A stretch of 64,000 nt of DNA. It comes from a virus. Location of the stretch: positions 1 through 64,000 of IMG/VR virus record IMGVR_UViG_3300050821_010655. One strand, 5' to 3'. A program made the position numbers and the translations under genes. This document shows, piece by piece, positions 1-64,000 of the stretch. How positions within the stretch are numbered: the stretch's first letter is position 1; the number at the start of each line of letters is the position of its first letter. A model generated the notes under the pieces. The model ran no database searches. It was not told the origin of the DNA and was given only the letters and a program-made list of their open reading frames with translations.

Positions 1-2
1 CG

Positions 3-258
3 CGCCCACGGAGGAAAAGAAATGAGATGGCAACGACCAACTGCGGCACAAACGACCGTTCGGCTTGTGGAACTTGATGCGTGGAATGTCGCGCACCCGA
101 TTGGAACAGCGGTCGAAGTCACTCGCGACGATGGAAGTCTTTTTGAAAGCAAAACTCGGAGCGCCGCTTGGCTGATTGGTTCTGTGCCAGTTGTGCAAGT
201 CGAGGGCATTTCGGGTTGCTACGCTCTAAGCCGAGTTCACACGCCCACGGAGGAAAAG
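3..258 (+). repeat. 17-bp direct repeat CGCCCACGGAGGAAAAG (3-19 and 242-258), each copy holding the RBS of the next gene
   Basis: Exact match read from the sequence; each copy contains GGAGG and precedes an ATG (22, 267). Confidence 0.85.
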
Positions 259-270
259 CCGACGCCATGA
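22..270 (+). CDS. small phage hypothetical protein
   Basis: GGAGG RBS; ATGA overlap with the next gene. Confidence 0.65.
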   Translation: MRWQRPTAAQTTVRLVELDAWNVAHPIGTAVEVTRDDGSLFESKTRSAAWLIGSVPVVQVEGISGCYALSRVHTPTEEKPTP

Positions 271-785
271 GTTACCGCATCATTGGATTCACCGGCACCC
301 GTCACGGCTGCACCTTTGCCCAATTATTGGGATTGGGTGAGGTCATTGAAGAATTAAAACCCAAAGAAACGCATTCGGGCGATTGCGTTGGGGCCGACTT
401 GGAGTTTATCAAAAAGATTGAGGAATATGAGTTGGACAACAACCACTCGGTCTATACCGTTAGCCACCCGCCAATCAATAGCAGTCTGCGAGCCGAATAT
501 CGCTATAACCATCAATGCCAGCCACGTCCTTATTTGGACCGCAACAAAGACATTGTGGACTCGTGCGATCTGCTGATTGCCTGTCCGCACACCAAGGAAG
601 AAGGCGCAGGCGGCACCTGGCACACCGTGCGGTATGCCCGCAAGCAAAAGAAGCCCATCATCATTATTTACCCTGACGGAGCCTATGTTATCGATCCGCT
701 GGAGGACGAGACTTCTGAAGTGACCAAGGAACAATGGCAATATCTGCTGAAACAAACACAAACAACCAAAGGAAAAACCACATAA
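267..785 (+). CDS. SLOG-superfamily (DprA/YspA-like) nucleotide-binding protein
   Basis: IGFTGTRHG, HSGDCVGAD, RNKDIVDSCDLLIA and GGTWHTVRYA motifs; start placed at ATG 267 after GGAGG. Confidence 0.75.
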   Translation: MSYRIIGFTGTRHGCTFAQLLGLGEVIEELKPKETHSGDCVGADLEFIKKIEEYELDNNHSVYTVSHPPINSSLRAEYRYNHQCQPRPYLDRNKDIVDSCDLLIACPHTKEEGAGGTWHTVRYARKQKKPIIIIYPDGAYVIDPLEDETSEVTKEQWQYLLKQTQTTKGKTT

Positions 786-1739
786 ATGAAAGCCAAGACA
801 ATCAATGCAATCCTGTGCAAGAAGTTCGACAACTTTTTAGAGTCAATCGAAGATTCCGCCGTTAAAGAGGTGCTGAACAAAAACAGCATTATCACCGGGG
901 GTTCAATCGTCTCCATGCTGCTCAATCAGAACGTAAATGATTACGACATCTATCTTCGCACCGAGGAAGCGGCTCTGGCGGTCGCCAAATATTACGTGGA
1001 TCAATTCAAGAAAAACCCACCCACAACCTTCAAGGGCAGCAACGGCGCGAACGTGGTCGAAATCACCGTGGAGTCCAAACCAAGGGTAAGAATCAAAATC
1101 AAGTCGGCTGGCATTGCGGGTGAGCAGGGCGCGGATAACTACCAGTACTTTGAACAAATACCCGATGCCGAAACCGCAGGGTCCGAAGCCGAAGAATTTG
1201 TTTCTCGCGCCACCGGACACGCTACTGCGCTGGACGAAGAACCTGCCGCCAAGTTGGAGAAAGAAGAGGGCAAGAAATACCGTCCGGTGTTCATCACAGA
1301 CAACGCCATTACACTCTCTAACAAAATCCAGATCGTGATTCGGTTTTATGGCGAGGTGGAGGAGATTCACAAGAATTACGATTTTTGTCATTGTACGTGC
1401 GCGTGGTCATCATGGGACAGGAAACTTACCCTGCGCCAAGACGCCTTAGAATCCATCTTGGCAAAGGAGTTGCGCTATATGGGGAGTCTCTACCCGATTT
1501 GCTCAGTCATTCGCACCCGCAAGTTCCTCGCCCAAGGTTGGACCATTAACGCCGGTCAGTATCTCAAGATGTGCTGGCAAATCAGCAAACTGGATTTAAC
1601 AGACATAAATGTGCTGATCGATCAGCTTGTCGGCGTCGATGCGGCTTATTGGGGTCACGTTATAGAGGCGCTAAGAAAAACCGATCTTAAGACTGTGGAT
1701 TCCACTTACATTGCGACGATTATTGACAAAATATTCTGA
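786..1739 (+). CDS. Pol-beta-superfamily nucleotidyltransferase-like phage protein
   Basis: ITGGSIVSMLL...NDYDIY (GG/GS...DxD) plus a downstream YDFCH motif. Confidence 0.6.
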   Translation: MKAKTINAILCKKFDNFLESIEDSAVKEVLNKNSIITGGSIVSMLLNQNVNDYDIYLRTEEAALAVAKYYVDQFKKNPPTTFKGSNGANVVEITVESKPRVRIKIKSAGIAGEQGADNYQYFEQIPDAETAGSEAEEFVSRATGHATALDEEPAAKLEKEEGKKYRPVFITDNAITLSNKIQIVIRFYGEVEEIHKNYDFCHCTCAWSSWDRKLTLRQDALESILAKELRYMGSLYPICSVIRTRKFLAQGWTINAGQYLKMCWQISKLDLTDINVLIDQLVGVDAAYWGHVIEALRKTDLKTVDSTYIATIIDKIF

Positions 1740-1752
1740 TCGCTGCTATCTT
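1723..1752 (+). promoter_or_regulatory. sigma70-type promoter TTGACA-N18-TATCTT with extended TG
   Basis: TTGACA at 1723-1728; TGcTATCTT at 1744-1752. Confidence 0.6.
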
Positions 1753-1873
1753 GTTCCTGCTTAGACACTGTGAAAACAGTTCAACCAAATTTGCCCCGCC
1801 TGCGGGCCGGACGTTCCGGCACTCGCCTTAACACAGCGTCTAAGCACCGTGAGGCGGGCGATTTCGGGAACAA
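1751..1873 (+). ncRNA. C4/CI-like antisense leader RNA upstream of the GIY-YIG gene
   Basis: 1758-1772 is complementary to 1832-1846 (one mismatch); enclosing stem about 1791-1805/1847-1861; internal hairpin GCCGGA-CGT-TCCGGC. Confidence 0.5.
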
Positions 1874-1875
1874 AA

Positions 1876-2562
1876 ATGTATTCCATTTACACCATCACAA
1901 ATCGGATTAATGACAAACAGTACGTTGGAATTACTAAAAACCCAGAACAAAGATGGAAATGGCACAGGTGTGCAAGACGAAACTACAGAGATAATGATCG
2001 CCCTCTGTATCGAGCAATAGCCAAATATGGAATTTCAAATTTCAGGTTTAAGATTATTAAAAAAGCCCGCACACTTAATCTGGCAAACGCTTTGGAAATA
2101 AAAATGATTAAAGAATTGGACACATTTAGAAATGGGTATAATGCCACTACTGGCGGAGATGGATCTTCTGGGTGTCCTGCAACTCCTGAACGAAAACTTA
2201 AAATTTCATTGTCTAAAATTGGGAAACCACGTTCCCCTGAAACAATTGAAAAAATGCGTACTGCTGCTACTGGCCGCCCATGCCCAGAACATGTCAAAGC
2301 ATACTTTCGTAAACTTTACAAAAATCGTTATGTATCCCCTGAAACCAGAATTAAACTCTCCCGCATTAACAAAGGCAGGCATTGGCCACTGGAAATGCGA
2401 AAGCGAATCAGTGCCACACTAACAGGCAGAAAACTACCATTAAAAGTTAGACTTAAAATAGGACACGCCAACACTGGTCAAAAACGATCCAAAGAAGCCA
2501 GAAAAAAGATGTCCATAGCAGCAACATTGAGAGAAAAATCAAAAAGATTGTTACGTCATTAA
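1876..2562 (+). CDS. GIY-YIG homing endonuclease with NUMOD3-like repeats
   Basis: SIYTITN...YVGIT, R..WH, ALE, NGYN motifs; repeated S.ET..K(M/I)S units; AT-rich relative to flanks. Confidence 0.9.
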   Translation: MYSIYTITNRINDKQYVGITKNPEQRWKWHRCARRNYRDNDRPLYRAIAKYGISNFRFKIIKKARTLNLANALEIKMIKELDTFRNGYNATTGGDGSSGCPATPERKLKISLSKIGKPRSPETIEKMRTAATGRPCPEHVKAYFRKLYKNRYVSPETRIKLSRINKGRHWPLEMRKRISATLTGRKLPLKVRLKIGHANTGQKRSKEARKKMSIAATLREKSKRLLRH

Positions 2563-2583
2563 ACCGCAAACGAAAGGAACCAC

Positions 2584-2733
2584 ATGAACCACCTCCGCAA
2601 ACACTGGGCATTTTACGCCGTCCTGATTCTGGGACCAACTCTGTGCCTCACATTAGGAACGCAAGGAAGGCTCCCCGCTTTTACCCTGCTCACTGGCTGG
2701 CTGTTGGGCAGGCATTTTGGAAACCCCACATGA
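2584..2733 (+). CDS. 49-aa membrane protein (not in ORF track)
   Basis: GAAAGGA RBS; translates to MNHLRKHWAFYAVLILGPTLCLTLG...; stop at 2731-2733. Confidence 0.55.
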   Translation: MNHLRKHWAFYAVLILGPTLCLTLGTQGRLPAFTLLTGWLLGRHFGNPT

Positions 2734-2739
2734 TGCGCC

Positions 2740-2970
2740 ATGCCTTCCCCCGCCGCTTACTATCGGCATTACCGCAAGCACAACCACACCGGACGGCGCT
2801 GCCCCTGCGGACGACCGATGATAGCCTGCAAGGCGAGCGTGCCGATCTGTCAACACTGTCTGGAAATAGAAAATTCCAAGTGGTGGCACAACAATATGGA
2901 GGGCATGCCTGAGCCGGTGCTGGGCGAAATGGAACCGTTTAAAATCCACTGCAATATCGAAAACTTATGA
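2740..2970 (+). CDS. small zinc-finger protein
   Basis: CPC...CQHC; overlaps the next start codon. Confidence 0.5.
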   Translation: MPSPAAYYRHYRKHNHTGRRCPCGRPMIACKASVPICQHCLEIENSKWWHNNMEGMPEPVLGEMEPFKIHCNIENL

Positions 2971-3563
2971 TTGAATTTAGCATTGACATCAAAATCCTGA
3001 GAGCCATGAGCCACCTGTGCGGCACCGACGAGTCGCGCTATGTGTTAATGGGATTACTGGTTGAACTGGCGGACGACATAAAGGTGGTCGCCACCGACGG
3101 CAGGCGGTTGGGTGTCTATCGAATCAACACAAAGCCGGAAGCAAAAGGACGGTTTGTCTTTCCCACCTACTGGTTGCCGTGGGTTAAACCACCAACTATT
3201 CCAACCCTCATAAAAGTGGATGGTGAGAAATTTACTGTCTATGATCTGAATAATAACTGCGACATCACAGGAAACCTGATTGACGTGCAGTATCCCAAGT
3301 GGGATCAAGTAATCCCCCAAGGCGCAACCTCGCAGGTAGGGCAAATCAATTTCTCCACTTTTTTAGCCGAAGGATTCTTAAAGGTTGCTGAAACACTTGG
3401 CGGCAACTCTCATGTCTGTATCTACCCGCATGGAAAGGGTCAGCAATTCTCCATCCATATCCCCGACCACCCCAACTTCTATGGCACATTGATGGGGCTT
3501 AGAAATTCTGACGACCCACACACCATTCCCAACTGGCTTCAACCCAAAACCCAAAATGTTTAA
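2967..3563 (+). CDS. DNA polymerase III beta-clamp-like protein (two-domain, lacks N-terminal domain)
   Basis: ESRYVLMG, VVATDGRRL and YPKWDQVIP match DnaN central-domain motifs. Confidence 0.7.
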   Translation: MIEFSIDIKILRAMSHLCGTDESRYVLMGLLVELADDIKVVATDGRRLGVYRINTKPEAKGRFVFPTYWLPWVKPPTIPTLIKVDGEKFTVYDLNNNCDITGNLIDVQYPKWDQVIPQGATSQVGQINFSTFLAEGFLKVAETLGGNSHVCIYPHGKGQQFSIHIPDHPNFYGTLMGLRNSDDPHTIPNWLQPKTQNV

Positions 3564-4011
3564 ACACACTTGCACACACTACACTGGCGGACTGGACGAC
3601 CTGCGTTGCGAGGCGGGCGTGGAGTACGCCTCAGTCACACCCCACCCCAACGCTAAAGGCAGCGCCTACCGCAAGCCCTGCATCCTGTGGGACAAGACAG
3701 GTCGCCCAATGTCAGAGTTCCAAAAGCAAGAGTGGTCCAAGCGCGGACACTGCCCCAAGTTCAAGCTGCCGACTGAACAAGAGACGGCTGAGTTTGAGGT
3801 TCAGACCACCAACTTGATCATGCGGCTCAACAAGGCTCAGCCACTCATCAGCCAGGTCCAGCGCGAGCACAAGGGAGAGTGCTGGCAGGGCGTCTTTGAC
3901 TGTCCGGCTTGCGGGGCCAGCCAGAGTCTTGTGCTGGGCGTGGCGAGCAATGGGCATACGCACGGGCGGTGCAAGAGTGGTGGCGGGGAATGTTTGAATT
4001 GGATCGACTGA
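3556..4011 (+). CDS. Cys-rich hypothetical protein
   Basis: CTHY..C..C..C and CPAC...H...C..C; coupled to neighbours. Confidence 0.6.
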   Translation: MFKHTCTHYTGGLDDLRCEAGVEYASVTPHPNAKGSAYRKPCILWDKTGRPMSEFQKQEWSKRGHCPKFKLPTEQETAEFEVQTTNLIMRLNKAQPLISQVQREHKGECWQGVFDCPACGASQSLVLGVASNGHTHGRCKSGGGECLNWID

Positions 4012-4412
4012 TGAAAACCACCCCACCCAACCAATACCGCCGCCGAGGGATCGAAATGGGACGCTGGTATTCCGACGATAGTTACGGCATGAACGGCGCG
4101 TTCTCCATACCGCTCAACGGCTTTGGGCACAAGGTGGTCGCCAACTGCATTGTGTCGGACGGACGATGTGAGGATGAAGCACCTGCCTTTGCTGGCTGGG
4201 AGCATGTGTCGGTCCATATGGTGGAGTTTGGGAAGCAGAAAACCCCAACGTGGGACCAGATGTGCGTGGTCAAAGATATGTTTTGGGAGCCGGAGGAATG
4301 TTGCGTGCAATATCACCCTGCTAAGTCTCAATACGTTTGCGATCACGATCATGTGCTTCACATCTGGAAATGGCGCGACGGCTTTCCGACGCCGCCAATA
4401 ATTCTTGTATGA
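4011..4412 (+). CDS. conserved phage protein (WEHVSV / PTW..MC..K..FW family)
   Basis: GWEHVSV, PTWDQMCVVKDMFW, QYHP and HVLHIW motifs common in phages. Confidence 0.75.
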   Translation: MKTTPPNQYRRRGIEMGRWYSDDSYGMNGAFSIPLNGFGHKVVANCIVSDGRCEDEAPAFAGWEHVSVHMVEFGKQKTPTWDQMCVVKDMFWEPEECCVQYHPAKSQYVCDHDHVLHIWKWRDGFPTPPIILV

Positions 4413-4801
4413 AAACTCTACACAAAATAAATGACCGATACGTCGCTCTCGCCATGAAACAGTATGGCAGCAGTTTTGTCATGCGACTTGGCGATGCCGT
4501 ACTGCACGCGGACTCCGAGAATCTTCAAATCATTAAAAATTCCTTTCCGACTATTCGGAAATTTTACACCAAGGCGGTTCAGCAGGACTTGATTGAATTC
4601 GCCGCCAAGAAACTACACATCGCAAACTTTGATACTCCATTCAGTATCCCAAATCCACCACCTGATGGAGAAAACCCATCCACTGTTGGCGTGGGAACAG
4701 TGTTCAAGAATTGCAATGTGTGTAGACGATCATTAAGAAGGCGGGATGAATTCGCGGCAGGCATGTGCGCGATCTGTGCCAACGAGGAGATACCTGAATA
4801 A
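4409..4801 (+). CDS. hypothetical protein with C-terminal zinc finger
   Basis: ATGA coupling; CNVC...CAIC. Confidence 0.6.
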   Translation: MKTLHKINDRYVALAMKQYGSSFVMRLGDAVLHADSENLQIIKNSFPTIRKFYTKAVQQDLIEFAAKKLHIANFDTPFSIPNPPPDGENPSTVGVGTVFKNCNVCRRSLRRRDEFAAGMCAICANEEIPE

Positions 4802-4826
4802 CTAAATGCTATATTACTCGTGACTT

Positions 4827-5102
4827 ATGAAGAAGATAATCTTTACCATCATTTACATGCTGCCGGGAATCGTTCTTTTTATCAGCTACAAACCGAGATG
4901 GGGGAAAACTGTTTGGCACCTTCTTGTGGGTTGTATCTTATGGCCTTTTATATTGTTTCCACCTATAGAGTGGTGGAGGCAACTGATAAAGCAACGTAGA
5001 TTTCCTCCAGTGCCTCCAAAACGACCCAAGATTGGCGAGTGGCATCCAGATAGCTTTTGTCCACCAAAGCCACATCGGAATGGAAACAACCAATATCCAT
5101 GA
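4827..5102 (+). CDS. small two-TM membrane protein
   Basis: Two hydrophobic stretches. Confidence 0.5.
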   Translation: MKKIIFTIIYMLPGIVLFISYKPRWGKTVWHLLVGCILWPFILFPPIEWWRQLIKQRRFPPVPPKRPKIGEWHPDSFCPPKPHRNGNNQYP

Positions 5103-5238
5103 ATTTGTGAGCCGCTGTTGCCATGTAGGGTTGTCGCTTGAACCGCTGTGTAAGGTTTGCTGTGGGGGTTGTGGAAAGCACGAACCCGATCCACTGCACA
5201 TTTCTAAGATGAATAAACACCAGAAAGGAACTCCGTGA
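5080..5238 (+). CDS. small Cys-rich protein
   Basis: SRCC...CCGGC; overlaps both neighbours. Confidence 0.4.
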   Translation: METTNIHEFVSRCCHVGLSLEPLCKVCCGGCGKHEPDPLHISKMNKHQKGTP

Positions 5239-5621
5239 AACAAAAACTTGTTTGGAGATTTTGGTGCGAGCATTGCCACAAAGGCGGGTGCGGCAAGTGG
5301 CAGATGGAGCGCCACGAAAAGCATTGCACGCTCAACCCCAACCGCGAGTGCCGCATGTGTGGCGATAGAGGGCGAGACTATGCTCAATTAGCTCAAGAGC
5401 TTTCCAAGTATTCCAGGAATTACTCGTTTGACGAAGATCACTGTTCTATTAGCAAGAAAGGAGTCGATTGGTTACGCAAGGAGTTGGATGGGTGCCCTGC
5501 CTGCATGCTGGCGGTCCTGCGAATGGGCAAGATGTGGAATAACGATTGGCAGTACAAAACAGAACATGAGGCGTGGTGGACCGAGCGCAACTCTGAATAC
5601 CTAGAAAACGCAGGATACTAA
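5235..5621 (+). CDS. zinc-binding hypothetical protein
   Basis: CEHC...HEKHC..NPNRECRMC...GCPAC; GAAAGGA RBS. Confidence 0.65.
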   Translation: MKQKLVWRFWCEHCHKGGCGKWQMERHEKHCTLNPNRECRMCGDRGRDYAQLAQELSKYSRNYSFDEDHCSISKKGVDWLRKELDGCPACMLAVLRMGKMWNNDWQYKTEHEAWWTERNSEYLENAGY

Positions 5622-5818
5622 TGAAAAGAAATAATACAATCAAACCTAATCTGACAAAAACAAAAATAGTAGTTGATTCCGCGGTCAATTGCATTTGGCT
5701 GAAGATCAGTTTGCAAAATAACAGCCAAGTAAATGTGATGTTATGGACCAATGAAGTTGATAAGCTAGTCGAAGTTTTGAAAAAAACTCTGGCACATTGT
5801 GGACATTGGACAATATGA
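5621..5818 (+). CDS. hypothetical protein
   Basis: TAATG coupling. Confidence 0.45.
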   Translation: MKRNNTIKPNLTKTKIVVDSAVNCIWLKISLQNNSQVNVMLWTNEVDKLVEVLKKTLAHCGHWTI

Positions 5819-6072
5819 ACGAAGAACCCGATCCCCTTAAAACCGTTGGCAATGCCCGCCTCTGTGCTTGGGCGACCTCCGAGTGCTCCTGCCGTATCCA
5901 ATCCCGTGACCCGGCGCTGACCAAGAAGTTGAAACGCCTGCCCGACTGCACTCAAGTTGGCTACAGCGTCACCAAAGGCTATCTGCGCCTCTTTGCCATG
6001 CCCTACCACCTGAACTGGGTAGAGTTGAATGTAGTGAATCGACTGCTGGCCGAGAACCCCTCAATTTCCTAG
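5815..6072 (+). CDS. hypothetical protein
   Basis: ATGA coupling at 5815. Confidence 0.5.
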   Translation: MNEEPDPLKTVGNARLCAWATSECSCRIQSRDPALTKKLKRLPDCTQVGYSVTKGYLRLFAMPYHLNWVELNVVNRLLAENPSIS

Positions 6073-6121
6073 GAAAAACGAAGGTCTTAAACCCCAAATT
6101 GCCCCACACCAAGCCCAAACC

Positions 6122-6535
6122 ATGAAAACCTACCTGACTGCCTTCCTGTTCGCCCTCGCCCTTCCCGCCCTCTCGCAACCCCTCCCCGGCTACCTCCAAC
6201 AAGCCAAGCGAGTGAGTGTCAGTGGCACGGTTACCGCCGTCAACGCCAGCCAAATTGTGGTGAGCAATGCCGTGACCAGCCTCAGCCAGGGATCGACCAC
6301 GACCTTCAGGCGGGTGAATGGCAGGCTAACTCCTGTGGAGGTGCCGGGAAGGCCGGTCGCGGTCACAACGCCGTGCTATACATATTTACGAGGTTACCCT
6401 GCTTGGACCCAGGTAAAGGTTGGCGACAAGATGAGCATCTCGGATTACTGCTATTTGGTCGGGGAGGGCGGGGGCGTACGAACTGTTCAGTACTGGGTGA
6501 CGACCAATGTGGTGCCGAGGAAGGTGTGGCGCTAA
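6122..6535 (+). CDS. secreted protein with signal peptide
   Basis: MKTYLTAFLFALALPALS-Q signal; last gene of the + arm, converging with the - arm. Confidence 0.65.
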   Translation: MKTYLTAFLFALALPALSQPLPGYLQQAKRVSVSGTVTAVNASQIVVSNAVTSLSQGSTTTFRRVNGRLTPVEVPGRPVAVTTPCYTYLRGYPAWTQVKVGDKMSISDYCYLVGEGGGVRTVQYWVTTNVVPRKVWR

Positions 6536-6996
6536 CCGCCATTCAGCCCAAGCGTAGCCTTAGCCAAGTCCAGCACCCAAAGGGCGTCCGCCTGATCGTG
6601 GCTCTCAATCTGAACCTTGGGCCATTTCTTCCTTGCCGCCGAAATCATCTTGTCCTTATTGGCGTTGCCTTTGCCAGTCGCCTGCTTCTTTACCTCGCTG
6701 GGTGAGAACCCGCGATATTCAATATGGTTGTCCTCGGCCCATAACTTTATTACTCCCTGAATTTCACTTTGAACCACTAGCGCACCGGCTGTCATTGGTC
6801 CTGAAAATCGGGCTGCTTCAAAGACACACAGTTCAAATGGACAGTCTTTAAGCAATTCGGTGAGCTTGCCCCTCAATCGAATCAACTTCATTCCCTTGGA
6901 CTCATCTCGACGAGTGGATAGATCCCAAGTGCCAGAGATGCCGCAGGAGTGGGCGAAACCGCAGTGAGTTGCAGGGTCAAGAGCTAATATATTCAC
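6532..6996 (-). CDS. RuvC-like Holliday junction resolvase
   Basis: ILALDPA, VFE, PSEVKKQATGKGNANK, HDQADAL. Confidence 0.85.
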   Translation of the reverse strand: MNILALDPATHCGFAHSCGISGTWDLSTRRDESKGMKLIRLRGKLTELLKDCPFELCVFEAARFSGPMTAGALVVQSEIQGVIKLWAEDNHIEYRGFSPSEVKKQATGKGNANKDKMISAARKKWPKVQIESHDQADALWVLDLAKATLGLNGG

Positions 6997-7202
6997 TTGC
7001 CGTTCGCCTTCTTCTTAATCTGGTTTTGCAATCGTTGATACTTCGCTTTCCACTTCCGATGGTACGCACAAAACGACGTGTGTTCATCCTGCGGTTTGCC
7101 GCAAAGAATGCACCCGCCCTTAGCCTTCTGCCGCAACTGCCACCTGGCTTGGCGGGAAATCTTAAGGTCGCTGAACTCATCTTTAATTTGCGTCGTAGCC
7201 AT
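6993..7202 (-). CDS. small zinc-finger protein
   Basis: CILCG...CAYH; start re-placed at ATG 7202 just downstream of a promoter. Confidence 0.55.
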   Translation of the reverse strand: MATTQIKDEFSDLKISRQARWQLRQKAKGGCILCGKPQDEHTSFCAYHRKWKAKYQRLQNQIKKKANGK

Positions 7203-7208
7203 GTGGTT

Positions 7209-7238
7209 AAGATAACAGGAAGTCAAGCATGGAGTCAA
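7209..7238 (-). promoter_or_regulatory. promoter TTGACT-N18-TATCTT giving a near-leaderless transcript
   Basis: Minus strand TGTATTGACT...TGtTATCTT-aaccac-ATG. Confidence 0.55.
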
Positions 7239-7252
7239 TACAACTCTACGAT

Positions 7253-7738
7253 TTAAAACTGGTTCCACTTTCCATGTTCGCAAATCCATCCATGTTCTCG
7301 CGCTACTTGGGGAAAGGCATGAATTGCTCTATGTCCAATTTTACTAATTGCCCGCCAGCGCGTCTGGTCCATCAATAGTTTCCCAAGCCTGCCTGCGCTG
7401 TGATGAATCTCATTAAGTCGTTTGCTCTTTTTACGACCACTACTGTAAGTAAGCATTGCCTGCATCTCCTTGGGCAGTTGGTCAAATTTGGCAAACACCG
7501 GACACGTCTCGCCTCGTGCTCTCGCTGCTTTCACAAATGACCTAGCGGCTTCCCGATACTCAGCATTGATTGGCTTGCGCCGTCGGCTCTCTCGGGGAAT
7601 TCTTTTGGCTGCATGTTCTTTGGCGCGGCGTTCATTTGCCTCACGGGTAAGGATGGGAATAAATGGTTGAGGTTTCTTGTGTTTCATCTGAGTCCAAAGA
7701 GCAGGCTTACTCCTTTTGGTATAGCCATACAAACTCAC
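7253..7738 (-). CDS. degenerate HNH-like protein
   Basis: EIHHSAGRLG..L.D..RW.AI...GH..IH pattern with the Cys ligands eroded. Confidence 0.5.
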   Translation of the reverse strand: MSLYGYTKRSKPALWTQMKHKKPQPFIPILTREANERRAKEHAAKRIPRESRRRKPINAEYREAARSFVKAARARGETCPVFAKFDQLPKEMQAMLTYSSGRKKSKRLNEIHHSAGRLGKLLMDQTRWRAISKIGHRAIHAFPQVAREHGWICEHGKWNQF

Positions 7739-7959
7739 TTCCTACGCCCCTTCTTCATTGGAGCCATATACTCCACCACCCTGACCTCGCGCCCGCGCTT
7801 GTCTCTCCAAAACTTGCAATGTTCCTCAACCTTGCCGTGATACTGGGCATGGCGCGGACCGGCCAGGACGCCCCGCTCGGTCCACTGGCAGATGAAGGTT
7901 TGCTTGCCCGCTTTGTCTGGGGACGACTGAAGGGTGAGGGTGACGGTGTTTGGGTTCAT
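7735..7959 (-). CDS. hypothetical protein
   Basis: Coupled overlaps on both sides. Confidence 0.5.
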   Translation of the reverse strand: MNPNTVTLTLQSSPDKAGKQTFICQWTERGVLAGPRHAQYHGKVEEHCKFWRDKRGREVRVVEYMAPMKKGRRK

Positions 7960-9585
7960 TGGGGTTTGCGAACGATCAAAACTTCCTCGTACTTGATACG
8001 TCTCTCATCGTCCTCAGACATCTTGGATTCATAAAGTCTGCGAAAGAACGAGGTCCGACTTTTCTTGGTTACAATCTCACCCCCACCCAACTCTAGTTCT
8101 CGTGTCTCCTTCACCAGCATGGCGTGGATGCGTTCGAGTGGGATAAAGCCAAGGTGGGTCAGGAGTTTGAGGGAGTCATCAACGAGACGCACCCGCTTGC
8201 CCTTCTGACAGTAATCCTTCAGGACGATGGCCGCCACGCCACCGGGTTTAAGGGCGAGCATCATGCTGGAATAGACGGCACGCATGGCTTCCCAATAAGT
8301 TTCACCCTTTTGGTTTCCAATATTCTCCCGGTTGGAAATATTATATTGCTCTGATTGCAGCTTGCCACCACTTCTTGCGCGTGGAGATTTTCCGGTCTTG
8401 CGAAACTGCTCGCCCTGCGATCCATCGTACGCTGCAACCGCCGTGCCTTCGTATGGTGGCGAAGTGGTAACTACGTCAACCGCCCCGCCTTTGAGGGTGC
8501 CAATTTGACCTTGGGTTTTGCCATAGGTTTCACTTCCTCGAAAACATCCACGTCCCTGCTTGTGATTTTGATCCCGCCGGCGGGTCTTGCCGTCGTCGCT
8601 CATCAAATAATCGCTCTTGGAATTTGCAGCGTAGGGCGGGCTTGTGATCGCCCCATCCACCACGCCCTCCCTCAGCCGCGCTATCTGCCCCGCACTCTCG
8701 CCATACCTTTGATCGGTCTGTTGGCTCGCGCTGTCGGCGCTCCGACCGCCCTGCTGACCGGCTTTCTTGGGCGGCTTAGTATTGAGTCCACCCGCGCCGG
8801 TCGCGATGGTGGCGTAGGGTGGGGAGGTAATTGCCGCCGAAACATTGCCTGACTTCAGCTCGCCTATTTGTCCAGAGGTTTTGCCATACTTGGCGGTCAA
8901 CCCACGACGCCCAACAATGTCTTTGCCCTCCTTGCCCCAGTTGTCTTTGTTGACGCTGCCCAACGATGGACTACCGCCCGCGTCGGCGTATGGAGGCGAT
9001 GTGATGGCGCTGTCGATGGAACCGGATTTCAGTTTTCCTATCTGTCCACTGGTAGTTCCATAAATCTCTTTTCCTTTGCAAGACTTGTCCATCCGACCGC
9101 CGCTTCCGGCAAGTATCTGTTTAGATGGTTTAACATTGAGCGAGTCAACAAATGGTGGGCTAGTGCAAATCCCTGCCGCTTGCGCTACCAATTCGTAGAA
9201 ATGACGACTATCGCCCAAAATCATCTGAGGATGGGGGCAACCCAACCGCTCCAATTTGTATCGGTGCAGTTCAAAATTAGCCTTGGACAAATCGAAGAAG
9301 TTTTTTTCGAGTTCAACCCCTACCCAGCGTATCCCACGGTAAGATGCTACTATTCCTCCGAGGCCGACGCCGCCGAAAGGATCACAACATAGTTCACCAC
9401 GCTTCAACCACCCTTTTTCCAAAAGATGGTCAAAGATTCTTTCGATTAAACCGCGTGCAAATTTGGCAGGGTAGCTAATGTGCGAAGGCTCCAGGCACAA
9501 TAAGAGACTTCCAACTGTCGTTATAACAGTTCTCCCATGTTTCCTGAAGCACTTCGCGCTCCTTTTGGTTTTTGATTTTTGTCAT
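7956..9585 (-). CDS. amino (N4-C/N6-A) DNA methyltransferase with five TSPP(Y/F) cassettes; frame interrupted by 7 nt at 9471-9477
   Basis: Motif I DPFGGVG; five TSPP(Y/F); LKPGG; a 36-codon 5' ORF (9475-9585) ends ...AFAH-TAG and the main frame resumes PAK. Confidence 0.8.
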
Positions 9586-10175
9586 TTAGCTAAAGCTTCC
9601 AATTCTTCCTTAATGTCCTTGCCATTTATACCAAACCCTAGACTCACCCAGCCTTCGACCTTCTGCCTTGCGAATAACTCCACCCTCGGCAGGTCGCCCA
9701 TGAGTTGGACTATGCGGGTGCGCGTCTCAGGCGGCTTCTCGCTGTGCTTGCCGATGGGGGCGTAGATGATCTGCTGAACGGCGTTGCTCACACGCTTGGG
9801 CTTGCCCTTGACTGCCAGTAAACAAGGTTCTGAGTTCCCACGACACCATCGACCGAGGCCGTAGAAGGTGTCAATGGCATCTTCGGGTAGGAAACGGTAC
9901 TGATCCGTCTCTGCCCGCTTGTTCGCCTTCACCCAAAGGAAGGCGCAACTGACGAAACGAAATGACCAACTTTTAATCACCTCCAACGCCTCGGGCAGCA
10001 GGGGCCAGGTCGCCCACAAGAACAACACCGAATCAGCAGCCGCAATATCCGCCACCGGCAGCGCCTTTAACTGCGCCACGCTCATGGTCGGATACTGCTT
10101 GGCTGCCGCTCCGTTGCAACCTGCGTCACGATAAGCCCATGGCGCGTCTGAATAGATGATTTGAAACTTACTCAC
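9582..10175 (-). CDS. MT-A70 family adenine methyltransferase
   Basis: IYSDAPW, YPTM, LFLWAT, HSEKP, ELFARQ..GW. Confidence 0.9.
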   Translation of the reverse strand: MSKFQIIYSDAPWAYRDAGCNGAAAKQYPTMSVAQLKALPVADIAAADSVLFLWATWPLLPEALEVIKSWSFRFVSCAFLWVKANKRAETDQYRFLPEDAIDTFYGLGRWCRGNSEPCLLAVKGKPKRVSNAVQQIIYAPIGKHSEKPPETRTRIVQLMGDLPRVELFARQKVEGWVSLGFGINGKDIKEELEALAK

Positions 10176-10609
10176 GCCGTTGCCGGTTCGGACTCGGGCG
10201 CTGCCTCGGGCGATTCTTCGGCAGGGGTTGCCTTCTTGGGCTTGCTCGCCTTCTTGGATTTCTTAGGTGCCGCCTTCTTGGTAGGCTTTGCTTTGGGCTT
10301 CCGTTCCGCCCTAGGTTCGTCCACAGGCTCAGGTACACTGTTCTTCAACTCCCGCACTTGCTCTTGAGTGATTGGCGCGGCAGGACGGGTCTTGCTCTTG
10401 CCCAACTGCGCCTGCACGTCAATGGAGTGGTCAGGCATCTTGATCTTCTGGTCCTTCACGATGAGGCGGATATGGCGGTTGGACAAGCCCTCCAGTCCCA
10501 GACGGCGAATGACCGCCGTAACAGGAAATCCGAATATATCTCCTAGTTTGCCTTTGCGGGGCTTAACCTCGCCGTTTCTGCTTACTTTCTTTTTGGTTTT
10601 TGTGCTCAT
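10172..10609 (-). CDS. basic protein with K/A/P-rich histone-like tail, possibly DNA-binding
   Basis: KPKAKPTKKAAPKKSKKASKPKK. Confidence 0.55.
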   Translation of the reverse strand: MSTKTKKKVSRNGEVKPRKGKLGDIFGFPVTAVIRRLGLEGLSNRHIRLIVKDQKIKMPDHSIDVQAQLGKSKTRPAAPITQEQVRELKNSVPEPVDEPRAERKPKAKPTKKAAPKKSKKASKPKKATPAEESPEAAPESEPATA

Positions 10610-10648
10610 GCTTTTTGTGTTTTTTTTGTTTGTTGTTTAACTGAAGAT

Positions 10649-10927
10649 TTATTCGACCGCCACCACCCGAACGCTCTCGCCATGACCGGGGATGATCCTG
10701 ATATGGCAAACCCGGCTATCATCGTTCTCCCACTCCACGGCGTCCATTTGAATGTCGATCACGTCCGCCAGGGTCACGGCGGCGGGCAAAGGCGGATAGT
10801 GGTTCTCCACCATGCGGCACCACGAGTTGCGGGTCGCCCCTATCAGGATCTTGCGGCACTTGCGCTGGCCGCAACTCAGTTCGGCAATGGTCCAGCACTC
10901 ACGGAGGGTAGGTTGAGTGTTGCTCAT
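10649..10927 (-). CDS. hypothetical protein
   Basis: ATGA coupling. Confidence 0.5.
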   Translation of the reverse strand: MSNTQPTLRECWTIAELSCGQRKCRKILIGATRNSWCRMVENHYPPLPAAVTLADVIDIQMDAVEWENDDSRVCHIRIIPGHGESVRVVAVE

Positions 10928-11208
10928 CCTGCATAGCCTTTCCTGAGCATCCGATACCGCTCTTTGTGGCGCTGCCTATCCTTCTCCAGCTTCCAACATT
11001 TCTTGCACCGCTTCATCTCCGACCGCTTGCAACCCCGTTCCTCAAGCATGTGACCGCACTCTAGGGTTAGCTCGAAATGACCTTGCCCGAATGGCTGAGA
11101 TTTGCCCTGAAACAACATGCGGCTCACCACCCGCCGCCAAGGGTAACGGCGAGCGGCAATCAGCTTGGGGTTGAGATGGGGGGTCTTGCGATAGTCGTGG
11201 TCAGGCAT
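10924..11208 (-). CDS. zinc-binding hypothetical protein
   Basis: LECGH...RCKKC; GAGGA RBS before ATG 11208. Confidence 0.55.
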   Translation of the reverse strand: MPDHDYRKTPHLNPKLIAARRYPWRRVVSRMLFQGKSQPFGQGHFELTLECGHMLEERGCKRSEMKRCKKCWKLEKDRQRHKERYRMLRKGYAG

Positions 11209-11794
11209 ACTTATCCTCAAACTTTTGCCATCCATCTAAAATCTCCTCAAACGCCTCTTCATTGCGCCCCACCTCAATCATGTTGAACGTCCCGCTCTTG
11301 CTGTCGAACACTACAAAGTGACAGCACTCGGCCCCCGCACACATAAGTTGGTGCTGGACCTGCATATAGTAGAAGGGTTCGACCTCTCCATTTTCAGAGT
11401 GGGTCCAGGTATGTCCGTTCTTGCCGGAAAATGGGCTTTTCACCTCAAGCACAATTTTGCGGTCTTTGCTCCACCCATCAAGACTGGCCATGAATAGCCC
11501 ACGAGTAACACAAGCAGGCTTCATTGTTCTCCCATGCTTTTGCTCGTACGCCTTGCGGGCAATCGGCTCATTATCGTGTCCGTGCTGGGTGGCTTTGTTG
11601 CCAACTCGGAGCGGCGGGTTAGCCCCATACTTCTCAATCGCAAGTTGCCCCGGCGTCACCCACGGTGATAAGCCTAATACTGCTGGCGTTTCCGAGGCTG
11701 TGCGGTAGGACTTGCGGACCTTCAACCACTTGGCTGAGTTCTGTTCCAGCCGCAGCACCTTGAGCGGCAGGCGCAGGAGTTGGGGGACGGTCAT
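11201..11794 (-). CDS. YqaJ / lambda-exonuclease family nuclease
   Basis: W...R...TASE...LG.SPW, GH..E, ASLDG, EVK, Y..QVQHQL. Confidence 0.9.
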   Translation of the reverse strand: MTVPQLLRLPLKVLRLEQNSAKWLKVRKSYRTASETPAVLGLSPWVTPGQLAIEKYGANPPLRVGNKATQHGHDNEPIARKAYEQKHGRTMKPACVTRGLFMASLDGWSKDRKIVLEVKSPFSGKNGHTWTHSENGEVEPFYYMQVQHQLMCAGAECCHFVVFDSKSGTFNMIEVGRNEEAFEEILDGWQKFEDKYA

Positions 11795-12042
11795 GGGATT
11801 TTCCTTATATCCGGTCCCAGTAAATCATCGGGATATGTTTCCGGCATTGGCTCTTGTGGCGGGCGCGTGTCGTACACCGGATGGCCGTCAGGCAGGCAGT
11901 GGCAGCAGTGCAGTTCGTAACTACCCGGACCCACCAACAGTCCGTCAAACTCGTTGCAGAAATGCCAGCCTTGCGCAATCTCCTGCTCGGTCAAGTTAAG
12001 GTCGTCGCAGTCCATCAGGAGTTTCCAGCGAGTGTTAGTCAT
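11791..12042 (-). CDS. hypothetical protein
   Basis: GWHFC.EFDGLL.GP motif; coupled. Confidence 0.55.
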   Translation of the reverse strand: MTNTRWKLLMDCDDLNLTEQEIAQGWHFCNEFDGLLVGPGSYELHCCHCLPDGHPVYDTRPPQEPMPETYPDDLLGPDIRKIP

Positions 12043-12057
12043 GGGGCTTTTCCAATT

Positions 12058-13776
12058 TCATTGGAAAAATTCGTCGCTGGCCTTCATTGGCTGTCCTCGG
12101 GTAATCAACTCCAGAGTGCGCAACTTGGATAGCGCGTTATTAAACCCACCGCTGTTAGCGGAATAGCCAGTTGCTTGTGCCACTGATTCGACAGTCTGAC
12201 CATTGGGATAATTTTCAATTAAAAAGGAGAGTATTCCACGCTCACATTTGCCCAGTCGCCCAATCCAGTGTCGCGCAAGTTCCTGTCCAGTCGGCAACGG
12301 CTCCCATTCTCCTAACGCTGATTGACCTTGTTGTGTTATTGTCACGGGTTGTCCGCGTGAAATATACTCAACTGATCTGAGCTTGCTCAGCGAGTTGTTG
12401 AATCCCCCTGAGTTCACGCTGTAACCTGAAAGGATGGCAATTTGATTTGTGTTCCGGCCTTGCGGGTATTGCGCTAATGCCGTCAGGATCGAGCGTTCGC
12501 ATTTCCCTAAATGGACCTCGCCATTAGATTGCGCGTGCGTCGCTGGCTTGTTAATCCGGATTAGAACTTTTGATTGGACCAAGGGTTGTGACTTAACTGT
12601 GTGAGTTTGTGGCGTTTTTAACCCTCGCAAAATTCCAATCACTAAATCCGTGTCCTTCTCCAAGTCATCCAGTCGGCGCTCGAAAAAGCCTCGCTGTTCT
12701 TGTAATTCAGAACATGCGGTTTCCAGTCTGCCAGTAAGCCGATTAATTGTGTCCTCGTTGCCTTTGCTTAGGATGGGAATTTCCCTAATTTCTGATGGCA
12801 AGAAGGATTTTTCAACAGTTGTTGGTTTTGAAAGCTGTCGCCTTAACTCCAAGATGGTTTTCTTCAGTTCACGCGGATCATTAGCCTTCTGTTCCTCAAT
12901 CACCACTGCTAATTTGGATTTTACCGCCTCCAAATCCACGCTGGCCCAACCTTCACTGGCAACCTTCTTCTGTAACTGAGGAGGTGCAAAAGAATCGAAT
13001 GTCATAAACATCGGAAAACTTAATCGCTTGGGTCCAAATCCAATCTCTGGCGACCAGACAAATGCTTCACCGCGAGCCATTCCTGCCAATGAATTCAATA
13101 CCTCTTTTCCTTGATCCATATCACCACAACCCTCGATCCAGTCCTGCACGGCGTCACGGTCGCTCTTGTGAATCACGCGCATGGCTACCAAGGTTTCACA
13201 GGAAGTCAGGGTGTCATTATGAACTTTCTGGGGACGCTGACTGGCAATAAGGCAGACAATACCCAAGCCGCGCCCTTCTGCCATTAATCTATTTGACCAG
13301 TGAAGGCACTTGCCTGATTCAGGGTCCATTATTTTACCCTTGGGTGCGAAATTATGAAACTCGTCACCTATCAGGTAAAGTTCACCACTGTTTGCATTAA
13401 AAATACCTGCCGCAAAGTCGATCCAAAACCGTACCATGTACGAAGTCATCCAACCTCGAAATCCGATAATGCAAGGACGATTTCCGCTGGTGATTAATTC
13501 CGAGACGTGCTTGCCTGAAGTCTCGTTGATAGGAACGTCTGATGCCTTAGCCTCTTTGAAGTCCCCAAATGCAATAATCGGAAAACCAGCACCCTTGCCA
13601 TTAGCAGATGATTTAAGACCCCACCAGTCGCCTTTCGGGTCAATAATACAGACTCTTTTCCCGTGCGCCAAAAGATGCTCAACGATATGACGTAGAGCAG
13701 ATGACTTCCCCGCTCCGGTTTTACCCAAAACAACCAAATGTTGGTCGAGTATCTTAGATGGAAATATCAAACTCAT
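12058..13776 (-). CDS. HerA/FtsK-like (DUF87-type) ATPase with duplicated C-terminal winged-helix units
   Basis: HLVVLGKTGAGKS, IIDPKGDW, DEFHNFAP, GRGLG, SQRPQKV; two LGKCER...SGGFNN.LSKLR repeats. Confidence 0.85.
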   Translation of the reverse strand: MSLIFPSKILDQHLVVLGKTGAGKSSALRHIVEHLLAHGKRVCIIDPKGDWWGLKSSANGKGAGFPIIAFGDFKEAKASDVPINETSGKHVSELITSGNRPCIIGFRGWMTSYMVRFWIDFAAGIFNANSGELYLIGDEFHNFAPKGKIMDPESGKCLHWSNRLMAEGRGLGIVCLIASQRPQKVHNDTLTSCETLVAMRVIHKSDRDAVQDWIEGCGDMDQGKEVLNSLAGMARGEAFVWSPEIGFGPKRLSFPMFMTFDSFAPPQLQKKVASEGWASVDLEAVKSKLAVVIEEQKANDPRELKKTILELRRQLSKPTTVEKSFLPSEIREIPILSKGNEDTINRLTGRLETACSELQEQRGFFERRLDDLEKDTDLVIGILRGLKTPQTHTVKSQPLVQSKVLIRINKPATHAQSNGEVHLGKCERSILTALAQYPQGRNTNQIAILSGYSVNSGGFNNSLSKLRSVEYISRGQPVTITQQGQSALGEWEPLPTGQELARHWIGRLGKCERGILSFLIENYPNGQTVESVAQATGYSANSGGFNNALSKLRTLELITRGQPMKASDEFFQ

Positions 13777-14156
13777 TCATCCTCCTTGCGCCCGCCATTC
13801 ACCCGCCGCTTCTCGCGCACCCGGCGCTGAATCTCACGCCTCGCCCACGCGACGAGTGCCATTTCGGAAGGTTGGAACAGAGCGTGGTGTTTGCCAAGCC
13901 TGTCTTTCAACTCCTGCTTGGCCCAGTAGAGATACGAGCGAACGATGTGCTTGCACGTTGATTCTCTCAGTGATCGCCCGCCCCTGCGCCGATTTGGATT
14001 CTTGACCTTCTCGTAATCGGCACAAACGCAGCCAGCCATTCCACCATGCGCCTCCAGATCCACCAAATAGGGCGGCAAGCCCAAGGTATCGCTCGGGCAG
14101 TGAAACCGATAAGGTTCGCCCGCGATGGGCTTGGGGAGTTTGGAGCGGCGCGGCAT
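13773..14156 (-). CDS. SWIM zinc-finger protein
   Basis: CVCADY...CKHI. Confidence 0.65.
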   Translation of the reverse strand: MPRRSKLPKPIAGEPYRFHCPSDTLGLPPYLVDLEAHGGMAGCVCADYEKVKNPNRRRGGRSLRESTCKHIVRSYLYWAKQELKDRLGKHHALFQPSEMALVAWARREIQRRVREKRRVNGGRKEDE

Positions 14157-14159
14157 GGC

Positions 14160-14474
14160 TTAGTCGGACACTTCACGAACGTGAATCCAGTGATAATCAG
14201 ACGGAGGTGGGTTCAGTGGTTTTCTACATGGACCACCGATTACTTCACCATTTTTTAATGATTCCATGATCCACCATTCTCTTGGTTTAGGCTTGATGCG
14301 ATATTCATAATTGCTTTGAGAAAAATCAACTATCCAATCTTTCTGAATATCTGTCCACTTGGTGTGGTTGAAATTTTTAGATTGAATTTCCTCACCATTC
14401 GCAAATGCCTGAATTACCGGCAGCAACTCCTTGGCTCGCTCACATGTCATAAGATTAGTAGGGATCGCGTTCAT
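14160..14474 (-). CDS. conserved phage hypothetical protein
   Basis: LLPVIQAFANGEEIQ...EYRIKP motif. Confidence 0.65.
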   Translation of the reverse strand: MNAIPTNLMTCERAKELLPVIQAFANGEEIQSKNFNHTKWTDIQKDWIVDFSQSNYEYRIKPKPREWWIMESLKNGEVIGGPCRKPLNPPPSDYHWIHVREVSD

Positions 14475-14937
14475 CCGCCCGCCGCTTTCTGCGTGAAGAT
14501 AGGCGTTCCCTCCTACTTAGCCGCTCATCCTCACGCGGGCGACGGCGAGGCTCATCGCGATCACGCTGGCGGGGGCGATCCTCAGACTCGCCGTTGTCCT
14601 TGCCCTTGCCACCAATGAATTGAAATTGTTCCACCACTACTTTGAAGGCGCGGCGTTCTTCGCCTGATTTCTTGTCCTCCCATTTGTCCTCCTGTAACCG
14701 CCCCTCAAAATAACCGGGATCTCCCTTCTTTTGATACTCAGCCAGAGTTTCCGCCGCTTTATCCCAAACTACCAATGGAATAAAAATGGCCTCTTCCTTG
14801 GTGTCGCCATTGCCATCTTTCCACTTGCGATTGACCGCCAGCGAGTTGTTTCCAACTGCCGTGCCCTTACCTGTAAACCTAATCTCCCAATTCCTTGCGA
14901 GATTGCCCAAAAGAATCACTCTGCATACGCCAGTCAT
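14455..14937 (-). CDS. ssb: single-stranded DNA-binding protein
   Basis: VILLGNL, LAVNRKW, VVWDKAAE, KKGD...EGRLQ...WEDK. Confidence 0.9.
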   Translation of the reverse strand: MTGVCRVILLGNLARNWEIRFTGKGTAVGNNSLAVNRKWKDGNGDTKEEAIFIPLVVWDKAAETLAEYQKKGDPGYFEGRLQEDKWEDKKSGEERRAFKVVVEQFQFIGGKGKDNGESEDRPRQRDRDEPRRRPREDERLSRRERLSSRRKRRADERDPY

Positions 14938-14961
14938 AATTAATTCCCTTTCGTTCTGTGG

Positions 14962-15396
14962 TTAATCCTCCGACGCCCCGGCATGCACTCGCGGCGGCTC
15001 CTCGACTTCCGGCTCGGGTTCGATTCCCGGCAGTTCCTTCTGGTCGGGGTCCGGGCAATCACTCTCGGCCTTCATCTTCTTGCGCTTGGCCCCATACCCG
15101 CCGCTTACTTTGACCGTGGGCGGCGTGACGCTACGATCCGACTGCCACGCCCAAGCCACCGCCAGTTTATCTTCATTGGCGCTCGCCACCTTGTTGATGG
15201 CGTCCCAATTCTCAACCACCAGCCCAGTTTGGAGTCTCAGGATAACCGCCATCTCCATCTGCCTCCACTCACTCTCTTCGTCAGGCAGGAGCGCCCGCAC
15301 GACCGAGAGCCAGAATTGAATAGACTCGGGGTTTATGCCGTTGGATTCGGGTTGTGATTTTGCCGGTTTGGATTTCTTGTTTTTCTTTGTGCTCAT
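14962..15396 (-). CDS. hypothetical protein with acidic C-terminus and QKELP (clamp-binding-like) motif
   Basis: Start re-placed at MSTKK (15396). Confidence 0.55.
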   Translation of the reverse strand: MSTKKNKKSKPAKSQPESNGINPESIQFWLSVVRALLPDEESEWRQMEMAVILRLQTGLVVENWDAINKVASANEDKLAVAWAWQSDRSVTPPTVKVSGGYGAKRKKMKAESDCPDPDQKELPGIEPEPEVEEPPRVHAGASED

Positions 15397-15410
15397 AGTT
15401 TGTGGATTTA

Positions 15411-15533
15411 CTACATCGGAATTGTACAAGTGACTTTGTATTTTGTTTTACCGGGTAATTTATATGTGATGGATTTCGCGAAAGCTTTAGATGTTTTTTG
15501 CTTTCGTTTTGTGGTCTTTTTCTTTGTGCTCAT
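15411..15533 (-). CDS. 40-aa very basic peptide (not in ORF track)
   Basis: MSTKKKTTKRKQKTSKAFAKSITYKLPGKTKYKVTCTIPM; GAAAGG RBS; directly behind a promoter. Confidence 0.5.
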   Translation of the reverse strand: MSTKKKTTKRKQKTSKAFAKSITYKLPGKTKYKVTCTIPM

Positions 15534-15558
15534 GTGTGCCTTTCTTTTATGTGGTTTC

Positions 15559-15588
15559 ACTATGCCCCATCGCGGGACCACCTGTCAA
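15559..15588 (-). promoter_or_regulatory. promoter TTGACA-N18-CATAGT
   Basis: Minus strand ATGTATTGACA...CATAGT in an intergenic gap. Confidence 0.55.
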
Positions 15589-15603
15589 TACATGAATTAC
15601 AAT

Positions 15604-17400
15604 TTAATCATCCGGGTATGCCCGCGCCCTGGTCGCCTTGCGCTGGCGCACCTGCGGCGGGGGTGCTGGAATGTCGGCGGGGTCGATCTTGGGTCGCTCG
15701 GTGATCATCATGCGCGAGCCGTCAAAGTTGAAATCGGTTTCCAACCCGCTCTTACCTTTGGTCATTTTCAAAATCCTGCTGTGGATAATCTGCCAGTTCT
15801 TCTCGTCCCGCCAAAAACCCAGCATGAATCCCGAACTGGATTCAATCTCGCCCGCCTCTTTGGCTGAATGAAGTCCAATCGCTTTCTCACCTTCCTTGGG
15901 TCGGGCTACCTGGCTAGTCACAATCACGATCACGTTGCGCTCTTTAGCCAACACCTTTATGTCCTCTGCAATTTGGGCGATCCGCTCGCGCCTGCCATCA
16001 CCCTTGCCTTTGACCAACTGCACGTAATCTATGCCTACCACTTTGGGTCGTTCGCCAATCTTCAACTCGCTGCGGCAAATATAATCGTCAATCTGTTCGA
16101 TGGTCAGCCTCGATTTGGTGCAAACATAAAGATTGTTGAACTCCTCACGCAATGCCGCCTCTCCAATGTGCCTGCCTTCGACATACTGGCGCTCCACATC
16201 GATGCACATCATTTGTCGGCGCATGGCCACAAACCGCTCAAACATTAAATCGTCGGGAAGTTCCAACTCAAACAAAACGGTAGGCATGGGAATAGCCGAA
16301 ACGAAGATGGCCTGCGTTAGCGCGGTCTTGCAACTGCCGGTATCTCCAACCAACGTCATCACCTCTCCCGGCACCAACGGACGCACCTGCCCCCTCCATG
16401 ACGGGATCATTTTAGACAGGTCCAGCGAGTAGTCAGCCAGCATGGTGGCATGGCGGGCGTAGTTCCTCTCCAACTCCCAAACCCCATAAATAGGCAGCTC
16501 CTTGCCTTTTATAAGGGGTGGTGCGGCCCCCACAATGGCTTCCAGCGAGTTTTTAGCCTCTTGGGGGGTCTTGAACGTGGCTATGTAATCAGACACGTCC
16601 TTAACCGATTTGGGGAGGTGCAGGATTTTGACCACCTTTGCCTTGTCTGCCACCGAATCAAAGACTTGCCGGACGTGCTTCTGCCCCGGCTCGTCGTTGT
16701 CGCCGCAGATTATGATTTCCTTGCCTTCCAAGTGCTCGGAATAGCTGTCCAGCCACTTGCCTGCTCCACCTACATTGGTGGTCGCCACAAACCCCAAACC
16801 AACCAAACTGTCACAATCGCGCTCGCCTTCGGCTACAATGACCGTTGGGCTTTGATTCACTTCAGGGAGGTGGTACAAAACCCTCTCCACATTTTGCATG
16901 CTCCAGACCCACCTGTCGTCCTCGCGGTGGCGCTGACGGAAGTCTTTGGGTTTGTATCGCACCACCTGATAAACCTCCAACCCAAACACATCCTGATACG
17001 AATAAATCTTTTCAATGTTGGAATCTTCTTCCTCTGGCGGTTTGATCTTGGTGCGGGGCGTGAACAACGATTTGATTTCAGGCTTAACCTTGGGCTTTAA
17101 CTTCTCGACCGCCCGCCTGAAGAACCCTCGCGGCTCGCCATTGCCAATCTCGTGCTTCACGCAAAAATCATGGGGCGAGATATTATCCAACTTGCACAAC
17201 AGGTCGATCACACTGCCGCCACCGCAACCGGCGTAGCAGGTCCAAAGTTGTTTACTGATAGTAACGCAGAAAGAAGGCTTTCTATCGGCGTGCATCGGAC
17301 AGCGAGCCATTCGCTCATTGCCGCTGCCAATCAATTTAATCCCCCGCTCGGCGCAGACCTGCTCGATGGGGTGGCGGGAGATGAAGTCCTCTCGCATCAC
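15604..17400 (-). CDS. primase-helicase (CHC2 zinc finger + TOPRIM + DnaB-like helicase)
   Basis: CPMHADRKPSF...CYAGC; AEGERD, DNDEPG, DVSDY; GDTGSCKT, FELE, IDYVQL, SQ. Confidence 0.9.
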   Translation of the reverse strand: MMREDFISRHPIEQVCAERGIKLIGSGNERMARCPMHADRKPSFCVTISKQLWTCYAGCGGGSVIDLLCKLDNISPHDFCVKHEIGNGEPRGFFRRAVEKLKPKVKPEIKSLFTPRTKIKPPEEEDSNIEKIYSYQDVFGLEVYQVVRYKPKDFRQRHREDDRWVWSMQNVERVLYHLPEVNQSPTVIVAEGERDCDSLVGLGFVATTNVGGAGKWLDSYSEHLEGKEIIICGDNDEPGQKHVRQVFDSVADKAKVVKILHLPKSVKDVSDYIATFKTPQEAKNSLEAIVGAAPPLIKGKELPIYGVWELERNYARHATMLADYSLDLSKMIPSWRGQVRPLVPGEVMTLVGDTGSCKTALTQAIFVSAIPMPTVLFELELPDDLMFERFVAMRRQMMCIDVERQYVEGRHIGEAALREEFNNLYVCTKSRLTIEQIDDYICRSELKIGERPKVVGIDYVQLVKGKGDGRRERIAQIAEDIKVLAKERNVIVIVTSQVARPKEGEKAIGLHSAKEAGEIESSSGFMLGFWRDEKNWQIIHSRILKMTKGKSGLETDFNFDGSRMMITERPKIDPADIPAPPPQVRQRKATRARAYPDD

Positions 17401-17609
17401 ACCCTGTATTTCTCCCACTCTTTCTTGGGCAGCTTTTGCCATTGCTCAACCATTTTCCAGAATCCAGTTGGGATTGTCTTGATCGGATCGAGCGTGCGCT
17501 TGTGGACTGGTATGGGACCGCAGAAGTAATGCCACTCAAAAGTGAATCCTTGGAATCGGTAGATGTCGGTAAGGGTTACAATGCCGCCGCCAAAATGAAC
17601 GCAGGACAT
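17397..17609 (-). CDS. hypothetical protein
   Basis: Coupled; FEWHYFCGP motif. Confidence 0.55.
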   Translation of the reverse strand: MSCVHFGGGIVTLTDIYRFQGFTFEWHYFCGPIPVHKRTLDPIKTIPTGFWKMVEQWQKLPKKEWEKYRV

Positions 17610-17610
17610 A

Positions 17611-17883
17611 TTATTTCAAATCTCCAATGCACCGCAGGATGCGCTCCTGCAAATCCTCCAACTTCCACTTGTCCAACTCGTCGCAAAACTTAGTGCCGAT
17701 ATAGGAACGGGCGTAGTAGATTTGGCGCAGGAGAAGAGTGGCTTCCCCTAACGCACTCTGAGCTTGTGCCCAGTTGGATTTAACGGTTTCGATGGCATCT
17801 CTAAATCGCTTGCGGCTTTCAGGTGTGTCGTACTCCGATTTGGCTCTCCGTAACTCCATCACTGTTTCGTAAAAATCGGTCAT
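17611..17883 (-). CDS. hypothetical protein
   Basis: Tight operon packing. Confidence 0.5.
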   Translation of the reverse strand: MTDFYETVMELRRAKSEYDTPESRKRFRDAIETVKSNWAQAQSALGEATLLLRQIYYARSYIGTKFCDELDKWKLEDLQERILRCIGDLK

Positions 17884-17884
17884 A

Positions 17885-18127
17885 TCATTCCAAGTCTATT
17901 GGTTTAGATAAAAGCCCTTCTTTAATTCTTGCAGCAACTTTCTTGGCGCATTTCAAGCACATATCTCTGCCTACACTGGAAGAAAACCCTGCGCTTCTAA
18001 AATTTGCCAGCACTGTATGAGTGGCTTCGCAGTCGCCGCAATCAACGCACAGTCGTTCCCGTAGTGTAATAACTTCAACATCATCGGCAACAAACTGGAT
18101 TTCTGGATATGGAATTTTATTTTTCAT
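17885..18127 (-). CDS. small zinc-finger protein
   Basis: CVDC/CGDC...CLKC; GGAG RBS before ATG 18127. Confidence 0.5.
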   Translation of the reverse strand: MKNKIPYPEIQFVADDVEVITLRERLCVDCGDCEATHTVLANFRSAGFSSSVGRDMCLKCAKKVAARIKEGLLSKPIDLE

Positions 18128-18552
18128 ATATTCTCCCCCCGCAACGCCTCGCGCTGACGGCGCGAACCCACGATAGGATCGTTGAATCGCTCTTGGTGAA
18201 AATAAGTCGCCGCGTGCGGGCAGTAGCGCAGTTCTTCGGCATCTGCGTTCTTCCACGCCTCGGCAAACTTGCTCACTTGATTAGACAAGTCGTTGGCATT
18301 GTATTTCTTCATTGCCGCTATGATCGCCCGCAGGGCAGCAGGACGAGCACACTTGCGCGGATAAATACTATATATCTTCAACGCCTGCGCTTCCAGTTTT
18401 GGATTTGAATGTCCTTCTTTTACTTTCAACTCCCTCTCAAGATACTTGGCTAGGTAGGCGCAAATGGCGTCCCAACACCGCTCGGCGTTCTTGAGCATTG
18501 ATCGGTCAATATCAATGCGCTGGAGTGCCTTGTAGATTTGTTTCTCGGTCAT
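18124..18552 (-). CDS. protein resembling the C-terminal domain of phage replication initiators
   Basis: IY..YPRK..R..A...CPHAATYFHQERFND. Confidence 0.6.
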   Translation of the reverse strand: MTEKQIYKALQRIDIDRSMLKNAERCWDAICAYLAKYLERELKVKEGHSNPKLEAQALKIYSIYPRKCARPAALRAIIAAMKKYNANDLSNQVSKFAEAWKNADAEELRYCPHAATYFHQERFNDPIVGSRRQREALRGENI

Positions 18553-18555
18553 AAA

Positions 18556-20166
18556 TCACACCTTGATAATGTTCATCTCACGCGCCTGAACGCCGTAGGG
18601 TTCGGCTTCATTATCGACCAATAAAAATTGTGATAAGGTTCCGTCCTTGACCAACTCCAGCAGCCGCCGCACAATCGCCTGCCGCTTGTTGCCCGTCCGT
18701 TGCATCTCGTCAAAGATTAGGATTTTGGCGGGACTGTTCTGGCAGAGCGAGATTTGCAGGCCGGCATAGACCAGCAGTTTTTCAGTCCCGCTAAAGACCT
18801 CGTGGGCAATCCACCGCCCGACCGGCGCGTCCATTCCCATTTTGCGATCCTGCTCGCTCACCCGCCGTCCAAAGTCTCCGTCCTTGTATTCCAGTGGCGA
18901 GTTCAAAATGCCGTCCGTGAACTTGCGGGCGATCTTGAGCAGCGTGCCAAATGCCTTCTCGGCCAACGACTGTTGGTGTTTCTCAAGTTGGGCTTTCATG
19001 TGCTTGATCACCACCTGCTCGGCCTCGGCTTGTCCAATCTTTTCTTTGGCTTTTGTCACCGCTTCTTTGTTCTGTTGGTGGGCGGTCCATTGGGTGTGCT
19101 GCTTGTCCAACAGATCAAACTTCTCCCATGCCTCATCCTTTGCCTTTTCAAGTTTCTTTGCCTGCGGGTCGTGCGGCTTCTTGTCAAACGCCGCCAGTTT
19201 GTTCTTGGCGTCGCCCAACGCCTTGCGAGTGCCCACTAAGTCAGCTTCCACTTCTTTGCGGTTTGCGTTTTTCATTTTCAACCATGCCTTCCGCCAGTCT
19301 GTTCCTTCATTCAGACAAGTCGGGCAACGGTCGAATTTCTTCATGCGGGTGATCTCACCATCAATCTCATCAATATCGTCCTTGGCTTCCCGCACCTTCT
19401 TTTCCGCCGCGTCAACCGCTACCGCCAGTTCATTGCGCTTGGTATCCTTGGGGATTGCCGCCGCCAAATCTGCCGCTTGAGATGCCTGCCGCGCTTTCTC
19501 ACGCTCGGCGCTCACGTCCTTAGGTTCGTCCTGTGTTTTGAACGCGCTTACGACTGCCGATTGAGTTTTAATTGTGTCCTTGGCTTCCTTGTCAGCCGTT
19601 TCAAGCTGGGCCATCAGGGTTTTCATCCACAGGCAAATATTCTGTTTCTGCTTATTGCGCCACTCTATTCCTTTCATCAATAAGTCATACCACTTCCTGA
19701 TCGCCACTTCGTTTCCGTTCTCGGGTAATTGCATGTCCTTGAGCAATTCACTTTCGTCATATCCCATCTTTTTCAAATCCACCCGTTCCAGCACGTAGGC
19801 CAGTTGGCGCTGCCCCGTCAGTTTGAAATACTCGTTAATGTCCATCATCACGTCAGGGAATCCAACTTGCAGGTCCATGCTCTTGCTATACCGCCCGTCG
19901 CTGTCGCGGCTGATCGTCACGCTATTGGTCATGCCGTTGTCAAAGGTCAGGCGGCAAAACAATTCCTTGTCGTCCGAACAAGGCTTGAATGTCGCGCTGT
20001 GCTCTTTACCTAGCGAGGCGATAACGCCATACATGCCTAATCTCAAGGCGCTGCCGATGGCGCTCTTGCCAGAAAACGGGTTGCCTACTATGAGGTTGGC
20101 CGATTGAAGACTGAGTTTGAGGTTGCGCCCCTGCCAAGAGGGGCATTTAAGTTCGGTAATGGTCAC
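18556..20166 (-). CDS. SMC/Rad50-like ABC ATPase with coiled coil and zinc hook
   Basis: GNPFSGKS, central CPTC, FSGTEK signature, ILIFDE; GTG start at 20166 after GAAAGGA. Confidence 0.85.
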   Translation of the reverse strand: MTITELKCPSWQGRNLKLSLQSANLIVGNPFSGKSAIGSALRLGMYGVIASLGKEHSATFKPCSDDKELFCRLTFDNGMTNSVTISRDSDGRYSKSMDLQVGFPDVMMDINEYFKLTGQRQLAYVLERVDLKKMGYDESELLKDMQLPENGNEVAIRKWYDLLMKGIEWRNKQKQNICLWMKTLMAQLETADKEAKDTIKTQSAVVSAFKTQDEPKDVSAEREKARQASQAADLAAAIPKDTKRNELAVAVDAAEKKVREAKDDIDEIDGEITRMKKFDRCPTCLNEGTDWRKAWLKMKNANRKEVEADLVGTRKALGDAKNKLAAFDKKPHDPQAKKLEKAKDEAWEKFDLLDKQHTQWTAHQQNKEAVTKAKEKIGQAEAEQVVIKHMKAQLEKHQQSLAEKAFGTLLKIARKFTDGILNSPLEYKDGDFGRRVSEQDRKMGMDAPVGRWIAHEVFSGTEKLLVYAGLQISLCQNSPAKILIFDEMQRTGNKRQAIVRRLLELVKDGTLSQFLLVDNEAEPYGVQAREMNIIKV

Positions 20167-20384
20167 TGCGGTCCTTTCGTTTTGTGGTTTGCGACGAATT
20201 GAGCAACGGCCCAACGCCGCTCAAATTGTTCTTTATAATGACCTGACAGTTCCGGGAGATAAGGAACCGCCTTCGACGCGGCAGCACAACTTCCGCAAGT
20301 GCATTCAATGGAATGCACCGAAACTTCACAGCACAGCCACATGGCAGCTTCGGTCAGCACTTTAAGTTTGTCATCTGTGTTCAT
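20163..20384 (-). CDS. small Cys-rich protein
   Basis: GTGA overlap with the SMC-like gene; CTCGSC. Confidence 0.5.
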   Translation of the reverse strand: MNTDDKLKVLTEAAMWLCCEVSVHSIECTCGSCAAASKAVPYLPELSGHYKEQFERRWAVAQFVANHKTKGPQ

Positions 20385-20435
20385 AATTTTACCAAAGTTT
20401 GGCCGCAAACCCCGAGGCGTTCGTGCTGCCCTTGC

Positions 20436-20630
20436 TTAAGTTCGTGCCCGCCCATTGCTGAAAGTTACGCACGTCCGCCAGCAGCGTGTCCCAGGCTGAC
20501 GCGCCGTGCAAGTTGGACACCATGAGTACAGCATCCATGACATCCATCCCCAAGCACAATCATGGTCGCTATACCTAGCGAGATAAAAAAATAAGTCAGC
20601 AGGCCATCTTTTCATTTTCTTCTTTTCCAT
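20436..20630 (-). CDS. small hypothetical protein
   Basis: GGAG RBS; CPTC...CWRTC. Confidence 0.4.
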   Translation of the reverse strand: MEKKKMKRWPADLFFYLARYSDHDCAWGWMSWMLYSWCPTCTARQPGTRCWRTCVTFSNGRART

Positions 20631-20688
20631 TCAATTTTACTCCAGTTGAAACTGCCAGAGCATGTCTGATCAGTAAATGGCAGGCAGG

Positions 20689-21480
20689 CTATCTTTTGGA
20701 TCGACCTTGTTTCTCGGGTTCCGGTTCTTCCTCGATGGGATCACACGGCAGATCGTCGGCGTAGCTGTGAGTGTCGGCATAAGGCTGGGCGTTCATCGCA
20801 ATAAACAACGTGCTGACCAACGCCTGAAACCATTCCGGCCCGATAGAGATGTCTTTCAAGTCCGGGTTTTCGTCCATGCACCGCTGGCCAATACTCGCCG
20901 CCGTCTTGAAGCACATGCAATAGAGGTTTTCCAACTGTCCAAGCCGATCTAGTGCGTCGTCTACGCCATTATCGCTCTCTTGCTTATGGCTTCTGGATTC
21001 TTCACGTTCACTGCGGTCATCCTCACGTTCTCGACGGCGTGGGCGTTCTTCGGGTTCATCTGCTTCTGGCTCGTCCTCGCGTTGTCGGCGTCTAGGCTTT
21101 TCGTCCTCATCTTCATCGGTTGTGGCCGCGCCATTCACCACCTCAGCACTCTTGCTCACCTCCAGAATGCGCGTCACCTTGTCCTTGTATTCGTCGTCGC
21201 GGGCGAGCAAGCCATCGAGTTTGTTTCTCTTGTCTCGCGTGGCGACAAAATTGAATTCCTTGCCTTTGTCCTTGTCGGAGATGCGATCATGATCCCAGAT
21301 CTTCACCTTTATCTCGTTGCCAGCGCGATCCTTCATCATTAGAATCTGAATCGACCCGTCGCTATTCTTGCCCACGCCGTCTTTCCAAGTGAAGAATTGG
21401 GTGACCTTCCCGCGAAACGCCTTTACGATGTCACCGTCCTCTAAATCTTTTATGTCTTGAACTGTGAATACCTGCGGCAT
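20689..21480 (-). CDS. putative OB-fold ssDNA-binding / recombination protein
   Basis: Beta-rich N-domain (FRGKVT...IKVKIWDH), charged linker, acidic tail; strong RBS. Confidence 0.5.
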   Translation of the reverse strand: MPQVFTVQDIKDLEDGDIVKAFRGKVTQFFTWKDGVGKNSDGSIQILMMKDRAGNEIKVKIWDHDRISDKDKGKEFNFVATRDKRNKLDGLLARDDEYKDKVTRILEVSKSAEVVNGAATTDEDEDEKPRRRQREDEPEADEPEERPRRREREDDRSEREESRSHKQESDNGVDDALDRLGQLENLYCMCFKTAASIGQRCMDENPDLKDISIGPEWFQALVSTLFIAMNAQPYADTHSYADDLPCDPIEEEPEPEKQGRSKR

Positions 21481-21518
21481 TTGATTTCCTTTCGTTCTGT
21501 GGTTTGTGAATTTTTTCT

Positions 21519-21563
21519 AAAAGTTAAAGAGGGGGCGGTTGCTTATCACGCAAGCCCGCCCCC
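21519..21563 (-). terminator. intrinsic terminator closing the ncRNA
   Basis: GGGGGCGG-GCTT...AAGC-AA-CCGCCCCC followed by TCTTTAACTTTT. Confidence 0.7.
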
Positions 21564-21838
21564 AAGGTTAAAACGACGCCTTTTAGCTGTGTTCCACAGA
21601 TCGCCTGACACATCTTGAACCTAATCACAACGCCTTACCCCTAGACCACCCCGCCACATGGAGGCGGGGACGGGAATTGAACCCGCGTCTTTGCTTTGGG
21701 TTGTACCATCGATCCGTTTCACTTGTCGTTTCGTTTCTAAGCCTTCGGGTGAAAACTTAAGCCTTTATCCAGTGATCTTAAGTCTGACCTTGAGCCTTGG
21801 ATGGGCTTTTCGCCAAAGCTACTAAGCCCCACCCGAAA
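21564..21838 (-). ncRNA. structured RNA with circularly permuted tRNA-like module (YrlA/Y-RNA-like) and a repeat-bearing 5' domain
   Basis: T-arm GCGGG-TTCAATT-CCCGT (21670-21686), acceptor CCCCGCC-TCCATGT-GGCGGGG (21649-21669), D-arm GTCT-AGGGGTA-AGGC (21632-21646); enclosing long-range stems. Confidence 0.8.
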
Positions 21839-22606
21839 TTATGGTTTCTTGCCGTCAAAAACAAACCCAAGCAGGGCTTTGCCCATTTTTAGATTTGTCT
21901 CAACCTCCTGATCATTCGCCCGCGAACGCGCCTTGCGTACCGCCCGAATCGTCTGTTCCGCCCGATCAAGAATCTCCGATTTTTCAGCCGGGGTGATCAA
22001 CCCGGACCACTCTTGCTCCGAGATAGTGCCAACCACCAAGTCAACAGGCACGAGTTGCGTCTGCGCCGGGTGCTCTTTGGTTGGCTCGTGCAACACCACC
22101 ACCCGCACGTCTTTCTTGGTCCGTGCTTTGTTTACTTCGCGAGCCTTATAAATTCCACCGCCGCGTTGGGGGTCGTCCTGAAATCCCTTGGCGGGATCGA
22201 GCGTCGGAATCGCCTTGGACAAATGAAGCACCCAATCGGTCAGCCGCTTTTCCAATTCCAAAAGGGCGGTGGCGGGAATGTCTTTGAGCAAGACCGTTCC
22301 GGCGTCATCGTCCAGAACCACATCGGCTCGTGCCTTGGTGTTGGCGTCCGCCACCTGCAACCCGGCATCCATTGCCTTTGCCAAATGTGGAACAATCCAT
22401 GCCAGTTCTCTACGCACCGTGCTTTGAATATCCGACTGCGCTTCGGTGGTGGCGGGTTTGCCCTCTTCGTTGGATTGGAAAGTGGTTCGCTTTTCCTCAA
22501 ACAGATGGCGTTTCTTTTCAAAGGTGTTCGCCAAATCGGTTCGGGTTTGAATGGCTTGGGTTTCCAGATTTCCTTCGGCAGCTAACAGTTCGTGTAGTTT
22601 CGTCAT
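21839..22606 (-). CDS. unknown alpha/beta coiled-coil protein, first gene of the leftward early operon, immediately upstream of the ncRNA
   Basis: 255-aa ORF MTKLHELLA...AVRKARSRAN; own promoter. Confidence 0.8.
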   Translation of the reverse strand: MTKLHELLAAEGNLETQAIQTRTDLANTFEKKRHLFEEKRTTFQSNEEGKPATTEAQSDIQSTVRRELAWIVPHLAKAMDAGLQVADANTKARADVVLDDDAGTVLLKDIPATALLELEKRLTDWVLHLSKAIPTLDPAKGFQDDPQRGGGIYKAREVNKARTKKDVRVVVLHEPTKEHPAQTQLVPVDLVVGTISEQEWSGLITPAEKSEILDRAEQTIRAVRKARSRANDQEVETNLKMGKALLGFVFDGKKP

Positions 22607-22650
22607 ATTTTTGTGCTCTGCGGTTTATGGTTTCTCGGTCAACTGAAACC

Positions 22651-22680
22651 ACCTTGCCACACCAAGCCGAAAGGTGTCAA
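22651..22680 (-). promoter_or_regulatory. promoter TTGACA-N18-CAAGGT
   Basis: Minus strand AATGTATTGACA, A-rich upstream, TG extension. Confidence 0.55.
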
Positions 22681-22823
22681 TACATTGTTCAACTTTTTAT
22701 TCCAACCACTCCTGACCTGCCGCTGATTGAAATTTAACCCCTCGAATTGCCCATAAAACCGCCCTGTCCTGCGCCACAAATCGTTTGAGACGGGCTTTTA
22801 TTGCAAAAAGGTAGTCAGACACC

Positions 22824-22901
22824 AAGAAAACGCCCCGGCAGGCCGAGAAACCCACCGGGGCGCACCACAACGAATGAACGATCCGCTTCGCTATACGCGA
22901 G
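22824..22901 (-). ncRNA. candidate ~80-nt sRNA (5' hairpin, single-stranded seed, terminator)
   Basis: Lies between a promoter (22908-22937) and the terminator CGCCCCGG...CCGGGGCG-TTTTCTT (22824-22862); no ORF on this strand within the span. Confidence 0.55.
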
Positions 22902-22907
22902 AGCCTC

Positions 22908-22937
22908 ACCTTACCGCACTTCAACCGCTGGCGTCAA
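22908..22937 (-). promoter_or_regulatory. promoter TTGACG-N18-TAAGGT
   Basis: Hexamers at 22932-22937 and 22908-22913. Confidence 0.55.
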
Positions 22938-22940
22938 GCC

Positions 22941-23120
22941 CTAATCCCGCACGCTTTGCAGGGGCGGTTCCGCCGTGTCGGTCACTGGCTGGTTCAAAAT
23001 CTTCTGCTTAATCTCTTTACGCATCACCCGCATGGCGAGCACCGTCTTGGTGCAGTGCTCCGACGATTCATCAAGACTGGCCAGTTGCTCCTTAAGGTGG
23101 CGCAGTTCCTTGCGATTCAT
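22941..23120 (-). CDS. small coiled-coil protein
   Basis: GGAG RBS before MNRKEL. Confidence 0.5.
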   Translation of the reverse strand: MNRKELRHLKEQLASLDESSEHCTKTVLAMRVMRKEIKQKILNQPVTDTAEPPLQSVRD

Positions 23121-23122
23121 AA

Positions 23123-23758
23123 TCACTCCACGTTTTTGTTCCACCAGTCGTACAGCCCTTTCAAGATCGGGTGAAATCCATATTGTTTCATCTCGACATA
23201 AGCCGTTGCTTCGGTCCAGTGATCCGACCAAACACGATAGACACCGCAAACCAAACCAGTACGATCGTTTCCACCAGCACTCTTGAGTACCGCATCTATT
23301 CTTGAGCGAGTGCGGCTGTCGCTTCCGCAATGGACGTAACAATGCCCAACCTGCATAATCGCTACCGCCTTGGCCACCGTGCTTACTTTGGGTCCACCCT
23401 CCAACTGTTCACCCACCGAGATTGGAAAACGATAGACCTTCATGCCCATCCGTTCAGCCAAGTTGTCACTGCCCTCGGCGTCGGTGTTGAGCTTCACCAC
23501 GCTTCGCACCCCCGCCAGCCAGATATTGGTCCAACCCTGCGCCGTGGGTTGACCGCCACGCAGGATTACTTTGTCGGCGTCAACGGTGTGGAGGTTGGGG
23601 ATTGGCGGAAGTGGTGTTGTGCAACAGGACTCCAGCAAAAGGCAAAACCACGCGCCCAGCCAAAGCAGATTGCGTTGGAGCAGGCGAATGCGTATGTTAC
23701 GGAGCACAGCGCAACAGGAACTACACATCCGCACCGCAATCAGCCAGGGAGGGCGCAT
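23123..23758 (-). CDS. exported/lipoprotein tyrosine (dual-specificity) phosphatase-like protein with an interrupted P-loop
   Basis: IPNLHTV, RGGQP, GVRSVVKLN, YVHC...GNDRTG, A..EM..YGFH; hydrophobic stretch ending ESC. Confidence 0.75.
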   Translation of the reverse strand: MRPPWLIAVRMCSSCCAVLRNIRIRLLQRNLLWLGAWFCLLLESCCTTPLPPIPNLHTVDADKVILRGGQPTAQGWTNIWLAGVRSVVKLNTDAEGSDNLAERMGMKVYRFPISVGEQLEGGPKVSTVAKAVAIMQVGHCYVHCGSDSRTRSRIDAVLKSAGGNDRTGLVCGVYRVWSDHWTEATAYVEMKQYGFHPILKGLYDWWNKNVE

Positions 23759-23779
23759 GGCAAAATATCAACCGGGATA

Positions 23780-24502
23780 TCATTTCCCCTTTGGCTCAAT
23801 AATGATTAGCCGCACCCTGTCTTTGTTGGTGCTATAGAGGTGAACCAGTTCGGCGGGGGTATAGACCGTCATGGGCACCAACTTGAGGGTGTGACCGCTC
23901 GGCGTGGAGAGGACGTAGAAATTGGTATTCGCCCCTGAATTGGTGCTTAACAAGTGGACTGGAATCTGCGGCGGTCGCATGAAGTGCTGGGGCATTGGCG
24001 GAACCTGAACTGATTCTGCAATCACCTCGGGTTCGTTGGAAACGTAAGCCATGTTCTTGGCCGTGAACTTGGCTTCGCAACTGGGGCACTTCAACTTCAC
24101 CAGCCGGTGATAGTTCGTCCCGCCCGGAGCCAGTTGAAAACTGTTGGTGGCGATACTTAACGAAGGTCCGGTAAATGGACGCTTGCAGGACGGACAGCGG
24201 ACGGTGAACAACTCCTGCGCCGAGCAGGAGAGCCACATCAATGACGCTATCACCAGTGGCATTATCTTCCTCATCGCGCTTTCCATCTTGCCTCTGTGGA
24301 CTTTGTTTTTCATGTTTTTGCCTTCCTTTTCATAACACTCAATACAGATGGGATATTTACTGCCCTTGTGTACCGGGTCGGGAAACCATTTCATTTTGTC
24401 CTTGGTGAGCTTTCGCCTGCAAGGTCCAGTACACTCATAAAGTTTTGATTTAGATTTGCGCTCACGCTTCATGTTCTTTTCTCTGGGGGTCCAAATTTGC
24501 AT
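23780..24502 (-). CDS. zinc finger + internal signal sequence + exported CxxC domain
   Basis: CTGPC...CIEC, then MRKIMPLVIASLMWLSCSA-Q, then CPSC twice. Confidence 0.55.
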   Translation of the reverse strand: MQIWTPREKNMKRERKSKSKLYECTGPCRRKLTKDKMKWFPDPVHKGSKYPICIECYEKEGKNMKNKVHRGKMESAMRKIMPLVIASLMWLSCSAQELFTVRCPSCKRPFTGPSLSIATNSFQLAPGGTNYHRLVKLKCPSCEAKFTAKNMAYVSNEPEVIAESVQVPPMPQHFMRPPQIPVHLLSTNSGANTNFYVLSTPSGHTLKLVPMTVYTPAELVHLYSTNKDRVRLIIIEPKGK

Positions 24503-24666
24503 GAGTAAGCCCTGACTACTTCGTCCCTGACTTTTTCCATTGCCTCGACTGCCAGTCGGTATTCTTCGTTGGCAGAATTGTAATCGCCCGGATAAAGGCT
24601 CATCGCTTTTAGCGCCTTCACCTCTTCATCTGAAAGGGTGAGATCAATTTGAAATGCACCGCTCAC
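24469..24666 (-). CDS. hypothetical protein
   Basis: Operon packing. Confidence 0.45.
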   Translation of the reverse strand: MSGAFQIDLTLSDEEVKALKAMSLYPGDYNSANEEYRLAVEAMEKVRDEVVRAYSCKFGPPEKRT

Positions 24667-24667
24667 T

Positions 24668-24877
24668 CTATTTTTGATTTATCTGCTTCTCCAACTCCGC
24701 TATGCGTTCCAATTCATGCTTTTGGTCTGTCTTACATTGGGCAATGGCGCTGTAGAATGCAGGCAAACCCGCGGAAGGAGTGTCGTCTATGCTTTCTTCC
24801 AAAGACGACTGCTCCTCCCGCAATCGGCTCAACCGATCCAGGCAGTTCTTTAACTGGAGATTCAACCAGTCAGGCAT
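24668..24877 (-). CDS. small coiled-coil protein
   Basis: TGATG coupling. Confidence 0.5.
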   Translation of the reverse strand: MPDWLNLQLKNCLDRLSRLREEQSSLEESIDDTPSAGLPAFYSAIAQCKTDQKHELERIAELEKQINQK

Positions 24878-25119
24878 CAGGGAGGAGTTAACGCCAGAAA
24901 CGCCTTGCCTTGGTCGCTATTGGGGTCAATCCCAGCGGCGACCAACGCTTGGAGCATATTGCTGCGGGCGCTGTTCTTTGAGAGCGCGATTAAACCATCC
25001 CATTGTGCTTGGCTCGGTGCGGTCGGACTGGAGAATATTCCAGAAATGGCCGCAACCACTTCGGGTCCATATTTTTCAAGCAGGCTCAAGAGCAGAGGAG
25101 CGAGTGTTACCCAGTTCAT
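24877..25119 (-). CDS. small membrane-associated protein
   Basis: GGAGG RBS; amphipathic N-terminus. Confidence 0.6.
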   Translation of the reverse strand: MNWVTLAPLLLSLLEKYGPEVVAAISGIFSSPTAPSQAQWDGLIALSKNSARSNMLQALVAAGIDPNSDQGKAFLALTPP

Positions 25120-25472
25120 GGCAGACCTCCTTTCGCTGCGGTGATTGAGTTGAGAACGTTTGTTCCTGCCATCAGCACATTTGCCGGGGCAGGACTCGTG
25201 AGGTTGTTTTCAGCCGCCACCACAGCCAGTCCAAAAACCTGCTGAAAGGTATTAAAGTACTGGCTGACTTGCGGAACCGAATTGGTTGCAACCTGATGAC
25301 TAACCACCAACAGCGTGTACGAATAGTCCGCTGCGTTGACGGCATTGCCGATAGCCGCCAAGGATGTGTAAGCCGCCGATTGAGGCGTTGACGATTTGAA
25401 GATCCCGCAACCTGCAAGCAGGAGGCAGGACACTGCCAGTGATGGCAATGTGCATTTAAGTTTTTTTGTCAT
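25116..25472 (-). CDS. lipoprotein
   Basis: Lipobox LLLAG-C. Confidence 0.7.
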   Translation of the reverse strand: MTKKLKCTLPSLAVSCLLLAGCGIFKSSTPQSAAYTSLAAIGNAVNAADYSYTLLVVSHQVATNSVPQVSQYFNTFQQVFGLAVVAAENNLTSPAPANVLMAGTNVLNSITAAKGGLP

Positions 25473-25480
25473 GTTTTGTT

Positions 25481-25681
25481 TTACTTGTAACCACCGGCCT
25501 CGTTTTCAAGGTCAGCGATAGTTTTTAGAATATCCTTCATCATGTCGGGATACTCCTTGAGCGCCTTTAGCATGTCATCCCTGTGTCCGAAACAGATTCT
25601 TTCCACGTTGCAGGGCTTTCTTGGAGCTGTCCTGCAAGCAGAAAGTCCAATCAGCATCAGGATGAATGCGGCTCGTTTCAT
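25481..25681 (-). CDS. small lipoprotein (possible spanin component)
   Basis: MKRAAFILMLIGLSA-C. Confidence 0.6.
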   Translation of the reverse strand: MKRAAFILMLIGLSACRTAPRKPCNVERICFGHRDDMLKALKEYPDMMKDILKTIADLENEAGGYK

Positions 25682-25694
25682 GTTGTCAGTTTAT

Positions 25695-25937
25695 TCAGGA
25701 GTTCCAACGGATGTGAGGCCCTCCAGCCAGCCCCAGTAGAATGTTAATCAGGATGATAACCGCCGCAATGGCGAGAATAACTCGCGCCACTTTAGCAAAC
25801 GGTTCAGGCAATGCGATGTAGTTTATCAGCCACCACAGCAGCCAGAACACCACTCCGATCACAATGAGGTAAATCAGTCCATGAATCACGGACTCCCCAC
25901 TTACGTTCATGTCGGCCAGTATTAACGCGAGGTTCAT
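25695..25937 (-). CDS. two-TM membrane protein (holin-like)
   Basis: LIYLIVIGVVFWLLWWLI..LPEPF.KV..VIL. Confidence 0.65.
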   Translation of the reverse strand: MNLALILADMNVSGESVIHGLIYLIVIGVVFWLLWWLINYIALPEPFAKVARVILAIAAVIILINILLGLAGGPHIRWNS

Positions 25938-25988
25938 TGTTTCCTTTTGGGTTGAGCAGCCTGCATAAAGTATGTAACTCGTGATCGG

Positions 25989-26369
25989 TCACACTGCGAT
26001 TGCCCCCTTGGGCGCGGTTCTCACCACTTTGGGAATATCCTCATCCTCTTTGGCGGCGACCGCCACGGTTGCGGTGTCGTCAGGACCAGGCACGGACCAA
26101 AATACCTCGTAACTGGTTTCGACAATATGATCGTGCCCCTTGCGGCGGACCACCACCTTGGCTTCCTTGTTGCCGGGCTCTCCTTCTCCGTGGAAAAAGA
26201 CAGCAAACTTTTTGTCCGTTCCCTTGGGGTCAACCGTGGCGACAGATTCACCGAACGGAACAATAGTAGCGTAGGTTCCGTCATCATTCTTCAATACCGG
26301 GTTGGCAAAGGTGAAATCCACCTTGCGCCTCTTGCCTGCAAGAACTGTTCCTAACTTTAATGTTTCCAT
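25989..26369 (-). CDS. hypothetical beta-rich protein
   Basis: ORF with AACGAAAG leader. Confidence 0.55.
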   Translation of the reverse strand: METLKLGTVLAGKRRKVDFTFANPVLKNDDGTYATIVPFGESVATVDPKGTDKKFAVFFHGEGEPGNKEAKVVVRRKGHDHIVETSYEVFWSVPGPDDTATVAVAAKEDEDIPKVVRTAPKGAIAV

Positions 26370-26409
26370 GTTTTTTCTTTCGTTTGTTGTTTAAGTTGAA
26401 CTGCAAATC

Positions 26410-26919
26410 TTAGGGCACGGGAGGTGGTTTCGGAGCCGCCAAATCTCCAGCCTTCTGTTGAACTTGATCTTTAATCTCACGCAACCCCACCCCAGCCAAT
26501 CCATAGGCTGCTCCGATTAATGGACCTGCGTTGTTCATGCCCGCCAATCCAAGCAGATAGTCCGCTCCCGCCCCCAATAGTGGCGCAAGAATCGGCAAAG
26601 CCCAGCCAGGTAACTTCGGTATCTCCTGCTTTGCTAGGGCGATTAATAACGGCACGGCAATTCCAACCAACATCATCCACGGGTTGCTCGCCACCGTAGG
26701 TTGCCCCGGCTTGAGCACAATCGGGGCATTAGTGCTCGCCTGTGGGGTGCTGGACACCACTGCGGCGGTATTGGTCGCCGGATGATTGGTGGGAGCCTCG
26801 GCATTCCAAATGATATAGGGATTGGTTGGGTTAATCTGGGCGGGCAGTCTGGATGGCAGAAGGCAGGCAAAGGCAACCAACACGGTTAAGGTGAAGTGCC
26901 AGATTGTTCTCATGGTCAT
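26410..26919 (-). CDS. membrane protein: signal peptide, P/T/N linker, holin-like TM domain
   Basis: N-terminal signal; three hydrophobic helices ending GLAGVGLREI. Confidence 0.6.
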   Translation of the reverse strand: MTMRTIWHFTLTVLVAFACLLPSRLPAQINPTNPYIIWNAEAPTNHPATNTAAVVSSTPQASTNAPIVLKPGQPTVASNPWMMLVGIAVPLLIALAKQEIPKLPGWALPILAPLLGAGADYLLGLAGMNNAGPLIGAAYGLAGVGLREIKDQVQQKAGDLAAPKPPPVP

Positions 26920-26944
26920 AATTTACAGTTTTTTTGTTATAAGG

Positions 26945-27259
26945 TCAAACACCGGTTGTTTTGGGAATAGGTTGAACTTTGGAAATTGGATTTAGACTAA
27001 TCTGTTCCTGAGTACCATAAAACGGAGGCGAGCTGTCTGAGGACGGAGGTAACGGATTGGCGGACCACCATTGAAAAAACCGGATGCCACCGTTAATCGC
27101 AAATGTGCCCGTAAGCATCTTGAAAAAGTTAGGACTTAAAAATGCCCAGTCCTTCGAGTCGATCAACCACGCGGTCAATGTGGATACGATAGCTGCGGCA
27201 CCGCCATGAATCAATGTCTCAATACCAGCCCTAAGCCATTTGCGCGTTGCGTTTGTCAT
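26945..27259 (-). CDS. two-TM holin-like protein
   Basis: KWL...IHGGAAAI; second helix then ANPLP. Confidence 0.55.
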   Translation of the reverse strand: MTNATRKWLRAGIETLIHGGAAAIVSTLTAWLIDSKDWAFLSPNFFKMLTGTFAINGGIRFFQWWSANPLPPSSDSSPPFYGTQEQISLNPISKVQPIPKTTGV

Positions 27260-27735
27260 GGCTTTTTGAGAATTAATCCGATGACTCCAATGGCAATAAT
27301 TGCCAGAGTAATCACCAATGCCCAGGTGGCGTTGACCCCCGCCGTTCGGCCTTTTGTCTCTGATAAAATTTTCTTCACCTCCTCTATTTTGTCGTTCAGA
27401 CCATCGAACTTGGCGACCGCTTCCGGACGCGGAACCATCTCCTTGTATTGAGCATCCATCTTCCGAGTCAGGTCATTGTGGCTGGCGTTGTAATTATTCT
27501 GAAAGCCCTCCTGTTTCAGAATCGCCTTGTCGGATGCCGCCAGAGCCGAAGCCGTAGCTTCTTTTTGAGCAGCCAAGGCGTTCTTGGTTTCCCTTTCCTG
27601 GCCGTCGAATCGCTCTTTGTAACGAGTGTCACGCTCGTTCATAAGCTCTTTGAAAGCGTAAAACTCAGCCGCAAGTTGATAAATGTCCGGGGATCGAAAC
27701 CTGCAATTCTCCACTCTCTGGTTGTCGTCGCTCAT
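27256..27735 (-). CDS. coiled-coil protein with C-terminal TM
   Basis: A..A..KAI.K.E coiled coil; C-terminal hydrophobic helix. Confidence 0.6.
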   Translation of the reverse strand: MSDDNQRVENCRFRSPDIYQLAAEFYAFKELMNERDTRYKERFDGQERETKNALAAQKEATASALAASDKAILKQEGFQNNYNASHNDLTRKMDAQYKEMVPRPEAVAKFDGLNDKIEEVKKILSETKGRTAGVNATWALVITLAIIAIGVIGLILKKP

Positions 27736-28067
27736 TGTTTGTATTTCCCATCGGCAGGCGGTCCGATGCGGTGACGCAGCCCTTCAATCTCTCTTTTCAA
27801 ATCAGTAATTTCATTGTCGCGAGCGGAGATCTCAGACCTGAATTCTGATCTCGTAATGAACTCGCGCATCGAGAATACAATCTCTGACAGAGTTTTCCCT
27901 TGGTCGTCCTGAATCTTCTCCATGTGATCCAGGTGCCGGGATGCACCCCATCCGATGATGATCATCAGGATGCCGAGCAGCCCGCTAAACGCCGATACAA
28001 CTATGGTGTTTAGGTTTATCTTCATGAATTTCTCTGGACTGTTGTGACTTAGGGTTTGATGTCCCAT
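27732..28067 (-). CDS. N-terminal TM + coiled-coil protein
   Basis: Hydrophobic helix then FITRSEF motif, typical of lysis-cluster genes. Confidence 0.55.
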   Translation of the reverse strand: MGHQTLSHNSPEKFMKINLNTIVVSAFSGLLGILMIIIGWGASRHLDHMEKIQDDQGKTLSEIVFSMREFITRSEFRSEISARDNEITDLKREIEGLRHRIGPPADGKYKQ

Positions 28068-28068
28068 A

Positions 28069-28779
28069 TCATTTTAGGACGTTAATCTGTAACCTAAAGT
28101 ACATCTTCGGATCAGGCGAGTTGGTAAGCCCAAGCGCATTTCTGAAGTTGGTAAATGGACCGTTAAGGTTGATGGCTGACTGGACCTGGACCAAATAAAC
28201 AAGGTTGCTGACCGGCACGGTGTAGCTTACCTCGGGACTGTAATCGCCTTCAAGACCATTATAGAGTTTGCTGGTCGCCGCGAAATAATACGTCGCCCCG
28301 GCCACAAGCGGTCCAATCCTCGCCGTGGTGTTGGTCGCCGGGCCGACCGTCACCGAGTTGGTATAGGCCAGACTGACGCCGCCCCAGTGGATTCCATAGG
28401 CAGTTATCAATGGATCGGTGTCCGCAATCCATGCGAGCGTGACCCCGGGGCCGGATGGAGGCACCAAAGACATATCCATAGCCCGCCTGGGTATCTTTGA
28501 AAAGCTGGGAGGTATCGGCGGAGATTTTGGTTTAGGCGCAGCACAACCTCCGGCAATTAGCATGGACGCCACAATCATGAATCGCGCAATGCGATGCTTG
28601 AGCGCATATTGAACCAACAGGGCTACTGAATAAATCCCAAGCCTCCGCTTCACTTTAAGCAGGTGGTCGTCGATTGTTTTTGGGCTGAGTTTAATTGCAA
28701 ATGCCGCTTCCTTGCGGTTCTTTCCTTCCGCAATGAGCTTGAGCACCTGTTGCTGGCGCGGGCTGAGAGTGCTTTTCAT
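28069..28779 (-). CDS. LuxR-type HTH fused to lipoprotein signal, FN3 domain and Verrucomicrobia-type C-terminal motif
   Basis: LSPRQQQVLKLIAEG..KE.A..I.LSPKTI..H; MLIAGG-C; VTLAW..Y...GATYYFAAT; QSAINLNGPFTN...MYFRL; ATGA-coupled start 28779. Confidence 0.8.
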   Translation of the reverse strand: MKSTLSPRQQQVLKLIAEGKNRKEAAFAIKLSPKTIDDHLLKVKRRLGIYSVALLVQYALKHRIARFMIVASMLIAGGCAAPKPKSPPIPPSFSKIPRRAMDMSLVPPSGPGVTLAWIADTDPLITAYGIHWGGVSLAYTNSVTVGPATNTTARIGPLVAGATYYFAATSKLYNGLEGDYSPEVSYTVPVSNLVYLVQVQSAINLNGPFTNFRNALGLTNSPDPKMYFRLQINVLK

Positions 28780-30530
28780 TTGATGTTCATCCCGCTCGTA
28801 CTCCCGCTGCTCCATTGCTGGCCCATGGCCACCTGGCCCCCACCCGCCGGAGGGTCCACGCCGTAAACGTCCCGGTAGCCTGCCGGTATGTTGGTGTAGC
28901 TGCTCGAATATGCGGGCGAGGCCGGGTCCACCGCAGGCCACGCCAGGAATCCGAACCATGCAGGCTTGCTGGCGAGATAGTAACTCGGCGGAAGGTCGGC
29001 GCTCGCAAATCCATCCGGCACAATACCGCTATTCGTGGCCGTGGCGCTGGTCCAGTTGTATGCCCGAGTCAAAGTACTGCGCGGAAGCAGGTCGGTTACG
29101 GCGGCGTTGCAACTCACGTCCCACCACCCTAGGTAATAGATCGCGTTGGCCTTGCAGCCGCCAGCTTGCCCGGCGTAATCCTCATAATTCGTGGTAATGC
29201 CGGTTGTGCCAAGGACGTTCCCAATGCTGCATTCGTAACGGTTGGTGACGTTCGCGGCGAAGGCGTATTGAAGCCCCTCCCCCGTTCCGGCGCTTGGATT
29301 GTAGCCAAGCGTACGGCTCCTGAACGCCACGTTGCGAGACGACCCACCCCAGGTGTTATCGAAGCCAATCGCTGGCGAATAGTTCCCTTCGTAGAGGTTC
29401 ATGTTCGGGTTGCCGCCATGCTGCAAGAGTCCCTGCAAAATCACTGTGAAGAATGGAACCTGATTCGTCATCACGTTGTAAGCCCAGACCCCTCCGTGCG
29501 AGCCGTTCGGGTAAAGCCCAGTGTTGACCGAACGGGAGATGTTGTTCTGCACGAGTATCCCGGCGCTGGCCCTGGTTCCGAATCCATAGGTATCAAGCCC
29601 GGCAGTTGCGTCACATGTGCAATGGTCAATCTGACAGCGCAAGGTCCAATGAGCATAAATCGCGGGAGTGTGCTGAGTCGTTCCCAAGTGGACGACGACG
29701 TTCGACATCCAGCAATCGACCGCGCAATTGAAATCCGCTCGGCCTTGGCTGAAAGTGCAGTTGGCAATCCAGGATTTCCGCACCGGCCCGCCCGAGTTGA
29801 ACCGCCATACCTGCGGCTGCTGGCTTGACCCATATTGAAGATTCACGTTCTGGTTGTTCCAGTTGGTCATGTAGAGCGGTTCGCGCAGCGTGATCGTGGT
29901 GCCGTTAATGGCCGTGATGTAGTTGACCTGAAACTGAGCGCGGTCCCTTCCGTCATTGGGGAAACTGACACTCGTGTATTCGTAGAGCGAGTAGGGTCCG
30001 TTGGATGAGTTGCCGTAAATGTCTGTGTCCACGTCGTCGTTTTGGTCCAGCACAATCATCTGGCCCACGGCGTATCCGTTCACACCTGCCACAGTGATTT
30101 GCGTCGTTCCCTGCGAGTAGCCCGCCGTCCAGTTCGTGTGATTGCCGGTGCTCGGCGTCACCGTTTCGTTCACGCCCCACCATTGCCAGTTGCCTATTTG
30201 CGCGTCAGGATAGTTCGCGCTCGTGAACGTCACCCCTGGAGCGCCGTTCAATCCAACGCCGTCGTTGAAGATGTTGATCGTCGTGCCGCCCAAATTGTAA
30301 GTGCCGTTCGTGGCGAGTTGCACGTAGCTGTTGCTCGGACAGGTGCTCAGAGCGGTGTTGATGTTGCCACCAGAGGCCAGCAGGATCGGCGTCATGCTGG
30401 ATAACGGAGGGATGCCGCCAGGGACGCCGACTTGATTGGTCCAGCCTGTTCCTGCGGGCTTCTGGACCTGCTGTAAGGGGTCCGAGGCGAGCGCGGAAAG
30501 AGCAAAGAAGAATGGAAGTAGGTAACGCAT
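28776..30530 (-). CDS. signal-peptide protein with right-handed beta-helix (pectin-lyase-like, possible depolymerase/adhesin)
   Basis: MRYLLPFFFALSALA-S; stacked WIANCTF / CWMSNVVV / CQIDHCT / LVQNNI / NLYEGNY repeats. Confidence 0.7.
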   Translation of the reverse strand: MRYLLPFFFALSALASDPLQQVQKPAGTGWTNQVGVPGGIPPLSSMTPILLASGGNINTALSTCPSNSYVQLATNGTYNLGGTTINIFNDGVGLNGAPGVTFTSANYPDAQIGNWQWWGVNETVTPSTGNHTNWTAGYSQGTTQITVAGVNGYAVGQMIVLDQNDDVDTDIYGNSSNGPYSLYEYTSVSFPNDGRDRAQFQVNYITAINGTTITLREPLYMTNWNNQNVNLQYGSSQQPQVWRFNSGGPVRKSWIANCTFSQGRADFNCAVDCWMSNVVVHLGTTQHTPAIYAHWTLRCQIDHCTCDATAGLDTYGFGTRASAGILVQNNISRSVNTGLYPNGSHGGVWAYNVMTNQVPFFTVILQGLLQHGGNPNMNLYEGNYSPAIGFDNTWGGSSRNVAFRSRTLGYNPSAGTGEGLQYAFAANVTNRYECSIGNVLGTTGITTNYEDYAGQAGGCKANAIYYLGWWDVSCNAAVTDLLPRSTLTRAYNWTSATATNSGIVPDGFASADLPPSYYLASKPAWFGFLAWPAVDPASPAYSSSYTNIPAGYRDVYGVDPPAGGGQVAMGQQWSSGSTSGMNIK

Positions 30531-32719
30531 TAATGAAATGTAGCTACACTCATCGAACCGCTCGTGGCGTTGCGTGGTGTGCAAGAGGACGATGCGGGTC
30601 CGGTAGCACGCTGGAATGAATCACAGGTGGTCAGTGCGCTTGGCTGGACAGTCTCCCCCATGCTCTCTCCTGATGGGACGCTTACCAAAAGTCCGTTACC
30701 GGAATCCACCATCAGCCCGAACACAAGTTCATCAGTGAAGCTTGTTGCCGCTGTATTACCGCTGTTGAACGCCGTGGTGCTGCTCATGTTCGCCGTGTGG
30801 GTTTTGTCGAACGGCTGGTAGAGTGCGAACCCGGCATATTCGTGAATGGCATAATGGAGGTCACTGCTCGTTGCCCCACTGATACTCACGGTAACGGTGT
30901 TGGCTCCCGCCACGCTGTTGCTGGCATAATAAATCCACGAATCATCTGCTGCGAGGCCGGTGTCGGTGGGTGCCTGCGCCACTGTATAGGTATTGTGACT
31001 GTCGGTAACTGTGACCGTTCGACCATGCACACTACCTCCGGCAACTACGAGCAGGCTTGCGGCCCGGTTCGTGATTGGAAACTGAACAGACAAACTCGAT
31101 ACCGCAGACCCCGCCGCGATGTTCGTGCTTTGAACAAAGAACTTTGGAGACGCTTGAGCCGTCCCGCCGCTAGGAAGAAATCCGACCATGTAGAACGACA
31201 TATCCCCACGAGGGGCAGTCGGAAGTCCCTGGTAATAGTTCGCTATAATGATTGGGGACGTGTCAGGAGTAATGCAGTGCGACCATGAATTATTCTGGTC
31301 TGGGTTGGAGGGTCCGTCCCTGGATTCGTTTGTCCAGACCTCGCAGTCAAAGCGCATGTTCCCGCCGAGTATGTTGGAAGTCGTCATAAACACTTCCTGC
31401 GCTTGGTTCAGAACAAATTCACCCGCAACCGAAGGCGTGAACCAGTGAGGCAACGCAAGCCCGTTCGTGTATTGGCCATTATCGTTGATGACCTGCTGCA
31501 CGCCGTAATCGAATGGATAAAGTGAAGCTCCAACAATGTCATAAGCCATGATGGTCATGTCGCCGTTTTGTCCTACCTGATTCGTAACGTAAAGGTTCGC
31601 GCTGGCTACCAAGTTGCTGGCATAAACACAACAGGTGTTCGCACCACCAGACTGGATATGAACGACTACAGGATGACCAGCGGCAAGCGTGTAAGTGTTC
31701 CCTTGAGTATCAGTAGCATTTGTGGGATAACAAAGTGAACCGCCCGCCTGACACCCGAGCACAAGCAGATTGCCCACAGTCGGGAATTGAGAAACGCAGA
31801 TTCGTCCTGCTGGCACTAAGGGTCCAGGCCAAGACTGATGTGAGATTCCAGCAACATACATTCCCGCTGGTCGTCCTACGCCTTGGGCCGTGGCACTGGC
31901 TTTGAGAGCAATCGTCGCTGCGATGTATCGGGTAGCGTTGACGGTGCAGGTCATCTGAGGATTGATTGCCGCTGTCGCGCTATCGATTCCCCACTGCAAA
32001 GCATGGCCATCGTTCACGTCAACCGTCGTCAACGCCCATGTAATGTTGGCTTGGCTACCGGCAGTCCAAAACGATTGAATGGTCGAGCCGGTTCCGTATC
32101 TAACACCCCACTCTAGAATCAAGTCACCCGTCTGAGTTGGCGTGATACTTCCGGCGCTAATAGTTCCGCTGGCCGCTGACGTGAACGTGTTCGTCACATC
32201 CATTGGACTATAAGGGATGATATCGTTTGCTTCCAACGCAACAGCTACAATATTCGACATGATGACCGTGCCGTTCGTGACGTAGATAAAATGAGTTCCC
32301 GCAGTGATGTTCGTTGCCGCATACCACCAGATAGCCTGGTTCCCGGTCGCATCATATCCATAAGTTTGCTGGCGGTAAACATTTCCCACATCATCACCTA
32401 TCCCGGCCCACACAGCAGGAGAAGTGGTCCGAGCTGATATGCCCATGAGCGCGGTATTTCCAGTCTGAGTGGGACTTGGAAAGTTGAACCGGACAATCCC
32501 ATTGGCCATCAAGTTTGTCCCTTGACCACTCACAGAATTGGAAAGGGAAGAAAAGCTAGTGCGTTGGAGGATGCTTGGAACAACTGCGCCGCTTGCAGGG
32601 ACGGCCATGTAAGGCACGTTTCCGAGCGTTTGCATGTTGGGCTGCGCTGAGCCTCCCACGGTCTGAGCCTTTGCCGTAAATCCAAAGACCAGAGCCGCAA
32701 TAAAAATCAACATCCTCAT
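30530..32719 (-). CDS. signal-peptide adhesin-like protein with three beta-sandwich modules
   Basis: MRMLIFIAALVFGFTAKA-Q; three repeats of GN.L...D..GN(T/V)Y...YA.N...P(M/F)D...G(D/E). Confidence 0.7.
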   Translation of the reverse strand: MRMLIFIAALVFGFTAKAQTVGGSAQPNMQTLGNVPYMAVPASGAVVPSILQRTSFSSLSNSVSGQGTNLMANGIVRFNFPSPTQTGNTALMGISARTTSPAVWAGIGDDVGNVYRQQTYGYDATGNQAIWWYAATNITAGTHFIYVTNGTVIMSNIVAVALEANDIIPYSPMDVTNTFTSAASGTISAGSITPTQTGDLILEWGVRYGTGSTIQSFWTAGSQANITWALTTVDVNDGHALQWGIDSATAAINPQMTCTVNATRYIAATIALKASATAQGVGRPAGMYVAGISHQSWPGPLVPAGRICVSQFPTVGNLLVLGCQAGGSLCYPTNATDTQGNTYTLAAGHPVVVHIQSGGANTCCVYASNLVASANLYVTNQVGQNGDMTIMAYDIVGASLYPFDYGVQQVINDNGQYTNGLALPHWFTPSVAGEFVLNQAQEVFMTTSNILGGNMRFDCEVWTNESRDGPSNPDQNNSWSHCITPDTSPIIIANYYQGLPTAPRGDMSFYMVGFLPSGGTAQASPKFFVQSTNIAAGSAVSSLSVQFPITNRAASLLVVAGGSVHGRTVTVTDSHNTYTVAQAPTDTGLAADDSWIYYASNSVAGANTVTVSISGATSSDLHYAIHEYAGFALYQPFDKTHTANMSSTTAFNSGNTAATSFTDELVFGLMVDSGNGLLVSVPSGESMGETVQPSALTTCDSFQRATGPASSSCTPRNATSGSMSVATFH

Positions 32720-35700
32720 GGATAAGTCAAAGTCTGCCACATTCCATTGGTCGTCGGAATCGAGATTGAGGCGTTCAACAGCCACTCAATATTCGTCGAG
32801 GTCCAGTAGGGCGAGCCGCCCCAGCTAGCAACTTGGATGTAGCAGTCGTCACCTGGATTCGGAGTGCCCGCGAGAGTGAATCCTGCCGTCATGTGCCAGT
32901 TCGTGCTGCAAGTCCCCGTCGTAATCGGTAGATTATTTGTGAACGTCACGGCAGTCCCGAGAGCCGTTCCGGCTCGCGCTCCCGCGAATGACCATACGTT
33001 TGTAACCTTTGTGCTGAAATTAGTTCCCGAGGCCACGCCGACGGCCCCGGTTATCGATCCGCCTGTCGCGTAGTTCGGAGGCATCTTGAACTCAAGAATT
33101 GCGTTGTTCGTTCCGCTCGTGGACATCTGCCAGCCGAGGAATGTAAGCCCGGCGCTTTGGAGAAGGTTGAAGGCGGTTCCGGGAGTGTTGGTGGTCCACG
33201 TCATTGGGAGCGTATCTCCGGGACGGATGGCGACTGCTTTCCAAGTGATAACGGCCACGCCTCCTGTCAAAGCCCCAGAGTTTAGGTTAGTTAAATTTCC
33301 TCCGTTGAACAAAGGCGCACGAGTATCATTGTTGGTCAACACACCTCCAGGTAACGCTCCCTGAGGGATAGTTCCGATAAGATTAGCAGCTTGTGGAGGC
33401 CAAATCTGATTGGTGGATGCTGTGCCTGTAATAGGATTGGTTTCAACTAGCCAGAGTCCGTAGCTATTCGAGTTCCAAAATATCATACCACCATTCCCGA
33501 GATTGGCGTAGCTTGCCGTCACTGGGAATGTATTGGAAGCCAGAACACCAGATGGAGGCGTGTTCGTGAGATTGACCCCATTAACTCCTGAACCGATAGT
33601 GCCACCAGCAGCCAGAGCGTTTGCGGTCGTGGCAGTGGTTGCTGTGGTTGCCGTAGTCGCCAAGTCGGCAACTCCTGCGGTCGGCCAGATTTTATTGGTG
33701 TATCCCAATCCAGTTAGTGCATTCGTGCCTATCAAATAGAGCGCGTATCCATTGGAGTTCCAGAAGATCACGCTGGCTGTCGAAAGATTCGCAAAGCTCG
33801 CCGTAATCGGCAGTGTATTGCTCGCCAGGATGTATCCGCTAGAAGCGTTGACTAAACCATTGGTAACGGTCACAGTGTTAGCGGTAGTCAGGTTCTCCAC
33901 GATTAATCCATCCGCCACCTCCAAGGCAAAATCTCCGTTGGCGAATGCTTGTACATTCGTTGAGACAACGGCATTAGTTAAAGTCCCGCCCCAAATGTTG
34001 GTTCCTCCTGGAACCATGAGTTGCCCGCCGAATAGAGTGGCAGTGTCTCCCGCCCCCGCTAAATTATTCGTGAACGTGTACGCGAATCCCGCAGGAATCA
34101 TGCCGGCAATGATGTTCGTGTAATCCGCCGCAAATCCGAGAGTGGACGATGTGACTCCGACGCTATTGGTCACCGCGCCCGGTATCCACAGGTTAACGTC
34201 CGATTGACCGGATACATTCGATACGTGCAGGTCAACGTTGGCCTGGACGATGATCGGGGCTCCGTAGAAATTGGTGTACCATTGGCTTGATATAAAGTTG
34301 GTCTGAATCAGAAGTCCGTTCGTGAACCCCGTGGCGAAGTCGGTCAAGGCGTAGTTGATGCTGCCGTCAGCGTTATAGTTCGATGCAACGGAACCGCCGC
34401 TGGCAAAAGTAACGTAAACTTTTGTCAAATTCGACAAACCGGCACCGTAGTTAGTCGAGAGTAATTGCAGGCCAGGTGGTAGTGCTGCGGTGGGAACCGT
34501 ATTGCTTGCCAGGTTCGCGGCGCTGATTCGTACATTCCACAACGCGGACCCGTCGGAGGCCCCGATGCTAGCGCCCGCGAGCAGATTGTTCGCCCAAGCT
34601 ATGTTCGTCGCGGTCTCGCTCCAGGCGTTGGTGCTTGCACCAATCCAAAACGTCGAGAAAGTGACGGCAGACGCCGGACATACAATGGAGGACACACCGT
34701 TGGCTGTAATCGGAAAGCGCAACACACAATTCGTTGCCGCACCGTTTGTTACTATCAGCGTCACCTGCGCCGGGTAGGCCGCATTGATTGGCCCGTAATA
34801 ATTCGTCACCTGCATGTCGTTGGTGGTGGAATACGTCTGGAGCGAGTTCGTGACCACCAGGTAATTAGTCGGACCATTGAACGGCTGCGCGATCAGGTAG
34901 AAGGCATTTGTCGTGAAGTGAACCGAGTCCGCCGCCGTCGCATAAACGTCCATATTCGTGGCTACGCTCAGCCCGTTCCCGCCAAAATCGGTAAGTGTAC
35001 CATCGTGCCATAGCAGATAAGAACCGTCCGCGTTGGTGAAATAAATTCCAGTCGAGGTATCCCAGATAATTAGGTTCGTAAATGTCGGGCCGTAGTAAGT
35101 ACTGCCCCCGGGAGTGACCCACGTTTGATCGCCGCGCAGGAAGGTGCTGGAAGTGGCGGAACCGCTGCCGAGGCGGGCGGTGGGAATCGTGTTGCTGGCG
35201 ATATTCGCACCACTGATCCTGACATTCCAAAGCGCCGAACCGTCTGAGGCCCCGATCACCGCCCCCGCCGCTAAATTGCTGGCCCAGGCGATATTGGTCT
35301 GCGTCTCGCTCCAGGCGTTGGTGCTTGCGCCGAGCCAGAAGGTGCAGAAGGTGACCGAGGAAGCCGGACATAGTATGCTGGTCAAATTGTTGCCTGTGAG
35401 AGGAAACCTCAACGTGCAATTCGTCGCCGCGCCGTTCGTTATCCATAACGTCACCTGGCCCGGAATGGCCGCGCTGCCACCCACGTAGTTGGTGATCTGC
35501 ATGTCATTGGTCGTCGTATAGGTCTGCAACTCGTTGGTCACCGCCAACAGGTTCGTCGGCCCCGCCCAGGTCTGCGCGAGAGTGTATTGCTCGTTGGTGA
35601 CGTAGCCAACCGCTGAGGCCACCGAGGATGCCGTCTGGATGGCGTTGGTGAGGATGTAGTTCGTGACGGTTCCAGCATAAGGGGCATACGTCGCCACTCC

Positions 35701-38700
35701 GCCCTGATTCAACGTAGCTGTGATGGTGCGATCCGCATTGGTGATTGCCGAAGCCACTGCGCTCCCAAGGAAATACACCCCAGGCACGAACAGTGCCGGT
35801 GTCTGACCAGACAGGTTTGTGATCGTGCTCGATAAATAATTTGTGGAAATTTGATAGTCCTGTAGCGGTATATTTGTGGTGTGATTCCAATCGCCCCAGG
35901 TGTTCCAGAAATAACCGCCGCTCAGTCCCGGCACCTTGTCCGCGCTCGTCAGATTCTTATTCGCATCGTAGGCCGCTACCGTGCTAGCGCTGGCGAGTTG
36001 GTTGGTGAGTCCATTAGTGGTGACGCCGAAGTTGAAGGAGAGCAGAGAAAACACATCCAGGTTCGTGGCCGTGGTCAACCCGGTCCCGCCCACCATCGTC
36101 CAAGTGCCGTCATGCCACAGAGCATAAGATCCGTCCGCGTTGGTGAAGTAGATCCCCGAGGCGGTGTCCCACACTATCAGGTTGGTAAACAGTGGACCGT
36201 AGTAGGTCGGAAACAGCGTAATGACGTGGTTGTTTGTGGTCGCTCCGGTTTGGATGATGCCCTGAATCGCATTGGCCACAATCTGCCCGAGCGCGTTCGT
36301 GACCGTCGTGGACAGGTAGTTCGTTGAAATCTGCCAATCCTGCAAGGGGATATTGGTGAGATGATTCCAATCGCCCCAGGTGTTCCATAGTGCCGCCCCG
36401 CTGCCGTTCGACAGGTTTGTCAATGCCGTCGTTCCGAACTGCGCCTTCCAGAGAGAGGCCAGTGATTGTCCATCCGAGTTCGTTAGCCCAGCAGCGAGGC
36501 CGTTAAACTGTCCCCCGAACAGGGTTGTCACGTTGTTGCTGAATATGGCTTGCCCTCCGTTCGTGAGTGTGCCGGTAATCAAGCCCCAGCCTTGAACCCA
36601 AAGATTGCTTACAATGGTCAGGTTCGTGACGTTGTAGGTCGTCAATATACCGCCGCACAGGATCGCGGAAGGCGAGTTCGCCGCCGTCACATTGGTTTCC
36701 GTGAGGCAGCCGTTCGCTATCGTCACAACGAGTCCGTCTGTATTCGTCTCGCCCCAGCCGCCCGGATATTCCCAAGACCAGTTCGTGTTCTGAGTGCTGC
36801 CTCGGGCAATGATGGAGTTTGTGAATGGAACTGCCGACCCGCTGGCCGTCGAAGAAATTACACCTCCAGCCGCAGTGATTGTGGTGCCGTCAACTTTAAC
36901 CGCTCCGAATGCGCTGGACGTGGCCAGTGGCAATAATCCCGGAGATACGGTTCCGGTGGTGAGCGCGGAGGCGTTGAGGTTTGTCCCCTGTGACAGGTCA
37001 AAACTCCAAGCCCAATTCGTGTTTGAATCCTCGGTCATAAACGCCCCGGCCATCGGGTTATTCGGCCCACCCCAGGTTTTCACCCCGGAGTCCACCAGCG
37101 CATCGTAGTAGCCATGCCCATAGAAAGTGATGGAAGCATTATTGATGGCCGACGCCTGCTGAATGGTGGTGGCCCCACGGTTAGAACCCACCTTGATGAT
37201 TGTCCCAGCTACTTCCACCGCGCAACTTGGGGCGTTCGCAGCAGTGATGCCTTGGCACGTAAGCGACCCGTTCGTGGCGATGATTTCCCCACCCGTGACG
37301 TAGGTGTGACCCAGCTTCGTGTTGATCCCGCGCATGGTCTGTCCTAGAGCGCCAGCGTCGAGGTTCGTATTGTAGGCCGACACCAAGGAGCAATTCTCAA
37401 CCCGCAGGATTGAGTTTGTGTTTGCGGAAGCAGAGAACCCGGTGGGCAGGATCGTGATGCAGTCAAATGAACTGAACATTTTGCAGTTGCGGAATGTCGC
37501 GTCAAACGCACCCTGCAATCCCGCCGCTCCCGCCCGGTAAATAATGTCGGAGTAGTTGGTGAAGAACACCCCGTCGAACAAGATGTTTGCTGTAGTCAGC
37601 ACCTGCGGACAGTTCAGGTAAACCGGAAACGAGAAACCAGTATTTAATGTCGGCTGACCCCAAATCTCCCCACCCAGCATTGTAAAGTTTCCATCAATAC
37701 TCAGGAGCGTCTGGTGGGTGACATCGCCTACGTAATTTGTGAAGTACAAACGCGCTCCGTAAGCGAGGAAAATGTCATTGGACATTGTGATAAAACCATT
37801 GGTGTTGATGTAGGTCGAGGCGTCGTAAATCTCACCCGGCGCAAATCGAGTCACCTGCGCCGTTCCGGGCACCCTCAGCGCCACCCACCGTGCCCAGGTC
37901 TTGATTGGGTGCTGGGAATCCGCCCCGTTCCAGGCATCGTTTCCGTTCGTCGCATCGAACCAGAGCGATGGAGATGACGATAGGAAAAAGTTGATATTGG
38001 TGCCATAGAGATTGGTCAGGCCGGAGCCATCGCCGGTGAAACCTGGATGGCCCGAACCGGCATAATTAACAAAACCTGCATTCCATCCCTGTAGCAAACT
38101 TGGAGACGGACCCAAGACAAGTGTGGGAGTTACGCCAACCGATCCAACACTCAGGCTGATGGCATCTGTAGCAATGCCTGTATTCGTAATCGTAACAGGA
38201 CTGTCCGCTAAGGAGTTTGTCAAACGCGGATAGTTCAAATAAGTGTTTGTCGCACCTCCGTTTGCCATCTGCACAAATTGAGATTGATAAACAGAGTTGC
38301 TTTGGCTGGCTATGTTGGCCGACAAAATGTTGACCACGTTGGTATCGGTCTGGGCGCTGACAATATTGTTGGGCGCACTAAAAATCACCGTTGTATTTGA
38401 ACCCGCAACCAGCGGTACTCCGCCCCCTCCACCAGTGCTATTGATGGTCACTAGGTTTCCATTAGTGACCGCCACCACGTTGGTTCCCGCCGCCACGCCC
38501 ACTCCAGTTGTTCCTACTCGGGCATACCGACTATCCGTCACTGCCGCCGCCCACGCCACGCTGCCTGCCGGGAAGGTCGCCGCGCTGGAAGCCACCATAA
38601 TATCAGCCGCATTCACCACACCGGAAACCGTGTTGGTGACAAAAATCTTGAACTGCTCCTGCGCCCCGCCAAAGGGTGAGGCGCGGACGGTGATCAGGTA

Positions 38701-38961
38701 AAGGTAAGGTTGGGCGTTTGAGAAATAGTAAATGCCGTTGGAGTCGGTCAATCCCTGTACGGTTGCGCCCAGAACTACCGAAGGCGATTGCGCGTTGGGC
38801 ACGCTCATAGCCTGCACCCAAATCACGCGATTGGTGTAGTAGGGGGCGGCTTGTAAGCGAGAGTCGGTTAAATTCACTGCCACCGTCGTTGTCGTTTGGG
38901 CGGTCGCCCCAAGACAGACTAACAAGACAAACAGGATTAAAAGTCTAATTAAAGTTTTCAT
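32716..38961 (-). CDS. ~2080-aa TN-rich tail-fibre-like protein with signal peptide, beta-helix region and internal duplications
   Basis: MKTLIRLLILFVLLVCLGATA-Q; fibre motifs LPLATSSAFGAVKVDGTTI and ARLGSGSATSSTFLRGDQTW. Confidence 0.75.
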   Translation of the reverse strand: MKTLIRLLILFVLLVCLGATAQTTTTVAVNLTDSRLQAAPYYTNRVIWVQAMSVPNAQSPSVVLGATVQGLTDSNGIYYFSNAQPYLYLITVRASPFGGAQEQFKIFVTNTVSGVVNAADIMVASSAATFPAGSVAWAAAVTDSRYARVGTTGVGVAAGTNVVAVTNGNLVTINSTGGGGGVPLVAGSNTTVIFSAPNNIVSAQTDTNVVNILSANIASQSNSVYQSQFVQMANGGATNTYLNYPRLTNSLADSPVTITNTGIATDAISLSVGSVGVTPTLVLGPSPSLLQGWNAGFVNYAGSGHPGFTGDGSGLTNLYGTNINFFLSSSPSLWFDATNGNDAWNGADSQHPIKTWARWVALRVPGTAQVTRFAPGEIYDASTYINTNGFITMSNDIFLAYGARLYFTNYVGDVTHQTLLSIDGNFTMLGGEIWGQPTLNTGFSFPVYLNCPQVLTTANILFDGVFFTNYSDIIYRAGAAGLQGAFDATFRNCKMFSSFDCITILPTGFSASANTNSILRVENCSLVSAYNTNLDAGALGQTMRGINTKLGHTYVTGGEIIATNGSLTCQGITAANAPSCAVEVAGTIIKVGSNRGATTIQQASAINNASITFYGHGYYDALVDSGVKTWGGPNNPMAGAFMTEDSNTNWAWSFDLSQGTNLNASALTTGTVSPGLLPLATSSAFGAVKVDGTTITAAGGVISSTASGSAVPFTNSIIARGSTQNTNWSWEYPGGWGETNTDGLVVTIANGCLTETNVTAANSPSAILCGGILTTYNVTNLTIVSNLWVQGWGLITGTLTNGGQAIFSNNVTTLFGGQFNGLAAGLTNSDGQSLASLWKAQFGTTALTNLSNGSGAALWNTWGDWNHLTNIPLQDWQISTNYLSTTVTNALGQIVANAIQGIIQTGATTNNHVITLFPTYYGPLFTNLIVWDTASGIYFTNADGSYALWHDGTWTMVGGTGLTTATNLDVFSLLSFNFGVTTNGLTNQLASASTVAAYDANKNLTSADKVPGLSGGYFWNTWGDWNHTTNIPLQDYQISTNYLSSTITNLSGQTPALFVPGVYFLGSAVASAITNADRTITATLNQGGVATYAPYAGTVTNYILTNAIQTASSVASAVGYVTNEQYTLAQTWAGPTNLLAVTNELQTYTTTNDMQITNYVGGSAAIPGQVTLWITNGAATNCTLRFPLTGNNLTSILCPASSVTFCTFWLGASTNAWSETQTNIAWASNLAAGAVIGASDGSALWNVRISGANIASNTIPTARLGSGSATSSTFLRGDQTWVTPGGSTYYGPTFTNLIIWDTSTGIYFTNADGSYLLWHDGTLTDFGGNGLSVATNMDVYATAADSVHFTTNAFYLIAQPFNGPTNYLVVTNSLQTYSTTNDMQVTNYYGPINAAYPAQVTLIVTNGAATNCVLRFPITANGVSSIVCPASAVTFSTFWIGASTNAWSETATNIAWANNLLAGASIGASDGSALWNVRISAANLASNTVPTAALPPGLQLLSTNYGAGLSNLTKVYVTFASGGSVASNYNADGSINYALTDFATGFTNGLLIQTNFISSQWYTNFYGAPIIVQANVDLHVSNVSGQSDVNLWIPGAVTNSVGVTSSTLGFAADYTNIIAGMIPAGFAYTFTNNLAGAGDTATLFGGQLMVPGGTNIWGGTLTNAVVSTNVQAFANGDFALEVADGLIVENLTTANTVTVTNGLVNASSGYILASNTLPITASFANLSTASVIFWNSNGYALYLIGTNALTGLGYTNKIWPTAGVADLATTATTATTATTANALAAGGTIGSGVNGVNLTNTPPSGVLASNTFPVTASYANLGNGGMIFWNSNSYGLWLVETNPITGTASTNQIWPPQAANLIGTIPQGALPGGVLTNNDTRAPLFNGGNLTNLNSGALTGGVAVITWKAVAIRPGDTLPMTWTTNTPGTAFNLLQSAGLTFLGWQMSTSGTNNAILEFKMPPNYATGGSITGAVGVASGTNFSTKVTNVWSFAGARAGTALGTAVTFTNNLPITTGTCSTNWHMTAGFTLAGTPNPGDDCYIQVASWGGSPYWTSTNIEWLLNASISIPTTNGMWQTLTYP
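33400..36390 (-). repeat. interleaved internal duplications (order A B A C B C D D) within the giant gene
   Basis: A: WNTWGDWNH at ~36361 and ~35881; B: TYYGP.FTNL at ~36200 and ~35095; C: ~135 aa at ~35180-35590 and ~34490-34900; D: LASNT.P...IWP at ~33690-33840 and ~33400-33550. Confidence 0.85.
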
Positions 38962-39298
38962 TTTCAATCGTGGGTTCCCACTTCAGCCATTTAGGTGGAT
39001 GGTCGGGACACTGTTCGGTCGAGAGCATAATCTTATTCACGAGCCATCCCGAAGTCCGGCACCCGCATAAACTGCATCTTTTGTCCGACGGTCTAAACTT
39101 GTCGCACTTTTCACAAACAGACCACCGCTCTGCCTGAACTTCTTTGGGGGCTAAAATAGGTCTGTCGCAAACCGCTTGTGCCACCGTTCGCCCAAACGCC
39201 ATCGTCACGCTCGCCGCCTGACGCGCCAAGGACGGCAGTGCCGGTTCAGGTCGAACAGGTCCACGGGACGGGAATGGGTTTATAATATTTGTCATCAA
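38945..39298 (-). CDS. small Cys-rich protein (R..C..C...RC..CGC...CP...KW)
   Basis: ERWSVCEKC...RCSLCGC...EQCP..KW. Confidence 0.7.
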   Translation of the reverse strand: MMTNIINPFPSRGPVRPEPALPSLARQAASVTMAFGRTVAQAVCDRPILAPKEVQAERWSVCEKCDKFRPSDKRCSLCGCRTSGWLVNKIMLSTEQCPDHPPKWLKWEPTIENENFN

Positions 39299-40122
39299 AT
39301 TGTTTGGTAGACGGCTAATACCTCAGCCGGGGTAATGGAATTGATTTGAATGTCAGGGTGAACCACGGTTTTCATACCGGCAGGTACCCATTGCGGGTAA
39401 AGTTCGTTCCACAACGCCAAAGTAGGAATGCCCAAGGCATGTGCTAAATGTGAAATACCCGTCTCACTACCAATCAAGGCTCGACAGGCTTGCAGGGCGC
39501 TGGCAACCACGCTCAGGCTGGCGTTGCTCAACACCTTGGCGCTTCCGACAGGGAGTGCTTTGTAGAGGCGCGAGGCGGATAAGAAATCAACTCGCCCCTC
39601 GATCAACAACAACTTCACGCTTTTAACCAGTTCCTTGCACACCTCCAGCCACCTTTCAACAAACCAGTTCTTGCCAAGTTCACCCGTGGCATGGATCGCC
39701 ACATAACCGTTATACTCGGGGTTGGGCGTCACCCTGAAACTTGGGGTGTAATTCACGGTAGGCACGCTCAAGGAACTCAGGTGTTGCAACCGCTGGAGTC
39801 CGGGTGGAACGGCGCTGGCTAGATCAAGGACGCTGTTGACGGTGCTTGCCGCGCCATTCACGTTGGAAGTCTGGAAACCGCAGTTGATCCCAAGATCGTA
39901 GCCTGAAGAATCGGAGTAGATGATGGGCGATTCGCTGGTTCTCATCCGTCCATTCCACGCGCAGTCGCTCACCAGATTTGCGTCTTTCAAGAACTGGCTG
40001 TATTCAAAATCAACGTAACTGTGAATCACTGCCGTTGGGTAGAGCACGCGCAGGGCTTGGAGCATGGGCGATGCGATGATCAGGTCGCCCAAGGTCTGGT
40101 TTTGGCAAAAGGCGATTTTCAT
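39295..40122 (-). CDS. glycosyltransferase family 9 (heptosyltransferase-like)
   Basis: LGDLIIASP, AIH...KNW, IGSETGISHLAHALGIPTLAL. Confidence 0.85.
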   Translation of the reverse strand: MKIAFCQNQTLGDLIIASPMLQALRVLYPTAVIHSYVDFEYSQFLKDANLVSDCAWNGRMRTSESPIIYSDSSGYDLGINCGFQTSNVNGAASTVNSVLDLASAVPPGLQRLQHLSSLSVPTVNYTPSFRVTPNPEYNGYVAIHATGELGKNWFVERWLEVCKELVKSVKLLLIEGRVDFLSASRLYKALPVGSAKVLSNASLSVVASALQACRALIGSETGISHLAHALGIPTLALWNELYPQWVPAGMKTVVHPDIQINSITPAEVLAVYQTI

Positions 40123-43100
40123 GGGCAGTTCACCTTAATTCCTTGCGCCAAATAATCTGCCTCAAATCGACCATGAGCGCATTCGCACAAGTACGATCGG
40201 ATATATCGGCCCCAGACCGTATCAAATGCCAACGGGATAGCAGAATTAAAGGTATCTGGCGAAGCGTATCCTGGTCCAAAAGGTGGAATTAAAACGTTCC
40301 CGTTCACCGGACTCAACGTGTCCAACGCTGCCAACGAAAGATAACCGATATAAATTCCAGTCGGCAATACCGGTGCGCCTGCCGGAACTGCCAGAATATT
40401 CTCAGCGTAAGGTTCACGAAAATAGTAACGCGTACCCCCGCCAGAGGTATCATCCGGGCAGGTATCGGTCAGGCAGCTTCCGTCATCTTCCCCCCAGGTG
40501 CAAACCGTTGGACCTTCCCCGCTGGTCGAATATGTGACGCACGGGATGTGGGGCTTCATCCAGAATGGGTCTTGGATATGTTGAATGATTGCCGACTGTT
40601 GCATCGCCCCAAACCTGCCATCCAAGGTCAGAGTCGCCGGGACCGCCACAAAGGCGTTGGGCCACTGCTCACCGCTGGGATTGGTGATCGCGTCGTAACC
40701 GTTGCTGGTGATCGCCATGACTTGGGGATTGCACGGATCAAACGCAAGACACTCCTGAGTGGCGGTAAAGGTTGAAACCGCCTGCGGCATTCCGTGGGTG
40801 ACTTGCTTGGCGCGAATCAGAGTCGAAGATGCAGGCGCGGCGTCAGCGCATGATCCGGTGGCGGCGTACTGGTCCACCACTCGCTGGCGCTCCTGATAAT
40901 CCCTAAGATTAAAAAGCCAAACAACGTAAGCAAACTGCCCCTTGCTTTGATCGTCATCCCACCAGTAATCCGGTGCGCCGTTGACCGCGACAAAACCCGG
41001 ACCTGAGAAAGTCCCAGTGGGCGAGTGGTTGATTACGAAATGGCTGCTATCAATGGTCGAATCAACTGTGAACGTGGCGTTGACATCGATGCCGGAAACC
41101 CCACTGATCACCACCGAATCGCCCTTGGCTAACTGGGTGGCGTTGCCGGTAGTGATTTCGGTTTTGGTCACCCCGCCAATCACCGTGCTGTAGGCGTTGA
41201 TGACCGACACTCGCCCGCAAATCCCCGGCGCAGACGGAAATCTGAGTTTGCCCATGATGCCGTTTCCGCCAAAACTATTGCAGTCCAGAGGATAGACATA
41301 ACCCGGCGCAAAGTCTTTCAGAACCAAGGTGTAGTTGGTGCTGGAGTTTTTGGTTGCCTGATAAAGCCCGGTCGGCACCACGGATGAGCCACAGACCCAA
41401 ACCAAATCCGCCGTGTTGATGGCGGTCGCGCTGTTAATATCGACACTGGCGATCCCGCTGCTGCTGGCTTGAATACAACGCACGGTCGTCTCATCCAAGT
41501 CGTACCGATCCGCCCCGCAAGGACGATCAAAGTTGACTGATGGACGCGGCACTTTTATTTCCGCCCACTCCTGACCGATTAACACGCCGTTCCAAAAGTA
41601 TTTCCACTGCCCATAAGGCAAACTCCCCGGCGCTCCGATACAGGGAATCGGGATAGCCAGTCCGCTATAGCCCGTTCCAGGTCCAAACGGATAACCGTCA
41701 GCACAAGGAGGCGTCCCGCAACTCACACCGGTAAAGGCATTGTAGTTCTCAGTCCATTCGGTGGCGGTCTTGGGGATTCCCGCATCGGTCGGGTCGGTGG
41801 CGTTGGTCTCGCCCGCAAACGCCCCGTAGGCGTAGCGGTAAGAACCCACCGTGCTGGAATCTCCACAGCACGCCCGCCATGTCACATGGTTAAAATCAAA
41901 GTAACCTCTGTCCAGACCGTCAAAAGGAACCGGCGCACCCTTTATACTCCCATCATAAAGCAATGAGTTGCCGTCCACCCAAGGAACGGTGTTGGTGGGG
42001 TAATCCGCCCAGCATTCGCCAATCGCAGGAGCCACACCACCCATCGGCTCGCTGTAGTGGACGATTGGGGCGACATTGCAATGCTCGTCCGCCCGCCACG
42101 GATATTGCAGGTCGTCTGAGAGATTCCACTTCTTTCTCAACGTTATCCAATCTGCATTTACGTCAGCCGAAGTATAGGGGACGGTTAGACTGCCGGTAAC
42201 AGTGATGGTTACAGTTGAACTTCCAAAACTGCCCATGCCAATCCCGTTGGCTCCATGCGTGTAGGCAGTGTCACTGCTGTAAGTGATGTACTCGTGCCAC
42301 TGAAGGACACCACCGCCGTCGTATCGGTTGTAACTAAAGTTTCCGGTGGAAGTATCCACTGTGGCGATCTTATAAATGTTTCCCGTGCCCGCATAATAGG
42401 ATGTAAAAGTCAGGGATGATCCTGATTTAACAATCGTGATGTCATAGGCGCAAGGCACGTTGACGCACGCCACTTCCAGCACAATCCGGTAAAAAAGTGA
42501 CAACGATTGATTCTTGTTGACCAGCATTCCGGCAGGAGGCGGACAATAGGTGTCGCCGCAGGTCACACTGGGGCAACTCACATCGCTGAATCCATTAAAT
42601 AGCAAGTCATGCGCTTCCTGCGTCCAAATGTCCGCACCTGAACCGCCGCCGCTGCATGCGCGGGTCATTACTCCGCTATAACGGTCGATTGAAGCCGAAC
42701 GTGAGACACTGCCGCTGCCGGGATTGCTCCCACCCGCAGCAACAAAAGAACAGGTAACGGTTTCAGTTAGATAATGGTTGGTGTCGGGCGTTGTCTGCTC
42801 AAACTCAATATCCAACCCATTGCACTCAGATGGCAGTGATCCACCACCGGCACAAGTGGCCGATCCAAACCCAACCTGCTTGCCAAGGTCGGTTAACCCC
42901 GATGGGTCGTGACTGCGGTAAGAAAATTTTCCGTGCCACGACTTCCACACCTGAATATTTTTGAAGCCGATCTTCCGGCACAGCGACATATCCACGTTTT
43001 TGCCGGATGAAATAAAACAGTTAAACCCCACCGTCTTGTGCGTGGTGTCCACCGAATGGCAGGCAATCCAATCTGATGGGTTGTCCGCCAAATTGCCCGT

Positions 43101-43739
43101 AACCCATGTATCGCACTTGGGTTCGCCCCCGCGATTTCCACAACCCGAGGCGCAGGGACCGGGGCAGTTGCCGGTTGTGCTGGCAGGCCAAATGGTGTCG
43201 CACCGATTGGGACCGCCGCAGGTGCCGCCTCCGCCTGAGTCTGACAGTCTTGGATAGGGCAATATTCCAGTCGAACTCCAAAGCCGGTTGCTGAACACCA
43301 GTCCAAGTTGACATCCAGTGCCCAATCCGCCTGAGACTGAGTTGGGGGTTGTGGGGTCAACCGTATAAAGACCCGCATTAGCCAGCGTCACGGTCTTAAC
43401 CCCGCCTGTTCCGTCAATCGTTGCCACCGTGGCTTGGGCTGACGTGCCGGTGCCGCCCACTACGGTCAGGGCGTCACTAACATGATAACCTGATCCTTTG
43501 GCAAAGACCGAGAAAGATGAGACTACGTTGGTCGGCTGTGAACAGGCTTGATCGGCGTTGCAACTCTCGGGGATTGTACCGCCCGGAGGACACATCCAGT
43601 CATTAACCTTTGTGGACTGAATCCAACCCGGAACCGCCTTCTCGGAGGCTCTTTGATGGCGATAACACGCGCCGGATGTGGGCGTTCTCCACCCCAAACA
43701 AGGACTCCTCCAAGGGGGACCAACCCCACCAGAACTCAT
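40119..43739 (-). CDS. 1206-aa Cys/Gly-rich tail-tip or structural protein
   Basis: About 46 Cys by my count; GSGY...GGTGTSAQATV structural repeat; GDSVVISGV module; tail-distal position. Confidence 0.65.
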   Translation of the reverse strand: MSSGGVGPPWRSPCLGWRTPTSGACYRHQRASEKAVPGWIQSTKVNDWMCPPGGTIPESCNADQACSQPTNVVSSFSVFAKGSGYHVSDALTVVGGTGTSAQATVATIDGTGGVKTVTLANAGLYTVDPTTPNSVSGGLGTGCQLGLVFSNRLWSSTGILPYPRLSDSGGGGTCGGPNRCDTIWPASTTGNCPGPCASGCGNRGGEPKCDTWVTGNLADNPSDWIACHSVDTTHKTVGFNCFISSGKNVDMSLCRKIGFKNIQVWKSWHGKFSYRSHDPSGLTDLGKQVGFGSATCAGGGSLPSECNGLDIEFEQTTPDTNHYLTETVTCSFVAAGGSNPGSGSVSRSASIDRYSGVMTRACSGGGSGADIWTQEAHDLLFNGFSDVSCPSVTCGDTYCPPPAGMLVNKNQSLSLFYRIVLEVACVNVPCAYDITIVKSGSSLTFTSYYAGTGNIYKIATVDTSTGNFSYNRYDGGGVLQWHEYITYSSDTAYTHGANGIGMGSFGSSTVTITVTGSLTVPYTSADVNADWITLRKKWNLSDDLQYPWRADEHCNVAPIVHYSEPMGGVAPAIGECWADYPTNTVPWVDGNSLLYDGSIKGAPVPFDGLDRGYFDFNHVTWRACCGDSSTVGSYRYAYGAFAGETNATDPTDAGIPKTATEWTENYNAFTGVSCGTPPCADGYPFGPGTGYSGLAIPIPCIGAPGSLPYGQWKYFWNGVLIGQEWAEIKVPRPSVNFDRPCGADRYDLDETTVRCIQASSSGIASVDINSATAINTADLVWVCGSSVVPTGLYQATKNSSTNYTLVLKDFAPGYVYPLDCNSFGGNGIMGKLRFPSAPGICGRVSVINAYSTVIGGVTKTEITTGNATQLAKGDSVVISGVSGIDVNATFTVDSTIDSSHFVINHSPTGTFSGPGFVAVNGAPDYWWDDDQSKGQFAYVVWLFNLRDYQERQRVVDQYAATGSCADAAPASSTLIRAKQVTHGMPQAVSTFTATQECLAFDPCNPQVMAITSNGYDAITNPSGEQWPNAFVAVPATLTLDGRFGAMQQSAIIQHIQDPFWMKPHIPCVTYSTSGEGPTVCTWGEDDGSCLTDTCPDDTSGGGTRYYFREPYAENILAVPAGAPVLPTGIYIGYLSLAALDTLSPVNGNVLIPPFGPGYASPDTFNSAIPLAFDTVWGRYIRSYLCECAHGRFEADYLAQGIKVNCP

Positions 43740-43822
43740 GTTGACCTCCTAAATGTTGTGGGGTATAAGAAAGAAGCGGCCCGACCGTCTGATAAACAAA
43801 GTCGAGCCGCTAAAACTGAACT

Positions 43823-44353
43823 ATGAATAAAAAGTACTGCACGCCGGAGTTTTTGCAAGCCCAAGGTTTCTCCTCGACAATTATTGATCGGTTTTGGGCA
43901 AAGGTTAATAAGAATGGACCAATTCCTCCACATTGCCCAGAGTTGGGTCCATGTTGGGTTTGGACAGCGGGACGAAATAAGTATGGTTATGGAAGAATCA
44001 ATGGTGGGTACAAAAGAATCATCACATGTTCTCAACGAGTCAGTTGGATTATCCATTTTGGGGAAATTCCAAAAGAAAAACCATGCGTTTTGCATCATTG
44101 TGATAACCGCCTGTGTGTACGTCCTAGCCATCTTTGGGTTGGAACAAGAACAGACAATAGTAGAGATATGGTCCAAAAAGGACGCAAAGAGCATGGAGAG
44201 GAACATCACAATCATACTCTTACAGAAAAAGAAGTTCTTCAAATAAGGGAAATCGGGACGGCTATGACACAACAACATATTGCCGATATTTTTCGATGCT
44301 GTAGAAGAAACATAGGTAAAATTCTTCATCGAAAACTTTGGCGACATATTTAG
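43823..44353 (+). CDS. HNH homing endonuclease with C-terminal HTH, antisense to the late operon
   Basis: CWVWTAG, YGRI, VLHHCDNRLCVRPSHL..GT..DN..D; upstream TTGACC/TATAAG and hairpin. Confidence 0.9.
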   Translation: MNKKYCTPEFLQAQGFSSTIIDRFWAKVNKNGPIPPHCPELGPCWVWTAGRNKYGYGRINGGYKRIITCSQRVSWIIHFGEIPKEKPCVLHHCDNRLCVRPSHLWVGTRTDNSRDMVQKGRKEHGEEHHNHTLTEKEVLQIREIGTAMTQQHIADIFRCCRRNIGKILHRKLWRHI

Positions 44354-44368
44354 TCCGATAGGCATAGG

Positions 44369-45118
44369 CTATCCAAATGGGCAACTTCCACTTCCCGAGA
44401 TTATATCACTAATCAAATACTGGCGAACGTAAGCCGTTGTAAAATCCACCCCAGTCAGAGTATCCACATAACCCACCGGAATATGATTCCCATCAATTGT
44501 CGGAAAGGCTGTCCAAGGGTTAGTTGATGTCCATGTAGTATTCCCTTCCCCATCGCTATAGGTTGAAACCGTAGGATCATTTCCATAACGAATAACCGCC
44601 GTGCCATCAGTCCTAATTTCAATCCAAAACCAGTAAGTCGCCATGCTGGCCGGAACTTGAATATCCGTAGCGTTAGGAGCAGCCACATTGTAGTTATTGC
44701 TCAGGGTTACACCCGATTTGCTGGTGACAAAAACCTCATCATGCGGAGTCTGAATCAAATCAGTTCCATCAGGCAACACCCCATTGGCGTTGGTCGTTAA
44801 AATTAATCCGCTGCGCACACGGAACGTCCTCCAGGCTTTTGAAACATCAGTCGCCGCTGTCCTGAAAAATATCGGCAACTGATAAATTTTAAAAGGGTGA
44901 TAGTTTGAAAGCGATTGATTAGGAATCGCCAGATGAGACATGCGCCGCTGTAACTGAGAAACCGAACTGGTCAGCCGCTCGCCCCGAATGCGGACCGCCT
45001 GATTTCGCTTCCAGGAATTAAGCAAACTACCCGGCTCCCGCATTGATTGCAGGCTCGAACTTTCGTAACTGTCCGGCAAATCAGAACGAGGAATTAAATT
45101 ATTAAAAGCCGGGTTCAC
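44369..45118 (-). CDS. putative tail protein
   Basis: Position; HPFKIY motif; coupled. Confidence 0.55.
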   Translation of the reverse strand: MNPAFNNLIPRSDLPDSYESSSLQSMREPGSLLNSWKRNQAVRIRGERLTSSVSQLQRRMSHLAIPNQSLSNYHPFKIYQLPIFFRTAATDVSKAWRTFRVRSGLILTTNANGVLPDGTDLIQTPHDEVFVTSKSGVTLSNNYNVAAPNATDIQVPASMATYWFWIEIRTDGTAVIRYGNDPTVSTYSDGEGNTTWTSTNPWTAFPTIDGNHIPVGYVDTLTGVDFTTAYVRQYLISDIISGSGSCPFG

Positions 45119-46143
45119 GAAACAACGCGATCTGGAGGTGGTGGATAAGGGCTGGGTTTATTTGTGTAAATATCCGCATCCCAATGCGCGTAAGGAGCGC
45201 CAATCCAGGTGCGGGTAATCCGAAACCAGGTTCTAGCGTACTCCACATTATCGCATTGCCTCAACCAGCTTATGAAGGTGAAATTCGTTCCATCTGAATA
45301 AAGCTGGGGATTCACCTTGGCGCAGTACTTAAAAATGTTATCGTTCGTATCTGCCGGGTCCAGCGGCCAGTTCGGATTCCAGAAATAAGCAGGCAGTCCT
45401 CCGTTTAAAATTGGATCTTCGATATAACCCCCAGGATTAATCGGCGGAGAATACCAATAATATTGGGACCAGGAGACTCTGAATCCGGGAAGATAAAAAG
45501 TATCCTCACCTACCCGACGCTTAAGCAGCAACTCATTGGCCGCAATTTGGGCAATCGCCCATGTCCACGTCACCCCCTGGGGTAACTTATTTGGGTTCCA
45601 TGAAGCTAAAGATGCAATAAGAACCAAAGCATCCTTCTGACCAAGAATCTGAGCAGAGTTGGCATTTCTATTTACCAAATCCCTGGCATCGGCAGGCAGA
45701 AAGGCATAGCGAGGATGTTTCTCCAAAGCCGGGTTTAACTCAATAACTTCAAGACGAAATTCATCCGGCGGATTATCAAAAGACACCCCCTCGGCCACCA
45801 CAACCAGTTCAGCCATATTCCCGGTCATGCGGCGAAGCGTGGTAGTCTGAATCTTGGATATATTGCCAAATGAATCCTGCAATAATACCCCACGCCCAAG
45901 GCCAGCCAGATAGATCGAGGCGGTTAAAAAATCCATCCTGAACCGATGCCGAATAGTAGCCTGCTCGCCCCGCTCAATTTCCGGCGAATCCGGCGCTTCC
46001 TCAATCACTACGCCGGGAATGGCAGTTCCCGATTGCTGAATAATCAAAGCCTTTGAACTGGTGGGACTCCCCGGCCTTCCACTCAACCCATCAGCCCAAT
46101 CCAAACCATTGGGAACTAGATTGCTCTGGAGGATAGTTGGCAT
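45115..46143 (-). CDS. putative tail (hub/distal) protein
   Basis: Position after TMP; LEKHPRY and terminal WD.DIY motifs. Confidence 0.55.
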   Translation of the reverse strand: MPTILQSNLVPNGLDWADGLSGRPGSPTSSKALIIQQSGTAIPGVVIEEAPDSPEIERGEQATIRHRFRMDFLTASIYLAGLGRGVLLQDSFGNISKIQTTTLRRMTGNMAELVVVAEGVSFDNPPDEFRLEVIELNPALEKHPRYAFLPADARDLVNRNANSAQILGQKDALVLIASLASWNPNKLPQGVTWTWAIAQIAANELLLKRRVGEDTFYLPGFRVSWSQYYWYSPPINPGGYIEDPILNGGLPAYFWNPNWPLDPADTNDNIFKYCAKVNPQLYSDGTNFTFISWLRQCDNVEYARTWFRITRTWIGAPYAHWDADIYTNKPSPYPPPPDRVVS

Positions 46144-46144
46144 T

Positions 46145-46978
46145 TTAAGTCACAGTCAGGGTTGCCGAGTTGCTGGTCGTGCTTTGATTATTTCCATCTG
46201 TGATTATTACTCGATACTGGTAGCCGTTCATGCTGGTCGCAGTCGTCCCAACGGTCAGTGTAGCGGTAGTCCAATTGGAATAGTTTGGAGTTCCAGCCGA
46301 TGTAATACTGACCCAAGTGTTTCCGCTATCAATCGAAACCTGCCATTGATAAGCCAAAACTGCCGTTCCAGAAGCTGTAACTGAAAACGTGGCGGCAGCG
46401 GGATGAACAACTGAAGTATTGGCTGGCTGAACTGAAATAGCAGGCACTACCGTCAAAGTCGCCCCCAAACTATTGACTGCCACCAAGGTTGTAACTTGAG
46501 TCGCTACGCATCGGTACTGATTGCTATGGAGCCCACTGACGCTGCTGATATTAAGCGTAGCAGTGGTAACTGTGGAATAAACCCCGGTATTAGTCAGGTT
46601 TCCCCAAGTGGCCCCCGCATTGGTGCTCAACTGCCATTGATAGGTCACTGAAAGTTCAGATAAAACCACCACCGTAAAGCTTGTTGATGCCCCGAAAGCA
46701 ACTGAGGAAGATAATGGATTGGTTGTAAAATACGGCGGATAAGCCAGAGTCGGTTCAAGTGTAATCAAAGCCGCCGCCAGGTCCGAAAGCAAAACTCCAG
46801 CCGCCGTAGTGCCTCGAATAATACGTATGCCCTGATTGGTCATTATGAAATTGCGCGGAAAACTGGGATTGGTGGCATCCAAAATTGTGATCTGCTGCCC
46901 AGGCTGGTTCCAAGTGGTGGTGGACTGCCCCGGCGTCGCACCAATTCCAAAAGTTTGTAAAATCTTGTTATTCGCCAT
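46145..46978 (-). CDS. virion protein with two Ig-like (I-set) domains
   Basis: Two P....V..G/P.A.F.V...YQWQ.S...G.TW...TATL...QYR repeats. Confidence 0.8.
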   Translation of the reverse strand: MANNKILQTFGIGATPGQSTTTWNQPGQQITILDATNPSFPRNFIMTNQGIRIIRGTTAAGVLLSDLAAALITLEPTLAYPPYFTTNPLSSSVAFGASTSFTVVVLSELSVTYQWQLSTNAGATWGNLTNTGVYSTVTTATLNISSVSGLHSNQYRCVATQVTTLVAVNSLGATLTVVPAISVQPANTSVVHPAAATFSVTASGTAVLAYQWQVSIDSGNTWVSITSAGTPNYSNWTTATLTVGTTATSMNGYQYRVIITDGNNQSTTSNSATLTVT

Positions 46979-46981
46979 AAG

Positions 46982-48403
46982 CTAAGGAAGATTCGGCAGC
47001 GCAAATCCACCCATCACTGGAAGTCCAAATTTATCTGTGCTGGATGCGTTATTTTTCCCACTCATAATATCTGCCATCTTCTTGGTGTTTTCCGCCGTTT
47101 GTCGGGCATAATCCTTCCCACTAACACCACCATAAATAATAAGTCCCATACGCTCCCATGCAGACTCAGGGCGACCACCCGTCATGCCTCCTACTTGACG
47201 TGAAAACTTGTCTCCATTGGTTCCAACTCTGGGAAGAACCCGTGCCGAAAACTCTTTTGCCAAGGCAAGAAACTGCCCCAGTGGTCCCCCAAGTATGCCA
47301 AGCAACTGCGGAAACTTATTAAGCACCTCGGCGATCATATTCATCAAATGGAGAAACCCCACCGCAGTCATTTCCATTACATCAATAGCCCCTGAAAATA
47401 TCGCCGTGAGTTGCTCCCAAAAAGTCTGCCATTCTTGAGTAATTTGCTTCCCGATAAACGACGTTCGGAACAAATCCCCCGCCACTGCCGCCGATTGACG
47501 GGCAGTATCCGCCGTCATATTCCACGCCGCCGCAATCTCCTTGGAAAGGTTTAATAGCCCCTGCAACTCCTCCCTGCCCATAATCCCTGCCCCCGCCCCT
47601 AAAAGTGCGCCCTGCATGGCTTGGGGCGTCATTTTGACCCCCCTGGAGAACTGACCTTGAGCCAAAAGCCGCTGGGCGGCATCGGCGGGCAGTCCGACCA
47701 TTTGAAACGTCTTTTCTATCTGGGAAAGGCGTGCCGGGGTGGTGCCCACCATGGCGGCGTGCAGGTACAACTCCGATCCGCGCTTGACCGCCTGCGTGAA
47801 CTCCTCGGTCAGCACCCGTGCCGCTGTCTTGAGGGCTTGGATAAAAATGTACCATTCTCCAAACCCCGCCATGCCGCCTGCGCCAAAAATCCCGCTAACG
47901 ATACCACCACCTTTATTGCCACCTCCACCTCTCGCCATGCCAGGAAATCCGCCAAACGCCTGATTTAACATTCGCGCCCCAATCCACGGGCTAAATAGCG
48001 CGGCAATCCCACCCATGCCCGCTGTTTTCCAATCGGCAAAGGGTTGCTTGGCTCCCATAGGGAGGTTCCACTGCATGCCTGAGAAGGCGCTGACAAGGTT
48101 CTTGCGATATTCTTTAAGGGCGGGGTTTAACTCCGACATGGATTGGCGCATCTGCCGCTGAGCCGCGCCAAATTTGCTGGCAAACTTTTCGATTGGAAAT
48201 TCCTGACCCCCAAAAGAGGCAAAGGGGATTCCGCCCGCTCCCTTAACACCCATCGCTGCCGCTAGTTCAGGATTTCGAGCAAGGGTCGATTTTGAAAAAC
48301 TCGCCCCAAAAGAACCACCCAGTTTCTTTATCGCCGCATCCAACTCACCGACCTTCGCTTTGGCTTGGTCAGTATCGGCTTCAATTCGTATTTTGGCGCT
48401 CAT
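46982..48403 (-). CDS. tape measure protein (short, 473 aa)
   Basis: Follows the G/GT chaperone pair; A/G-rich helical; ends ARQTAENTKKM; ATGA-coupled start 48403. Confidence 0.75.
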   Translation of the reverse strand: MSAKIRIEADTDQAKAKVGELDAAIKKLGGSFGASFSKSTLARNPELAAAMGVKGAGGIPFASFGGQEFPIEKFASKFGAAQRQMRQSMSELNPALKEYRKNLVSAFSGMQWNLPMGAKQPFADWKTAGMGGIAALFSPWIGARMLNQAFGGFPGMARGGGGNKGGGIVSGIFGAGGMAGFGEWYIFIQALKTAARVLTEEFTQAVKRGSELYLHAAMVGTTPARLSQIEKTFQMVGLPADAAQRLLAQGQFSRGVKMTPQAMQGALLGAGAGIMGREELQGLLNLSKEIAAAWNMTADTARQSAAVAGDLFRTSFIGKQITQEWQTFWEQLTAIFSGAIDVMEMTAVGFLHLMNMIAEVLNKFPQLLGILGGPLGQFLALAKEFSARVLPRVGTNGDKFSRQVGGMTGGRPESAWERMGLIIYGGVSGKDYARQTAENTKKMADIMSGKNNASSTDKFGLPVMGGFALPNLP

Positions 48404-49160
48404 CGAACCTGCTTCATGTATTTCTCGACCTCTTGTGCGATGTATGCAGGACTCGCCCGCTGCATGCCCGCAAACTGCAGCCAACCATCACTCTCCATCG
48501 AGGCCGCGTGGTAGGCCATGCCGCGCATGATCGGCAACTCGTAGAGCACGAAACTTTCAGTGAATGACGGATACCAGTGCATGAGGCGGCTCACGTAGTC
48601 GAGCCACCAGCCAAGACCGTCGCCGGGGCTGGTCCGGCGTCTGAAAAACCCGGCTTACCTTCACCGTTCCTTTCTTCTTCCTCTTGTGGGGCGTACTTCA
48701 CCATGGTCGCCATAAAGCCTTGGACCTGCACGAAGCAGGCCGAACTAAGTTGGGCGATTTCCATGGGGTTCATTTCCATTCCAAACTCCTCGTCGGCGGC
48801 GTCCCGCAGTTTGTTCACCCCCTGATCGAACACTTTCTTCACCTCGCGGCAGGGACGAGTGAGAATGTAGATGAGTTGCCACAACTCCTGATCCTTGGGT
48901 TCCACAATCTCAGGTTTCTCGCTATTCTGCATGAACTCCAACATCTGCCGGTAAACCGGGGAGTTAATGAGTTTTAGAATCGCCCAGTCGTACGCCACCA
49001 GAGGGCGAACCTGATACTTCCCGACCGTGATATTTTCAGGTCCAAAGGCTTGAGCCAGTGGACCAGGCAGGGGATCAGCGCTGGCTCGCTTGCCCGCTTC
49101 GCTCTTGAGGACTAAATCTTTGGCTGCGGCTTCAAGGGTCGCCTGATTGATATTTTCCAT
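48400..49160 (-). CDS. tail assembly chaperone G (48591-49160) and GT via -1 frameshift
   Basis: In-frame slippery G GGT TTT (48645-48651) followed by a CGCCGG/CCGGCG hairpin; the -1 frame is open into the 48400-48594 ORF. Confidence 0.85.
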
Positions 49161-49183
49161 GTGTGCTCTCTTCTGTCATCTGA

Positions 49184-49597
49184 CTATGCTTCCGTAGGCG
49201 GCGATCCGGCCCCTTCAACACCCGTGAGGAATTCAGCCACAATCACTCTCTGACCGGCTTCTTTTCGGGCGGCGTTGTAGGAGTTTTCAATCACCGTAAA
49301 ATTCAATGATCCACTCCCTCCGCCAAGAGGATCAAACAAAGTGATAGTCTGGGCCGTCTTGGGAGGCGTCACTGTGCTATCATCAACCACCGTGATATTC
49401 ACCCGACGCCCCTGCCAGAGGATGATACGGGTCACTTTAATCCCGGTTCCGTTCTCCACATACAGAGTTTCGATTTCTTCTGCTGGGGTGCAACTGACGA
49501 CTATGTAGGAGGCGTGAACACCCCCAGTCCCCCAGCGAATAGTGGTGAGTGTACCTTGAATGAAGAACGATCCTGAAGTTGGAGGCGGCCAAGACAT
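49184..49597 (-). CDS. putative tail tube protein
   Basis: Beta-rich 137 aa immediately before the chaperone; no sheath gene present. Confidence 0.6.
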   Translation of the reverse strand: MSWPPPTSGSFFIQGTLTTIRWGTGGVHASYIVVSCTPAEEIETLYVENGTGIKVTRIILWQGRRVNITVVDDSTVTPPKTAQTITLFDPLGGGSGSLNFTVIENSYNAARKEAGQRVIVAEFLTGVEGAGSPPTEA

Positions 49598-49612
49598 TTG
49601 TTTATCTTTCTC

Positions 49613-49978
49613 TTAGAGTTCTACTGCAAGCACAAGAATCTGCGGTGTTGCCGCCACCGAAATCGCGTAAATCACTGTTTGCCTTGTTGGGATGATCGTA
49701 AACTCTCCAGGTTGCAGGGTGACGAAGGCGTTACCCGATGTGACAGGCGTTACAAGTCCAATCCGAACATTGTTCGTGGCGTCCAGATTCTTCACATACA
49801 GATACCCCATCGTCACAATCGATCCGATGGAGATTTGTGAGGTGGTAGTCGAGAGCGCCGTTGTATCCTCGATGGCGTTAGTGCCCGCTTGAACCGCCGA
49901 GGCGCTTCCATTTCCGCTCAGGGAAATCCCGGTCCCGCTAAGGTTCAACCCCGCCGAAAAACTGATTGAATTTGCCAT
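49613..49978 (-). CDS. small beta-rich structural protein
   Basis: YLYVKNLDATN.V.IG...LQPGEF motif. Confidence 0.55.
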   Translation of the reverse strand: MANSISFSAGLNLSGTGISLSGNGSASAVQAGTNAIEDTTALSTTTSQISIGSIVTMGYLYVKNLDATNNVRIGLVTPVTSGNAFVTLQPGEFTIIPTRQTVIYAISVAATPQILVLAVEL

Positions 49979-49981
49979 AGG

Positions 49982-50248
49982 TTAAGTTCCGGTTGCGACT
50001 ACCACCGCTGGCGCTTCTGGGGTAGCGGGAGGTGTTGGGGAAGGTGCCGCTTTTTGGGTCTTGTAATTACCCATCAGGTTGCGCTGGTTCTCGACCATCT
50101 GTAACCACATGTCCCAGTCGGCGGCTCCAAAGTTGTCGCGCTCGAATCGCGCTACCGCCTTGGCCATGCGATCCTTGCCGTTGGTCACGTCAACTGTTTC
50201 GTACGCGAAATCCAATGCACTTTTGTAAACATCTAATCGTGTTGCCAT
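49982..50248 (-). CDS. hypothetical protein
   Basis: Operon position. Confidence 0.5.
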   Translation of the reverse strand: MATRLDVYKSALDFAYETVDVTNGKDRMAKAVARFERDNFGAADWDMWLQMVENQRNLMGNYKTQKAAPSPTPPATPEAPAVVVATGT

Positions 50249-50260
50249 ATTTTTATTCGA

Positions 50261-50767
50261 TTAAGAAGATGCAGGAGGTGAAGGATTATCGGGCGTCACC
50301 GAGAGTCCCGGCAGGTCAGTCGCGCAGCTAAACTCAATCATGTAGGCGTCAATAATCTGGTCACCTAGTTGGACCGTCCGCACGCCCTTGTAGTCCACCG
50401 GCAACTCCTCAGAGATTCCAATTATCGCTCGAATAATTTCACGAGCCTCTTCAACCAAATCAAACAGGGGACGAGCAGTCCCACGCTGGTCGGTCAGGCT
50501 GTCTCCTCTATCCGGGTTAAACCCCCGCCCGCGAGTCATCATCACGCTAAACTGGCGGTCCACTCGATGCAGAGACGCCGCCAGGGAAAAATCACCACGA
50601 ATATCTTCGCCCATGTAGCAAATAATCACCCTAGGAGAGTCAGGCTTGGCCCACGCAATCTCCCAAAGGTGAACCATATCCGACGCCACAAACGCTTTGC
50701 CGCCGTTCTGGTTGGCCCAAGGGTCTAATGTGTCTCTCAAGGCGCTCATCTGTTCAGCAATCGTCAT
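50261..50767 (-). CDS. putative tail terminator / head-tail protein
   Basis: Position after the G-like gene; size and alpha/beta pattern. Confidence 0.55.
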   Translation of the reverse strand: MTIAEQMSALRDTLDPWANQNGGKAFVASDMVHLWEIAWAKPDSPRVIICYMGEDIRGDFSLAASLHRVDRQFSVMMTRGRGFNPDRGDSLTDQRGTARPLFDLVEEAREIIRAIIGISEELPVDYKGVRTVQLGDQIIDAYMIEFSCATDLPGLSVTPDNPSPPASS

Positions 50768-51255
50768 GCGCCCATTCCAATTCTCTGAACCTCACGTACC
50801 GCCACCCTGCCCAACTCACGCTCGGAATAAGGTGTCAGACGATAGCTTGTGCCGGTTCCAACAATCGGGAAATAAGGACGAGCGGGGAGCCTTGCCGCTG
50901 CCCGGCCAAACTGCTGCGCGGCGGCGTAGACTTTATCGGACCCCACCTCCACATACTCCGAACTGTTGGAGTTGATATAAATCTCCTGCATCAGCCGTCC
51001 GGTACGAATCAGCGTGGCGGGTCCGCCTTTGCGCTTGCCCCACTTTGGATAGTTGCGGGCGTAAGGTGCCCACGGGGTTGGGCGATCAATGCCAGCCATA
51101 CCAAAGTTCTGGCGGGTGATTTCACGAAACCTCAACCCCATCGCCTGCAACATACGGCGCTTGCCAAAACCCGTCAGGCGGCGGTGAAGTAAACGAAAAC
51201 CAGCACCCTGGCCATCCTCGGTGATTCTGACCGTCAATTTGATGGGGGCGAACAT
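50764..51255 (-). CDS. virion morphogenesis protein (Mu G / P2 S family)
   Basis: W.P, LIRTGRL, VGSD.VYAAAQQFG, LPARPYF. Confidence 0.85.
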   Translation of the reverse strand: MFAPIKLTVRITEDGQGAGFRLLHRRLTGFGKRRMLQAMGLRFREITRQNFGMAGIDRPTPWAPYARNYPKWGKRKGGPATLIRTGRLMQEIYINSNSSEYVEVGSDKVYAAAQQFGRAAARLPARPYFPIVGTGTSYRLTPYSERELGRVAVREVQRIGMGA

Positions 51256-51672
51256 TTACAAAGTCGTCATGTTAACCGTCAGCGGCGTGCTGACCACCGC
51301 GCCCTGCGGGTAATCACGGGGATAGTTCAGGTCAAACTCAAGATCGCCGTGCCCAATGGCTTTCAGGCGCTCGCGCATCATGTCAGCTTGAGGCTTAAAA
51401 GGATTTTTTTCATCCGGGGTAAGCCTGCGTTGATACATTGACTCACAGACAAAAACGGCACAGGCCGCTCTTAAGAGCGGCGGGGTCGGAATTACCGGCA
51501 CATCAATAATGTTGGCAATGCTGCCGTCAATCAATGCACTGTGAAGGGAAATCAGATTGTTAAGGACCGTCAGACCGTTGGTAAGATTTGCCGCCCCGGT
51601 GTCGTCCAGCATGGCCGCCACGTCATTGATATTGATCAATGCAGAAACATCATCTTGATTGCAGTAAGGCAT
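51256..51672 (-). CDS. Mu gp36-like head-tail adaptor
   Basis: MPYC...D, S..IDG.I, P...PPLL, L.AI..G. Confidence 0.75.
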   Translation of the reverse strand: MPYCNQDDVSALININDVAAMLDDTGAANLTNGLTVLNNLISLHSALIDGSIANIIDVPVIPTPPLLRAACAVFVCESMYQRRLTPDEKNPFKPQADMMRERLKAIGHGDLEFDLNYPRDYPQGAVVSTPLTVNMTTL

Positions 51673-51674
51673 GG

Positions 51675-52493
51675 TTATTCCTTCACAACCGTATCAGACC
51701 TGCCTGCCGCACTAAAAACACGATGACCAAAGATTTGTTTCTCCTGATAAGAGAGTGGGTAAAGGCAGTTGCCTGAGTGGCGCAGGGTAATTCCACGGTC
51801 CACCCAAATCTTGTAACCCAAATCGGTGGCCCGCTGGCACCAATACCAGTCCTCACTTAGCCAACGCTTCTTGCCCGTCGGGTATTTATAAACCCCCATC
51901 TGCCAGAAGTCGTATTCAGTAATCTCAGGCGCGTGGTCAAGACTGTATCCAATCTCATCTCCATAGACATCAATCATGCGTTCAAACACCTCGCGAGCGA
52001 TACGCAGAAAACCCGTTCCGGCGTACTTGACTTGATACAACCCATTGTCCTGCATAATGGGGTTTTCACAGGCGTTGATAACCGGCTGGGGTTCGCCTTC
52101 CTGCTTCTTGTAATACAAGCCTGCCACAATCGGCTCATCGTACGACATGATACGCTGCACCTGTTGGGCGCTGAATACCAAATCGCTGTCGATCATGAGC
52201 AGGTGGGTGCAATCGCTTTCCAGAAACTTTCGGGTAAGACTATTCCTAGCCCTGCCCACTGCGCTGTCGCCTATGTGGGGCTTTAGTTCTCCATAAAGCC
52301 CAAGCATCTGCATGTCTTGGGGGAGACGCATTAAAGACAACATGAAATTTGGATCTACCCAAAACATGATCGGAATCCCGATATACACCTTGCGTCCCGG
52401 CAGGCAGCTTCTCGGTAAATCCAGATTAATATCTTCAGTCTGTGTGCTCATTTTACTGAAAAAGGCGATCCCCGGCTTTCCAAGGACCGCCAT
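51675..52493 (-). CDS. GT-A fold glycosyltransferase inside the head module
   Basis: RARN, THLLMIDSD, GTGFLRI.REVFE, SEDW..C, IWVD....H. Confidence 0.85.
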   Translation of the reverse strand: MAVLGKPGIAFFSKMSTQTEDINLDLPRSCLPGRKVYIGIPIMFWVDPNFMLSLMRLPQDMQMLGLYGELKPHIGDSAVGRARNSLTRKFLESDCTHLLMIDSDLVFSAQQVQRIMSYDEPIVAGLYYKKQEGEPQPVINACENPIMQDNGLYQVKYAGTGFLRIAREVFERMIDVYGDEIGYSLDHAPEITEYDFWQMGVYKYPTGKKRWLSEDWYWCQRATDLGYKIWVDRGITLRHSGNCLYPLSYQEKQIFGHRVFSAAGRSDTVVKE

Positions 52494-52528
52494 AGAATCC
52501 TGTCCGGTTTAACTATTCTGACTGGCGG

Positions 52529-52963
52529 TTAGAACTGTAATTGGCAGGTCAAAACAACACCCGCCGCCGGATTGCCATTGGCCTCACCCGTGGCCTTGGC
52601 ACGAATATACCGCCGCACGGTCGGAGGCAGCATGACCTGAACACTCTGAGCCGCCCAACCCGCGCCATTGTTGTCCGTCACCTGAAGCAACGGACTGGCA
52701 AAGATCGGGATGATGGCAAACGTCACGTTGTTGGCCGAGTCCTCCAGCGTGACGTTAATGTTCTTGTTGTTCGTGCTGGTTGCCGCCGCCGCCATGAGCA
52801 CCTGGCACAGCACATACTCCGTGGTGGGGTAGGGCTTGGCCTGTATCATGTCCAGCGCATTGGTATTGGTATTGGCCGCACCGGCGGGAAGGTTGGCAGT
52901 ACCAACGTAATTGATGTCGATGATCGCCCGAGTGTTGACCGGGGCATTGTTTGCAAGAGCCAT
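52529..52963 (-). CDS. putative capsid decoration/cement protein
   Basis: Directly after the capsid gene; LEDSANN.TF and RRYIR motifs. Confidence 0.6.
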   Translation of the reverse strand: MALANNAPVNTRAIIDINYVGTANLPAGAANTNTNALDMIQAKPYPTTEYVLCQVLMAAAATSTNNKNINVTLEDSANNVTFAIIPIFASPLLQVTDNNGAGWAAQSVQVMLPPTVRRYIRAKATGEANGNPAAGVVLTCQLQF

Positions 52964-53012
52964 AAGTTTGTTCTTTCTTTACTTAGTTACTTACCTGTTA
53001 TAGATTTGAAAT

Positions 53013-53705
53013 ATGAACAAATCCGAATTGACTCAGTGGGGACTGAACCCCAATTTCATCACTCCAGAATTTCTTCACTCGATTGATTGCACTCCGACAC
53101 TGCCGGAACGATTCGTCAAACAGGTAACTAAGTCTGACGGATGCTGGCTGTGGCCATGGGGGGTTCCCTATGCGACCCTCAGTAGAGGCAAGGCGGGCGC
53201 TGGGATTATTGGCGCTCACGTCGTAAGTTTCATTCTTCACTTTGGACCCCTTAAACCAGGAAACCGAGTCTGTCACACATGCGACACACCTAGATGCGTT
53301 CGACCAGATCACTTGTTTCAGGGAACTCAAACAGACAACATGCAGGATGCCTCTAAAAAAGGCAGAGCAAAAAACCAGAAGTTTGAAGGTCAAAGACGTG
53401 GAGATAACTGTCCTGCCAGAGTCCTTTGCGGAGAACAAGTTTTGAAAATACTTGAACTCCGAAAATCTGGCAGAACGCAACAATCCATTGCAGATGAGTT
53501 TGGTGTTACCCAAAGCTGCATCATGCTTATCTTGACTGGAAGAAGTTGGTCGCATTTGACTGGAATTAAACTTAATCCAAACCCAAAACCACGACTCAAT
53601 TTGACTCAGTATTTACAATGGAGTCGCTCACTACCAGAGGGTAGCCCTCCAGCAAGTTGGCGGGTGGTGCCCAGCCGGGACGGCCCGTGCTGTCGCCGGG
53701 AATGA
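53013..53705 (+). CDS. HNH homing endonuclease with C-terminal HTH, antisense; 3' end overlaps the capsid gene
   Basis: CWLW, VCHTCDTPRCVRPDHL..GT..DN..D, QQSIADEFGV. Confidence 0.9.
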   Translation: MNKSELTQWGLNPNFITPEFLHSIDCTPTLPERFVKQVTKSDGCWLWPWGVPYATLSRGKAGAGIIGAHVVSFILHFGPLKPGNRVCHTCDTPRCVRPDHLFQGTQTDNMQDASKKGRAKNQKFEGQRRGDNCPARVLCGEQVLKILELRKSGRTQQSIADEFGVTQSCIMLILTGRSWSHLTGIKLNPNPKPRLNLTQYLQWSRSLPEGSPPASWRVVPSRDGPCCRRE

Positions 53706-54576
53706 ACATCGCGCCGGTCGATGGATTGAAGGCCGAACGCGATTGCTGGAGCAAGAAGTAGCTCGTGCGATTCACAAACCACACCAAGCCTTGGCGGCGA
53801 ACCAGCGGAATGTTGCTGACCAAGAGCGCCGCCGACGAGTCAGTCAACGCCTGATCATACACGTTGGTAGTTTGGTGAGTCGTGATACCCGTCACCGCCC
53901 AGGTTGCGCCGCCACCCGCCGTCGAATTGGCGCTAATCACGTTGAACCCAACCCAACAGGACAGATTGGACACCCAGGCAAAGATTGTGCCGGTGGCTCC
54001 GATAGCCGGAGCGGTAATCTGCTGGCGAATTGGAGGAGGCAAAGCGACTTCGCCGTTCTCGCCCACATCGAAGTGACAACCCCAGGGGCCGTTGAGCCAC
54101 AGGAGATAGGCGCTCGTGCTGTTGGTCGTGCCACCCACGCCGACCGAGCCGGCGGATTGAGCACGAACCCCGGCAAACCCATTGGCGTCGTTGGATGTGC
54201 CATAGAAAGTTTGTGCGCCCAAGGTGATAAGGGCCGCTTGAAGAGCACCTTGCGCTTCATGCGTCCACGCATCGCCAGTGCTCTTGTCGTCGGCCTTCAA
54301 AATGGCCTCATCGACATTGATCGGCACGTCGATAAAGAACATCTGTTTAACCTCCTTTTTGTAGCTGGACTTGATGGGGGTCGCGCCGTTGTTAACCTGC
54401 CGGAAGGCGGCGGTGCCAAGAGCGGTTCGCCGAACGATTTCATACCAGGTGCCGGGTCGCTTAACCACCGGAATGCGGCTGAACTCTGGAGCATAAGTGG
54501 TGACATCTTCCACCAAACCAGTGAGAATATCATCCCGCTGGAGAGCCAGAAGATCGAACAAGGTTAACATTGCCAT
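53596..54576 (-). CDS. major capsid protein (HK97-type)
   Basis: Follows the protease/scaffold; FRQVN.G, VD, FYG...GF.G, G.P...SDSI.NTE. Confidence 0.8.
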   Translation of the reverse strand: MAMLTLFDLLALQRDDILTGLVEDVTTYAPEFSRIPVVKRPGTWYEIVRRTALGTAAFRQVNNGATPIKSSYKKEVKQMFFIDVPINVDEAILKADDKSTGDAWTHEAQGALQAALITLGAQTFYGTSNDANGFAGVRAQSAGSVGVGGTTNSTSAYLLWLNGPWGCHFDVGENGEVALPPPIRQQITAPAIGATGTIFAWVSNLSCWVGFNVISANSTAGGGATWAVTGITTHQTTNVYDQALTDSSAALLVSNIPLVRRQGLVWFVNRTSYFLLQQSRSAFNPSTGAMFIPGDSTGRPGWAPPANLLEGYPLVVSDSIVNTESN

Positions 54577-54611
54577 ATTAAAAATCCTTTAGAGGTTTTT
54601 CGTTGTTGGGG

Positions 54612-56222
54612 TTAATTGGGAAGAGCCTTGCCAAGATCGCTTGGCCCGGTCCAGATCACGCCTTCGCGTTGACTGGCAAACCACTCCGTCATTTTCTGAG
54701 CCGAACGCTCACGCGCCCCCTTAAGATCAGGCGTCTTGCCGTCGGAGGACAGGGGTTTAACCCCCCGTTTGCTGACATGCTCAAAATTCACCTCTGGCTT
54801 GAGGTTGCCTACAATCTTTTTGAGCGTCTCGACCGGGATCGTCTCAATATCCTCGGCAGAGAGCGGAATCACCTTGCCAGCCCGAGTCGCCTCGGCTTGC
54901 AAGTTCTTACGCTGCTCAGTTTCCAGATTTTTCTGGTCAGCCGCCGCTTTCTTGGCGTTGTTGTCGCGCTCAGTCTTAAGTGTTTCCAACTCGGCAGAGA
55001 GCGGGGCCAACTTGGCGGTCAGCAACTTTTCAATACTTTCAGCGGAATAGGTAATCGCGCCGTGAACGCTGCCGGGATGCTCTAATTCGGAGGCGGTTTC
55101 GTCGGGTGTGCCTTGCTCGCCGGGTTTGAACCCCGTAGGGCCACCGCGAGAACCATAGCCGGGGATCTGTTTGTTGCCAGGAGTCGCGCTAGGCAGCGGT
55201 TGTTCAACGGTTTTGAAACCTTCCCATTTGGCACGCAACATTTTCATAACGTCATCGGGTTCCGCATCATCTTCCATGTGGAGTTCAGCGCGGAAGAATT
55301 TAAGATGATCTTCGAGCATAGTATTTATCCATTGGTATGGGTCATCGACGTAGGCGTTGACTTTGGCACGCTCGTCCGCTGACTCCGATTTTAACTCAAT
55401 TCCGAAGTGTTTGGCTTTTGCCGCGATCCTTCGTTTAATCGCGGAAATTTCTTCCTCTGAATATCCACCCTGATTTTTGGGCATGTGAATGTAACTCCAG
55501 GCGGCGCGTACATGTCCCTCAGTATTTATAGGATATTTTTTATGTGCCGTATCAGCATATTCACTTTCAACAACCTTAACCTTGCTGCCACGGCTCAAAT
55601 CGGCAGCATAAGCAGTCGATTTCATACCATCCCCACCATCTTTCAACTTTTCCAACGGCATGAAATCACCGTCGGTCTTGCTGTTGACCTTGACCGAGCA
55701 CTTATCCATCAGGTTGGGCATGGAATCCGCGCTGTAGAGCGAAAGACTGTCGGCGTTGTAGAACTGAAGATTGTCAATCTGTCCTGCCGGGGTAAGGGCC
55801 ACGCTATGAATGCCAATCACCCTATCTTCTTCGTCAGTAATCACCGCTGGCGAAAGGTCAATATAATCACGGGCGCTCTTCTCCCCGCTAGGCGTGTAAT
55901 TCATGTATTCGTAATACACACCATCATCAGGCACAACCGTCACCACGCCGTAGCCCGCAATCGCCCGAGGTTCCTTGTCCGCCGTGTACGCCTTGGTGCC
56001 CTGAACCGTGTTATGGTTGAAATCCAGAGGGGCCACCACCCGGCCTATTGCCTTTTGATTGGTGTACAGGCACTCAGCAGACTTGGCGTCAAAGAAAATA
56101 TCCCCATCCAGCGTCTTGCTCTTGCCCCACCCCAGCACCTTGATACGCGACGGCAAATCGGAGCTTTTCAACGCTCCGTTTGAAATCGGTTTGGCGAATT
56201 TTAGGTTGGCACTGCTTGCCAT
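54612..56222 (-). CDS. Mu I-like prohead protease with inserted domain and C-terminal scaffold
   Basis: LDFNHNT, YT..G, Y..LSP, IHSVALT; insert KKYPINT..HVRAAWSYI; probable internal start at 55319. Confidence 0.85.
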   Translation of the reverse strand: MASSANLKFAKPISNGALKSSDLPSRIKVLGWGKSKTLDGDIFFDAKSAECLYTNQKAIGRVVAPLDFNHNTVQGTKAYTADKEPRAIAGYGVVTVVPDDGVYYEYMNYTPSGEKSARDYIDLSPAVITDEEDRVIGIHSVALTPAGQIDNLQFYNADSLSLYSADSMPNLMDKCSVKVNSKTDGDFMPLEKLKDGGDGMKSTAYAADLSRGSKVKVVESEYADTAHKKYPINTEGHVRAAWSYIHMPKNQGGYSEEEISAIKRRIAAKAKHFGIELKSESADERAKVNAYVDDPYQWINTMLEDHLKFFRAELHMEDDAEPDDVMKMLRAKWEGFKTVEQPLPSATPGNKQIPGYGSRGGPTGFKPGEQGTPDETASELEHPGSVHGAITYSAESIEKLLTAKLAPLSAELETLKTERDNNAKKAAADQKNLETEQRKNLQAEATRAGKVIPLSAEDIETIPVETLKKIVGNLKPEVNFEHVSKRGVKPLSSDGKTPDLKGARERSAQKMTEWFASQREGVIWTGPSDLGKALPN

Positions 56223-56245
56223 GTGGTCAATCTATCTGACCACAT
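56221..56245. promoter_or_regulatory. perfect inverted repeat ATGTGGTCA-N7-TGACCACAT over the protease start
   Basis: Arms at 56221-56229 and 56237-56245. Confidence 0.6.
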
Positions 56246-56319
56246 AAGTTTATTTTCAATACCTAAAGACAGCATTACATGTCGCTATTTCTCTATTTTC
56301 TCTAAATTATTACATAAGA

Positions 56320-56345
56320 GAGCCGGGAGGTTGAATTCCCGGCTC
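56320..56345 (-). terminator. hairpin, probable terminator
   Basis: GAGCCGGGA/TCCCGGCTC 9-bp stem followed by a T/A-rich tract. Confidence 0.55.
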
Positions 56346-56381
56346 GTGGGAGGAATGACCGGCAGAATCTATTATTTGGCG

Positions 56382-56915
56382 CTAGCTGTGCATTTTCTTG
56401 GGAATACCCGATCCCAAATCAGCAATCGGCTGACTGATCGACTCGCCTTCGCTCACGCCCGCCACAGTCGAACGGTAATCCTTGCAAAACTCCGGGGCGC
56501 GAATGTTGAAATTGGTGATGATGTCCCGACGCTGCGTACCATCCCCGGCGTCCACAAAGTTCCACTGCTCGACCACAAAGAAGCTCTTATATTCCGATGG
56601 GTTGGAGGTCTGGTACTCGGGAAACCAGTGAACGATGCGATAGTAATCGCCGTCCTTAACCGGATTCTTGGTCTTGGGGTCCAGCCTCACATAGTCTTTT
56701 TCAGCCATGCGGTTGTACTTCTCGGCCTCTGCTGGAGTCGTCCAATTCTCACGATCCTGCGCCGGTTGCTTAGTGACAAACTCAACTGTGGTGGTGCGGG
56801 TGGTCAAGGCGTCAACCACACGATTAAACCCTGCCTCAATTTGATGCGCCCATTTGGGGTCCACTTGATTTTCGGGGCTGGCGGGGTCCTGGGGGTTCTT
56901 TGTTGTCGTTGCCAT
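56382..56915 (-). CDS. hypothetical protein
   Basis: Clean ORF with an A-rich leader. Confidence 0.6.
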   Translation of the reverse strand: MATTTKNPQDPASPENQVDPKWAHQIEAGFNRVVDALTTRTTTVEFVTKQPAQDRENWTTPAEAEKYNRMAEKDYVRLDPKTKNPVKDGDYYRIVHWFPEYQTSNPSEYKSFFVVEQWNFVDAGDGTQRRDIITNFNIRAPEFCKDYRSTVAGVSEGESISQPIADLGSGIPKKMHS

Positions 56916-56944
56916 AGATTTATCTGTGCTCTGTTATTGGTTGA

Positions 56945-57160
56945 TTAACTGTGTTTGTGCCCATTGAAAGTGTGGGCAACCACTTCACTTTTTAAAACCC
57001 TCCACCATGAACGCTCGCCGTAGCCCGGTTTATGAGCGGTCTTAAAAACCCCCTGACGACACATCTGATCTACCCGGCGTCTGGAAAGCCCCAACATTTC
57101 GGCAGCAGAATGCGTGCGAATGTAATAGTTGTTTGGAATGCTTGGAGGTTGGACGCTCAC
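56945..57160 (-). CDS. excisionase/MerR-like HTH DNA-binding protein
   Basis: AAEMLGLSRRRV.QMC..G...A.K...WRV...EV. Confidence 0.75.
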   Translation of the reverse strand: MSVQPPSIPNNYYIRTHSAAEMLGLSRRRVDQMCRQGVFKTAHKPGYGERSWWRVLKSEVVAHTFNGHKHS

Positions 57161-57429
57161 GATCTTAAAAGTCCATCAATTAAGTTCCTAAACAAATCTT
57201 GAAATACCATCACACCGTCCACATTGGTTCTCGCCACATATTTCGGCACAGAGAAATCAGCATTAGGTGAAACATAGTTCACGCCATTCACATTCTTGAT
57301 ATACCAAGATGTAGGAACACTATAAAACCCACTCTGGCCCCAAAACGAATACGGCTGCGGCACGCCACCAGTCAAATCCTGAAACGCGCCAGTGCCGGCT
57401 GGGAAGTTAGGGTTGCCATCAATAATCAT
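57157..57429 (-). CDS. hypothetical protein
   Basis: GTGA overlap. Confidence 0.5.
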   Translation of the reverse strand: MIIDGNPNFPAGTGAFQDLTGGVPQPYSFWGQSGFYSVPTSWYIKNVNGVNYVSPNADFSVPKYVARTNVDGVMVFQDLFRNLIDGLLRS

Positions 57430-57469
57430 ATCACTAAGGCAAATTTACCTCGTGTTAATTTAATCCGTC

Positions 57470-58426
57470 TCATTGTGCGGTCCCTTCCTTGGCCTTGGCT
57501 GGAAACCCATAATCCGCATCATGGAACGTCGCGAATCCACTCGACTTCGGATGGCCCCCACCCCCAAACTCCGTCGCAATCTTAGAACAATCAAAGTTAT
57601 CGCGGCTCCTTAAGCTCCACTGCCTGCGCCCGTCGTTCAGATCGCGGTAACTGGCAACAAAAGGTGAGTCTGGATTAGCGTTTAAAAGTGAATGACAAAT
57701 CTCAGAAGTCAGGTCGGTGGCATTAACCACTGGAACGCGATAAACACCCTCGCCTTGAGTAACAGCATCAGGATCAAATGTAATTCGGCAAGTGCCGTTC
57801 ACAATGAACGACGCCATCCTGGAGTTTTCCAGCGCGTCTTTCACCTGCTGGTCGGCAAACCGACGGCAGATTGTTCCTTCCCCCATCAAATCTTCTAAAC
57901 ATTGTGCTTCGGCCTCCAAGTCCCGAGGAATCGACACACAACTAATTCTTTCCCACGTCTCAAAATCCATCTGATAACTTTCAATCGCTAAATGAATCTC
58001 CCGACTCATCGGCAAACCCCATGTCCACAAGTCAGCATCGCATATGTACCCAAAAAAGGCAGGCACATCTTGATCAGGGTGAAAATATTCCCAAGACAAG
58101 ACTGCCGCGCTCTTGCTGGTATCAAAGTGACAGTAAGACAAATCTCCCAATTCCAACTGCGCCGATTTATGGTGGTCGATCAAGCACAACCTTGGGTAGT
58201 CCGACGCATCGCCCAGCCGATTCAACAAATCCGCAAATAGAGACTGCATGACCTCTCGTGGGTAGGAAAAGTCTAAAATAAACACATGCTCTGCCTCGGG
58301 CATGGGCGGCAAAGGTGCTCCACGATTAACTGAAATATATTCAGCATTGCTGCCAAGTTTCAGGAAAGCCGCAAAGGCAGATCCAAAACCATCCGAATCA
58401 TTGTCATAGAGGACGTAGCTTTTCAA
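57470..58426 (-). CDS. DHH/DHHA1 phosphoesterase
   Basis: DSDG, LDFS, IDHH, D.DLW, SLRS, GGGGH..SSGF. Confidence 0.9.
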   Translation of the reverse strand: MKSYVLYDNDSDGFGSAFAAFLKLGSNAEYISVNRGAPLPPMPEAEHVFILDFSYPREVMQSLFADLLNRLGDASDYPRLCLIDHHKSAQLELGDLSYCHFDTSKSAAVLSWEYFHPDQDVPAFFGYICDADLWTWGLPMSREIHLAIESYQMDFETWERISCVSIPRDLEAEAQCLEDLMGEGTICRRFADQQVKDALENSRMASFIVNGTCRITFDPDAVTQGEGVYRVPVVNATDLTSEICHSLLNANPDSPFVASYRDLNDGRRQWSLRSRDNFDCSKIATEFGGGGHPKSSGFATFHDADYGFPAKAKEGTAQ

Positions 58427-60054
58427 TTAGTCACAAGTTCTCCAACTTCTTCCGCTTCGTCAACACTGTTTGCCTTAACCTTCTTGGGCTTGGTTTTGGG
58501 CTTTTTCGCCCCACCACTTGGCGGTGCCGCTGCTTCTACGGGTTCGGGTGCCCGCTCAAATTCAATACCCGTCCGCTCATTGATCGTCTCAATCCCTCTG
58601 TCGGTCGGCTGCAATCCCGCATCCTTGAAGTTACTAACGCTCTGAGCGATCTGGAACACCTGCTTCTCATCCTTGCCACCCCAGATAATGCCCTTCACAC
58701 GACCCTTATAACCGTTGTATTCCAAATACTGGTTAAACAACTGCTTAACCAGCGTGTCGGAGAGCTTGCGCATATCGCTCTGCCGGTAGTCGTCCCGCAC
58801 CTTGCCGTGCAGGTCGGCCACACCGCTGCCCAAGCCGGTGGACTTGGCGCTGGATGAAAGAGTCTGACCCACCACCACCTTGGAAACTTCATCGTGACAA
58901 AAGTCCTCAAACACCTTATAGCCCTCCGAACCATTAAGGCTCGCCGCCTGCATGAGTTGGGCTTCGGCACCTTTATCAATTACCAAACCTCCAATTTCCA
59001 TCGAGAGAGCCAGAGCGTTGACTATAAAATTAACCGTGTCCTTCTGCTGGGTGTCCACCTTAGCCACCACGTAGGGATGCCCCCACTTCTGCATGTACCT
59101 TCCCCACCAGTCCCGCGCCTGGGTCGCCAGGAACCACCAGAACAGGATGGCCCGCATATGACCGCCGTAATTGTCGGGCACCACTTTGGAGAGGTTGGTT
59201 CCGCGATGGACCATGTGAATGCGCCGATCAGGTTTGTAGGTATCGGTGGGGGAAAAATTAGGGTAACCGTTGTCATTGACCGTGTAAAACCTCAGCCACG
59301 CCTCCCAATCGTCAGGGTTGAAATTGATTGAACTGTCGTTGGGAGGTTGGGCGTTGAAACCCGGCGCGGTCATGCCGCTAAAGCCCGCCGCAAGGTAAGG
59401 AATCTTGTAGCAATAGAGCACCGGATCGACCGGGCTAAGTTCGCGCAATCTGAAATTAACCGGGTGAGTGTATTTGGTTTTATCCTCCGGCTCAACCGGT
59501 GAAAATATCTTTTCGCCCACCGAAACCGGCCAGAGCGTGGCGTCCAGCATGTCCCCCATCGCCTGATTCCAGTTGTCGCAGTTATCGATCATTTCGTCTA
59601 TAACCTCGCAAGCTATCTCGTCATCTTTTTTGCCTTTTTTCTTGGGCAGTAGTGTATGGGGTTGGCCAACAACCGTCAGCTTTCGCTTGGCGAACTCGCT
59701 TTGGAAGTGGGTAAACCCCATCTCCATGTCACGATAGATCGTGAACAACATCCAACAGTCGCCTCGTTCGGCTGTCCTCAGTGCCGCCTGAATGCGTGAC
59801 ACATCCAGAGTCGTACTGAGGTTCATCGGCATACCCCAGCCTGAGAGGCGGGCTATTTTGGAGAGAGAGACACCAGGGGAACTATCCTTTTTAACTACCT
59901 CAAGCTTTCCACTATTGACCGATGGAACGCTTGGTTGAGGAACACCAAAACTGGGGCGACTTTGAAAACCACCGATAGCAGGCAATCCTGTAACGGCCTG
60001 ATTTCGCCAGTCGTTTAGAATTTGAACCTCAGGCTTACTTGTTTTCGTTGGCAT
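58423..60054 (-). CDS. portal protein (Mu gp29 / DUF935-like)
   Basis: A..GD, KRK..V, W..Y.QKWG.P, EVSKVVVGQTLSS, GLGSG.A.LH..VR. Confidence 0.9.
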   Translation of the reverse strand: MPTKTSKPEVQILNDWRNQAVTGLPAIGGFQSRPSFGVPQPSVPSVNSGKLEVVKKDSSPGVSLSKIARLSGWGMPMNLSTTLDVSRIQAALRTAERGDCWMLFTIYRDMEMGFTHFQSEFAKRKLTVVGQPHTLLPKKKGKKDDEIACEVIDEMIDNCDNWNQAMGDMLDATLWPVSVGEKIFSPVEPEDKTKYTHPVNFRLRELSPVDPVLYCYKIPYLAAGFSGMTAPGFNAQPPNDSSINFNPDDWEAWLRFYTVNDNGYPNFSPTDTYKPDRRIHMVHRGTNLSKVVPDNYGGHMRAILFWWFLATQARDWWGRYMQKWGHPYVVAKVDTQQKDTVNFIVNALALSMEIGGLVIDKGAEAQLMQAASLNGSEGYKVFEDFCHDEVSKVVVGQTLSSSAKSTGLGSGVADLHGKVRDDYRQSDMRKLSDTLVKQLFNQYLEYNGYKGRVKGIIWGGKDEKQVFQIAQSVSNFKDAGLQPTDRGIETINERTGIEFERAPEPVEAAAPPSGGAKKPKTKPKKVKANSVDEAEEVGELVTN

Positions 60055-60256
60055 TGATTAAAGCTTCCAAAAATCCTTCAAGCCAGCAATTCCGGTAGTT
60101 TCGGATGCTATCTTCGTTTGGTGCTGGTTGGCGGGCATCTTCCAGTGATTTCAACCACGCTGATTTGTGCGCTTCCCAATTGTCCAGTGCTCTAAGAAAG
60201 TGTACAAAGTCATATCCGGTTCGCATTTCACTACCATTAGAAACCCCACAACTCAC
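60035..60256 (-). CDS. hypothetical protein
   Basis: Overlaps the portal start; exact start uncertain. Confidence 0.4.
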   Translation of the reverse strand: MSCGVSNGSEMRTGYDFVHFLRALDNWEAHKSAWLKSLEDARQPAPNEDSIRNYRNCWLEGFLEALINANENK

Positions 60257-60324
60257 AAATAGTCAAGACAGAAAATTAAAACCCACACTTGTCAAGACAT
60301 AGAATGGAGTGCAATACTCCCACC

Positions 60325-60690
60325 ATGTTCTTACTTTTAAATCAAAATCAATGCCCTCAATGCGGCAAAATCGGATCGATTCGCTGGGATCAACACAGGT
60401 GCGCCGAATGCAACGCCAAGCTATTCCACCCATCCGATGATTTCGTCAGGTTAAAGCAGGATTGGGTGTTGTCTTTTTGGGTTTATTTCCATCCTAACTC
60501 CTCTGGATTTTTCAGGGGATGGGCACACTCAGGACAATTAAACGATCCAAAACCACACGAAGAATTCCCCAAGAACGAAAAACCTCCCGAGAGCTACGGC
60601 AGGACCGGCATGCGAACCAAGCTGGACCACTCGGCCAGGCACACACCATCGGAGTTGGGCGCAGAGAAGTTCAAGACAGTTCAACCTTAG
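60325..60690 (+). CDS. zinc-ribbon protein, antisense to the late operon, with its own candidate promoter
   Basis: CPQC...CAEC; TTGTCA-N18-AATACT at 60289-60318 just upstream of ATG 60325. Confidence 0.6.
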   Translation: MFLLLNQNQCPQCGKIGSIRWDQHRCAECNAKLFHPSDDFVRLKQDWVLSFWVYFHPNSSGFFRGWAHSGQLNDPKPHEEFPKNEKPPESYGRTGMRTKLDHSARHTPSELGAEKFKTVQP

Positions 60691-61231
60691 TTTTAAAAAT
60701 CTTGTAACTCGCCAGCCGGTCACCCTCAAAAATCTCGACCGAAAATCCATAATGGGCACAAAAGTGATCGACCGCCTGCACCACTCCGGGATACTGCTGG
60801 TCGTAATCGTGCCCGCAAATAAACCCACCATCTTTGACCGCCACTAAAGCCGCCGCCAATTCTCCAATCGTCTGTTCAAATTGATGAGTTGTGTCGATGT
60901 AAACCCAACTCAAACTCCCTGCCTCTCTCATGGTCAACCACGCGACACTCTCTGCCTGCACCACCTCCACTACATACTCAAAAGCAAACCGCCTCTCCAC
61001 CTCCTCCTTCATCGCTACCATGTCATACCTGCTCATGTGCTCGCCATTTTCATCACCTGACATCACGCTCCCTCTAAATAAATCCACCAGATAAAGTTTT
61101 TCAGGATTGCACCGCTTTAGAATCTCAGCCGAGAAATCACCCGCCAAGACACCCGCCTCACAACACGTTCCACCCTTTGGAAGTGAATCAAGCAACTGTA
61201 GTCGGTTCTGTTGGGTTTTTGTGATGGTCAT
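60671..61231 (-). CDS. class I SAM methyltransferase (Methyltransf_24-like)
   Basis: EAGV..GDFS, LVDLF, VYIDTTH, GG.ICGHDY, GV..AV. Confidence 0.85.
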   Translation of the reverse strand: MTITKTQQNRLQLLDSLPKGGTCCEAGVLAGDFSAEILKRCNPEKLYLVDLFRGSVMSGDENGEHMSRYDMVAMKEEVERRFAFEYVVEVVQAESVAWLTMREAGSLSWVYIDTTHQFEQTIGELAAALVAVKDGGFICGHDYDQQYPGVVQAVDHFCAHYGFSVEIFEGDRLASYKIFKTKVELS

Positions 61232-61853
61232 ATAATCCAAATCGTTCCTGCACCTCGCGCACACCAATGGCATTGCCTATCGAGCACGCATGGTAATTCA
61301 CGATATTTAAATCTTTTGCCTGTTGGGGCGTCATCGTACCGCCGTGAGCAAGATAGTTAAATCGCCTTGGCAATCGGCAGACCTCCACGCCGGTTTCCAA
61401 CAGCGCAAGATTCAACGCCCCCTGCTCCAGCCACCGCCCGCACTTTGGATGGCACTTCCACACGGCGTCCCACACTGGTTTGTGTTCGCGACCAAATATA
61501 GTCAGTCCGCCATTCACGTAAAAGTCAGGAAATGGGATTTCAAGATTGACGCATTCATGAAGAACATTATTTGAGCGATCATCGGGAACCGCCATGAATG
61601 GGCGATGCAGTTCTTCAAACAACGCCTCGGGTTGCCACGGTTGGAGGCAGATAATGTCGCTGTCGAAAACCAGAAATGAGTCAATCTCGGGGAAGTGATC
61701 GATCAACTTTGCTTTGATCCATGAGGGGTGGGGCACTTCGCAAAACACTTCATCTATAATGATGCAATCCAACCCCGTCATTTCCCCCATACGGTCGGCG
61801 GCGGCTTTGCCTATCCACTTATACTCACCCGTTGAAATACAGATACCAGTCAT
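61188..61853 (-). CDS. GT8-like glycosyltransferase
   Basis: W.K, FDSDI, NGG, EQGALN, LPRRFN, YH. Confidence 0.75.
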   Translation of the reverse strand: MTGICISTGEYKWIGKAAADRMGEMTGLDCIIIDEVFCEVPHPSWIKAKLIDHFPEIDSFLVFDSDIICLQPWQPEALFEELHRPFMAVPDDRSNNVLHECVNLEIPFPDFYVNGGLTIFGREHKPVWDAVWKCHPKCGRWLEQGALNLALLETGVEVCRLPRRFNYLAHGGTMTPQQAKDLNIVNYHACSIGNAIGVREVQERFGLYDHHKNPTEPTTVA

Positions 61854-62128
61854 GGTAGGTAGTCGAGCTTGTCCGCCTCGGATGTGATGGTCGCAGTAAC
61901 GAAATAACTCAACCCCGATAACGCCATTTCATCTGGTCCATGATCGGGTGGATCATCCCGAACGGCATACTTTGTGGCCTCTCGACGAATCACATCTGAC
62001 GCGATGCCCTGCGCTGTCATCAAACCATCTTTTCGGGCGTCGTTTTGAAGGTCAATAACGTCCTTGATTGTTATTTTATCATCAAAGGTAAATCCCTTTT
62101 CTTTAAACCATTCGATTGCGTTTTTCAT
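61850..62128 (-). CDS. hypothetical protein
   Basis: GAAGG RBS before ATG 62128. Confidence 0.5.
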   Translation of the reverse strand: MKNAIEWFKEKGFTFDDKITIKDVIDLQNDARKDGLMTAQGIASDVIRREATKYAVRDDPPDHGPDEMALSGLSYFVTATITSEADKLDYLP

Positions 62129-62132
62129 ACCT

Positions 62133-62402
62133 TCAAACAATTTTAAACCAGACATCGATTTGACCGCACTTGGGGCAGGGCTGGCCTTCAAACTTAACTT
62201 TATCAAACAATACGCCAGCACCCATTTTCTTGATATGCTCCGGTCGGGCGAGCATTTTCCAACGGTAGTTGCAGTTCAAACAAGCCGCCTGTCCAAGAAT
62301 CCAACCCTCATCCTTCATATACTTCAAGACCGACTCTTGGGTATGGCACCCTCCAAACCTTTCTGGCCTTTTGGTCGGGCGATTCACATTCATGCTTACC
62401 AA
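62133..62402 (-). CDS. zinc-ribbon protein
   Basis: CLNC...CPKCG. Confidence 0.5.
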   Translation of the reverse strand: MVSMNVNRPTKRPERFGGCHTQESVLKYMKDEGWILGQAACLNCNYRWKMLARPEHIKKMGAGVLFDKVKFEGQPCPKCGQIDVWFKIV

Positions 62403-62427
62403 ATGTCTCTCAGTTGTGTTTGTGGCG

Positions 62428-63000
62428 TCAACGTAAAACCAAGAGCGTATCGTCGTGGTTGAACTTTTTCAGATCATACCATTTAGAGACATGCTCCATA
62501 CTTTCCTTCATCGACTGCGCCAGAGTGTCTTTATAATGGGCGTGCCACTCGACCGAGATTTGGTGGGCGACAGGTCCAGGCCAGTTCTTAAGCACCGAAT
62601 ATTCAGCCCCCTCTATGTCCAGTTTCACCGCGTCAAATATCTGGACGACATGATTCTCCATCAGCCATTCAATCGTGGTACACCACACCTGCCTTGAGTT
62701 TTCGCTGTCGGGGTCGTGTTCAGCTATGTGGTTGGTAGAGGGGTTGGGTTCGGTGACAAACCGCTGCAACCCACGGGTGCCATAGAGAGCCATGCGGTAG
62801 AACTTTATTTTGGGGTTGGGCGGGTCGCAGATGTCCCGCGACGGGTCAAGCGCAATGACGTTGCAACCGACCGCCGCTATGCGATTGGAAAAGCAGAACC
62901 CCCGGCACCCGGCGTCCAGCACCCAGCCGCCTTCGGTAATCAGGTTGATTTCGATGGAGTGGAAGTGTCCATCGTCGTTGCTGGGAAGTTTCAAAATCAT
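62428..63000 (-). CDS. FkbM-family methyltransferase
   Basis: VLDAGCRGF, KLDIEGAEY, QISVEWH; ATGA-coupled to the terminase. Confidence 0.85.
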   Translation of the reverse strand: MILKLPSNDDGHFHSIEINLITEGGWVLDAGCRGFCFSNRIAAVGCNVIALDPSRDICDPPNPKIKFYRMALYGTRGLQRFVTEPNPSTNHIAEHDPDSENSRQVWCTTIEWLMENHVVQIFDAVKLDIEGAEYSVLKNWPGPVAHQISVEWHAHYKDTLAQSMKESMEHVSKWYDLKKFNHDDTLLVLR

Positions 63001-64000
63001 CCCGATCCTATTGCCTTGTATCTGCCTGTGGACGGTCCAAAGCCCAATGACTGGTAGCCCCGCACGCCGACCGGCAGGGCGAACCGCCAGTCGCCAAAGG
63101 ATTCCTGAAGGCACTCAATACATCCAGAACCACAATCGATCTGGTCATTCTTCTCATCACCACCTTTTGCAATTTCTGCCTCATCTAAAAAAGTTGAGTT
63201 CCATCGCCCCTGAACCAGCAATACATTCCCATGTTCTGCCGCCGCCGAAAATGGCTTCCACCGTAAAAGTTTTTTCCGGCGCGAAGGCAATTCCTTGAAA
63301 TCTCTCCCCGGCAAAATATTGCGGGCGTAGTGATCAATCACTATCTTACCCGAGGCACCCGGTTCCTGCTCCATTCTGATGGCTGTCCCTTGGGGATCAA
63401 TCTTTGCTGTTTGGGCGATTCGCTCTTCCACCACCTTGGGAGTCCCACGCAACCTCTGCACATCCAAAATAATCCACTGACCATTTTTGAAAGACATGAG
63501 CATGCCGCACGTCCAGTCAGGGTTTCCGCCATCTGAATCATCGGTCGCCGCCAAATCCCAATACCTCACAAACTGAGTCAGGTCGGCAGGCGCTTCTGGA
63601 ATGATTTTAAACCACTCACGCCGGAATAGTGTTCCTACCGCTTCTGAGATTTTCCAATTTCCACCCAGATACCGCTCGCGATCCACGTACGGCAAAGCCA
63701 TTAGGTTGGAAAGATAACCTGGGTCTTGCTGCATCAGGATTTTATTGTCATACACCTTGGCGGGGATAAACGTCACCGACTTGGGGACCACGCCGGGATG
63801 TTTGTTCATTAAGGTGTAGGGGTCGTCCGCCCACTCCATGCGATCTTTCACCCGACAGAACCACCTTAACTTTCCAGCCCGATCCTTAATCGGGTATCCT
63901 GTATCCTGATCAATCCACCATTCAATGAACCTCGCCACCCATGATTTTGAGTCAGGATTGGTCGTGCATCTGATATAGGGGCGAACTCCGCAGGTCGAAC
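62997..64000 (-). CDS. terL: terminase large subunit (5' part outside the window)
   Basis: R.TTNPD, FIPA...DN, RYWDLAA, EQEPGASGK, DQID nuclease motifs; frame open to the window edge. Confidence 0.92.
   Translation of the reverse strand, partial: STCGVRPYIRCTTNPDSKSWVARFIEWWIDQDTGYPIKDRAGKLRWFCRVKDRMEWADDPYTLMNKHPGVVPKSVTFIPAKVYDNKILMQQDPGYLSNLMALPYVDRERYLGGNWKISEAVGTLFRREWFKIIPEAPADLTQFVRYWDLAATDDSDGGNPDWTCGMLMSFKNGQWIILDVQRLRGTPKVVEERIAQTAKIDPQGTAIRMEQEPGASGKIVIDHYARNILPGRDFKELPSRRKKLLRWKPFSAAAEHGNVLLVQGRWNSTFLDEAEIAKGGDEKNDQIDCGSGCIECLQESFGDWRFALPVGVRGYQSLGFGPSTGRYKAIGSG

Follow-up and report, generated by a model that had tools for sequence, protein, structure and literature searches.

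A family of phage methyltransferases with tandem motif-IV cassettes in a single catalytic core

The locus and its five cassettes

The DNA analysed here (the window) is a stretch of 64,000 nucleotides from a soil phage, positions 1 to 64,000 of the virus record IMGVR_UViG_3300050821_010655. The parent IMG/VR record is linear, 76,696 bp long and approximately 64% complete. The main open frame under study runs on the minus strand (7956..9500) and comprises 514 codons from a TTG at 9500 to the stop codon at 7956-7958. Its product (P0001, 514 aa) was identified as a multi-cassette methyltransferase from a match to PF01555 (N6_N4_Mtase, 49.7 bits against a cut-off of 26.7) and from more than 1,000 homologues. 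The gene is part of a replication/recombination module with genes for RuvC-like, YqaJ, HerA-like ATPase, primase-helicase and SSB proteins, and it directly follows a gene for a methyltransferase of the MT-A70 family (9582..10175, minus strand). Such a neighbour adjoins the gene in just 2 of 66 other loci. The family loci showed no conserved partner gene, and no restriction partner was identified among the neighbouring genes scanned.

P0001 has one SAM-binding loop, the motif I DPFGGVG (aa 40-46; 9363..9383, minus strand), followed on the same strand by five cassettes. Cassette 1 (aa 108-161; 9018..9179, minus strand) consists of the strand AAGICT, SPPF, a loop of type 21 (loop types are those of the clustering described below) and YGTTSGQIG. 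The other four carry SPPY. Cassette 2 (aa 162-219; 8844..9017, minus strand) has a loop of type 10 (..GSPSLGSVNKDNWG..), cassette 3 (aa 220-280; 8661..8843, minus strand) one of type 0 (..GAGGLNTKP.KK.GQQ.GR..) and cassette 4 (aa 281-340; 8481..8660, minus strand) one of type 8 (..DDGKTRRRDQ..GRGCFRGSETYG). Cassette 5 (aa 341-398; 8307..8480, minus strand) has a loop of a rare type and is directly joined to helix alphaD. The C-terminal Rossmann half (GETYW..KPGG..KSRTSFFRRL..), predicted with pLDDT >90, is encoded at 7959..8306 (minus strand).

An earlier note on this DNA had described one SAM-binding motif and five motif-IV copies spaced by 162-183 nt, and both statements held. TSPPF lies at nt 9164-9150 and TSPPY at 9002-8988, 8828-8814, 8645-8631 and 8465-8451, which places the five SPP[YF] of P0001 at aa 114, 168, 226, 287 and 347 with spacings of 162, 174, 183 and 180 nt. 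When P0001 was shuffled 200,000 times, one SPP[YF] was obtained in 1,068 cases, two in 2, and three or more in none. The linker YG.(T/S).GQI(G/A).L(K/R).G precedes each of copies 2-5 as part of a 25-aa framework, YG.T.GQIG.LK.G.V...ITSPPY. The note had further given every copy its own basic loop and a conserved linker. The loops do differ and the linker is present before copies 2-5, but after copy 5 it is degenerate (Y....ENIG) and runs into ETYW, and the loops are no more than mildly basic (K+R 11-17%, G 12-19%).

The 25-aa frameworks have 14-19 residues in common between copies, and 8-13 of these are encoded by different codons. Nucleotide identity between frameworks is 53-63%, the longest exact run in common is 12 nt, and Tandem Repeats Finder (TRF) detected no tandem repeat in the gene. 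The repeats are thus old and kept at the protein level, as previously proposed. For the same reasons a DNA tandem repeat and a fast recombination switch were both rejected: between DNA copies of such low identity no fast switching is expected.

The interrupted start of the gene

The family's conserved first 36 codons are present upstream of the main frame, as part of the same gene but in another frame (9478..9585, minus strand; M..WENCYNDSWKSLIVPGAFAH). This segment was absent from the earlier note. The ATG of the N-terminal ORF, at 9585, overlaps the stop codon of the MT-A70 gene (ATGA), and the two are translationally coupled. In homologues the N-terminal segment is fused in frame (W.GCYD.SWKG.I....FAHPAKF). 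In the window, a 7-nt insert (TAGCTAC; 9471..9477, minus strand) parts ..AFAH from PAKF.., splitting the invariant AH|PAKF and adding a TAG stop. Production of the full-length protein in the window phage requires getting past this insert. The Logan assembly of the probable source run contains the same 7 nt at a depth of 23.7 (the data are the same, so this is not fully independent), and an assembly artefact was rejected on this basis.

Approximately 35 other loci could be scored at the insert spot, and three of them carry an insert (L037, 5 nt; L042, 7 nt; L044, 6 nt). The stop directly follows the last sense codon, and the triplet just ahead of the resumed frame agrees with that codon at positions 2-3; the pairs of last sense codon and landing triplet are CAT/TAC, CCG/ACG, CAC/GAC and CCG/CCG. 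This nucleotide pattern is the signature of short hops over the stop, and the inserts are candidate hops. Frameshifting or readthrough would, unlike a hop, add two residues to the invariant HPAK-region motif. The gene calls of four homologues (P0059, P0189, P0217 and P0235) start exactly after HPAK. No stimulatory RNA hairpin was found at the insert in the four loci (z-scores +0.9, +0.5, +1.0 and -1.5).

Alternatively, the window gene may be a pseudogene, recently inactivated by the 7-nt insertion, and its five cassettes would then be functionless in the window phage. The stop and frameshift inside an invariant motif, present in two assemblies of the same data, and the lack of a stimulatory RNA structure fit such decay, but the other 514 codons are fully open, and inserts of 5-7 nt that contain a stop occur at the identical spot in three distant loci, each with a landing triplet that matches the take-off codon at positions 2-3. 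Random decay would not be expected to give this recurrent pattern. We consider inactivation less likely than not.

Exchangeable cassettes in one complete core

A word-indexed search retrieved 1,177 relatives. When 1.84 billion cluster representatives were scanned exhaustively with HMMER, 2,421 passed E <= 1e-3 and 977 passed E <= 1e-30. About 1,000-2,400 representative clusters make up the family; nearly all of them stem from uncultured tailed phages, and look-alike Atlas clusters are 76-100% viral. By alignment-based scans, relatives were located at 57 loci in IMG/VR (on 57 contigs of 4-116 kb) and at 8 in GTDB genomes; the MAG contigs with a relative are labelled Planctomycetota, Desulfobacterales, Chloroflexota, Nitrospirota, Gammaproteobacteria and Binatia. 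Single-protein patterns returned no close relatives of P0001 from IMG/VR or GTDB genomes, and tblastn gave no match in 50,697 genome records of isolated phages. NCBIfam contains no curated model for the family, and no description of tandem motif-IV or multi-SPPY methyltransferases was found in the literature. Short single-cassette proteins with a type-0 loop proved to be just fragments.

A cassette is made up of a beta4-like strand, SPP[YFWH], a loop of about 38 aa and YG.t.GQIG. The 310 relatives retrieved contain 1-11 SPP[YFWH] per protein with a mode of 4: there are two cassettes in 16 proteins, three in 66, four in 110, five in 67, six in 24 and seven to eleven in 25. Spacing is regular (median 59 aa; 49-77 aa in 90% of spacings). 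Copies in this wider set were located by searching for SPP[YFWH], so the Ser is there true by definition. A total of 1,022 cassettes were cut at SPPx, and their loop parts were clustered by BLASTP and Louvain community detection. This yielded 262 communities, 22 of them with at least 7 members, and the largest contained 120, 73, 66, 46, 39 and 38 loops. Type 0 is the commonest loop (120 of the 1,022 cassettes). The recurrent types, at least 22 in number, occur at first, middle and last positions.

The earlier note had suggested comparing cassette number and order across homologues. In addition to the range of 1-11 cassettes, this comparison revealed 216 different orders among 235 proteins. Both orders of a given pair occur (type 2 before type 0 in 31 cases, type 0 before type 2 in 11), and neighbouring units have loops wholly unlike in sequence and length. 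Identity between loops of one type (0.33-0.65) is comparable to that of the catalytic halves of the same protein pairs (0.47-0.60), with which it correlates weakly; because conservation within types equals that of the catalytic core, the loops are not neutral disordered spacers. The aromatic residue of motif IV tracks the loop type: W in 67 of 73 cassettes of type 1, F in 56 of 66 of type 2, F throughout types 12, 16 and 21, and Y throughout types 0, 4, 6 and 8. The same type was found twice in one protein in 20 cases against 58.6 +/- 6.2 expected (minimum 39 in 1,000 shuffles), a statistic that gives no clean probability since the proteins are related. One 11-cassette protein contains seven cassettes of type 6, and such duplicates count against the reading that we prefer below.

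Two proteins of one sub-lineage are short of exactly one cassette, the break falling within the YG..|..GQIG framework. Recombination between linkers, as envisaged in the earlier note, therefore holds over evolutionary time, but not as a switch within the genome studied here, where the linkers are 53-63% identical at the DNA level. A permuted sub-lineage of four proteins (P0227, P0240, P0243 and P0247) has the order C-half, cassettes, N-half, with consistent ends. These proteins come from different sources, are 44-47% identical and have 3-5 cassettes, the first of which is tied to beta7 by 6-8 residues. The existence of this order indicates that the cassette array is handled as one unit, placed between the halves in either order.

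In alignment A1, which contains 33 five-cassette homologues with 24-49% identity to P0001, none of the five S-P-P triplets varies. Whether a copy is first, middle or last, a hydrophobic residue occupies strand positions -6, -3 and -2 in 92-100% of cases, and the information content of later copies is no lower (2.0-3.1 bits versus 1.4-2.9). As far as conservation in alignments can tell, these data demonstrate that each copy is selected as a strand plus a catalytic motif. A larger unit that would include a copy of motif III, based on the resemblance of the linker GQIG.L..G to the motif III/alphaC context of the first copy (GDSR.F), received no support; an HMM of the first-copy context scored a median of 2.2 bits on middle copies versus -1.2 for shuffled sequences.

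The family consensus of the N-half is W.GCYD.SWKG.I...FAHPAKF..LIERI.DH...GD.VGDPFGG.G...ELE...QGDSR.F, and that of the C-half, after n cassettes, is GETYW.AM..VY...KPGG...VKDY...ERKSFFRRL...EEVL. The PF01555 match of P0001 covers aa 10-73 and corresponds to model positions 162-220, the motif I part at the end of the model, and the last cassette (aa 341-355) weakly matches positions 1-15 (E 0.15). The end of the model thus matches the N-terminus and its start the last cassette, so that the linear order is reversed relative to the beta-class. The beta-class order IV ... TRD ... X-I-II-III was not found, as motif I (aa 40) precedes the first motif IV (aa 114), and a beta-class-like order of the halves (C-half before N-half) occurs only in the four-member permuted sub-lineage. 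In place of a single (D/N/S)PP(Y/F/W) motif IV there are five copies, all with the Ser that is typical of N4-cytosine enzymes (SPPY/SPPF). According to the models, the order X-I-II-III-IV-V-VIII of the gamma-class (M.TaqI type) is present in one predicted Rossmann fold. The C-terminal target recognition domain of that class is missing: the protein ends about 115 aa past alphaD, with beta5-beta7 only. PF00145 (the C5 domain, with PC and ENV motifs) was not found in P0001, PF01555 being the only match. PF01170 gave no match in P0001 at E <= 1, and the protein leaves no space for a THUMP domain, while some homologues have precomputed PF01170 matches.

The AlphaFold2 model of P0001, built from a 33-sequence alignment, has pLDDT >90 for aa 20-110 and 400-514 and below 50 for aa 120-397; the strand of the first copy (aa 108-113) is placed in the sheet, in the beta4 slot. 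A second model was obtained for P0197, a natural two-cassette member with an intact N-terminus, from a 116-sequence alignment in which both loop types are in register (pLDDT 81.9, pTM 0.73). As in P0001, the first copy occupies the core, and the strand of the second falls below 50. The type-1 loop of P0197 forms two helices (pLDDT 73-85) that pack on the core, and type 1 is the last cassette in 59 of 73 cases, which, as far as the model goes, suggests a structural rather than an alternative-catalytic role for this type at least.

The low-confidence insert was trimmed from both models for structural comparison. The best matches of P0001 were TrmN, Trm14 and Trm11 (Z 20.0, 19.5 and 19.3), for which P0197 gave Z 18.2, 18.6 and 17.9, with an rmsd of 2.1-2.7 A for both models. 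Foldseek with the whole model aligned the N-half alone. Trimmed, both models superpose on class-I methyltransferases over both halves (164-175 residues), and this establishes one complete Rossmann core, with the cassette array as an insert between beta4/motif IV and helix alphaD. The structure prediction suggested in the earlier note thus yielded a complete core, but both models place copy 1 alone in it.

Interpretation of the cassette array

Amino-methyltransferases have a single active site, and their specificity resides in a separate domain. Bacillus phages reportedly encode multispecific C5-cytosine methyltransferases (M.SPRI, M.Phi3TI, M.Rho11sI and M.H2I, from work of the Trautner laboratory). 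These are said to be orphan enzymes with one core and tandem specificity modules of about 40-60 aa, exchangeable between relatives, which protect against several host restriction enzymes; their TRDs reportedly lie between motifs VIII and IX, carry no catalytic motif, and serve PC/ENV chemistry. The family described here likewise combines a phage orphan enzyme, a single core and tandem exchangeable modules. It differs in that each module has its own motif IV and beta4-like strand, and in that there are up to 11 modules of at least 22 types.

A closer parallel to the cassette itself is found in the beta-class enzyme CcrM. Its Loop-2B (residues 31-61) begins with DPPY and encloses the flipped adenine; it reads G1, A2 and A3 of GANTC, Arg44 contacting the guanine and Pro45 intercalating (PMC6787082). 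In the CcrM subunit that does not use its active site, Loop-2B is partly disordered (PMC6787082). A cassette corresponds to the Loop-2B segment together with the preceding strand. The resemblance to CcrM and other beta-class PF01555 enzymes (6PBD; TTHA0409, 2ZIE) includes the FxGxG motif I region, for which phmmer gave E 0.0096 and 0.017, weak alone, and the succession of (D/S)PPY and a base-reading loop of about 30 aa that is disordered off DNA. TTHA0409 also has a Y...GQ(I/L)G element after the loop and ahead of alphaD. In contrast to these enzymes, the phage protein has motif I before motif IV, five copies of motif IV rather than one, no TRD between VIII and X, and no C-terminal DNA-binding domain.

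Most N4C-methyltransferases have SPPY as their catalytic motif, and changing its Ser or Tyr to Ala abolishes m4C formation (PMC8885841). With Ser in motif IV of every copy, the product is probably m4C. Our best explanation for the array is a multispecific phage orphan amino-methyltransferase that would have one class-I core, one specificity per cassette, m4C as its product and mutually exclusive insertion of the cassette strands. We advance this combined reading tentatively, as one that falls a little short of an even chance. For multispecificity alone the balance is about even. Strand choice, in which any one of the cassettes could fill the core, is more doubtful.

The SAM-binding half is N-terminal and the beta5-beta7 half C-terminal, with a unit of strand, SPP[YFW], loop and YG.t.GQIG five times between them. 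On the explanation preferred here each cassette would supply one target specificity. A later SPPx can come within reach of the cofactor only if its own strand takes the central beta4 slot. The C-terminal half is synthesised after all cassettes, and the two junctions are both on the substrate face, so that the fold could be completed by any one cassette. It would close with one cassette strand in the central beta4 slot, the remaining cassettes looping out on the DNA-facing side. Differently folded molecules would then occur side by side, as they do in alternate-frame folding. By this means a phage might mark several sequence contexts with one enzyme and so escape several host restriction systems.

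In alternate frame folding, developed in the Loh laboratory, an engineered duplicated segment reportedly allows one fold to be completed in either of two mutually exclusive ways. Such proteins are two-state switches made by design, whereas the enzyme proposed here would be natural and would have 2-11 alternatives. We know of no natural precedent for central-strand exchange in methyltransferases. In its most far-reaching form, natural alternate-frame folding of 2-11 cassettes would produce a mixture of methyltransferases with a type-to-motif code, some members possibly being hop-gated; we regard this as a speculative extension that is rather unlikely to hold in full.

The earlier proposal that alternative cassettes swap into one catalytic core is partly supported by these data. 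The exchangeable modules and the base-reading counterpart in CcrM fit it, and fit an anti-restriction role for an orphan phage enzyme, but both AlphaFold2 models seat the first copy only and leave the later strands below pLDDT 50, which stands against our preferred explanation. The GQIG of the last cassette is covalently fixed to alphaD, and this complicates docking of middle cassettes. The nearest solved folds are RNA m2G enzymes and include no DNA enzyme, which also stands against it.

It may instead be that only the first cassette, next to helix alphaC, is catalytic, and that the others are accessory DNA-binding or processivity fingers, or flexible spacers, derived from duplicated loops. 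The placement of copy 1 alone in the core of a five-cassette and a two-cassette protein is what this account predicts; the loops have many Gly and polar residues and a low pLDDT, and the permuted sub-lineage again ties the first cassette by a short linker, there to beta7. Low pLDDT is, however, expected of a Loop-2B-like element, which is disordered off DNA. The account also leaves three observations unexplained, namely the conservation of S-P-P and of the buried strand in every copy, the tracking of loop type by the aromatic residue of later motif-IV copies, and the occurrence of the same loop types at first and later positions. We judge a sole catalytic role of the first cassette to be rather unlikely.

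Two further alternatives appear improbable. The array could be a separate repeat domain of stacked strand-loop units for DNA wrapping or host-protein binding, its SPPx turns being structural. The regular period (median 59 aa, 49-77 for 90%) and the presence in each unit of one conserved strand and a short helix-like GQI.L element would suit such a domain, yet none was predicted despite the 116-sequence in-register alignment; adjacent units have entirely different loops, both in sequence and in length, an unusual feature for a solenoid, and SPP[YFW] is the catalytic motif of amino-methyltransferases.

Equally improbable is a substrate other than DNA cytosine, either RNA (e.g. the guanine-N2 of tRNA or rRNA) or another amino group, with cassettes that select RNA targets. 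The closest solved folds are indeed the m2G tRNA enzymes of the THUMP family (Trm11, TrmN and Trm14, PF01170; Z 17.7-20.0, rmsd 2.1-2.9 A), which also share the linear order of motif I followed by (D/N)PPY, and many homologues have precomputed PF01170/PF03602 matches, some being named Trm11 or RsmD by their sources. The Z scores of these neighbours (17.7-20) compare with at most 16.6-19.3 for generic class-I enzymes, a margin of just 1-2. The RNA enzymes differ from the phage protein, to which they are 13-22% identical, in having a single motif IV and a THUMP domain. P0001 has no THUMP or other RNA-binding domain and matches PF01555 only, its motif IV has Ser as in N4C-MTases, and its gene lies in a phage replication/recombination module beside an MT-A70 methylase. 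We infer that the target is DNA.

In this family of about 1,000 or more clusters, almost all of them from uncultured phages, the catalytic loop itself has been multiplied and recombined like a parts kit. This is a new architectural variant of amino-methyltransferases, and the sharing of one core may be unprecedented. If each cassette is one specificity, phages would have invented multispecific anti-restriction methylation a second time, independently of the Bacillus-phage C5 enzymes. If true, the sharing of one catalytic centre by several modules poses a sharper question here, as the buried strand travels with the module, and programmable DNA methylation would gain a compact scaffold. The mini-inserts with a stop codon that recur in this gene form a new natural collection of candidate short translational hops. 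Long-read metagenome methylomes could yield a dictionary that relates cassettes to motifs, as an aid in predicting restriction barriers between phages and their hosts.

Stop-bearing inserts in the HPAK motif

In four distantly related phage loci that encode the methyltransferase or its family relatives, the otherwise invariant F.HPAK motif was found to be broken at the identical point by an insert of 5-7 nt that carries a stop codon. These inserts lie at 9471-9477 (minus strand) in the window, and at 4067-4071, 4061-4067, and 4064-4069 in loci L037, L042, and L044, respectively. At all four loci the stop codon comes after the last sense codon, and in each the triplet ahead of the resumed frame is the same as this last sense codon at positions 2 and 3. 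The inserts look like short translational hops of +5, +6, or +7; otherwise, the insert would be passed by frameshifting or readthrough, with two residues added.

In four further homologues (P0059, P0189, P0217, and P0235) the annotated gene start falls directly after HPAK.

Gene neighbourhood

The genes around the methyltransferase make up a phage module for replication and recombination (6532-20214, minus strand), which includes RuvC-like, YqaJ recombinase, HerA/DUF87-like ATPase, SSB, and primase-DnaB helicase genes. At 9582-9585 (minus strand) the MT-A70 gene, which lies upstream, ends in a TGA that shares bases with the ATG of the methyltransferase N-terminal ORF (ATGA), suggesting that the two methylase genes are translationally coupled.

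Architectural variants among homologues

P0058 and P0067 contain approximately 200 additional residues immediately ahead of motif I (GWIQPGE followed by SIKVTESIRNLIL), and the extra stretch may represent either an intein or the insertion of a homing endonuclease. One cassette of P0095 is interrupted by a zinc-ribbon-like CPxH..CPRC insert, and in P0121 one motif IV is present in a decayed form, SQPF. P0211 has 11 cassettes; seven of these share one type, apparently through recent amplification.

In a natural sub-lineage (P0227, P0240, P0243, and P0247) the Rossmann fold halves are exchanged around the cassette array. The order in these permuted proteins, V-VIII followed by 3-5 cassettes and then X-I-II-III, differs both from the usual family order and from any simple circular permutation of that order.

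What the first reader, a model, noticed from the sequence alone, without database searches (positions are those of the whole stretch)
21505..22680. Candidate protein-RNA system: unknown protein followed by an RNA with a circularly permuted tRNA mimic, without a Ro60 gene
Seen: directly after the stop of the 255-aa ORF, the minus strand holds a T-arm (TTCAATT loop), then the 3' acceptor strand + U-CCA, a 3-nt linker, the 5' acceptor strand GGCGGGG, UG, and a canonical D-arm with GG. The tRNA halves are in swapped order and there is no anticodon arm. The module sits at the tip of a long interrupted stem (AAACGAC/GTCGTTT, GATCG/CGATC, TGGTACA/TGTGTCA) and ends in a terminator. The unit has its own promoter and heads the early operon. 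Known: bacterial/phage YrlA Y RNAs have such a T-acceptor-D module and normally lie next to Ro60/Rsr (TROVE); two-piece tmRNAs are also permuted. No TROVE or SmpB gene is in this window. Inference: a Ro-independent ribonucleoprotein whose tRNA mimic could decoy tRNA-targeting defence nucleases, or be processed by RNase P into a CCA-ended chargeable end (GGCG start and U73 resemble tRNA-Cys).
Basis: partly seen in the sequence, partly recalled or inferred. Interest (0 to 1): 0.88.

Follow-up and report, generated by a model that had tools for sequence, protein, structure and literature searches.

The report
tRNA-mimic RNA paired with DUF7873 protein
Right after a phage gene of unknown function (DUF7873) lies a roughly 320-base folded RNA built from six-base repeats and a back-to-front tRNA look-alike; the gene-RNA pair recurs in hundreds of phages and bacteria, matches no described RNA family, and is found next to the Ro60 gene more often than chance would give.

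Summary
On the minus strand, straight after the stop codon of a 255-aa DUF7873 gene, lies a roughly 320-nt RNA with three parts. A stem closes a hairpin and a tract of 6-nt repeats. A long interrupted stem carries a permuted T-arm, 7-bp acceptor stem (with UCCA in its loop) and D-arm. A 3' hairpin ends the unit.

The same module follows 79 of 80 viral and 64 of 78 bacterial DUF7873 genes, and is essentially absent from control flanks (none viral, 3 of 78 bacterial loci). Covariation is strong: 95.7% of cells paired, and 167 double changes against 45 in shuffles. The nearest known kind is YrlA, the tRNA-like Y RNA of Ro60, but the RNA scores 23 bits against a threshold of 69 and lacks the Ro60-binding motif.

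The "no Ro60" reading holds only in part. The 76.7-kb record has no TROVE gene. A 61%-identical relative has TROVE directly upstream of DUF7873, four more viral loci have it within 10 kb, and the two genes co-occur in Myxococcota genomes.

My best reading is a DUF7873-RNA particle, optionally working with Ro60, whose phage forms are probably opened by RNase P to a CCA end. Binding, expression and processing are untested. The scan found this pair before on other DNA.

The parts
21839..22606 (-). Gene for a 255-aa protein of Pfam family DUF7873 (PF25283)
   Evidence: Pfam E 8.7e-62, profile positions 1-243 of 244. More than 1300 relatives, all unnamed, in 1967 clusters at 50% identity. The AF2 model has pLDDT 95.2: four long helices plus three beta-hairpins. 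It has no convincing solved relative.
21744..21837 (-). 5' domain of the RNA. Stem P1 (UUCGGGUG 21837-21830 with CACCCGAA 21751-21744) encloses a hairpin (21829-21803) and a tract of 6-nt repeats (about 21798-21752).
   Evidence: P1 is kept in 27 relatives, with C-G to U-A exchanges in 8 rows. Of successive U[CU]A spacings, 44% equal 6 nt against 4.8% in shuffles. The domain starts one base after the stop codon.
21571..21731 (-). Long interrupted stem (AAACGAC 21731-21725 with GUCGUUU 21577-21571, GAUCG/CGAUC, GGUACA/UGUGUC) that carries the tRNA-like head
   Evidence: MFE fold. In 21 of 26 clade members the two flanks of the head pair with z below -2 against shuffled flanks, although their sequences differ.
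21627..21694 (-). Permuted tRNA-like head: 4-bp anticodon-like stem (21694-91 with 21630-27), T-arm 21686-70, acceptor 3' strand 21669-63, UCCA 21662-59, linker 21658-56, acceptor 5' strand 21655-49, D-arm 21646-32
   Evidence: Rfam YrlA matches over the full model at 23.2 bits (gathering score 69). Model R1 scores 92.6 bits. Every pair of the 4-bp stem and the D-arm, which played no part in choosing the loci, shows compensatory changes: 99.1% and 97.2% of cells paired.
21616..21626 (-). Conserved internal-loop motif GAUUAGGUUCA, 3' of the 4-bp stem. It has the same sequence type as the 6-nt repeats.
   Evidence: Consensus GAUYAGGCUNA across 37 relatives.
21520..21563 (-). 3' hairpin (GGGGGCGG...CCGCCCCC, loop region GCGUGAUA) and a weak U-rich tail; probable end of the RNA
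   Evidence: A hairpin with a related loop closes the unit in relatives, in some after an embedded real tRNA. The terminator scan did not call it.
22651..22680 (-). Candidate promoter TTGACA-N18-CAAGGT (weak evidence)
   Evidence: Fails the sigma-70 scan. The pattern occurs twice in the window, and 12 of 100 shuffles give as many. A terminator-like hairpin at 22863-22830 on the minus strand suggests that a new transcription unit starts here.

Best explanation
The stretch encodes a two-part unit: the DUF7873 protein and a roughly 320-nt non-coding RNA made as the 3' extension of its mRNA. The RNA is a YrlA-type tRNA mimic. It is a single-headed variant of a widespread RNA that usually has two heads.

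Inferred mechanism:
- DUF7873, probably as an oligomer, binds the single-stranded 6-nt repeats.
- The tRNA-shaped head is thereby displayed to a tRNA-recognising factor, much as a Y RNA tethers Ro60 to an effector.
- In phage versions the acceptor loop is probably cut by RNase P at G+1 and trimmed to the encoded CCA. That would give a two-piece, CCA-ended mimic.
- The unit belongs to the same functional neighbourhood as Ro60/Y RNA and phage tRNA clusters (RNA quality control, repair, or conflicts over tRNA). It can work with Ro60 where Ro60 is present and without it where it is absent.

Shown here: the RNA structure, the gene-RNA linkage, and the partial linkage to Ro60. Inferred only: binding, processing and biological role.
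For: Linkage of gene and RNA:
- The head lies downstream on the same strand in 74 of 80 viral loci by the strict scan, with no control hits, and in 79 of 80 by the covariance model.
- It is found in 64 of 78 bacterial loci against 3 control hits, and in cultured phages of Rhizobium, Vibrio, Gordonia, Ralstonia, Arthrobacter and Klebsiella.

Structure:
- 95.7% of cells are paired. There are 167 double-change cells against 44.8 +/- 5.2 in shuffles and 14-55 when partners are slid.
- The flanks of the head form a conserved long stem.

Other points:
- No other conserved protein neighbour exists in bacteria.
- The RNA abuts the stop codon.
- The 6-nt periodicity is present across the whole family, with lineage-specific repeat sequences.
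- NCCA follows the stem in 56 of 63 viral heads, and U is at -1 in 37 of 63. RNase P cleavage of a 7-bp YrlA stem is documented (PMC4201824; 10.1101/312249).
- TROVE is adjacent or co-occurring in a minority (92, 94, 96).
- DUF7873 genes sit in phage tRNA arrays.
Against: - There is no datum on transcription, binding or processing, and no RNA-seq run holds this stretch.
- The protein fold has no known RNA-binding relative.
- Gene adjacency could reflect co-transcription alone.
- Bacterial versions mostly lack NCCA (4 of 33 and 8 of 33 heads), so a CCA end cannot be essential to the family.
- T-arm and acceptor pairing were used to select most loci, so only P1, the 4-bp stem, the D-arm and the long stem give independent structural support.
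- An earlier check within this scan priced the claim that the protein binds this RNA and works without Ro60 at 22 in 100.
Confidence: 0.55

Rival explanations
1. It is an ordinary Ro60 Y RNA (YrlA proper). Its real partner is a Ro60 encoded in the missing third of this phage genome or by the host. DUF7873 is then an accessory factor or merely a neighbour.
For: - The arrangement TROVE, DUF7873, RNA on one strand in G159 contains only one YrlA-like RNA.
- TROVE lies within 10 kb in 5 of 80 viral loci.
- The two genes co-occur in Myxococcota genomes: 5 of 8 against 8 of 143.
- The record is only 64% complete.
- Ro-adjacent YrlA-like RNAs of phage TM30 score no better on Rfam (36-37 bits) than the DUF7873-linked one (35.9 bits).
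Against: - 75 of 80 viral loci have no TROVE within 10 kb.
- Five of the seven phage genomes searched whole that are complete or 96-100% complete by CheckV lack TROVE.
- The Ro60-binding motif GNCGAAN0-1G is absent from the window's RNA and present in only 6 of 27 relatives.
- TM30 and G157 have separate YrlA-like RNAs next to TROVE.
- The RNA tracks DUF7873, not TROVE.
Confidence: 0.2
2. It is a cis-acting 3' end element. RNase P cleavage at the tRNA-like head forms and protects the 3' end of the DUF7873 mRNA, as for MALAT1 and mascRNA. No RNA-protein particle is involved.
For: - The RNA abuts the stop codon.
- The viral heads have a 7-bp stem, an encoded NCCA and U at -1.
- Real tRNAs are embedded in the same unit in relatives.
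- Precedents are cited in 10.1101/312249.
Against: - This does not explain the conserved 6-nt repeats, the P1 domain, the long stem or the 3' hairpin.
- It does not explain the closed-loop, CCA-less heads of bacterial versions.
- It does not explain why only this gene family carries the element.
Confidence: 0.1
3. It is a free-standing decoy for host enzymes or defence toxins that act on the tRNA elbow or CCA end. The protein gene is linked only by co-transcription.
For: - The head has canonical T and D loops and a CCA.
- The genes lie in phage tRNA arrays.
Against: - Chromosomal copies occur in many bacterial phyla, with no prophage-wide synteny detected.
- Bacterial heads mostly lack CCA.
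- The strict coupling to one protein family is left unexplained.
Confidence: 0.1
4. It is a two-piece (permuted) tmRNA or a true permuted tRNA gene.
For: Weak partial matches to the permuted tmRNA models over the T-arm, acceptor and CCA segment only (14.5 bits; 20-25 bits).
Against: - ARAGORN finds none, and no match reaches the gathering score.
- The D-arm is canonical, whereas tmRNA lacks one.
- The third acceptor pair is C3:G70, not G3:U70.
- There is no conserved tag reading frame and no anticodon arm: a 4-bp stem opens into conserved internal loops.
Confidence: 0.02

Closest known systems
YrlA (Y RNA-like A; Rfam RF02553), the tRNA-like Y RNA bound by bacterial and phage Ro60/Rsr (Chen et al. 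2014, PMC4201824; Wang et al. 2018, bioRxiv 10.1101/312249)
   Same: - Same permuted order: T-arm, loop-capped acceptor stem, D-arm.
- No anticodon loop; the head sits on an extended stem.
- Canonical T and D loops.
- It aligns over the full YrlA model.
- Like the M. smegmatis form, it has a 7-bp acceptor stem.
- In some relatives it lies beside TROVE.
   Different: - It scores 23 bits against a threshold of 69.
- It has no GNCGAAN0-1G Ro60-binding motif.
- It is about three times longer than the 114-position YrlA model, with a domain of 6-nt repeats and a 3' hairpin.
- NCCA is encoded in the loop.
- Its constant neighbour is DUF7873, not Ro60.
- There is no TROVE gene in this record.
The two-headed DUF7873-linked RNA noted earlier in this scan on other genomes, seen here in bacteria and in phages phiRSL1, Racecar and FBKp24
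   Same: The protein partner, the 6-nt repeats, the type of tRNA-like head and the position after the gene are all the same.
   Different: The window's clade has one head, resembling head 2 (U73 and D-arm type). In place of the leucine-tRNA-like head 1 it has a P1-closed repeat domain. NCCA is nearly universal in this clade.
Two-piece (permuted) tmRNA with SmpB
   Same: The gene order is permuted, with the T-arm, 3' acceptor strand and CCA ahead of the 5' acceptor strand. It is also a small RNA with a dedicated protein partner.
   Different: There is no tag reading frame and no G3:U70 pair. The D-arm is canonical. Neither ARAGORN nor Rfam calls it. I did not search for SmpB.
MALAT1/mascRNA-type tRNA-like 3' end elements
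   Same: A tRNA-like structure lies at the 3' end of a longer transcript and is a plausible RNase P substrate.
   Different: The head here is permuted, so cleavage would leave the two halves paired. That system is eukaryotic and has no dedicated protein partner.

Membership tests
YrlA (Rfam RF02553) | Permuted tRNA-like module: T-arm, closed acceptor stem-loop and D-arm on an anticodon-like stem | tested here: met
   Read directly from the sequence. Aligns over the full model. Compensatory changes occur in every helix.
YrlA (Rfam RF02553) | Score at or above Rfam's gathering threshold (69 bits) | tested here: not met
   23.2 bits. The candidates next to TROVE in phage TM30 also reach only 36-37 bits, so the threshold is strict for phage forms.
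YrlA (Rfam RF02553) | Encoded next to a Ro60/TROVE gene | tested here: not met
   There is no TROVE gene in the 76,696-bp record, which is 64% complete. The feature is met in relatives G159, G157, L005 and TM30.
YrlA (Rfam RF02553) | Ro60-binding motif GNCGAAN0-1G in the 5' strand (Chen et al. 2014) | tested here: not met
   The motif is absent from the window's RNA and present anywhere in only 6 of 27 clade RNAs. The similar CCCGAAGG is the 3' strand of P1 and covaries with its partner.
YrlA (Rfam RF02553) | Bound by Ro60; modified by TruB and DusA | not testable with these tools
   Needs immunoprecipitation and modification mapping.
Two-piece tmRNA | Detected by ARAGORN or Rfam; tag reading frame; G3:U70 pair; D-loop without a stem | tested here: not met
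   ARAGORN finds none. The permuted tmRNA model gives 14.5 bits against 47. The pair is C3:G70 and the D-arm is canonical.
tRNA (true or permuted gene) | Anticodon stem-loop | tested here: not met
   A 4-bp stem opens into conserved internal loops and a long stem, with no 7-nt anticodon loop. ARAGORN finds none.
Pfam DUF7873 (PF25283) | Whole-protein score above the curated cut-off (27 bits) | tested here: met
   209.4 bits, profile positions 1-243 of 244.
DUF7873-linked tRNA-mimic RNA (undescribed; defined in this scan) | Lies directly downstream of a DUF7873 gene on the same strand; has a tract of 6-nt repeats and at least one permuted tRNA-like head | tested here: met

The most novel reading that the evidence does not exclude
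DUF7873 and this RNA form a previously undescribed ribonucleoprotein found across phages and at least six bacterial phyla. An oligomer of the protein reads the 6-nt repeats. One or two anticodon-less tRNA heads, opened to a real CCA end in phages, engage the cell's tRNA-handling machinery. The particle is a sister system to Ro60/Y RNA that can work with or without Ro60.
Probability: 0.4. Interest if true: 0.85.

Novelty: new variant of a known kind. Interest (0 to 1): 0.72.

Why it matters
Y RNAs are the only known RNAs of this shape, and their tRNA-like half still has no identified binding partner (10.1101/312249). This RNA of the same shape travels with a different, very widespread protein of unknown function and sits inside phage tRNA clusters.

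If the pair is a particle, three things follow:
- A large DUF family (about 2000 clusters at 50% identity) gets a function.
- tRNA mimicry turns out to be used more broadly than the Ro60 system.
- Cultured phages (RHph_TM30, Racecar, phiRSL1, FBKp24, Ronaldo) become available in which to ask what the tRNA-like head binds.

The new link to Ro60 (adjacency in some phages, co-occurrence in Myxococcota genomes) makes the relation between the two systems directly testable.

Tried and rejected
- **Cas7-like fold.** Foldseek's weak rows (E 0.015-0.05, TM about 0.15) disappeared on re-alignment. I rejected this lead, although the 6-nt periodicity made it tempting.
- **Solved or predicted relatives of the protein.** PDB sequence search, Foldseek, VIA wide (best Z 8.5, helical bundles only), PHROGs and the ESM Atlas (only DUF7873 clusters) gave nothing usable.
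- **Expression.** No RNA holder is listed for the stretch, so no reads were laid.
- **Reverse co-occurrence (RNA without the gene).** Model R1 hit 97 of 151 Myxococcota genomes. It is not specific genome-wide, probably because it matches neighbouring tRNA genes, a risk Chen et al. also warn of for dimeric tRNAs. The test is uninformative.
- **Literature.** No paper mentions DUF7873. Searches for permuted tRNA with phage and for Y RNA with tRNA-like found no description of this pair. Burroughs and Aravind 2016 (PMC5062991) and the 2020 Annual Review (PMC10870794) are not held.
- **Coding reading of the repeats or the 3' part as a tmRNA-like tag.** By my own reading of the sequences, no frame is conserved and stops are frequent.
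- **The repeats as copies of the tRNA D-stem strand AGCUCA.** Lineages with other repeat sequences (phiRSL1 AGCGUU, Vibrio AAACUA) do not match their own D-arms.
- **Conserved flanking genes in the window.** The 263-, 552-, 240- and 133-aa neighbours have no counterpart beside relatives.

Full report
**What is there.** The window is part of an IMG/VR virus record of 76,696 bp that CheckV rates 64% complete. On the minus strand, ORF 22606-21839 encodes a 255-aa protein that matches Pfam DUF7873 end to end (E 8.7e-62). One base after its TAA stop codon a structured region begins and runs to about 21520. It has these parts:
- Stem P1 (21837-30 with 21751-44) encloses a hairpin and a tract of 6-nt repeats.
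- A long interrupted stem (21731-25 with 21577-71, and two inner helices) carries a 4-bp stem.
- On that stem sits a tRNA-like three-way junction in permuted order: T-arm 21686-70, acceptor 3' strand 21669-63, UCCA, UGU linker, acceptor 5' strand 21655-49, UG, D-arm 21646-32.
- A GC-rich hairpin (21563-31) with a poor U tail ends the unit.

ARAGORN calls nothing in the window, and no Rfam family reaches its threshold. With relaxed thresholds the best match is YrlA, over the full model, at 23.2 bits against a gathering score of 69.

**Is it more than chance?** DUF7873 is a large family: more than 1300 close relatives and 1967 clusters at 50% identity, all unnamed.
- I fetched 80 viral loci with proteins 34-68% identical to the window's. 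I scanned them with a strict pattern: a 5-bp T stem, a T-loop motif, and 7 of 7 acceptor pairs across a loop.
- 74 of 80 have the module within 1 kb downstream on the same strand. None has it upstream or on the other strand.
- A covariance model built from 37 heads recovers five of the six misses, giving 79 of 80. It hits the 64-kb window only once.
- Cultured phages of Rhizobium, Vibrio, Gordonia, Ralstonia, Arthrobacter and Klebsiella show the same thing. They carry one or two heads in an unannotated gap after the gene, and Rfam YrlA scores 31-38 bits at most of these heads.
- In the species-representative genomes at least 552 stretches encode a relative, among them Myxococcota, Actinomycetota, Bacteroidota, Planctomycetota, Abditibacterium, Acidobacteriota and Verrucomicrobiota. 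Of 78 usable loci, 64 have a head downstream and 33 have two, against 3 control hits.

**Structure.** In a 27-sequence alignment of the window's clade, RNAalifold recovers P1, the 4-bp stem, the T-arm, the acceptor stem and the D-arm. Of 24 predicted pairs, 22 show compensatory changes.
- Counting my 27-pair structure gives 95.7% of cells paired. There are 167 double-change cells against 44.8 +/- 5.2 in shuffles, and 14-55 when partners are slid.
- T-arm and acceptor pairing were part of my selection. The independent support is therefore P1 (88.8% paired), the 4-bp stem (99.1%) and the D-arm (97.2%).
- The flanks of the head differ in sequence, yet they pair with z below -2 in 21 of 26 members.

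**The 6-nt repeats.** Inside P1, 44% of successive U[CU]A spacings are exactly 6 nt (4.8% in shuffles) and 13.5% are exactly 12 nt.
- The repeat consensus is GGCUCA or GACUCA.
- A related motif, GAUYAGGCUNA, is conserved in the internal loop next to the 4-bp stem.
- Comparable tracts, with lineage-specific sequences (AAGCUG, AGCGUU, AAACUA), precede head 1 in two-headed RNAs of bacteria and cultured phages.
- Periodic single-stranded repeats of this kind are what oligomeric RNA-binding proteins read. The idea that DUF7873 reads them is an inference.

**The protein.** AlphaFold2 with 83 sequences gives a confident model (pLDDT 95.2, pTM 0.84) of four long helices and three beta-hairpins. Neither Foldseek nor two VIA runs find a convincing solved relative, and weak Cas7 rows did not survive re-alignment. 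Across the 78 bacterial loci that the search covered, no other protein-coding neighbour is conserved; the best cluster covers 6 loci. The RNA is therefore the only constant partner of the gene.

**Relation to Ro60.** The window's record has no TROVE gene, but the picture in relatives is mixed.
- Of five complete cultured phages, only RHph_TM30 has TROVE. It lies 6 kb downstream in the same tRNA region and has two YrlA-like RNAs of its own.
- Among the window's nearest viral relatives, G159 has the order TROVE, DUF7873, RNA on one strand, with a 77-nt gap and no other YrlA-like RNA.
- G157 has TROVE 3.6 kb upstream, and L005 has it 1.3 kb downstream.
- With 10-kb flanks, 5 of 80 viral loci have TROVE, always upstream on the same strand. 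Two of 80 bacterial loci have it within 6 kb.
- In 151 Myxococcota genomes, TROVE occurs in 5 of 8 genomes with a full DUF7873 and in 8 of 143 others (Fisher p = 1e-4). This is not corrected for phylogeny or genome size.
- The unit is thus mostly found without Ro60 nearby, yet it is linked to Ro60 far more often than chance. The Ro60-binding motif of YrlA is not conserved in it.

**CCA and processing.** NCCA follows the 7-bp stem in 56 of 63 distinct viral heads, and base -1 is U in 37 of 63. In bacteria only 4 of 33 and 8 of 33 heads have it. In the alignments of the window's clade the acceptor loop is A-rich.
- M. smegmatis YrlA, which also has a 7-bp stem, is cut by RNase P and receives CCA. 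Most YrlAs have shorter stems and stay closed (PMC4201824; 10.1101/312249).
- Several relatives carry a real tRNA between the head and the 3' hairpin, so tRNA-processing enzymes must act on these transcripts.
- Phage forms are therefore plausibly opened to a two-piece, CCA-ended mimic. This is inference.
- The discriminator base and acceptor sequences vary freely, so no single aminoacylation identity, tRNA-Cys included, is conserved.

**Verdict.** The RNA and its pairing with DUF7873 are real and, in the libraries and papers I could search, undescribed.
- It is best filed as a new variant of the YrlA/Y RNA kind, with a new constant protein partner.
- The window carries a single-headed form.
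- The Ro-independent reading is only partly supported.
- This scan has reported the same pair on many other genomes.

Noticed in passing
L012:4896-5105 (Microcoleus phage My-WqHQDG): A HEARO RNA (Rfam RF02033, 129 bits, above threshold) sits in the gap after the DUF7873 gene, where relatives carry the tRNA-mimic RNA. It looks like an insertion of an IS200/605-type element. The strict scan found no complete head within 800 nt after the gene, although a T-loop-like hairpin lies about 100 nt after the stop. The covariance model's only hit in the locus is weak and far downstream (21 bits at 6512-6637).
   Followed up: no
L011:5018-5097 (Klebsiella phage vB_KpM_FBKp24): The record annotates a 'tRNA-Sup-TTA' here. 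The interval ends in the T-arm, 3' acceptor strand and ACCA of the second permuted head. The suppressor tRNA call is probably a misreading of the mimic.
   Followed up: partly
L018, L019, L024, L027, L030, L034, L040, L041, L042, L078 (downstream of the head): A canonical tRNA lies between the tRNA-like domain and the conserved 3' hairpin of the same unit. By my reading the anticodons include UGU, CAU, UCU and UAU. The window has no tRNA gene at all.
   Followed up: partly
L013:2260-2460 and L014 (between DUF7873 and the RNA): A small ORF with CxxC...CxxC spacing (zinc-ribbon-like) is inserted between the DUF7873 stop codon and the start of the RNA. The RNA then abuts that ORF's stop codon instead.
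   Followed up: no
window 22830-22863 (-) and 22908-22937 (-): A strong terminator-like hairpin lies upstream of the DUF7873 unit. It is preceded by a second TTGAC-N-AAGGT promoter-like site. Together they fit the short sRNA candidate that another first-stage note places here.
   Followed up: no
L175:5476-5764 (Rhizobium phage RHph_TM30, upstream of TROVE): Two tandem YrlA-like RNAs lie directly before the annotated TROVE gene (Rfam 36-37 bits; R1 35 and 60 bits). They are unannotated in the record.
   Followed up: partly
window 23123-23758 (-): The 211-aa ORF upstream gives a weak match to a dual-specificity phosphatase domain (PF22741, E 2e-4, below cut-off). It has a weak relative in L002 and L003, on the opposite strand 1.2 kb from DUF7873.
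   Followed up: no

Follow-up and report, generated by a model that had tools for sequence, protein, structure and literature searches.

Between the last gene of one operon and the module that follows it, the genome of an uncultivated phage from soil carries a candidate non-coding element that reads on the minus strand, from 22937 to 22824. The window analyzed here spans the first 64 kb of an IMG/VR virus record 76.7 kb in length, and coordinates above 64,000 follow the numbering of the genome. The whole phage is present in a soil metagenome run. It is a tailed phage, the structural genes of which include those for a portal, a protease and a major head protein, and its replication genes encode a primase-helicase, a single-stranded DNA-binding protein (SSB) and an AAA/SMC-like ATPase. 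From ~3.8 to 73.3 kb nearly every gene lies on the minus strand, and the LuxR/sigma-r4-like regulator at 28069-28959 is the sole regulator found; no family match was obtained for the genes flanking the divergent promoters at 73.3 kb. The string of genes leading to the locus ends with a 59-aa open reading frame (ORF), which has a GGAG 8 nt ahead of its ATG, starts where the phosphatase-like gene ends and has no match to a Pfam or PHROG family. The features of the locus, in the order in which they would be read, are as follows.

24502-23780, minus strand: 240-aa gene of the upstream gene string
23758-23123, minus strand: phosphatase-like gene of the upstream gene string
23120-22941, minus strand: 59-aa ORF, last gene of the upstream operon, with its TAG stop codon at 22943-22941
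22937-22908, minus strand: promoter-like TTGACG-N18-TAAGGT (TTGACG at 22937-22932, TAAGGT at 22913-22908), spacer-18 class, TTGACG subclass
22900-22888, minus strand: weak 5' hairpin TCGC/GTATA/GCGA by folding, with 4 bp and a 5-nt loop
22887-22864, minus strand: U/G-rich linker of 24 nt that contains the proposed seed
22879-22864, minus strand: proposed seed, the 16-mer GTTCATTCGTTGTGGT
22863-22830, minus strand: intrinsic terminator hairpin with a GC-rich 15-bp stem and a 4-nt loop, followed by UUUUCUU (whole element 22863-22824)
22684-22651, minus strand: next promoter downstream, TGTATTGACA-N18-CAAGGT, 45 nt ahead of the DUF7873 gene
ATG at 22606, minus strand: DUF7873 gene of the downstream module

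Architecture of the candidate RNA

The promoter boxes, 5' hairpin, seed and terminator that a first-pass annotation had placed here are all present on the minus strand, and the -35 box begins only 3 nt past the stop codon of the 59-aa ORF. In the leaderless cases of the promoter class described below, 6-9 nt separate the -10 box from the start codon, from which we infer that transcription would start at ~22901 ± 2. The terminator hairpin, at -27 kcal/mol, is the strongest of the genome in a whole-genome census of hairpins followed by T-runs, the runner-up having -22.9; on the plus strand, the hairpin has no U-tract behind it. The locus thus carries the rho-independent terminator required of a base-pairing small RNA (sRNA). 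The predicted transcript of ~78 nt contains no AUG, and its sole GUG and UUG frames pass through the terminator. Two minus-strand ORFs of 75 and 57 aa were rejected as coding sequences because they cross the terminator and have no ribosome-binding site.

The seed had been described as unpaired, which holds for the centroid fold, where it is open; the minimum-energy fold places 7 of the 16 bases in a weak helix with 22886-22880, and a seed base is unpaired with a mean probability of 0.41 in the free RNA and 0.20 within a read-through mRNA. RNA folding reveals no alternative anti-terminator fold that stands out. A structured element was considered in the stretch from the terminator to the next promoter and dismissed, the 137 nt in question having a fold z of +0.37 relative to shuffles, as was a replication origin or primer at the locus, given that the GC-skew has no inflection near 22.8 kb.

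Known RNA families are of little help in naming the element. Rfam yields no match at gathering score over the whole window, and at E ≤ 10 the interval 22500-23100 gives three matches only, all at chance level and from unrelated families. The covariance models of the P1 c4 and P4 CI immunity RNAs have no match at the locus, and ARAGORN detects no tRNA or tmRNA gene in the window. Relatives of the surrounding DNA are equally scarce: blastn of 21000-25000 against GenBank phages gives no match, and exact 19- and 20-mers from the seed and terminator are absent from the viral and genome collections. Relatives of the DUF7873 gene occur at 4 viral and 35 metagenome loci, with at most 72% amino-acid identity, where the intergenic region shows no nhmmer or blastn similarity and no synteny. 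In the closest viral relatives (64% amino-acid identity) the DUF7873 gene sits inside a tRNA array (contig positions 1470-2947 and 4766-6556), and ARAGORN finds nine tRNA genes in one contig carrying a DUF7873 relative. The phosphatase-like gene retrieves no viral locus as a single query; as an alignment query it retrieves relatives with 46-49% identity and no synteny, and nothing from prokaryote genomes, whereas its closest homologues, 73% and 68% identical, are on Logan contigs. The primase-helicase shares at most 44% identity with any relative. The phage is without near relatives in the collections searched. In a soil metatranscriptome from a second study, short contigs with 100% identity cover 23516-23766, 24999-25359 and 25672-26000 only, at a depth of 2-3, so that the phage or its DNA was present in the RNA library of that second sample.

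A promoter class with an 18-nt spacer

In the genome, the pattern TTGAC[AG]-N18-nAnnnT is found 13 times, compared with 3-6 times at each other spacer between 13 and 23 nt, and when the -10 box is narrowed to YAnnnT the counts become eight and 0-2, respectively. The 10-mer TGTATTGACA alone occurs in six copies, against 0.15 expected, and all of them precede genes in the correct orientation. Of the 13 class members, three are located within long genes, roughly as many as chance would place there, and ten are non-coding or at gene boundaries. Seven of these ten have an ATG or GTG 4-9 nt past the -10 box, a spacing that implies leaderless mRNAs and provides independent support for the class being real. 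A TGTA extension ahead of the -35 box is found in six class members. Members conforming to (TGTA)TTGAC[AG]-N18-nAnnnT, other than the candidate, include the following, two of which face each other across ~100 nt at 73.3 kb.

15592-15559, minus strand: class member in the window
22684-22651, minus strand: class member in the window, ahead of the DUF7873 gene
62431-62402, minus strand: class member in the window
64533, 69481, 71089, 72155 and 73316, minus strand: class members in genome numbering
73337, plus strand: class member in genome numbering

The candidate promoter fits the class pattern, is among the ten non-coding or gene-boundary copies and shares the TTGACG subclass with the members at 72155, 64533 and 62431. 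Of all class members it has the least validation, with neither TGTA in front nor a start codon behind; the missing start codon is to be expected of a non-coding RNA gene, and equally of a chance match. A generic sigma-70 scan does not report it, and TTGACG by itself is frequent in coding sequence. Chance would supply ~3-4 spacer-18 matches per genome and only ~0.3 in non-coding DNA, on which account the candidate promoter, judged by its sequence, is quite likely to be real. A 12-mer found also at the promoter at 72160 was discarded, being at about chance level.

The DUF7873 gene has a promoter of its own, which makes the downstream module independent of read-through at the terminator. This downstream promoter is also better than the candidate, so that a promoter placed ahead of the terminator would yield mainly the short RNA. 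Given that the boxes fit the phage's own enriched promoter class and are followed by an exceptional terminator, a discrete non-coding RNA of ~78 nt is probably made from the locus.

The leader motif and its predicted pairing with the RNA

Six copies of a leader motif, ACCRCA(N0-5)(C)GAAAGG, are found in the phage. In the form of the 16-mer ACCACA(G/A)AACGAAAGG, it occurs in three mismatch-free copies located 5-9 nt ahead of the starts of the SSB, ATPase and 263-aa genes, and chance cannot account for three exact copies. In looser form, the motif also stands ahead of a 49-aa ORF (2584, plus strand), an 80-aa gene with its start at 25119 and a small Lys-rich ORF (15533). The leader copies reported in the first-pass annotation are confirmed at 2563 and 777 on the plus strand and at 14962-14947, 20188-20173 and 21503-21488 on the minus strand, and two copies, at 25142 and 15555 (both on the minus strand), come in addition to its list. 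The motif is located inside operons, directly past upstream stop codons, and ends in an extended Shine-Dalgarno sequence; the start regions that would be targeted are mostly unstructured, with unpaired probabilities of 0.4-0.8. A near-exact copy, ACCACAAAACGAAAGC, lies at 15515-15500 (minus strand) inside the Lys-rich ORF that begins at 15533, where it is coding (KKTTKRKQK).

The motif is not confined to this phage. Among 2.9 million viral contigs searched in IMG/VR, the exact 17-mer AACCACARAACGAAAGG has one match in each of 17 unrelated contigs, and at least 9 of the 17 matches are 4-12 nt ahead of an ATG. Because an identical 17-mer precedes start codons in unrelated viral contigs, the motif is probably a convergent, generic strong ribosome-binding leader, consisting of a CA-rich stretch and GAAAGG, rather than a phage-specific operator.

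The predicted target start regions, ranked among 117 start regions by cofolding with the 78-nt RNA, are listed below.

25117-25142, minus strand: start region of the 80-aa gene 24877-25119, covering GAAAGGAGG; best predicted target, cofold rank 3/117
2563-2586, plus strand: leader of the 49-aa hydrophobic ORF 2584-2733; top cofold target, ddG -18.8, rank 1/117
20164-20188, minus strand: leader of the gene for the 536-aa AAA/SMC-like ATPase, with its GTG at 20166; cofold rank 5
21478-21503, minus strand: leader of the 263-aa gene (start 21480); cofold rank 7
14935-14962, minus strand: leader of the SSB gene (start 14937); rank 41/117, poor predicted pairing once structure is counted
15531-15555, minus strand: looser leader copy of the small Lys-rich ORF; rank 50, poor predicted pairing

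The claim that the complement of the seed closely matches these leaders fails at the level of sequence: it aligns with them as ACCAC--AACGAA, with local scores of 14-15, against a mean of 18.5 for random genome segments. In terms of duplex energy, the outcome is different. The 16-mer forms duplexes with five leaders at a mean of -13.9 kcal/mol, relative to -9.7 ± 1.7 for dinucleotide shuffles, and the observed energy is matched by 23 of 1000 shuffles for the 16-mer and by 10 of 1000 for the 24-mer. When the 78-nt RNA is cofolded with the 117 start regions, the motif-bearing leaders rank 1, 3, 5, 7, 41 and 50. Over these six leaders the mean ddG is -12.2, compared with -7.8 ± 2.1 when the linker is shuffled, and 6 of 314 shuffles do as well. 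Relative to shuffled seeds, the pairing with the leaders has p ~ 0.02. Pairing no better than that with random leaders had been named beforehand as a possible refutation of the proposal; four leaders are in the top 7 of 117, and the advantage of the leaders over the other start regions is equaled by none of the 314 shuffles (p < 0.004). The six leaders carry one motif, so that these ranks amount to about one independent coincidence, not six, and the look-elsewhere effect of scanning 64 kb by eye is large.

Complementarity at the translation-initiation regions thus exceeds background, but the match is of modest quality and has equals elsewhere. With the exact antisense of the leaders set aside, only about four other loci pair equally well with the leader family when both strands (153 kb) are considered. 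When the genome and the sense-strand transcriptome are scanned, the leaders are among the top ~15 loci, with ~10 coding sites pairing as well. One of the four or so genome loci is the spacer of the promoter at 22684-22651, which reads CCTTTCGGCTTGGTGT (22674-22659, minus strand) and pairs with the leader family as well as the seed does; it would be transcribed only via read-through at the terminator.

The predicted duplexes span ACCRCA..CGAA, upstream of the Shine-Dalgarno core, and at both positions where the purine of the motif varies, the RNA has a U opposite. Most pairings require a bulge of 1-2 nt and touch only the edge of the core, which is itself reached only at the 25119 leader. There, the predicted duplex comprises 21 bp (11+3+7, five of them G-U) from positions -23 to -2, with an energy of -29.1 kcal/mol; its 7-bp block lies outside the common leader motif, and the region is second best among 51,112 genome windows. 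This start region was absent from the targets named in the first-pass annotation, which had the RNA occluding the ribosome-binding sites of the SSB, the SMC-like ATPase and others. Of the genes named there, the ATPase ranks 5 of 117 and the SSB 41, and the Shine-Dalgarno core is mostly missed; the case for the regulon is weaker than had been proposed.

Some of these start regions have neighbors of their own. The 49-aa ORF lies just past a gene for a GIY-YIG homing endonuclease and, in size and hydrophobicity, is reminiscent of type I toxins; the candidate RNA is 20 kb away from it, unlike known type I pairs. Directly ahead of the leader of the 263-aa gene is a GGCGGG...CCGCCC hairpin followed by a T-rich run (21560-21505, minus strand), which probably marks the end of the unit comprising the DUF7873 gene and the non-coding stretch downstream of it. 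The transcript from the promoter at 15592-15559 is predicted to have the leader at 15531-15555 at its 5' end.

Explanations of the locus

The reading that we favor, at a probability of roughly 0.35 for the chain as a whole, is that the 3' end of an operon has a compact gene for a non-coding RNA nested in it, the product of which represses translation at the leaders. The spacer-18 promoter would start the RNA at ~22901, just past the stop codon of the last gene, and the terminator would end it at ~22824, the upstream operon ending at the same terminator. The product would be an RNA of ~78 nt composed of the weak 5' hairpin, the U/G-rich linker and the terminator hairpin. Through the linker at 22887-22864, it may base-pair with the initiation regions of phage mRNAs that bear ACCRCA..CGAA, the best candidate targets being the 80-aa gene at 25119, the 49-aa ORF at 2584, the ATPase gene at 20166 and the 263-aa gene at 21480, and this pairing would lower the translation of its targets. 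The anatomy, the membership in the promoter class, the strength of the terminator and pairing above shuffled controls are established in silico; we infer the activity of the promoter, the accumulation of the RNA, its pairing in vivo and the direction of its effect. The roles of repressor and early-to-late switch assigned in the first-pass annotation, together with its argument from a missing CI-type repressor, are pure conjecture.

The simplest competitor is a plain operon end, in which a terminator follows an ordinary 3' UTR, the promoter boxes are silent and the complementarity to the leaders is coincidental. A stop codon 3 nt ahead and a terminator behind are indeed the default layout of an operon end, and the candidate promoter is devoid of TGTA, is followed by no start codon and is missed by the generic scan. 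The leaders resemble the seed complement at chance level in sequence, equal pairing energies occur elsewhere, and a U/G-rich RNA suits any A/C-rich leader, composition alone accounting for -9.7 of the -13.9 kcal/mol. However, the ~3-4 spacer-18 matches expected by chance are already filled by the three copies in coding sequence, leaving ~0.3 expected in non-coding DNA, and the pairing with the leader family exceeds that of shuffled seeds. A plain operon end is somewhat unlikely but a serious contender. The evidence from promoter and terminator applies just as well to a real short RNA with another role, either in pairing with host mRNAs or as the terminated product of a terminator that the phage overrides. 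Both have counterparts in lambda, where LPR1 targets mainly the host and the 6S RNA is the terminated transcript of PR', and the lack of uniqueness of the phage targets in the pairing scans also fits. Against the antitermination version, a strong promoter at 22684-22651 serves the downstream module, no antiterminator-like protein is found among the neighbors searched against Pfam and PHROG, and no anti-terminator fold stands out; given that most neighbors match no family, the missing Q-like protein is weak evidence. Taken together, a short RNA with another role is unlikely, albeit a serious contender.

It is also conceivable that the function resides on the plus strand, with ACCACAACGAATG acting either as the leader or start of a 45-aa ORF (22874-23011, plus strand) or as a DNA operator akin to the leader motif. 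The ORF exists, and ACCACA soon before an ATG is also found on the plus strand at 786 and 2584. Nevertheless, the ORF has no Shine-Dalgarno sequence and no plus-strand spacer-18 promoter upstream, and it lies antisense to the 59-aa gene, amid genes that are otherwise all on the minus strand. The location of the leader motifs inside operons, directly ahead of starts, points to a role at the RNA level and argues against a DNA operator. A function of the plus strand is consequently very improbable, and the nested RNA gene is preferred.

If the nested gene is real and its RNA represses a set of phage genes marked by the leader, it would mean RNA-based post-transcriptional timing in a distant lineage of soil phages, brought about by a compact cassette of promoter, RNA and terminator that is amenable to testing. 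If the locus holds only a terminator, the cleanly defined promoter class of the phage and its strong ribosome-binding leader remain.

Comparison with known phage and bacterial RNAs

Phage sRNAs are known mostly from lambda, P1, P4, P22 and enterobacterial prophages. To our knowledge, very few have been described from lytic or environmental phages, and fewer still act in trans on several phage genes. Among short phage RNAs with their own promoter and intrinsic terminator, lambda OOP and P22 sar, of ~70-80 nt, are familiar cases. OOP, sar and aQ are cis-antisense to a gene on the opposite strand, whereas the candidate has no credible gene opposite, only the 45-aa ORF. The PR'-tR' module of lambda, which works with Q, gates promoterless genes; the gene downstream of the candidate has a TGTATTGACA promoter and so differs from those controlled by such a module.

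Trans repression at leaders by a short phage RNA, as proposed here, recalls c4 of P1 and P7 and the CI RNA of P4. The c4 RNA of P1 is a trans-acting RNA repressor of 77 nt. According to work by Citron and Schuster from 1990-1992, c4 reportedly pairs with leader sites that include the ribosome-binding site. It is cleaved from a longer precursor and has two target sites, both within its own operon, whereas the candidate would have its own promoter and terminator and targets spread over 23 kb. For repression of many genes at once, the functional analogue is a protein: RegA of T4 lowers the translation of many early mRNAs via their initiation regions. We know of no phage RNA with a global role like that of RegA. 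By analogy, the candidate might be the RNA counterpart of RegA, acting in trans on leader-marked phage mRNAs to lower the translation of replication and early genes, but this extension is doubtful. It is an equally long shot that such an RNA of the RegA type operates in a lineage that has no cultured relatives and in which many mRNAs are otherwise leaderless.

In layout, the candidate resembles the sRNAs nested in 3' UTRs, such as DapZ and MicL, in which a promoter located where the upstream coding sequence ends, or within that end, is combined with a shared terminator and a seed located just before the hairpin. DapZ and MicL are, in contrast, Hfq-dependent sRNAs of enterobacterial chromosomes with conserved seeds. 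Among phages, the closest likeness is to lambda LPR1 (PreS), an sRNA the 3' end of which is the operon terminator tL2a. As in LPR1, which is ~70-90 nt long and acts via base pairing, a GC-rich hairpin with a U-tail would double as the terminator of a phage operon, and the two RNAs have no sequence similarity. LPR1 was found by Hfq RIL-seq and Northern blot, targets mainly host mRNAs and activates dnaN, whereas the candidate is predicted from sequence and has phage leaders as its proposed targets. If real, the locus would join the known phage-encoded sRNAs that share an operon terminator.

Follow-up and report, generated by a model that had tools for sequence, protein, structure and literature searches.

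Three consecutive genes in the tail-fibre position of the late operon of a soil phage, coding for a giant fibre-like protein (2081 aa), a beta-sandwich protein (729 aa) and a beta-helix protein (584 aa), encode what, judged from their sequences, are genuine Sec-type secretory precursors. The fibre module they form is probably exported from the cytoplasm before lysis rather than assembled into particles inside the cell. We favour, tentatively and at somewhat less than an even chance, the explanation that it is a Sec-exported, glycan-targeting accessory module with a putative enzyme activity, which would act in or on the envelope.

The window analysed is a stretch of 64,000 nucleotides, the first 64,000 positions of the 76.7-kb record IMGVR_UViG_3300050821_010655, which contains 115 ORFs and whose completeness is estimated by CheckV at ~64%. 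All three module genes lie on the minus strand, the giant at 38961..32716, the 729-aa gene at 32719..30530 and the 584-aa gene at 30530..28776, as read from their translations together with the start context of the giant and the junctions of the other two. Their translational coupling in the tail-fibre position, proposed in the first-pass annotation, was borne out when the junctions were read directly: the stop TGA of the giant overlaps the start of the 729-aa gene as ATGA, the stop TAA of the latter overlaps the start of the 584-aa gene as TAATG, and the stop of the 584-aa gene overlaps the start (28779) of a LuxR-type gene, again as ATGA. The product of this last gene (28069..28779, minus strand; Pfam GerE, 3.6e-10) has a LuxR-type HTH ahead of a transmembrane segment, to which a beta-rich outer domain is joined through a Pro linker. 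Upstream of the module, overlaps of 4, 4 and 17 nt successively join a 1206-aa gene, a GT9-like gene, a 117-aa gene and the giant, such that the 1206-aa gene at one end and the LuxR gene at the other belong to a single unbroken string of coupled genes, with overlaps of 1-17 nt. Lom and Bor of lambda are signal-bearing envelope proteins that are also encoded among late/tail genes, but they are small, either outer-membrane proteins or lipoproteins, and are expressed from signals of their own; the module genes, in contrast, overlap their neighbours and encode large fibre- or enzyme-type proteins. An autonomous moron of the lambda lom/bor type, with its own promoter and terminator, was rejected as a candidate on account of the overlaps at all junctions, which leave zero intergenic space.

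Among the upstream genes, the 117-aa protein (38945..39298, minus strand), whose gene shares the 17-nt overlap with the giant start, is Cys-rich with a CxxC...CxxC pattern and matches phrog_13558 (4e-10). The coupled gene before it (39295..40122, minus strand) encodes a heptosyltransferase-like glycosyltransferase of 275 aa with a GT9 domain (PF01075, 6e-10). Its best NCBIfam match is LPS heptosyltransferase I, over the C-terminal half of that protein, the match to TIGR02193 (1.7e-19) being under that model's cut-off, and it is weakly similar to the structures of WaaC and WaaF. The placement of a GT9-fold enzyme gene beside that of a large, putatively Sec-exported Ser/Thr-rich adhesin is reminiscent of the heptosyltransferases Aah/TibC with the adhesins AIDA-I/TibA. 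Identity of the phage enzyme with Aah/TibC (TIGR04414) was rejected, the match scoring only 14.9 bits (E 0.0099) where the cut-off is 200, with no autotransporter domain present. Immediately ahead of the GT9 gene and the module, the gene at 40119..43739 (minus strand) encodes the 1206-aa protein, which is Cys/Gly-rich, lacks a signal peptide and found no family match in Pfam, PHROG, NCBIfam and further family searches. Its composition, and a position following both a 500-aa gene of tape-measure type (46982-48484) and three small tail genes, make it a candidate for the tail tip or central fibre.

We scanned all 115 ORFs of the record with a rule-based definition of Sec/SPase I signals, namely a short positive n-region, an uncharged hydrophobic core of 7-15 residues and small residues at -3/-1 (AxA). 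All three module proteins matched strongly; the other matches in the record were small membrane or lipoproteins only, and zero signals were recovered among the genes at 39295-60054, which encode the portal, protease, capsid, neck and tail proteins. The giant begins with MKTLIRLLILFVLLVCLGATA, followed by QTTT, its signal of aa 1-21 (codons 38961-38899) being composed of K2/R6, the core LLILFVLLV and the site ATA-Q. The 729-aa protein begins with MRMLIFIAALVFGFTAKA before QTVGG (aa 1-18; R2, LIFIAALVF, AKA-Q) and the 584-aa protein with MRYLLPFFFALSALA before SDPLQ (aa 1-15; R2, LLPFFFAL, ALA-S). The predicted mature N-termini are hence Q22, Q19 and S16, respectively, and the three cleavage sites named in the first-pass annotation are those of canonical Sec/SPase I-type N-termini. 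Chance is ruled out because the signals are conserved in homologues and the signal-bearing gene order recurs in a second phage. Nor are they artefacts of start-codon choice, since they are conserved in relatives and the starts of the 729-aa and 584-aa genes are fixed by the overlaps.

The giant consists of the signal, an N-terminal beta-rich region, long Asn/Thr/Ser/Gly-rich repeats and a conserved C-terminal domain, and showed zero matches to Pfam, PHROG or NCBIfam. This C-terminal domain of ~210 aa (32719..33348, minus strand) is its best-conserved portion, with 49-50% identity to the C-termini of two homologues of the same size (P0133 and P0134), both of which possess N-terminal signal peptides. 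A 65-aa segment (35068..35262, minus strand) contains IPTARLGSG....TFLRGDQTW followed by the repeat YYGPTFTNL.IWDT.., and in tblastn searches it matches annotated cyanophage tail fibres, such as the long tail fiber distal subunit of S-SRM01 (E 2e-6), in agreement with the earlier recognition of the first of these motifs as fibre-derived. The motif occurs only once in the 76.7-kb record. The giant shares fibre-type sequence modules with phage tail fibres, but neither it nor its two same-size homologues share with them the absence of an export signal that marks a cytoplasmic protein.

In the 729-aa protein the signal is followed by a linker of ~30 aa, two modelled beta-sandwich domains and a third, poorly modelled part. 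The AF2 model has a pLDDT of 62 overall, with the domains at 45-300 and 300-520 reaching 70-90, and its structural matches are only generic beta-sandwich/CBM-like ones (Z <=6.7). Alignment showed that the beta-sandwich domains start at a family motif of the form [TI]-P-x-x-V-Q. Among the 6103 representative sequences of this family (E<=1e-3, one per 50%-identity cluster) two forms are common, which either start exactly at T-P-T-L-V-Q or have a signal placed just before the motif, the added signal being the sole difference between them; in the best 157 of the 6103, 46 are signal-bearing and 28 signal-less. Such frequent switching suggests free proteins, for which it would be easier than for parts that dock in the cytoplasm.

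The 584-aa protein passes from its signal directly into DPL...G.GW...VGVPGGIP, the conserved start of its family. Its AF2 model (pLDDT 86, pTM 0.90) is a right-handed parallel beta-helix, and Foldseek recovered 83 PDB matches at E<=1e-3, so that the tailspike-like beta-helix inferred in the first-pass annotation is upheld. The best matches (E ~1e-10, TM 0.34-0.46, at a sequence identity of 11-13%) are phage depolymerases/tailspikes, namely the Klebsiella K1 lyase (7w1c), AP22 gp54 (4y9v), LKA1 gp49 (4ru4) and phi297 gp61 (4ru5), which it also resembles in that its gene closes the tail module. Those proteins carry an N-terminal domain for particle binding and lack a signal peptide. The 584-aa protein differs in having a signal peptide and, as its alignments show, no N-terminal particle-binding or adaptor domain, only the signal and the enzyme core. 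The signal stands directly before the same conserved motif in almost all of the ~120 beta-helix relatives among the matches listed, and in ~22 of the 27 cellular loci of the family. Exported proteins of cellular genomes share 62% and 59% identity with it. The gene of the closest of these (62%; L021) is flanked by Wzy_C on one side and GT9/GT4/Glf/GT2 genes on the other, in a Wzy-type polysaccharide locus, and no further genes of the present phage occur in that neighbourhood. Four cysteines of the beta-helix are conserved (C273, C304, C459 and C474), and cysteine counts do not separate signal-bearing from signal-less relatives.

The module recurs in other phages. A complete phage of 70.5 kb (G001) has the same order of giant, 729-like and beta-helix genes, all signal-bearing, within four consecutive signal-bearing genes; at another locus (L001) both adjacent module genes bear signals. 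Another phage (L018) contains a block of five consecutive signal-bearing ORFs, one of them a 729-family member, which interrupts a siphovirus tail module that otherwise has all its parts, among them a tape measure, minor tail proteins and a phrog_469 tail protein; this insertion points to the behaviour of cargo rather than of an essential tail part. In a 131-kb phage (G002) the same module order is found with signals in none of the four module proteins, directly before genes for a small membrane protein and, as judged by eye only, a putative lysozyme-like protein. The first-pass annotation had expected homologues to share the hydrophobic N-termini if the signals were meaningful; many do and many do not, yet at the five phage loci examined the signal state never varies within a module. 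At the level of predicted signals, the choice between export and the cytoplasmic route belongs to the module as a unit, as is seen in at least three soil phages that are unrelated and in a protein family of thousands.

Under the accessory-module explanation that we favour, a giant fibre-like adhesin that derives from tail-fibre modules, a lectin/CBM-like protein with beta-sandwiches in tandem and a beta-helix enzyme folded like tailspikes/depolymerases would together target a surface polysaccharide. Their genes would be expressed late, because they are transcribed and translationally coupled with tail genes, and the signals would carry the three proteins over the inner membrane to the periplasm before lysis, where they would most likely function as non-virion factors. 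They may bind and cut the nascent capsule or exopolysaccharide of the host, as is thought for the cellular relatives in polysaccharide loci, or be released at lysis as a soluble enzyme and adhesin. It counts against this explanation that no T9SS, PEP-CTERM or autotransporter domain was matched in any of the three proteins with Pfam or NCBIfam models, sorting signals of an unmodelled type being possible; as no outer-membrane translocation signal or partner was found, the 2081-aa adhesin would remain periplasmic until lysis, which fits a post-lysis role as well as, or better than, one on the living cell. The phage would benefit from a glycan layer that is stripped or blocked, which would ease progeny escape, lessen re-adsorption to the dying cell and its debris and possibly exclude other phages. 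Sec export of late phage proteins before lysis is an established category, typified by secreted and SAR endolysins such as Lys44 of fOg44, which have a signal sequence and are outside the cytoplasm before lysis (PMC6116005). These endolysins belong to the lysis cassette and are small enzymes that hydrolyse peptidoglycan, whereas the module comprises three large, putative glycan-binding or -cutting proteins in the fibre position. With respect to fold, export signal and the polysaccharide-locus context of its closest cellular relative, the 584-aa protein resembles glycanases that are exported and encoded in polysaccharide loci, in particular WceF of Pantoea stewartii, an exported tailspike-like glycanase encoded in an EPS cluster and thought to trim the organism's own polymer (PMC7949094). 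The resemblance is one of fold and context, as WceF is a cellular protein with a right-handed beta-helix and a Tat signal, while the phage protein has a Sec-type signal and is encoded at the end of a tail operon.

The first-pass annotation had offered two interpretations, loading of exported fibres onto particles and repurposing of fibre-type proteins as exported factors, and the latter is favoured by the adaptor-less beta-helix, its 62% identical cellular relative and the L018 insertion, with export itself predicted from sequence. In the former, which we consider doubtful though far from negligible, the entire host-recognition module (fibre, beta-sandwich protein and depolymerase) would be Sec-exported, cleaved and folded in the periplasm, whose oxidising milieu could allow disulfides, and would join cytoplasmically assembled, fibreless particles at or after lysis, when holin and endolysin mix the compartments or just after release. 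The extension that this is a lineage-independent build route, with phages switching the entire module between cytoplasmic and exported states, is to be regarded with the same doubt. Several observations speak for loading and against an accessory module: the classical tail-fibre/tailspike position with its coupling to tail genes, the fibre motif of the giant, which is the only one in the record, and the signal-less syntenic module of the 131-kb phage, which takes the place of virion fibres and resembles ordinary fibres/spikes. No other clear receptor-binding protein was recognised in the record, which is ~64% complete and includes the 1206-aa protein without a family. The concerted switching of module members is likewise expected if a complex needs one shared compartment, and the conserved cysteines of the beta-helix would suit an oxidising one, but signal-bearing and signal-less relatives are not separated by their cysteine counts. 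Loading is further opposed by the lack of an adaptor domain between signal and core in the beta-helix and many 729-family members, by the cellular exported enzymes of polysaccharide loci being the closest beta-helix relatives, and by the way the signal-bearing block of L018 interrupts a tail module that is complete. Moreover, docking after lysis must overcome rapid dilution, and full-text literature searches found no published precedent.

It is improbable that the proteins instead benefit the carrier cell, as adhesins and a glycan-remodelling enzyme of the lysogenic-conversion type, to which lambda Lom/Bor belong, with late-operon expression that is incidental or leaky. Their adhesin-like composition and signals, and the membrane-spanning LuxR-type regulator coupled to the module, would fit such a role, as would the example of PblA/PblB of Streptococcus mitis phage SM1, tail-fibre-like proteins with a second location at the cell surface. 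These reach the surface by holin-/lysin-dependent release and rebinding, and the review describing them names no export signal (PMC7600539); their host is Gram-positive and the module proteins, in contrast, are signal-bearing. Against a host benefit, the (incomplete) record yielded neither a tyrosine integrase nor a serine recombinase, the phage has its own primase-helicase, clamp-like gene and homing endonuclease, the overlapping genes leave no promoter space and so are not autonomous morons, and Pfam/NCBIfam searches gave no outer-membrane sorting signal. A similarly slim chance attaches to the idea that the hydrophobic N-termini do not serve export, being either handles for assembly or membrane tethers that stay uncleaved, or being bypassed by internal starts that yield cytoplasmic isoforms, which would be the functional virion parts. 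While the signal-less relatives show that the cores need no export in order to function, all three proteins combine textbook AxA sites with short positive n-regions, hundreds of cellular relatives have signals at the same place, the overlap with each preceding stop fixes the starts and, by eye only, the stretch just after the signals showed no further in-frame start in a ribosome-binding context of its own.

Tail fibres and tailspikes are assumed to be cytoplasmic proteins, and annotation and host-range pipelines treat all large beta-helix or fibre genes located after tail genes as virion receptor-binding proteins. Should the exported forms prove to be free factors that act on the envelope, many environmental phage genes would be wrongly annotated as 'tail fibre', and phages that infect polysaccharide-rich soil bacteria (Verrucomicrobiota, Acidobacteriota) would remodel the glycan layer of their hosts from the periplasm during infection. 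If, on the other hand, the exported forms reach virions, they would define a new assembly pathway.

The three genes under study lie consecutively on the minus strand and encode the giant (2081 aa, 38961..32716; N-terminus MKTLIRLLILFVLLVCLGATA, with predicted cleavage before QTTT), a 729-aa protein (32719..30530; MRMLIFIAALVFGFTAKA, cleavage before QTVGG) and a 584-aa protein (30530..28776; MRYLLPFFFALSALA, cleavage before SDPLQ). The first-pass annotation described this trio as translationally coupled by ATGA and TAATG overlaps; this is confirmed, and the coupling extends on both sides, since overlaps join, in order after the gene for a 1206-aa protein, a GT9-type glycosyltransferase gene (39295-40122, minus), a gene for a 117-aa Cys-rich protein (38945-39298, minus), the trio and a LuxR/GerE-type gene (28069-28779, minus). 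It had also read a Sec signal peptide at the start of each product, and in a rule-based scan of all 115 ORFs of the record (positive n-region, uncharged hydrophobic core and AxA-type site) all three gave strong scores. None of the recognised virion genes scored, and the remaining hits comprised only a handful of small membrane or lipoproteins. In our view the signals of the trio are genuine and under selection, and the simplest reading of these predicted signals is export. Cysteine content was rejected as a marker of export, as relatives with and without a signal could not be told apart by it, and so was N-glycosylation, as N-x-S/T sequons are not enriched in any of the three proteins relative to shuffled sequences (31 against 42 expected in the giant, 9 against 9.6 in the 729-aa and 12 against 8.7 in the 584-aa protein). 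A search for a sorting domain that would indicate outer-membrane display found none.

The virus record is a single sequence of 76,696 bp from a soil metagenome, of which the window covers the first 64 kb, and its completeness is estimated by CheckV at about 64%. Among sequencing runs, one DNA run of a soil metagenome, probably the source sample, contains it, and no RNA run is listed for it. Its late region, on the minus strand, is that of a tailed phage and encodes a Mu-like portal (58423-60054), a protease (54612-56222), the major head protein (53596-54576), an adaptor and a Neck1/tail-completion protein, small tube- and chaperone-like genes, and a 500-aa Ala/Gly/Leu-rich tape-measure-like gene (46982-48484). 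A DHH phosphoesterase gene (57470-58426, minus; phrog_4771, E 7e-56) lies between those for the portal and the protease, and directly after the tape-measure-like gene comes a gene for a 277-aa Thr-rich Ig-domain protein (46145-46978, minus; Pfam Ig_3/I-set and Hoc-like PHROG hits). Several unassigned tail genes end with that of the 1206-aa protein (40119-43739, minus), in which Cys and Gly are very abundant, with no signal peptide, no family match and nothing useful in the ESM Atlas; its true start may lie downstream of the annotated ATG, and the odd composition of a 209-aa ORF overlapping it (43736-44365) leaves some doubt that this ORF is a gene. Akkermansia phage Chantilly has a capsid protein with 26% identity to that of this phage, a weak relation beyond which GenBank phages yielded nothing close, the DNA of the region, the whole giant and the 584-aa protein finding no match there. 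Single-protein scans of IMG/VR with the 584-aa, GT9 and 1206-aa proteins likewise recovered no close relatives, and no integrase or resolvase was found in the record, which is itself incomplete. The large tail proteins of Chantilly lack signals, so among Verrucomicrobia phages the signals are not a general feature.

The giant has no family hit. Its segment IPTARLGSG....TFLRGDQTW, recognised earlier as a tail-fibre motif, indeed matches annotated cyanophage tail fibres (E 2e-6), so the giant is in part made up of tail-fibre modules; this motif and VKVDGTTI occur nowhere else in the record. In two homologues of similar size (1562 and 1637 aa), both opening with signal peptides, the C-terminal 200-aa domain is 49-50% identical to that of the giant, and the repeat YYGPTFTNL.IWDTSTGIYFTN.DGS.LLWHDGT is common to all three. 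Among ESM Atlas language-model neighbours of its first 700 aa are tailspike-like clusters at 0.83, a weak lead only.

The 584-aa protein had been likened to a tailspike beta-helix, and the confident AF2 model agrees in predicting a right-handed beta-helix (pLDDT 86, pTM 0.90), which in the PDB comes closest to phage capsule depolymerases and tailspikes (7w1c, 4y9v, 9k4a, 4ru4 and 4ru5; E about 1e-10, TM 0.34-0.46), followed at lower rank by GH110 enzymes, epimerases and lyases. A word-indexed search recovered 188 homologues, and in almost all of the approximately 120 of these that were listed the signal directly precedes one conserved motif, of the form ADPLP..R.P.G.GW.G.VGVPGGIP in close members and ..AQ.WSGI.DPSRA.DWS.AGVPGGIP in distant ones. 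In a scan of species-representative genomes the closest relatives came from MAGs of Candidatus Acidoferrum (62% identity) and Verrucomicrobiota (59%), with many weaker ones in Verrucomicrobiae, and about 22 of 27 of these cellular genes carry a signal before the motif. The Acidoferrum homologue combines a signal, the beta-helix and PKD, Big and LamG domains, and its gene is flanked, in this order, by YdjC, GT2, AsnB-like and Wzy_C genes on one side and by GT9, GT4, UDP-galactopyranose mutase and two GT2 genes on the other; no other gene of this phage was found near it on the contig. The conserved signals of the homologues, together with this polysaccharide locus, indicate that the family is one of predicted exported enzymes of polysaccharide loci, comparable to WceF, a published case of such an enzyme (PMC7949094). 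The phage copy consists of the bare signal and the catalytic core, and lacks an adaptor domain.

The 729-aa protein had only 8 relatives in the word-indexed search. With the family profile, a full HMMER search recovered 6103 sequences at E<=1e-3, each representing one 50%-identity cluster, and 1047 of these at E<=1e-30. The family core starts sharply at a motif that is typically T-P-T-L-V-Q-H; of the 157 top-ranking sequences, 28 start with M-A-[TV]-P-T-L-V-Q and have no signal, 46 bear a hydrophobic signal ending in ..A-[QA] immediately before the core motif, and the remainder have extra N-terminal domains. The structural model predicts two beta-sandwich domains with fair confidence and a poorly modelled third part; Foldseek gave no match at E<=1e-3, and VIA-align only generic beta-sandwich matches (CBMs, collagen-binding and glycosidase accessory domains) at Z 6.7 or less. 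A cellular 812-aa protein encoded on the Acidoferrum contig (1249-3687 of locus L050, minus), about 11 kb from the beta-helix gene, fuses a glycosidase-like N-terminal region to a Big-type and one 729-family beta-sandwich domain, and its gene adjoins one identified by eye as UDP-glucose-dehydrogenase-like.

Scanning IMG/VR with a profile of the beta-helix family recovered ten viral contigs; gene calls in the retrieved loci simply took the longest ORF. One genome (G001; 70,521 bp, CheckV 100%) repeats the gene order of this phage, each product with a signal: a giant of 2448 aa (N-terminus MKSKLAIIFLLLACIPAFA, cleavage before QKKDD) followed by a 750-aa 729-family member, a beta-helix (at least 827 aa) and a 238-aa signal-bearing gene. 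Only its 729-like and beta-helix genes resemble those of this phage, at 27% identity, apart from one marginal match of 47 residues in a methyltransferase, so by sequence the two phages appear otherwise unrelated. A second (G002; 131,760 bp, 91%) encodes a 2347-aa fibre in which the FLR.DGTW motif occurs several times; a small 208-aa gene comes next, and then two 729-family genes and the gene of a 1346-aa beta-helix protein, with a signal in none of the four module proteins. Further downstream are genes for a small membrane protein and, by visual inspection, a putative lysozyme-like protein. Locus L001 has two adjacent signal-bearing giants, one of which consists of two beta-helices fused to a 729-type C-terminal part. 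L018 is the tail module of a siphovirus (phrog_3336 tape measure, minor tail proteins and a phrog_469 tail protein), in which five consecutive signal or lipoprotein ORFs of 82, 159, 286, 231 and 508 aa, the last a 729-family member, occupy 7401-11368 and separate the tape measure from the distal tail genes; the pieces on either side of them both match one structural family, phrog_384. L019 and L020 carry 729-family genes without a signal in structural regions. In all five loci carrying several module genes the signal state is uniform. Our search of the full-text literature found no description of signal-bearing tail-fibre modules, which does not prove its absence.

Close upstream of their fibre-type modules, this phage, G001 and G002 all have glycosyltransferase genes. 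In G001 (12.8-20 kb) they form a cluster of GT1-, GT2- and RXYLT1-like transferases with two FkbM methyltransferases, and in G002 (about 90-92 kb) there is a GT9-like gene, recognised by its N-terminal motif only. Their target could be the fibres or a host glycan. The GT9 protein of this phage was rejected as an adhesin heptosyltransferase of the Aah/TibC type, as it is not a member of that family, and pairwise comparison with the GT9 genes beside the cellular or G002 relatives showed no significant similarity. On the other side of the trio, the LuxR/GerE-type gene, coupled to the 584-aa gene by ATGA, encodes an HTH domain (aa 1-62), then one hydrophobic segment (FMIVASMLIAGGCAAP) and, past a Pro-rich linker, a C-terminal domain rich in beta structure; encoded where an exported module ends, such a membrane-spanning regulator might act as a sensor of the periplasm. 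Beyond it, a run of small ORFs (25116-28067, minus) has transmembrane- or lipoprotein-type N-termini (e.g. ..LIGLSAC, or ..LLLAGC with cleavage before G) and could be a holin/spanin-type lysis cassette; Pfam detected no endolysin domain among them.

The main idea of the first-pass annotation was that exported fibres are loaded onto particles at lysis. The module is placed exactly in the fibre position, its giant holds the sole fibre motif of the record, G002 has a syntenic module without signals, and no other clear receptor-binding protein was found, with the reservations that the 1206-aa tail protein is a candidate for one and that the record may lack a third of the genome. Even so, we regard this idea as rather unlikely, and as minor alternatives that the proteins are surface factors benefiting the host in the manner of PblA/PblB (PMC7600539) or that the signals are unused. 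Our tentative preference, short of an even chance, is for a non-virion module that targets glycans and acts on the envelope or is released. This is favored by the 584-aa enzyme lacking any particle adaptor and being a near copy of an exported cellular polysaccharide-locus enzyme, by the signal-bearing block of L018, which behaves like an insert in a tail module that is complete without it, and by the frequent switching of signals on and off within the families, which is easier for free than for docking proteins. There is also precedent for Sec export of phage late proteins in the secreted and SAR endolysins (PMC6116005).
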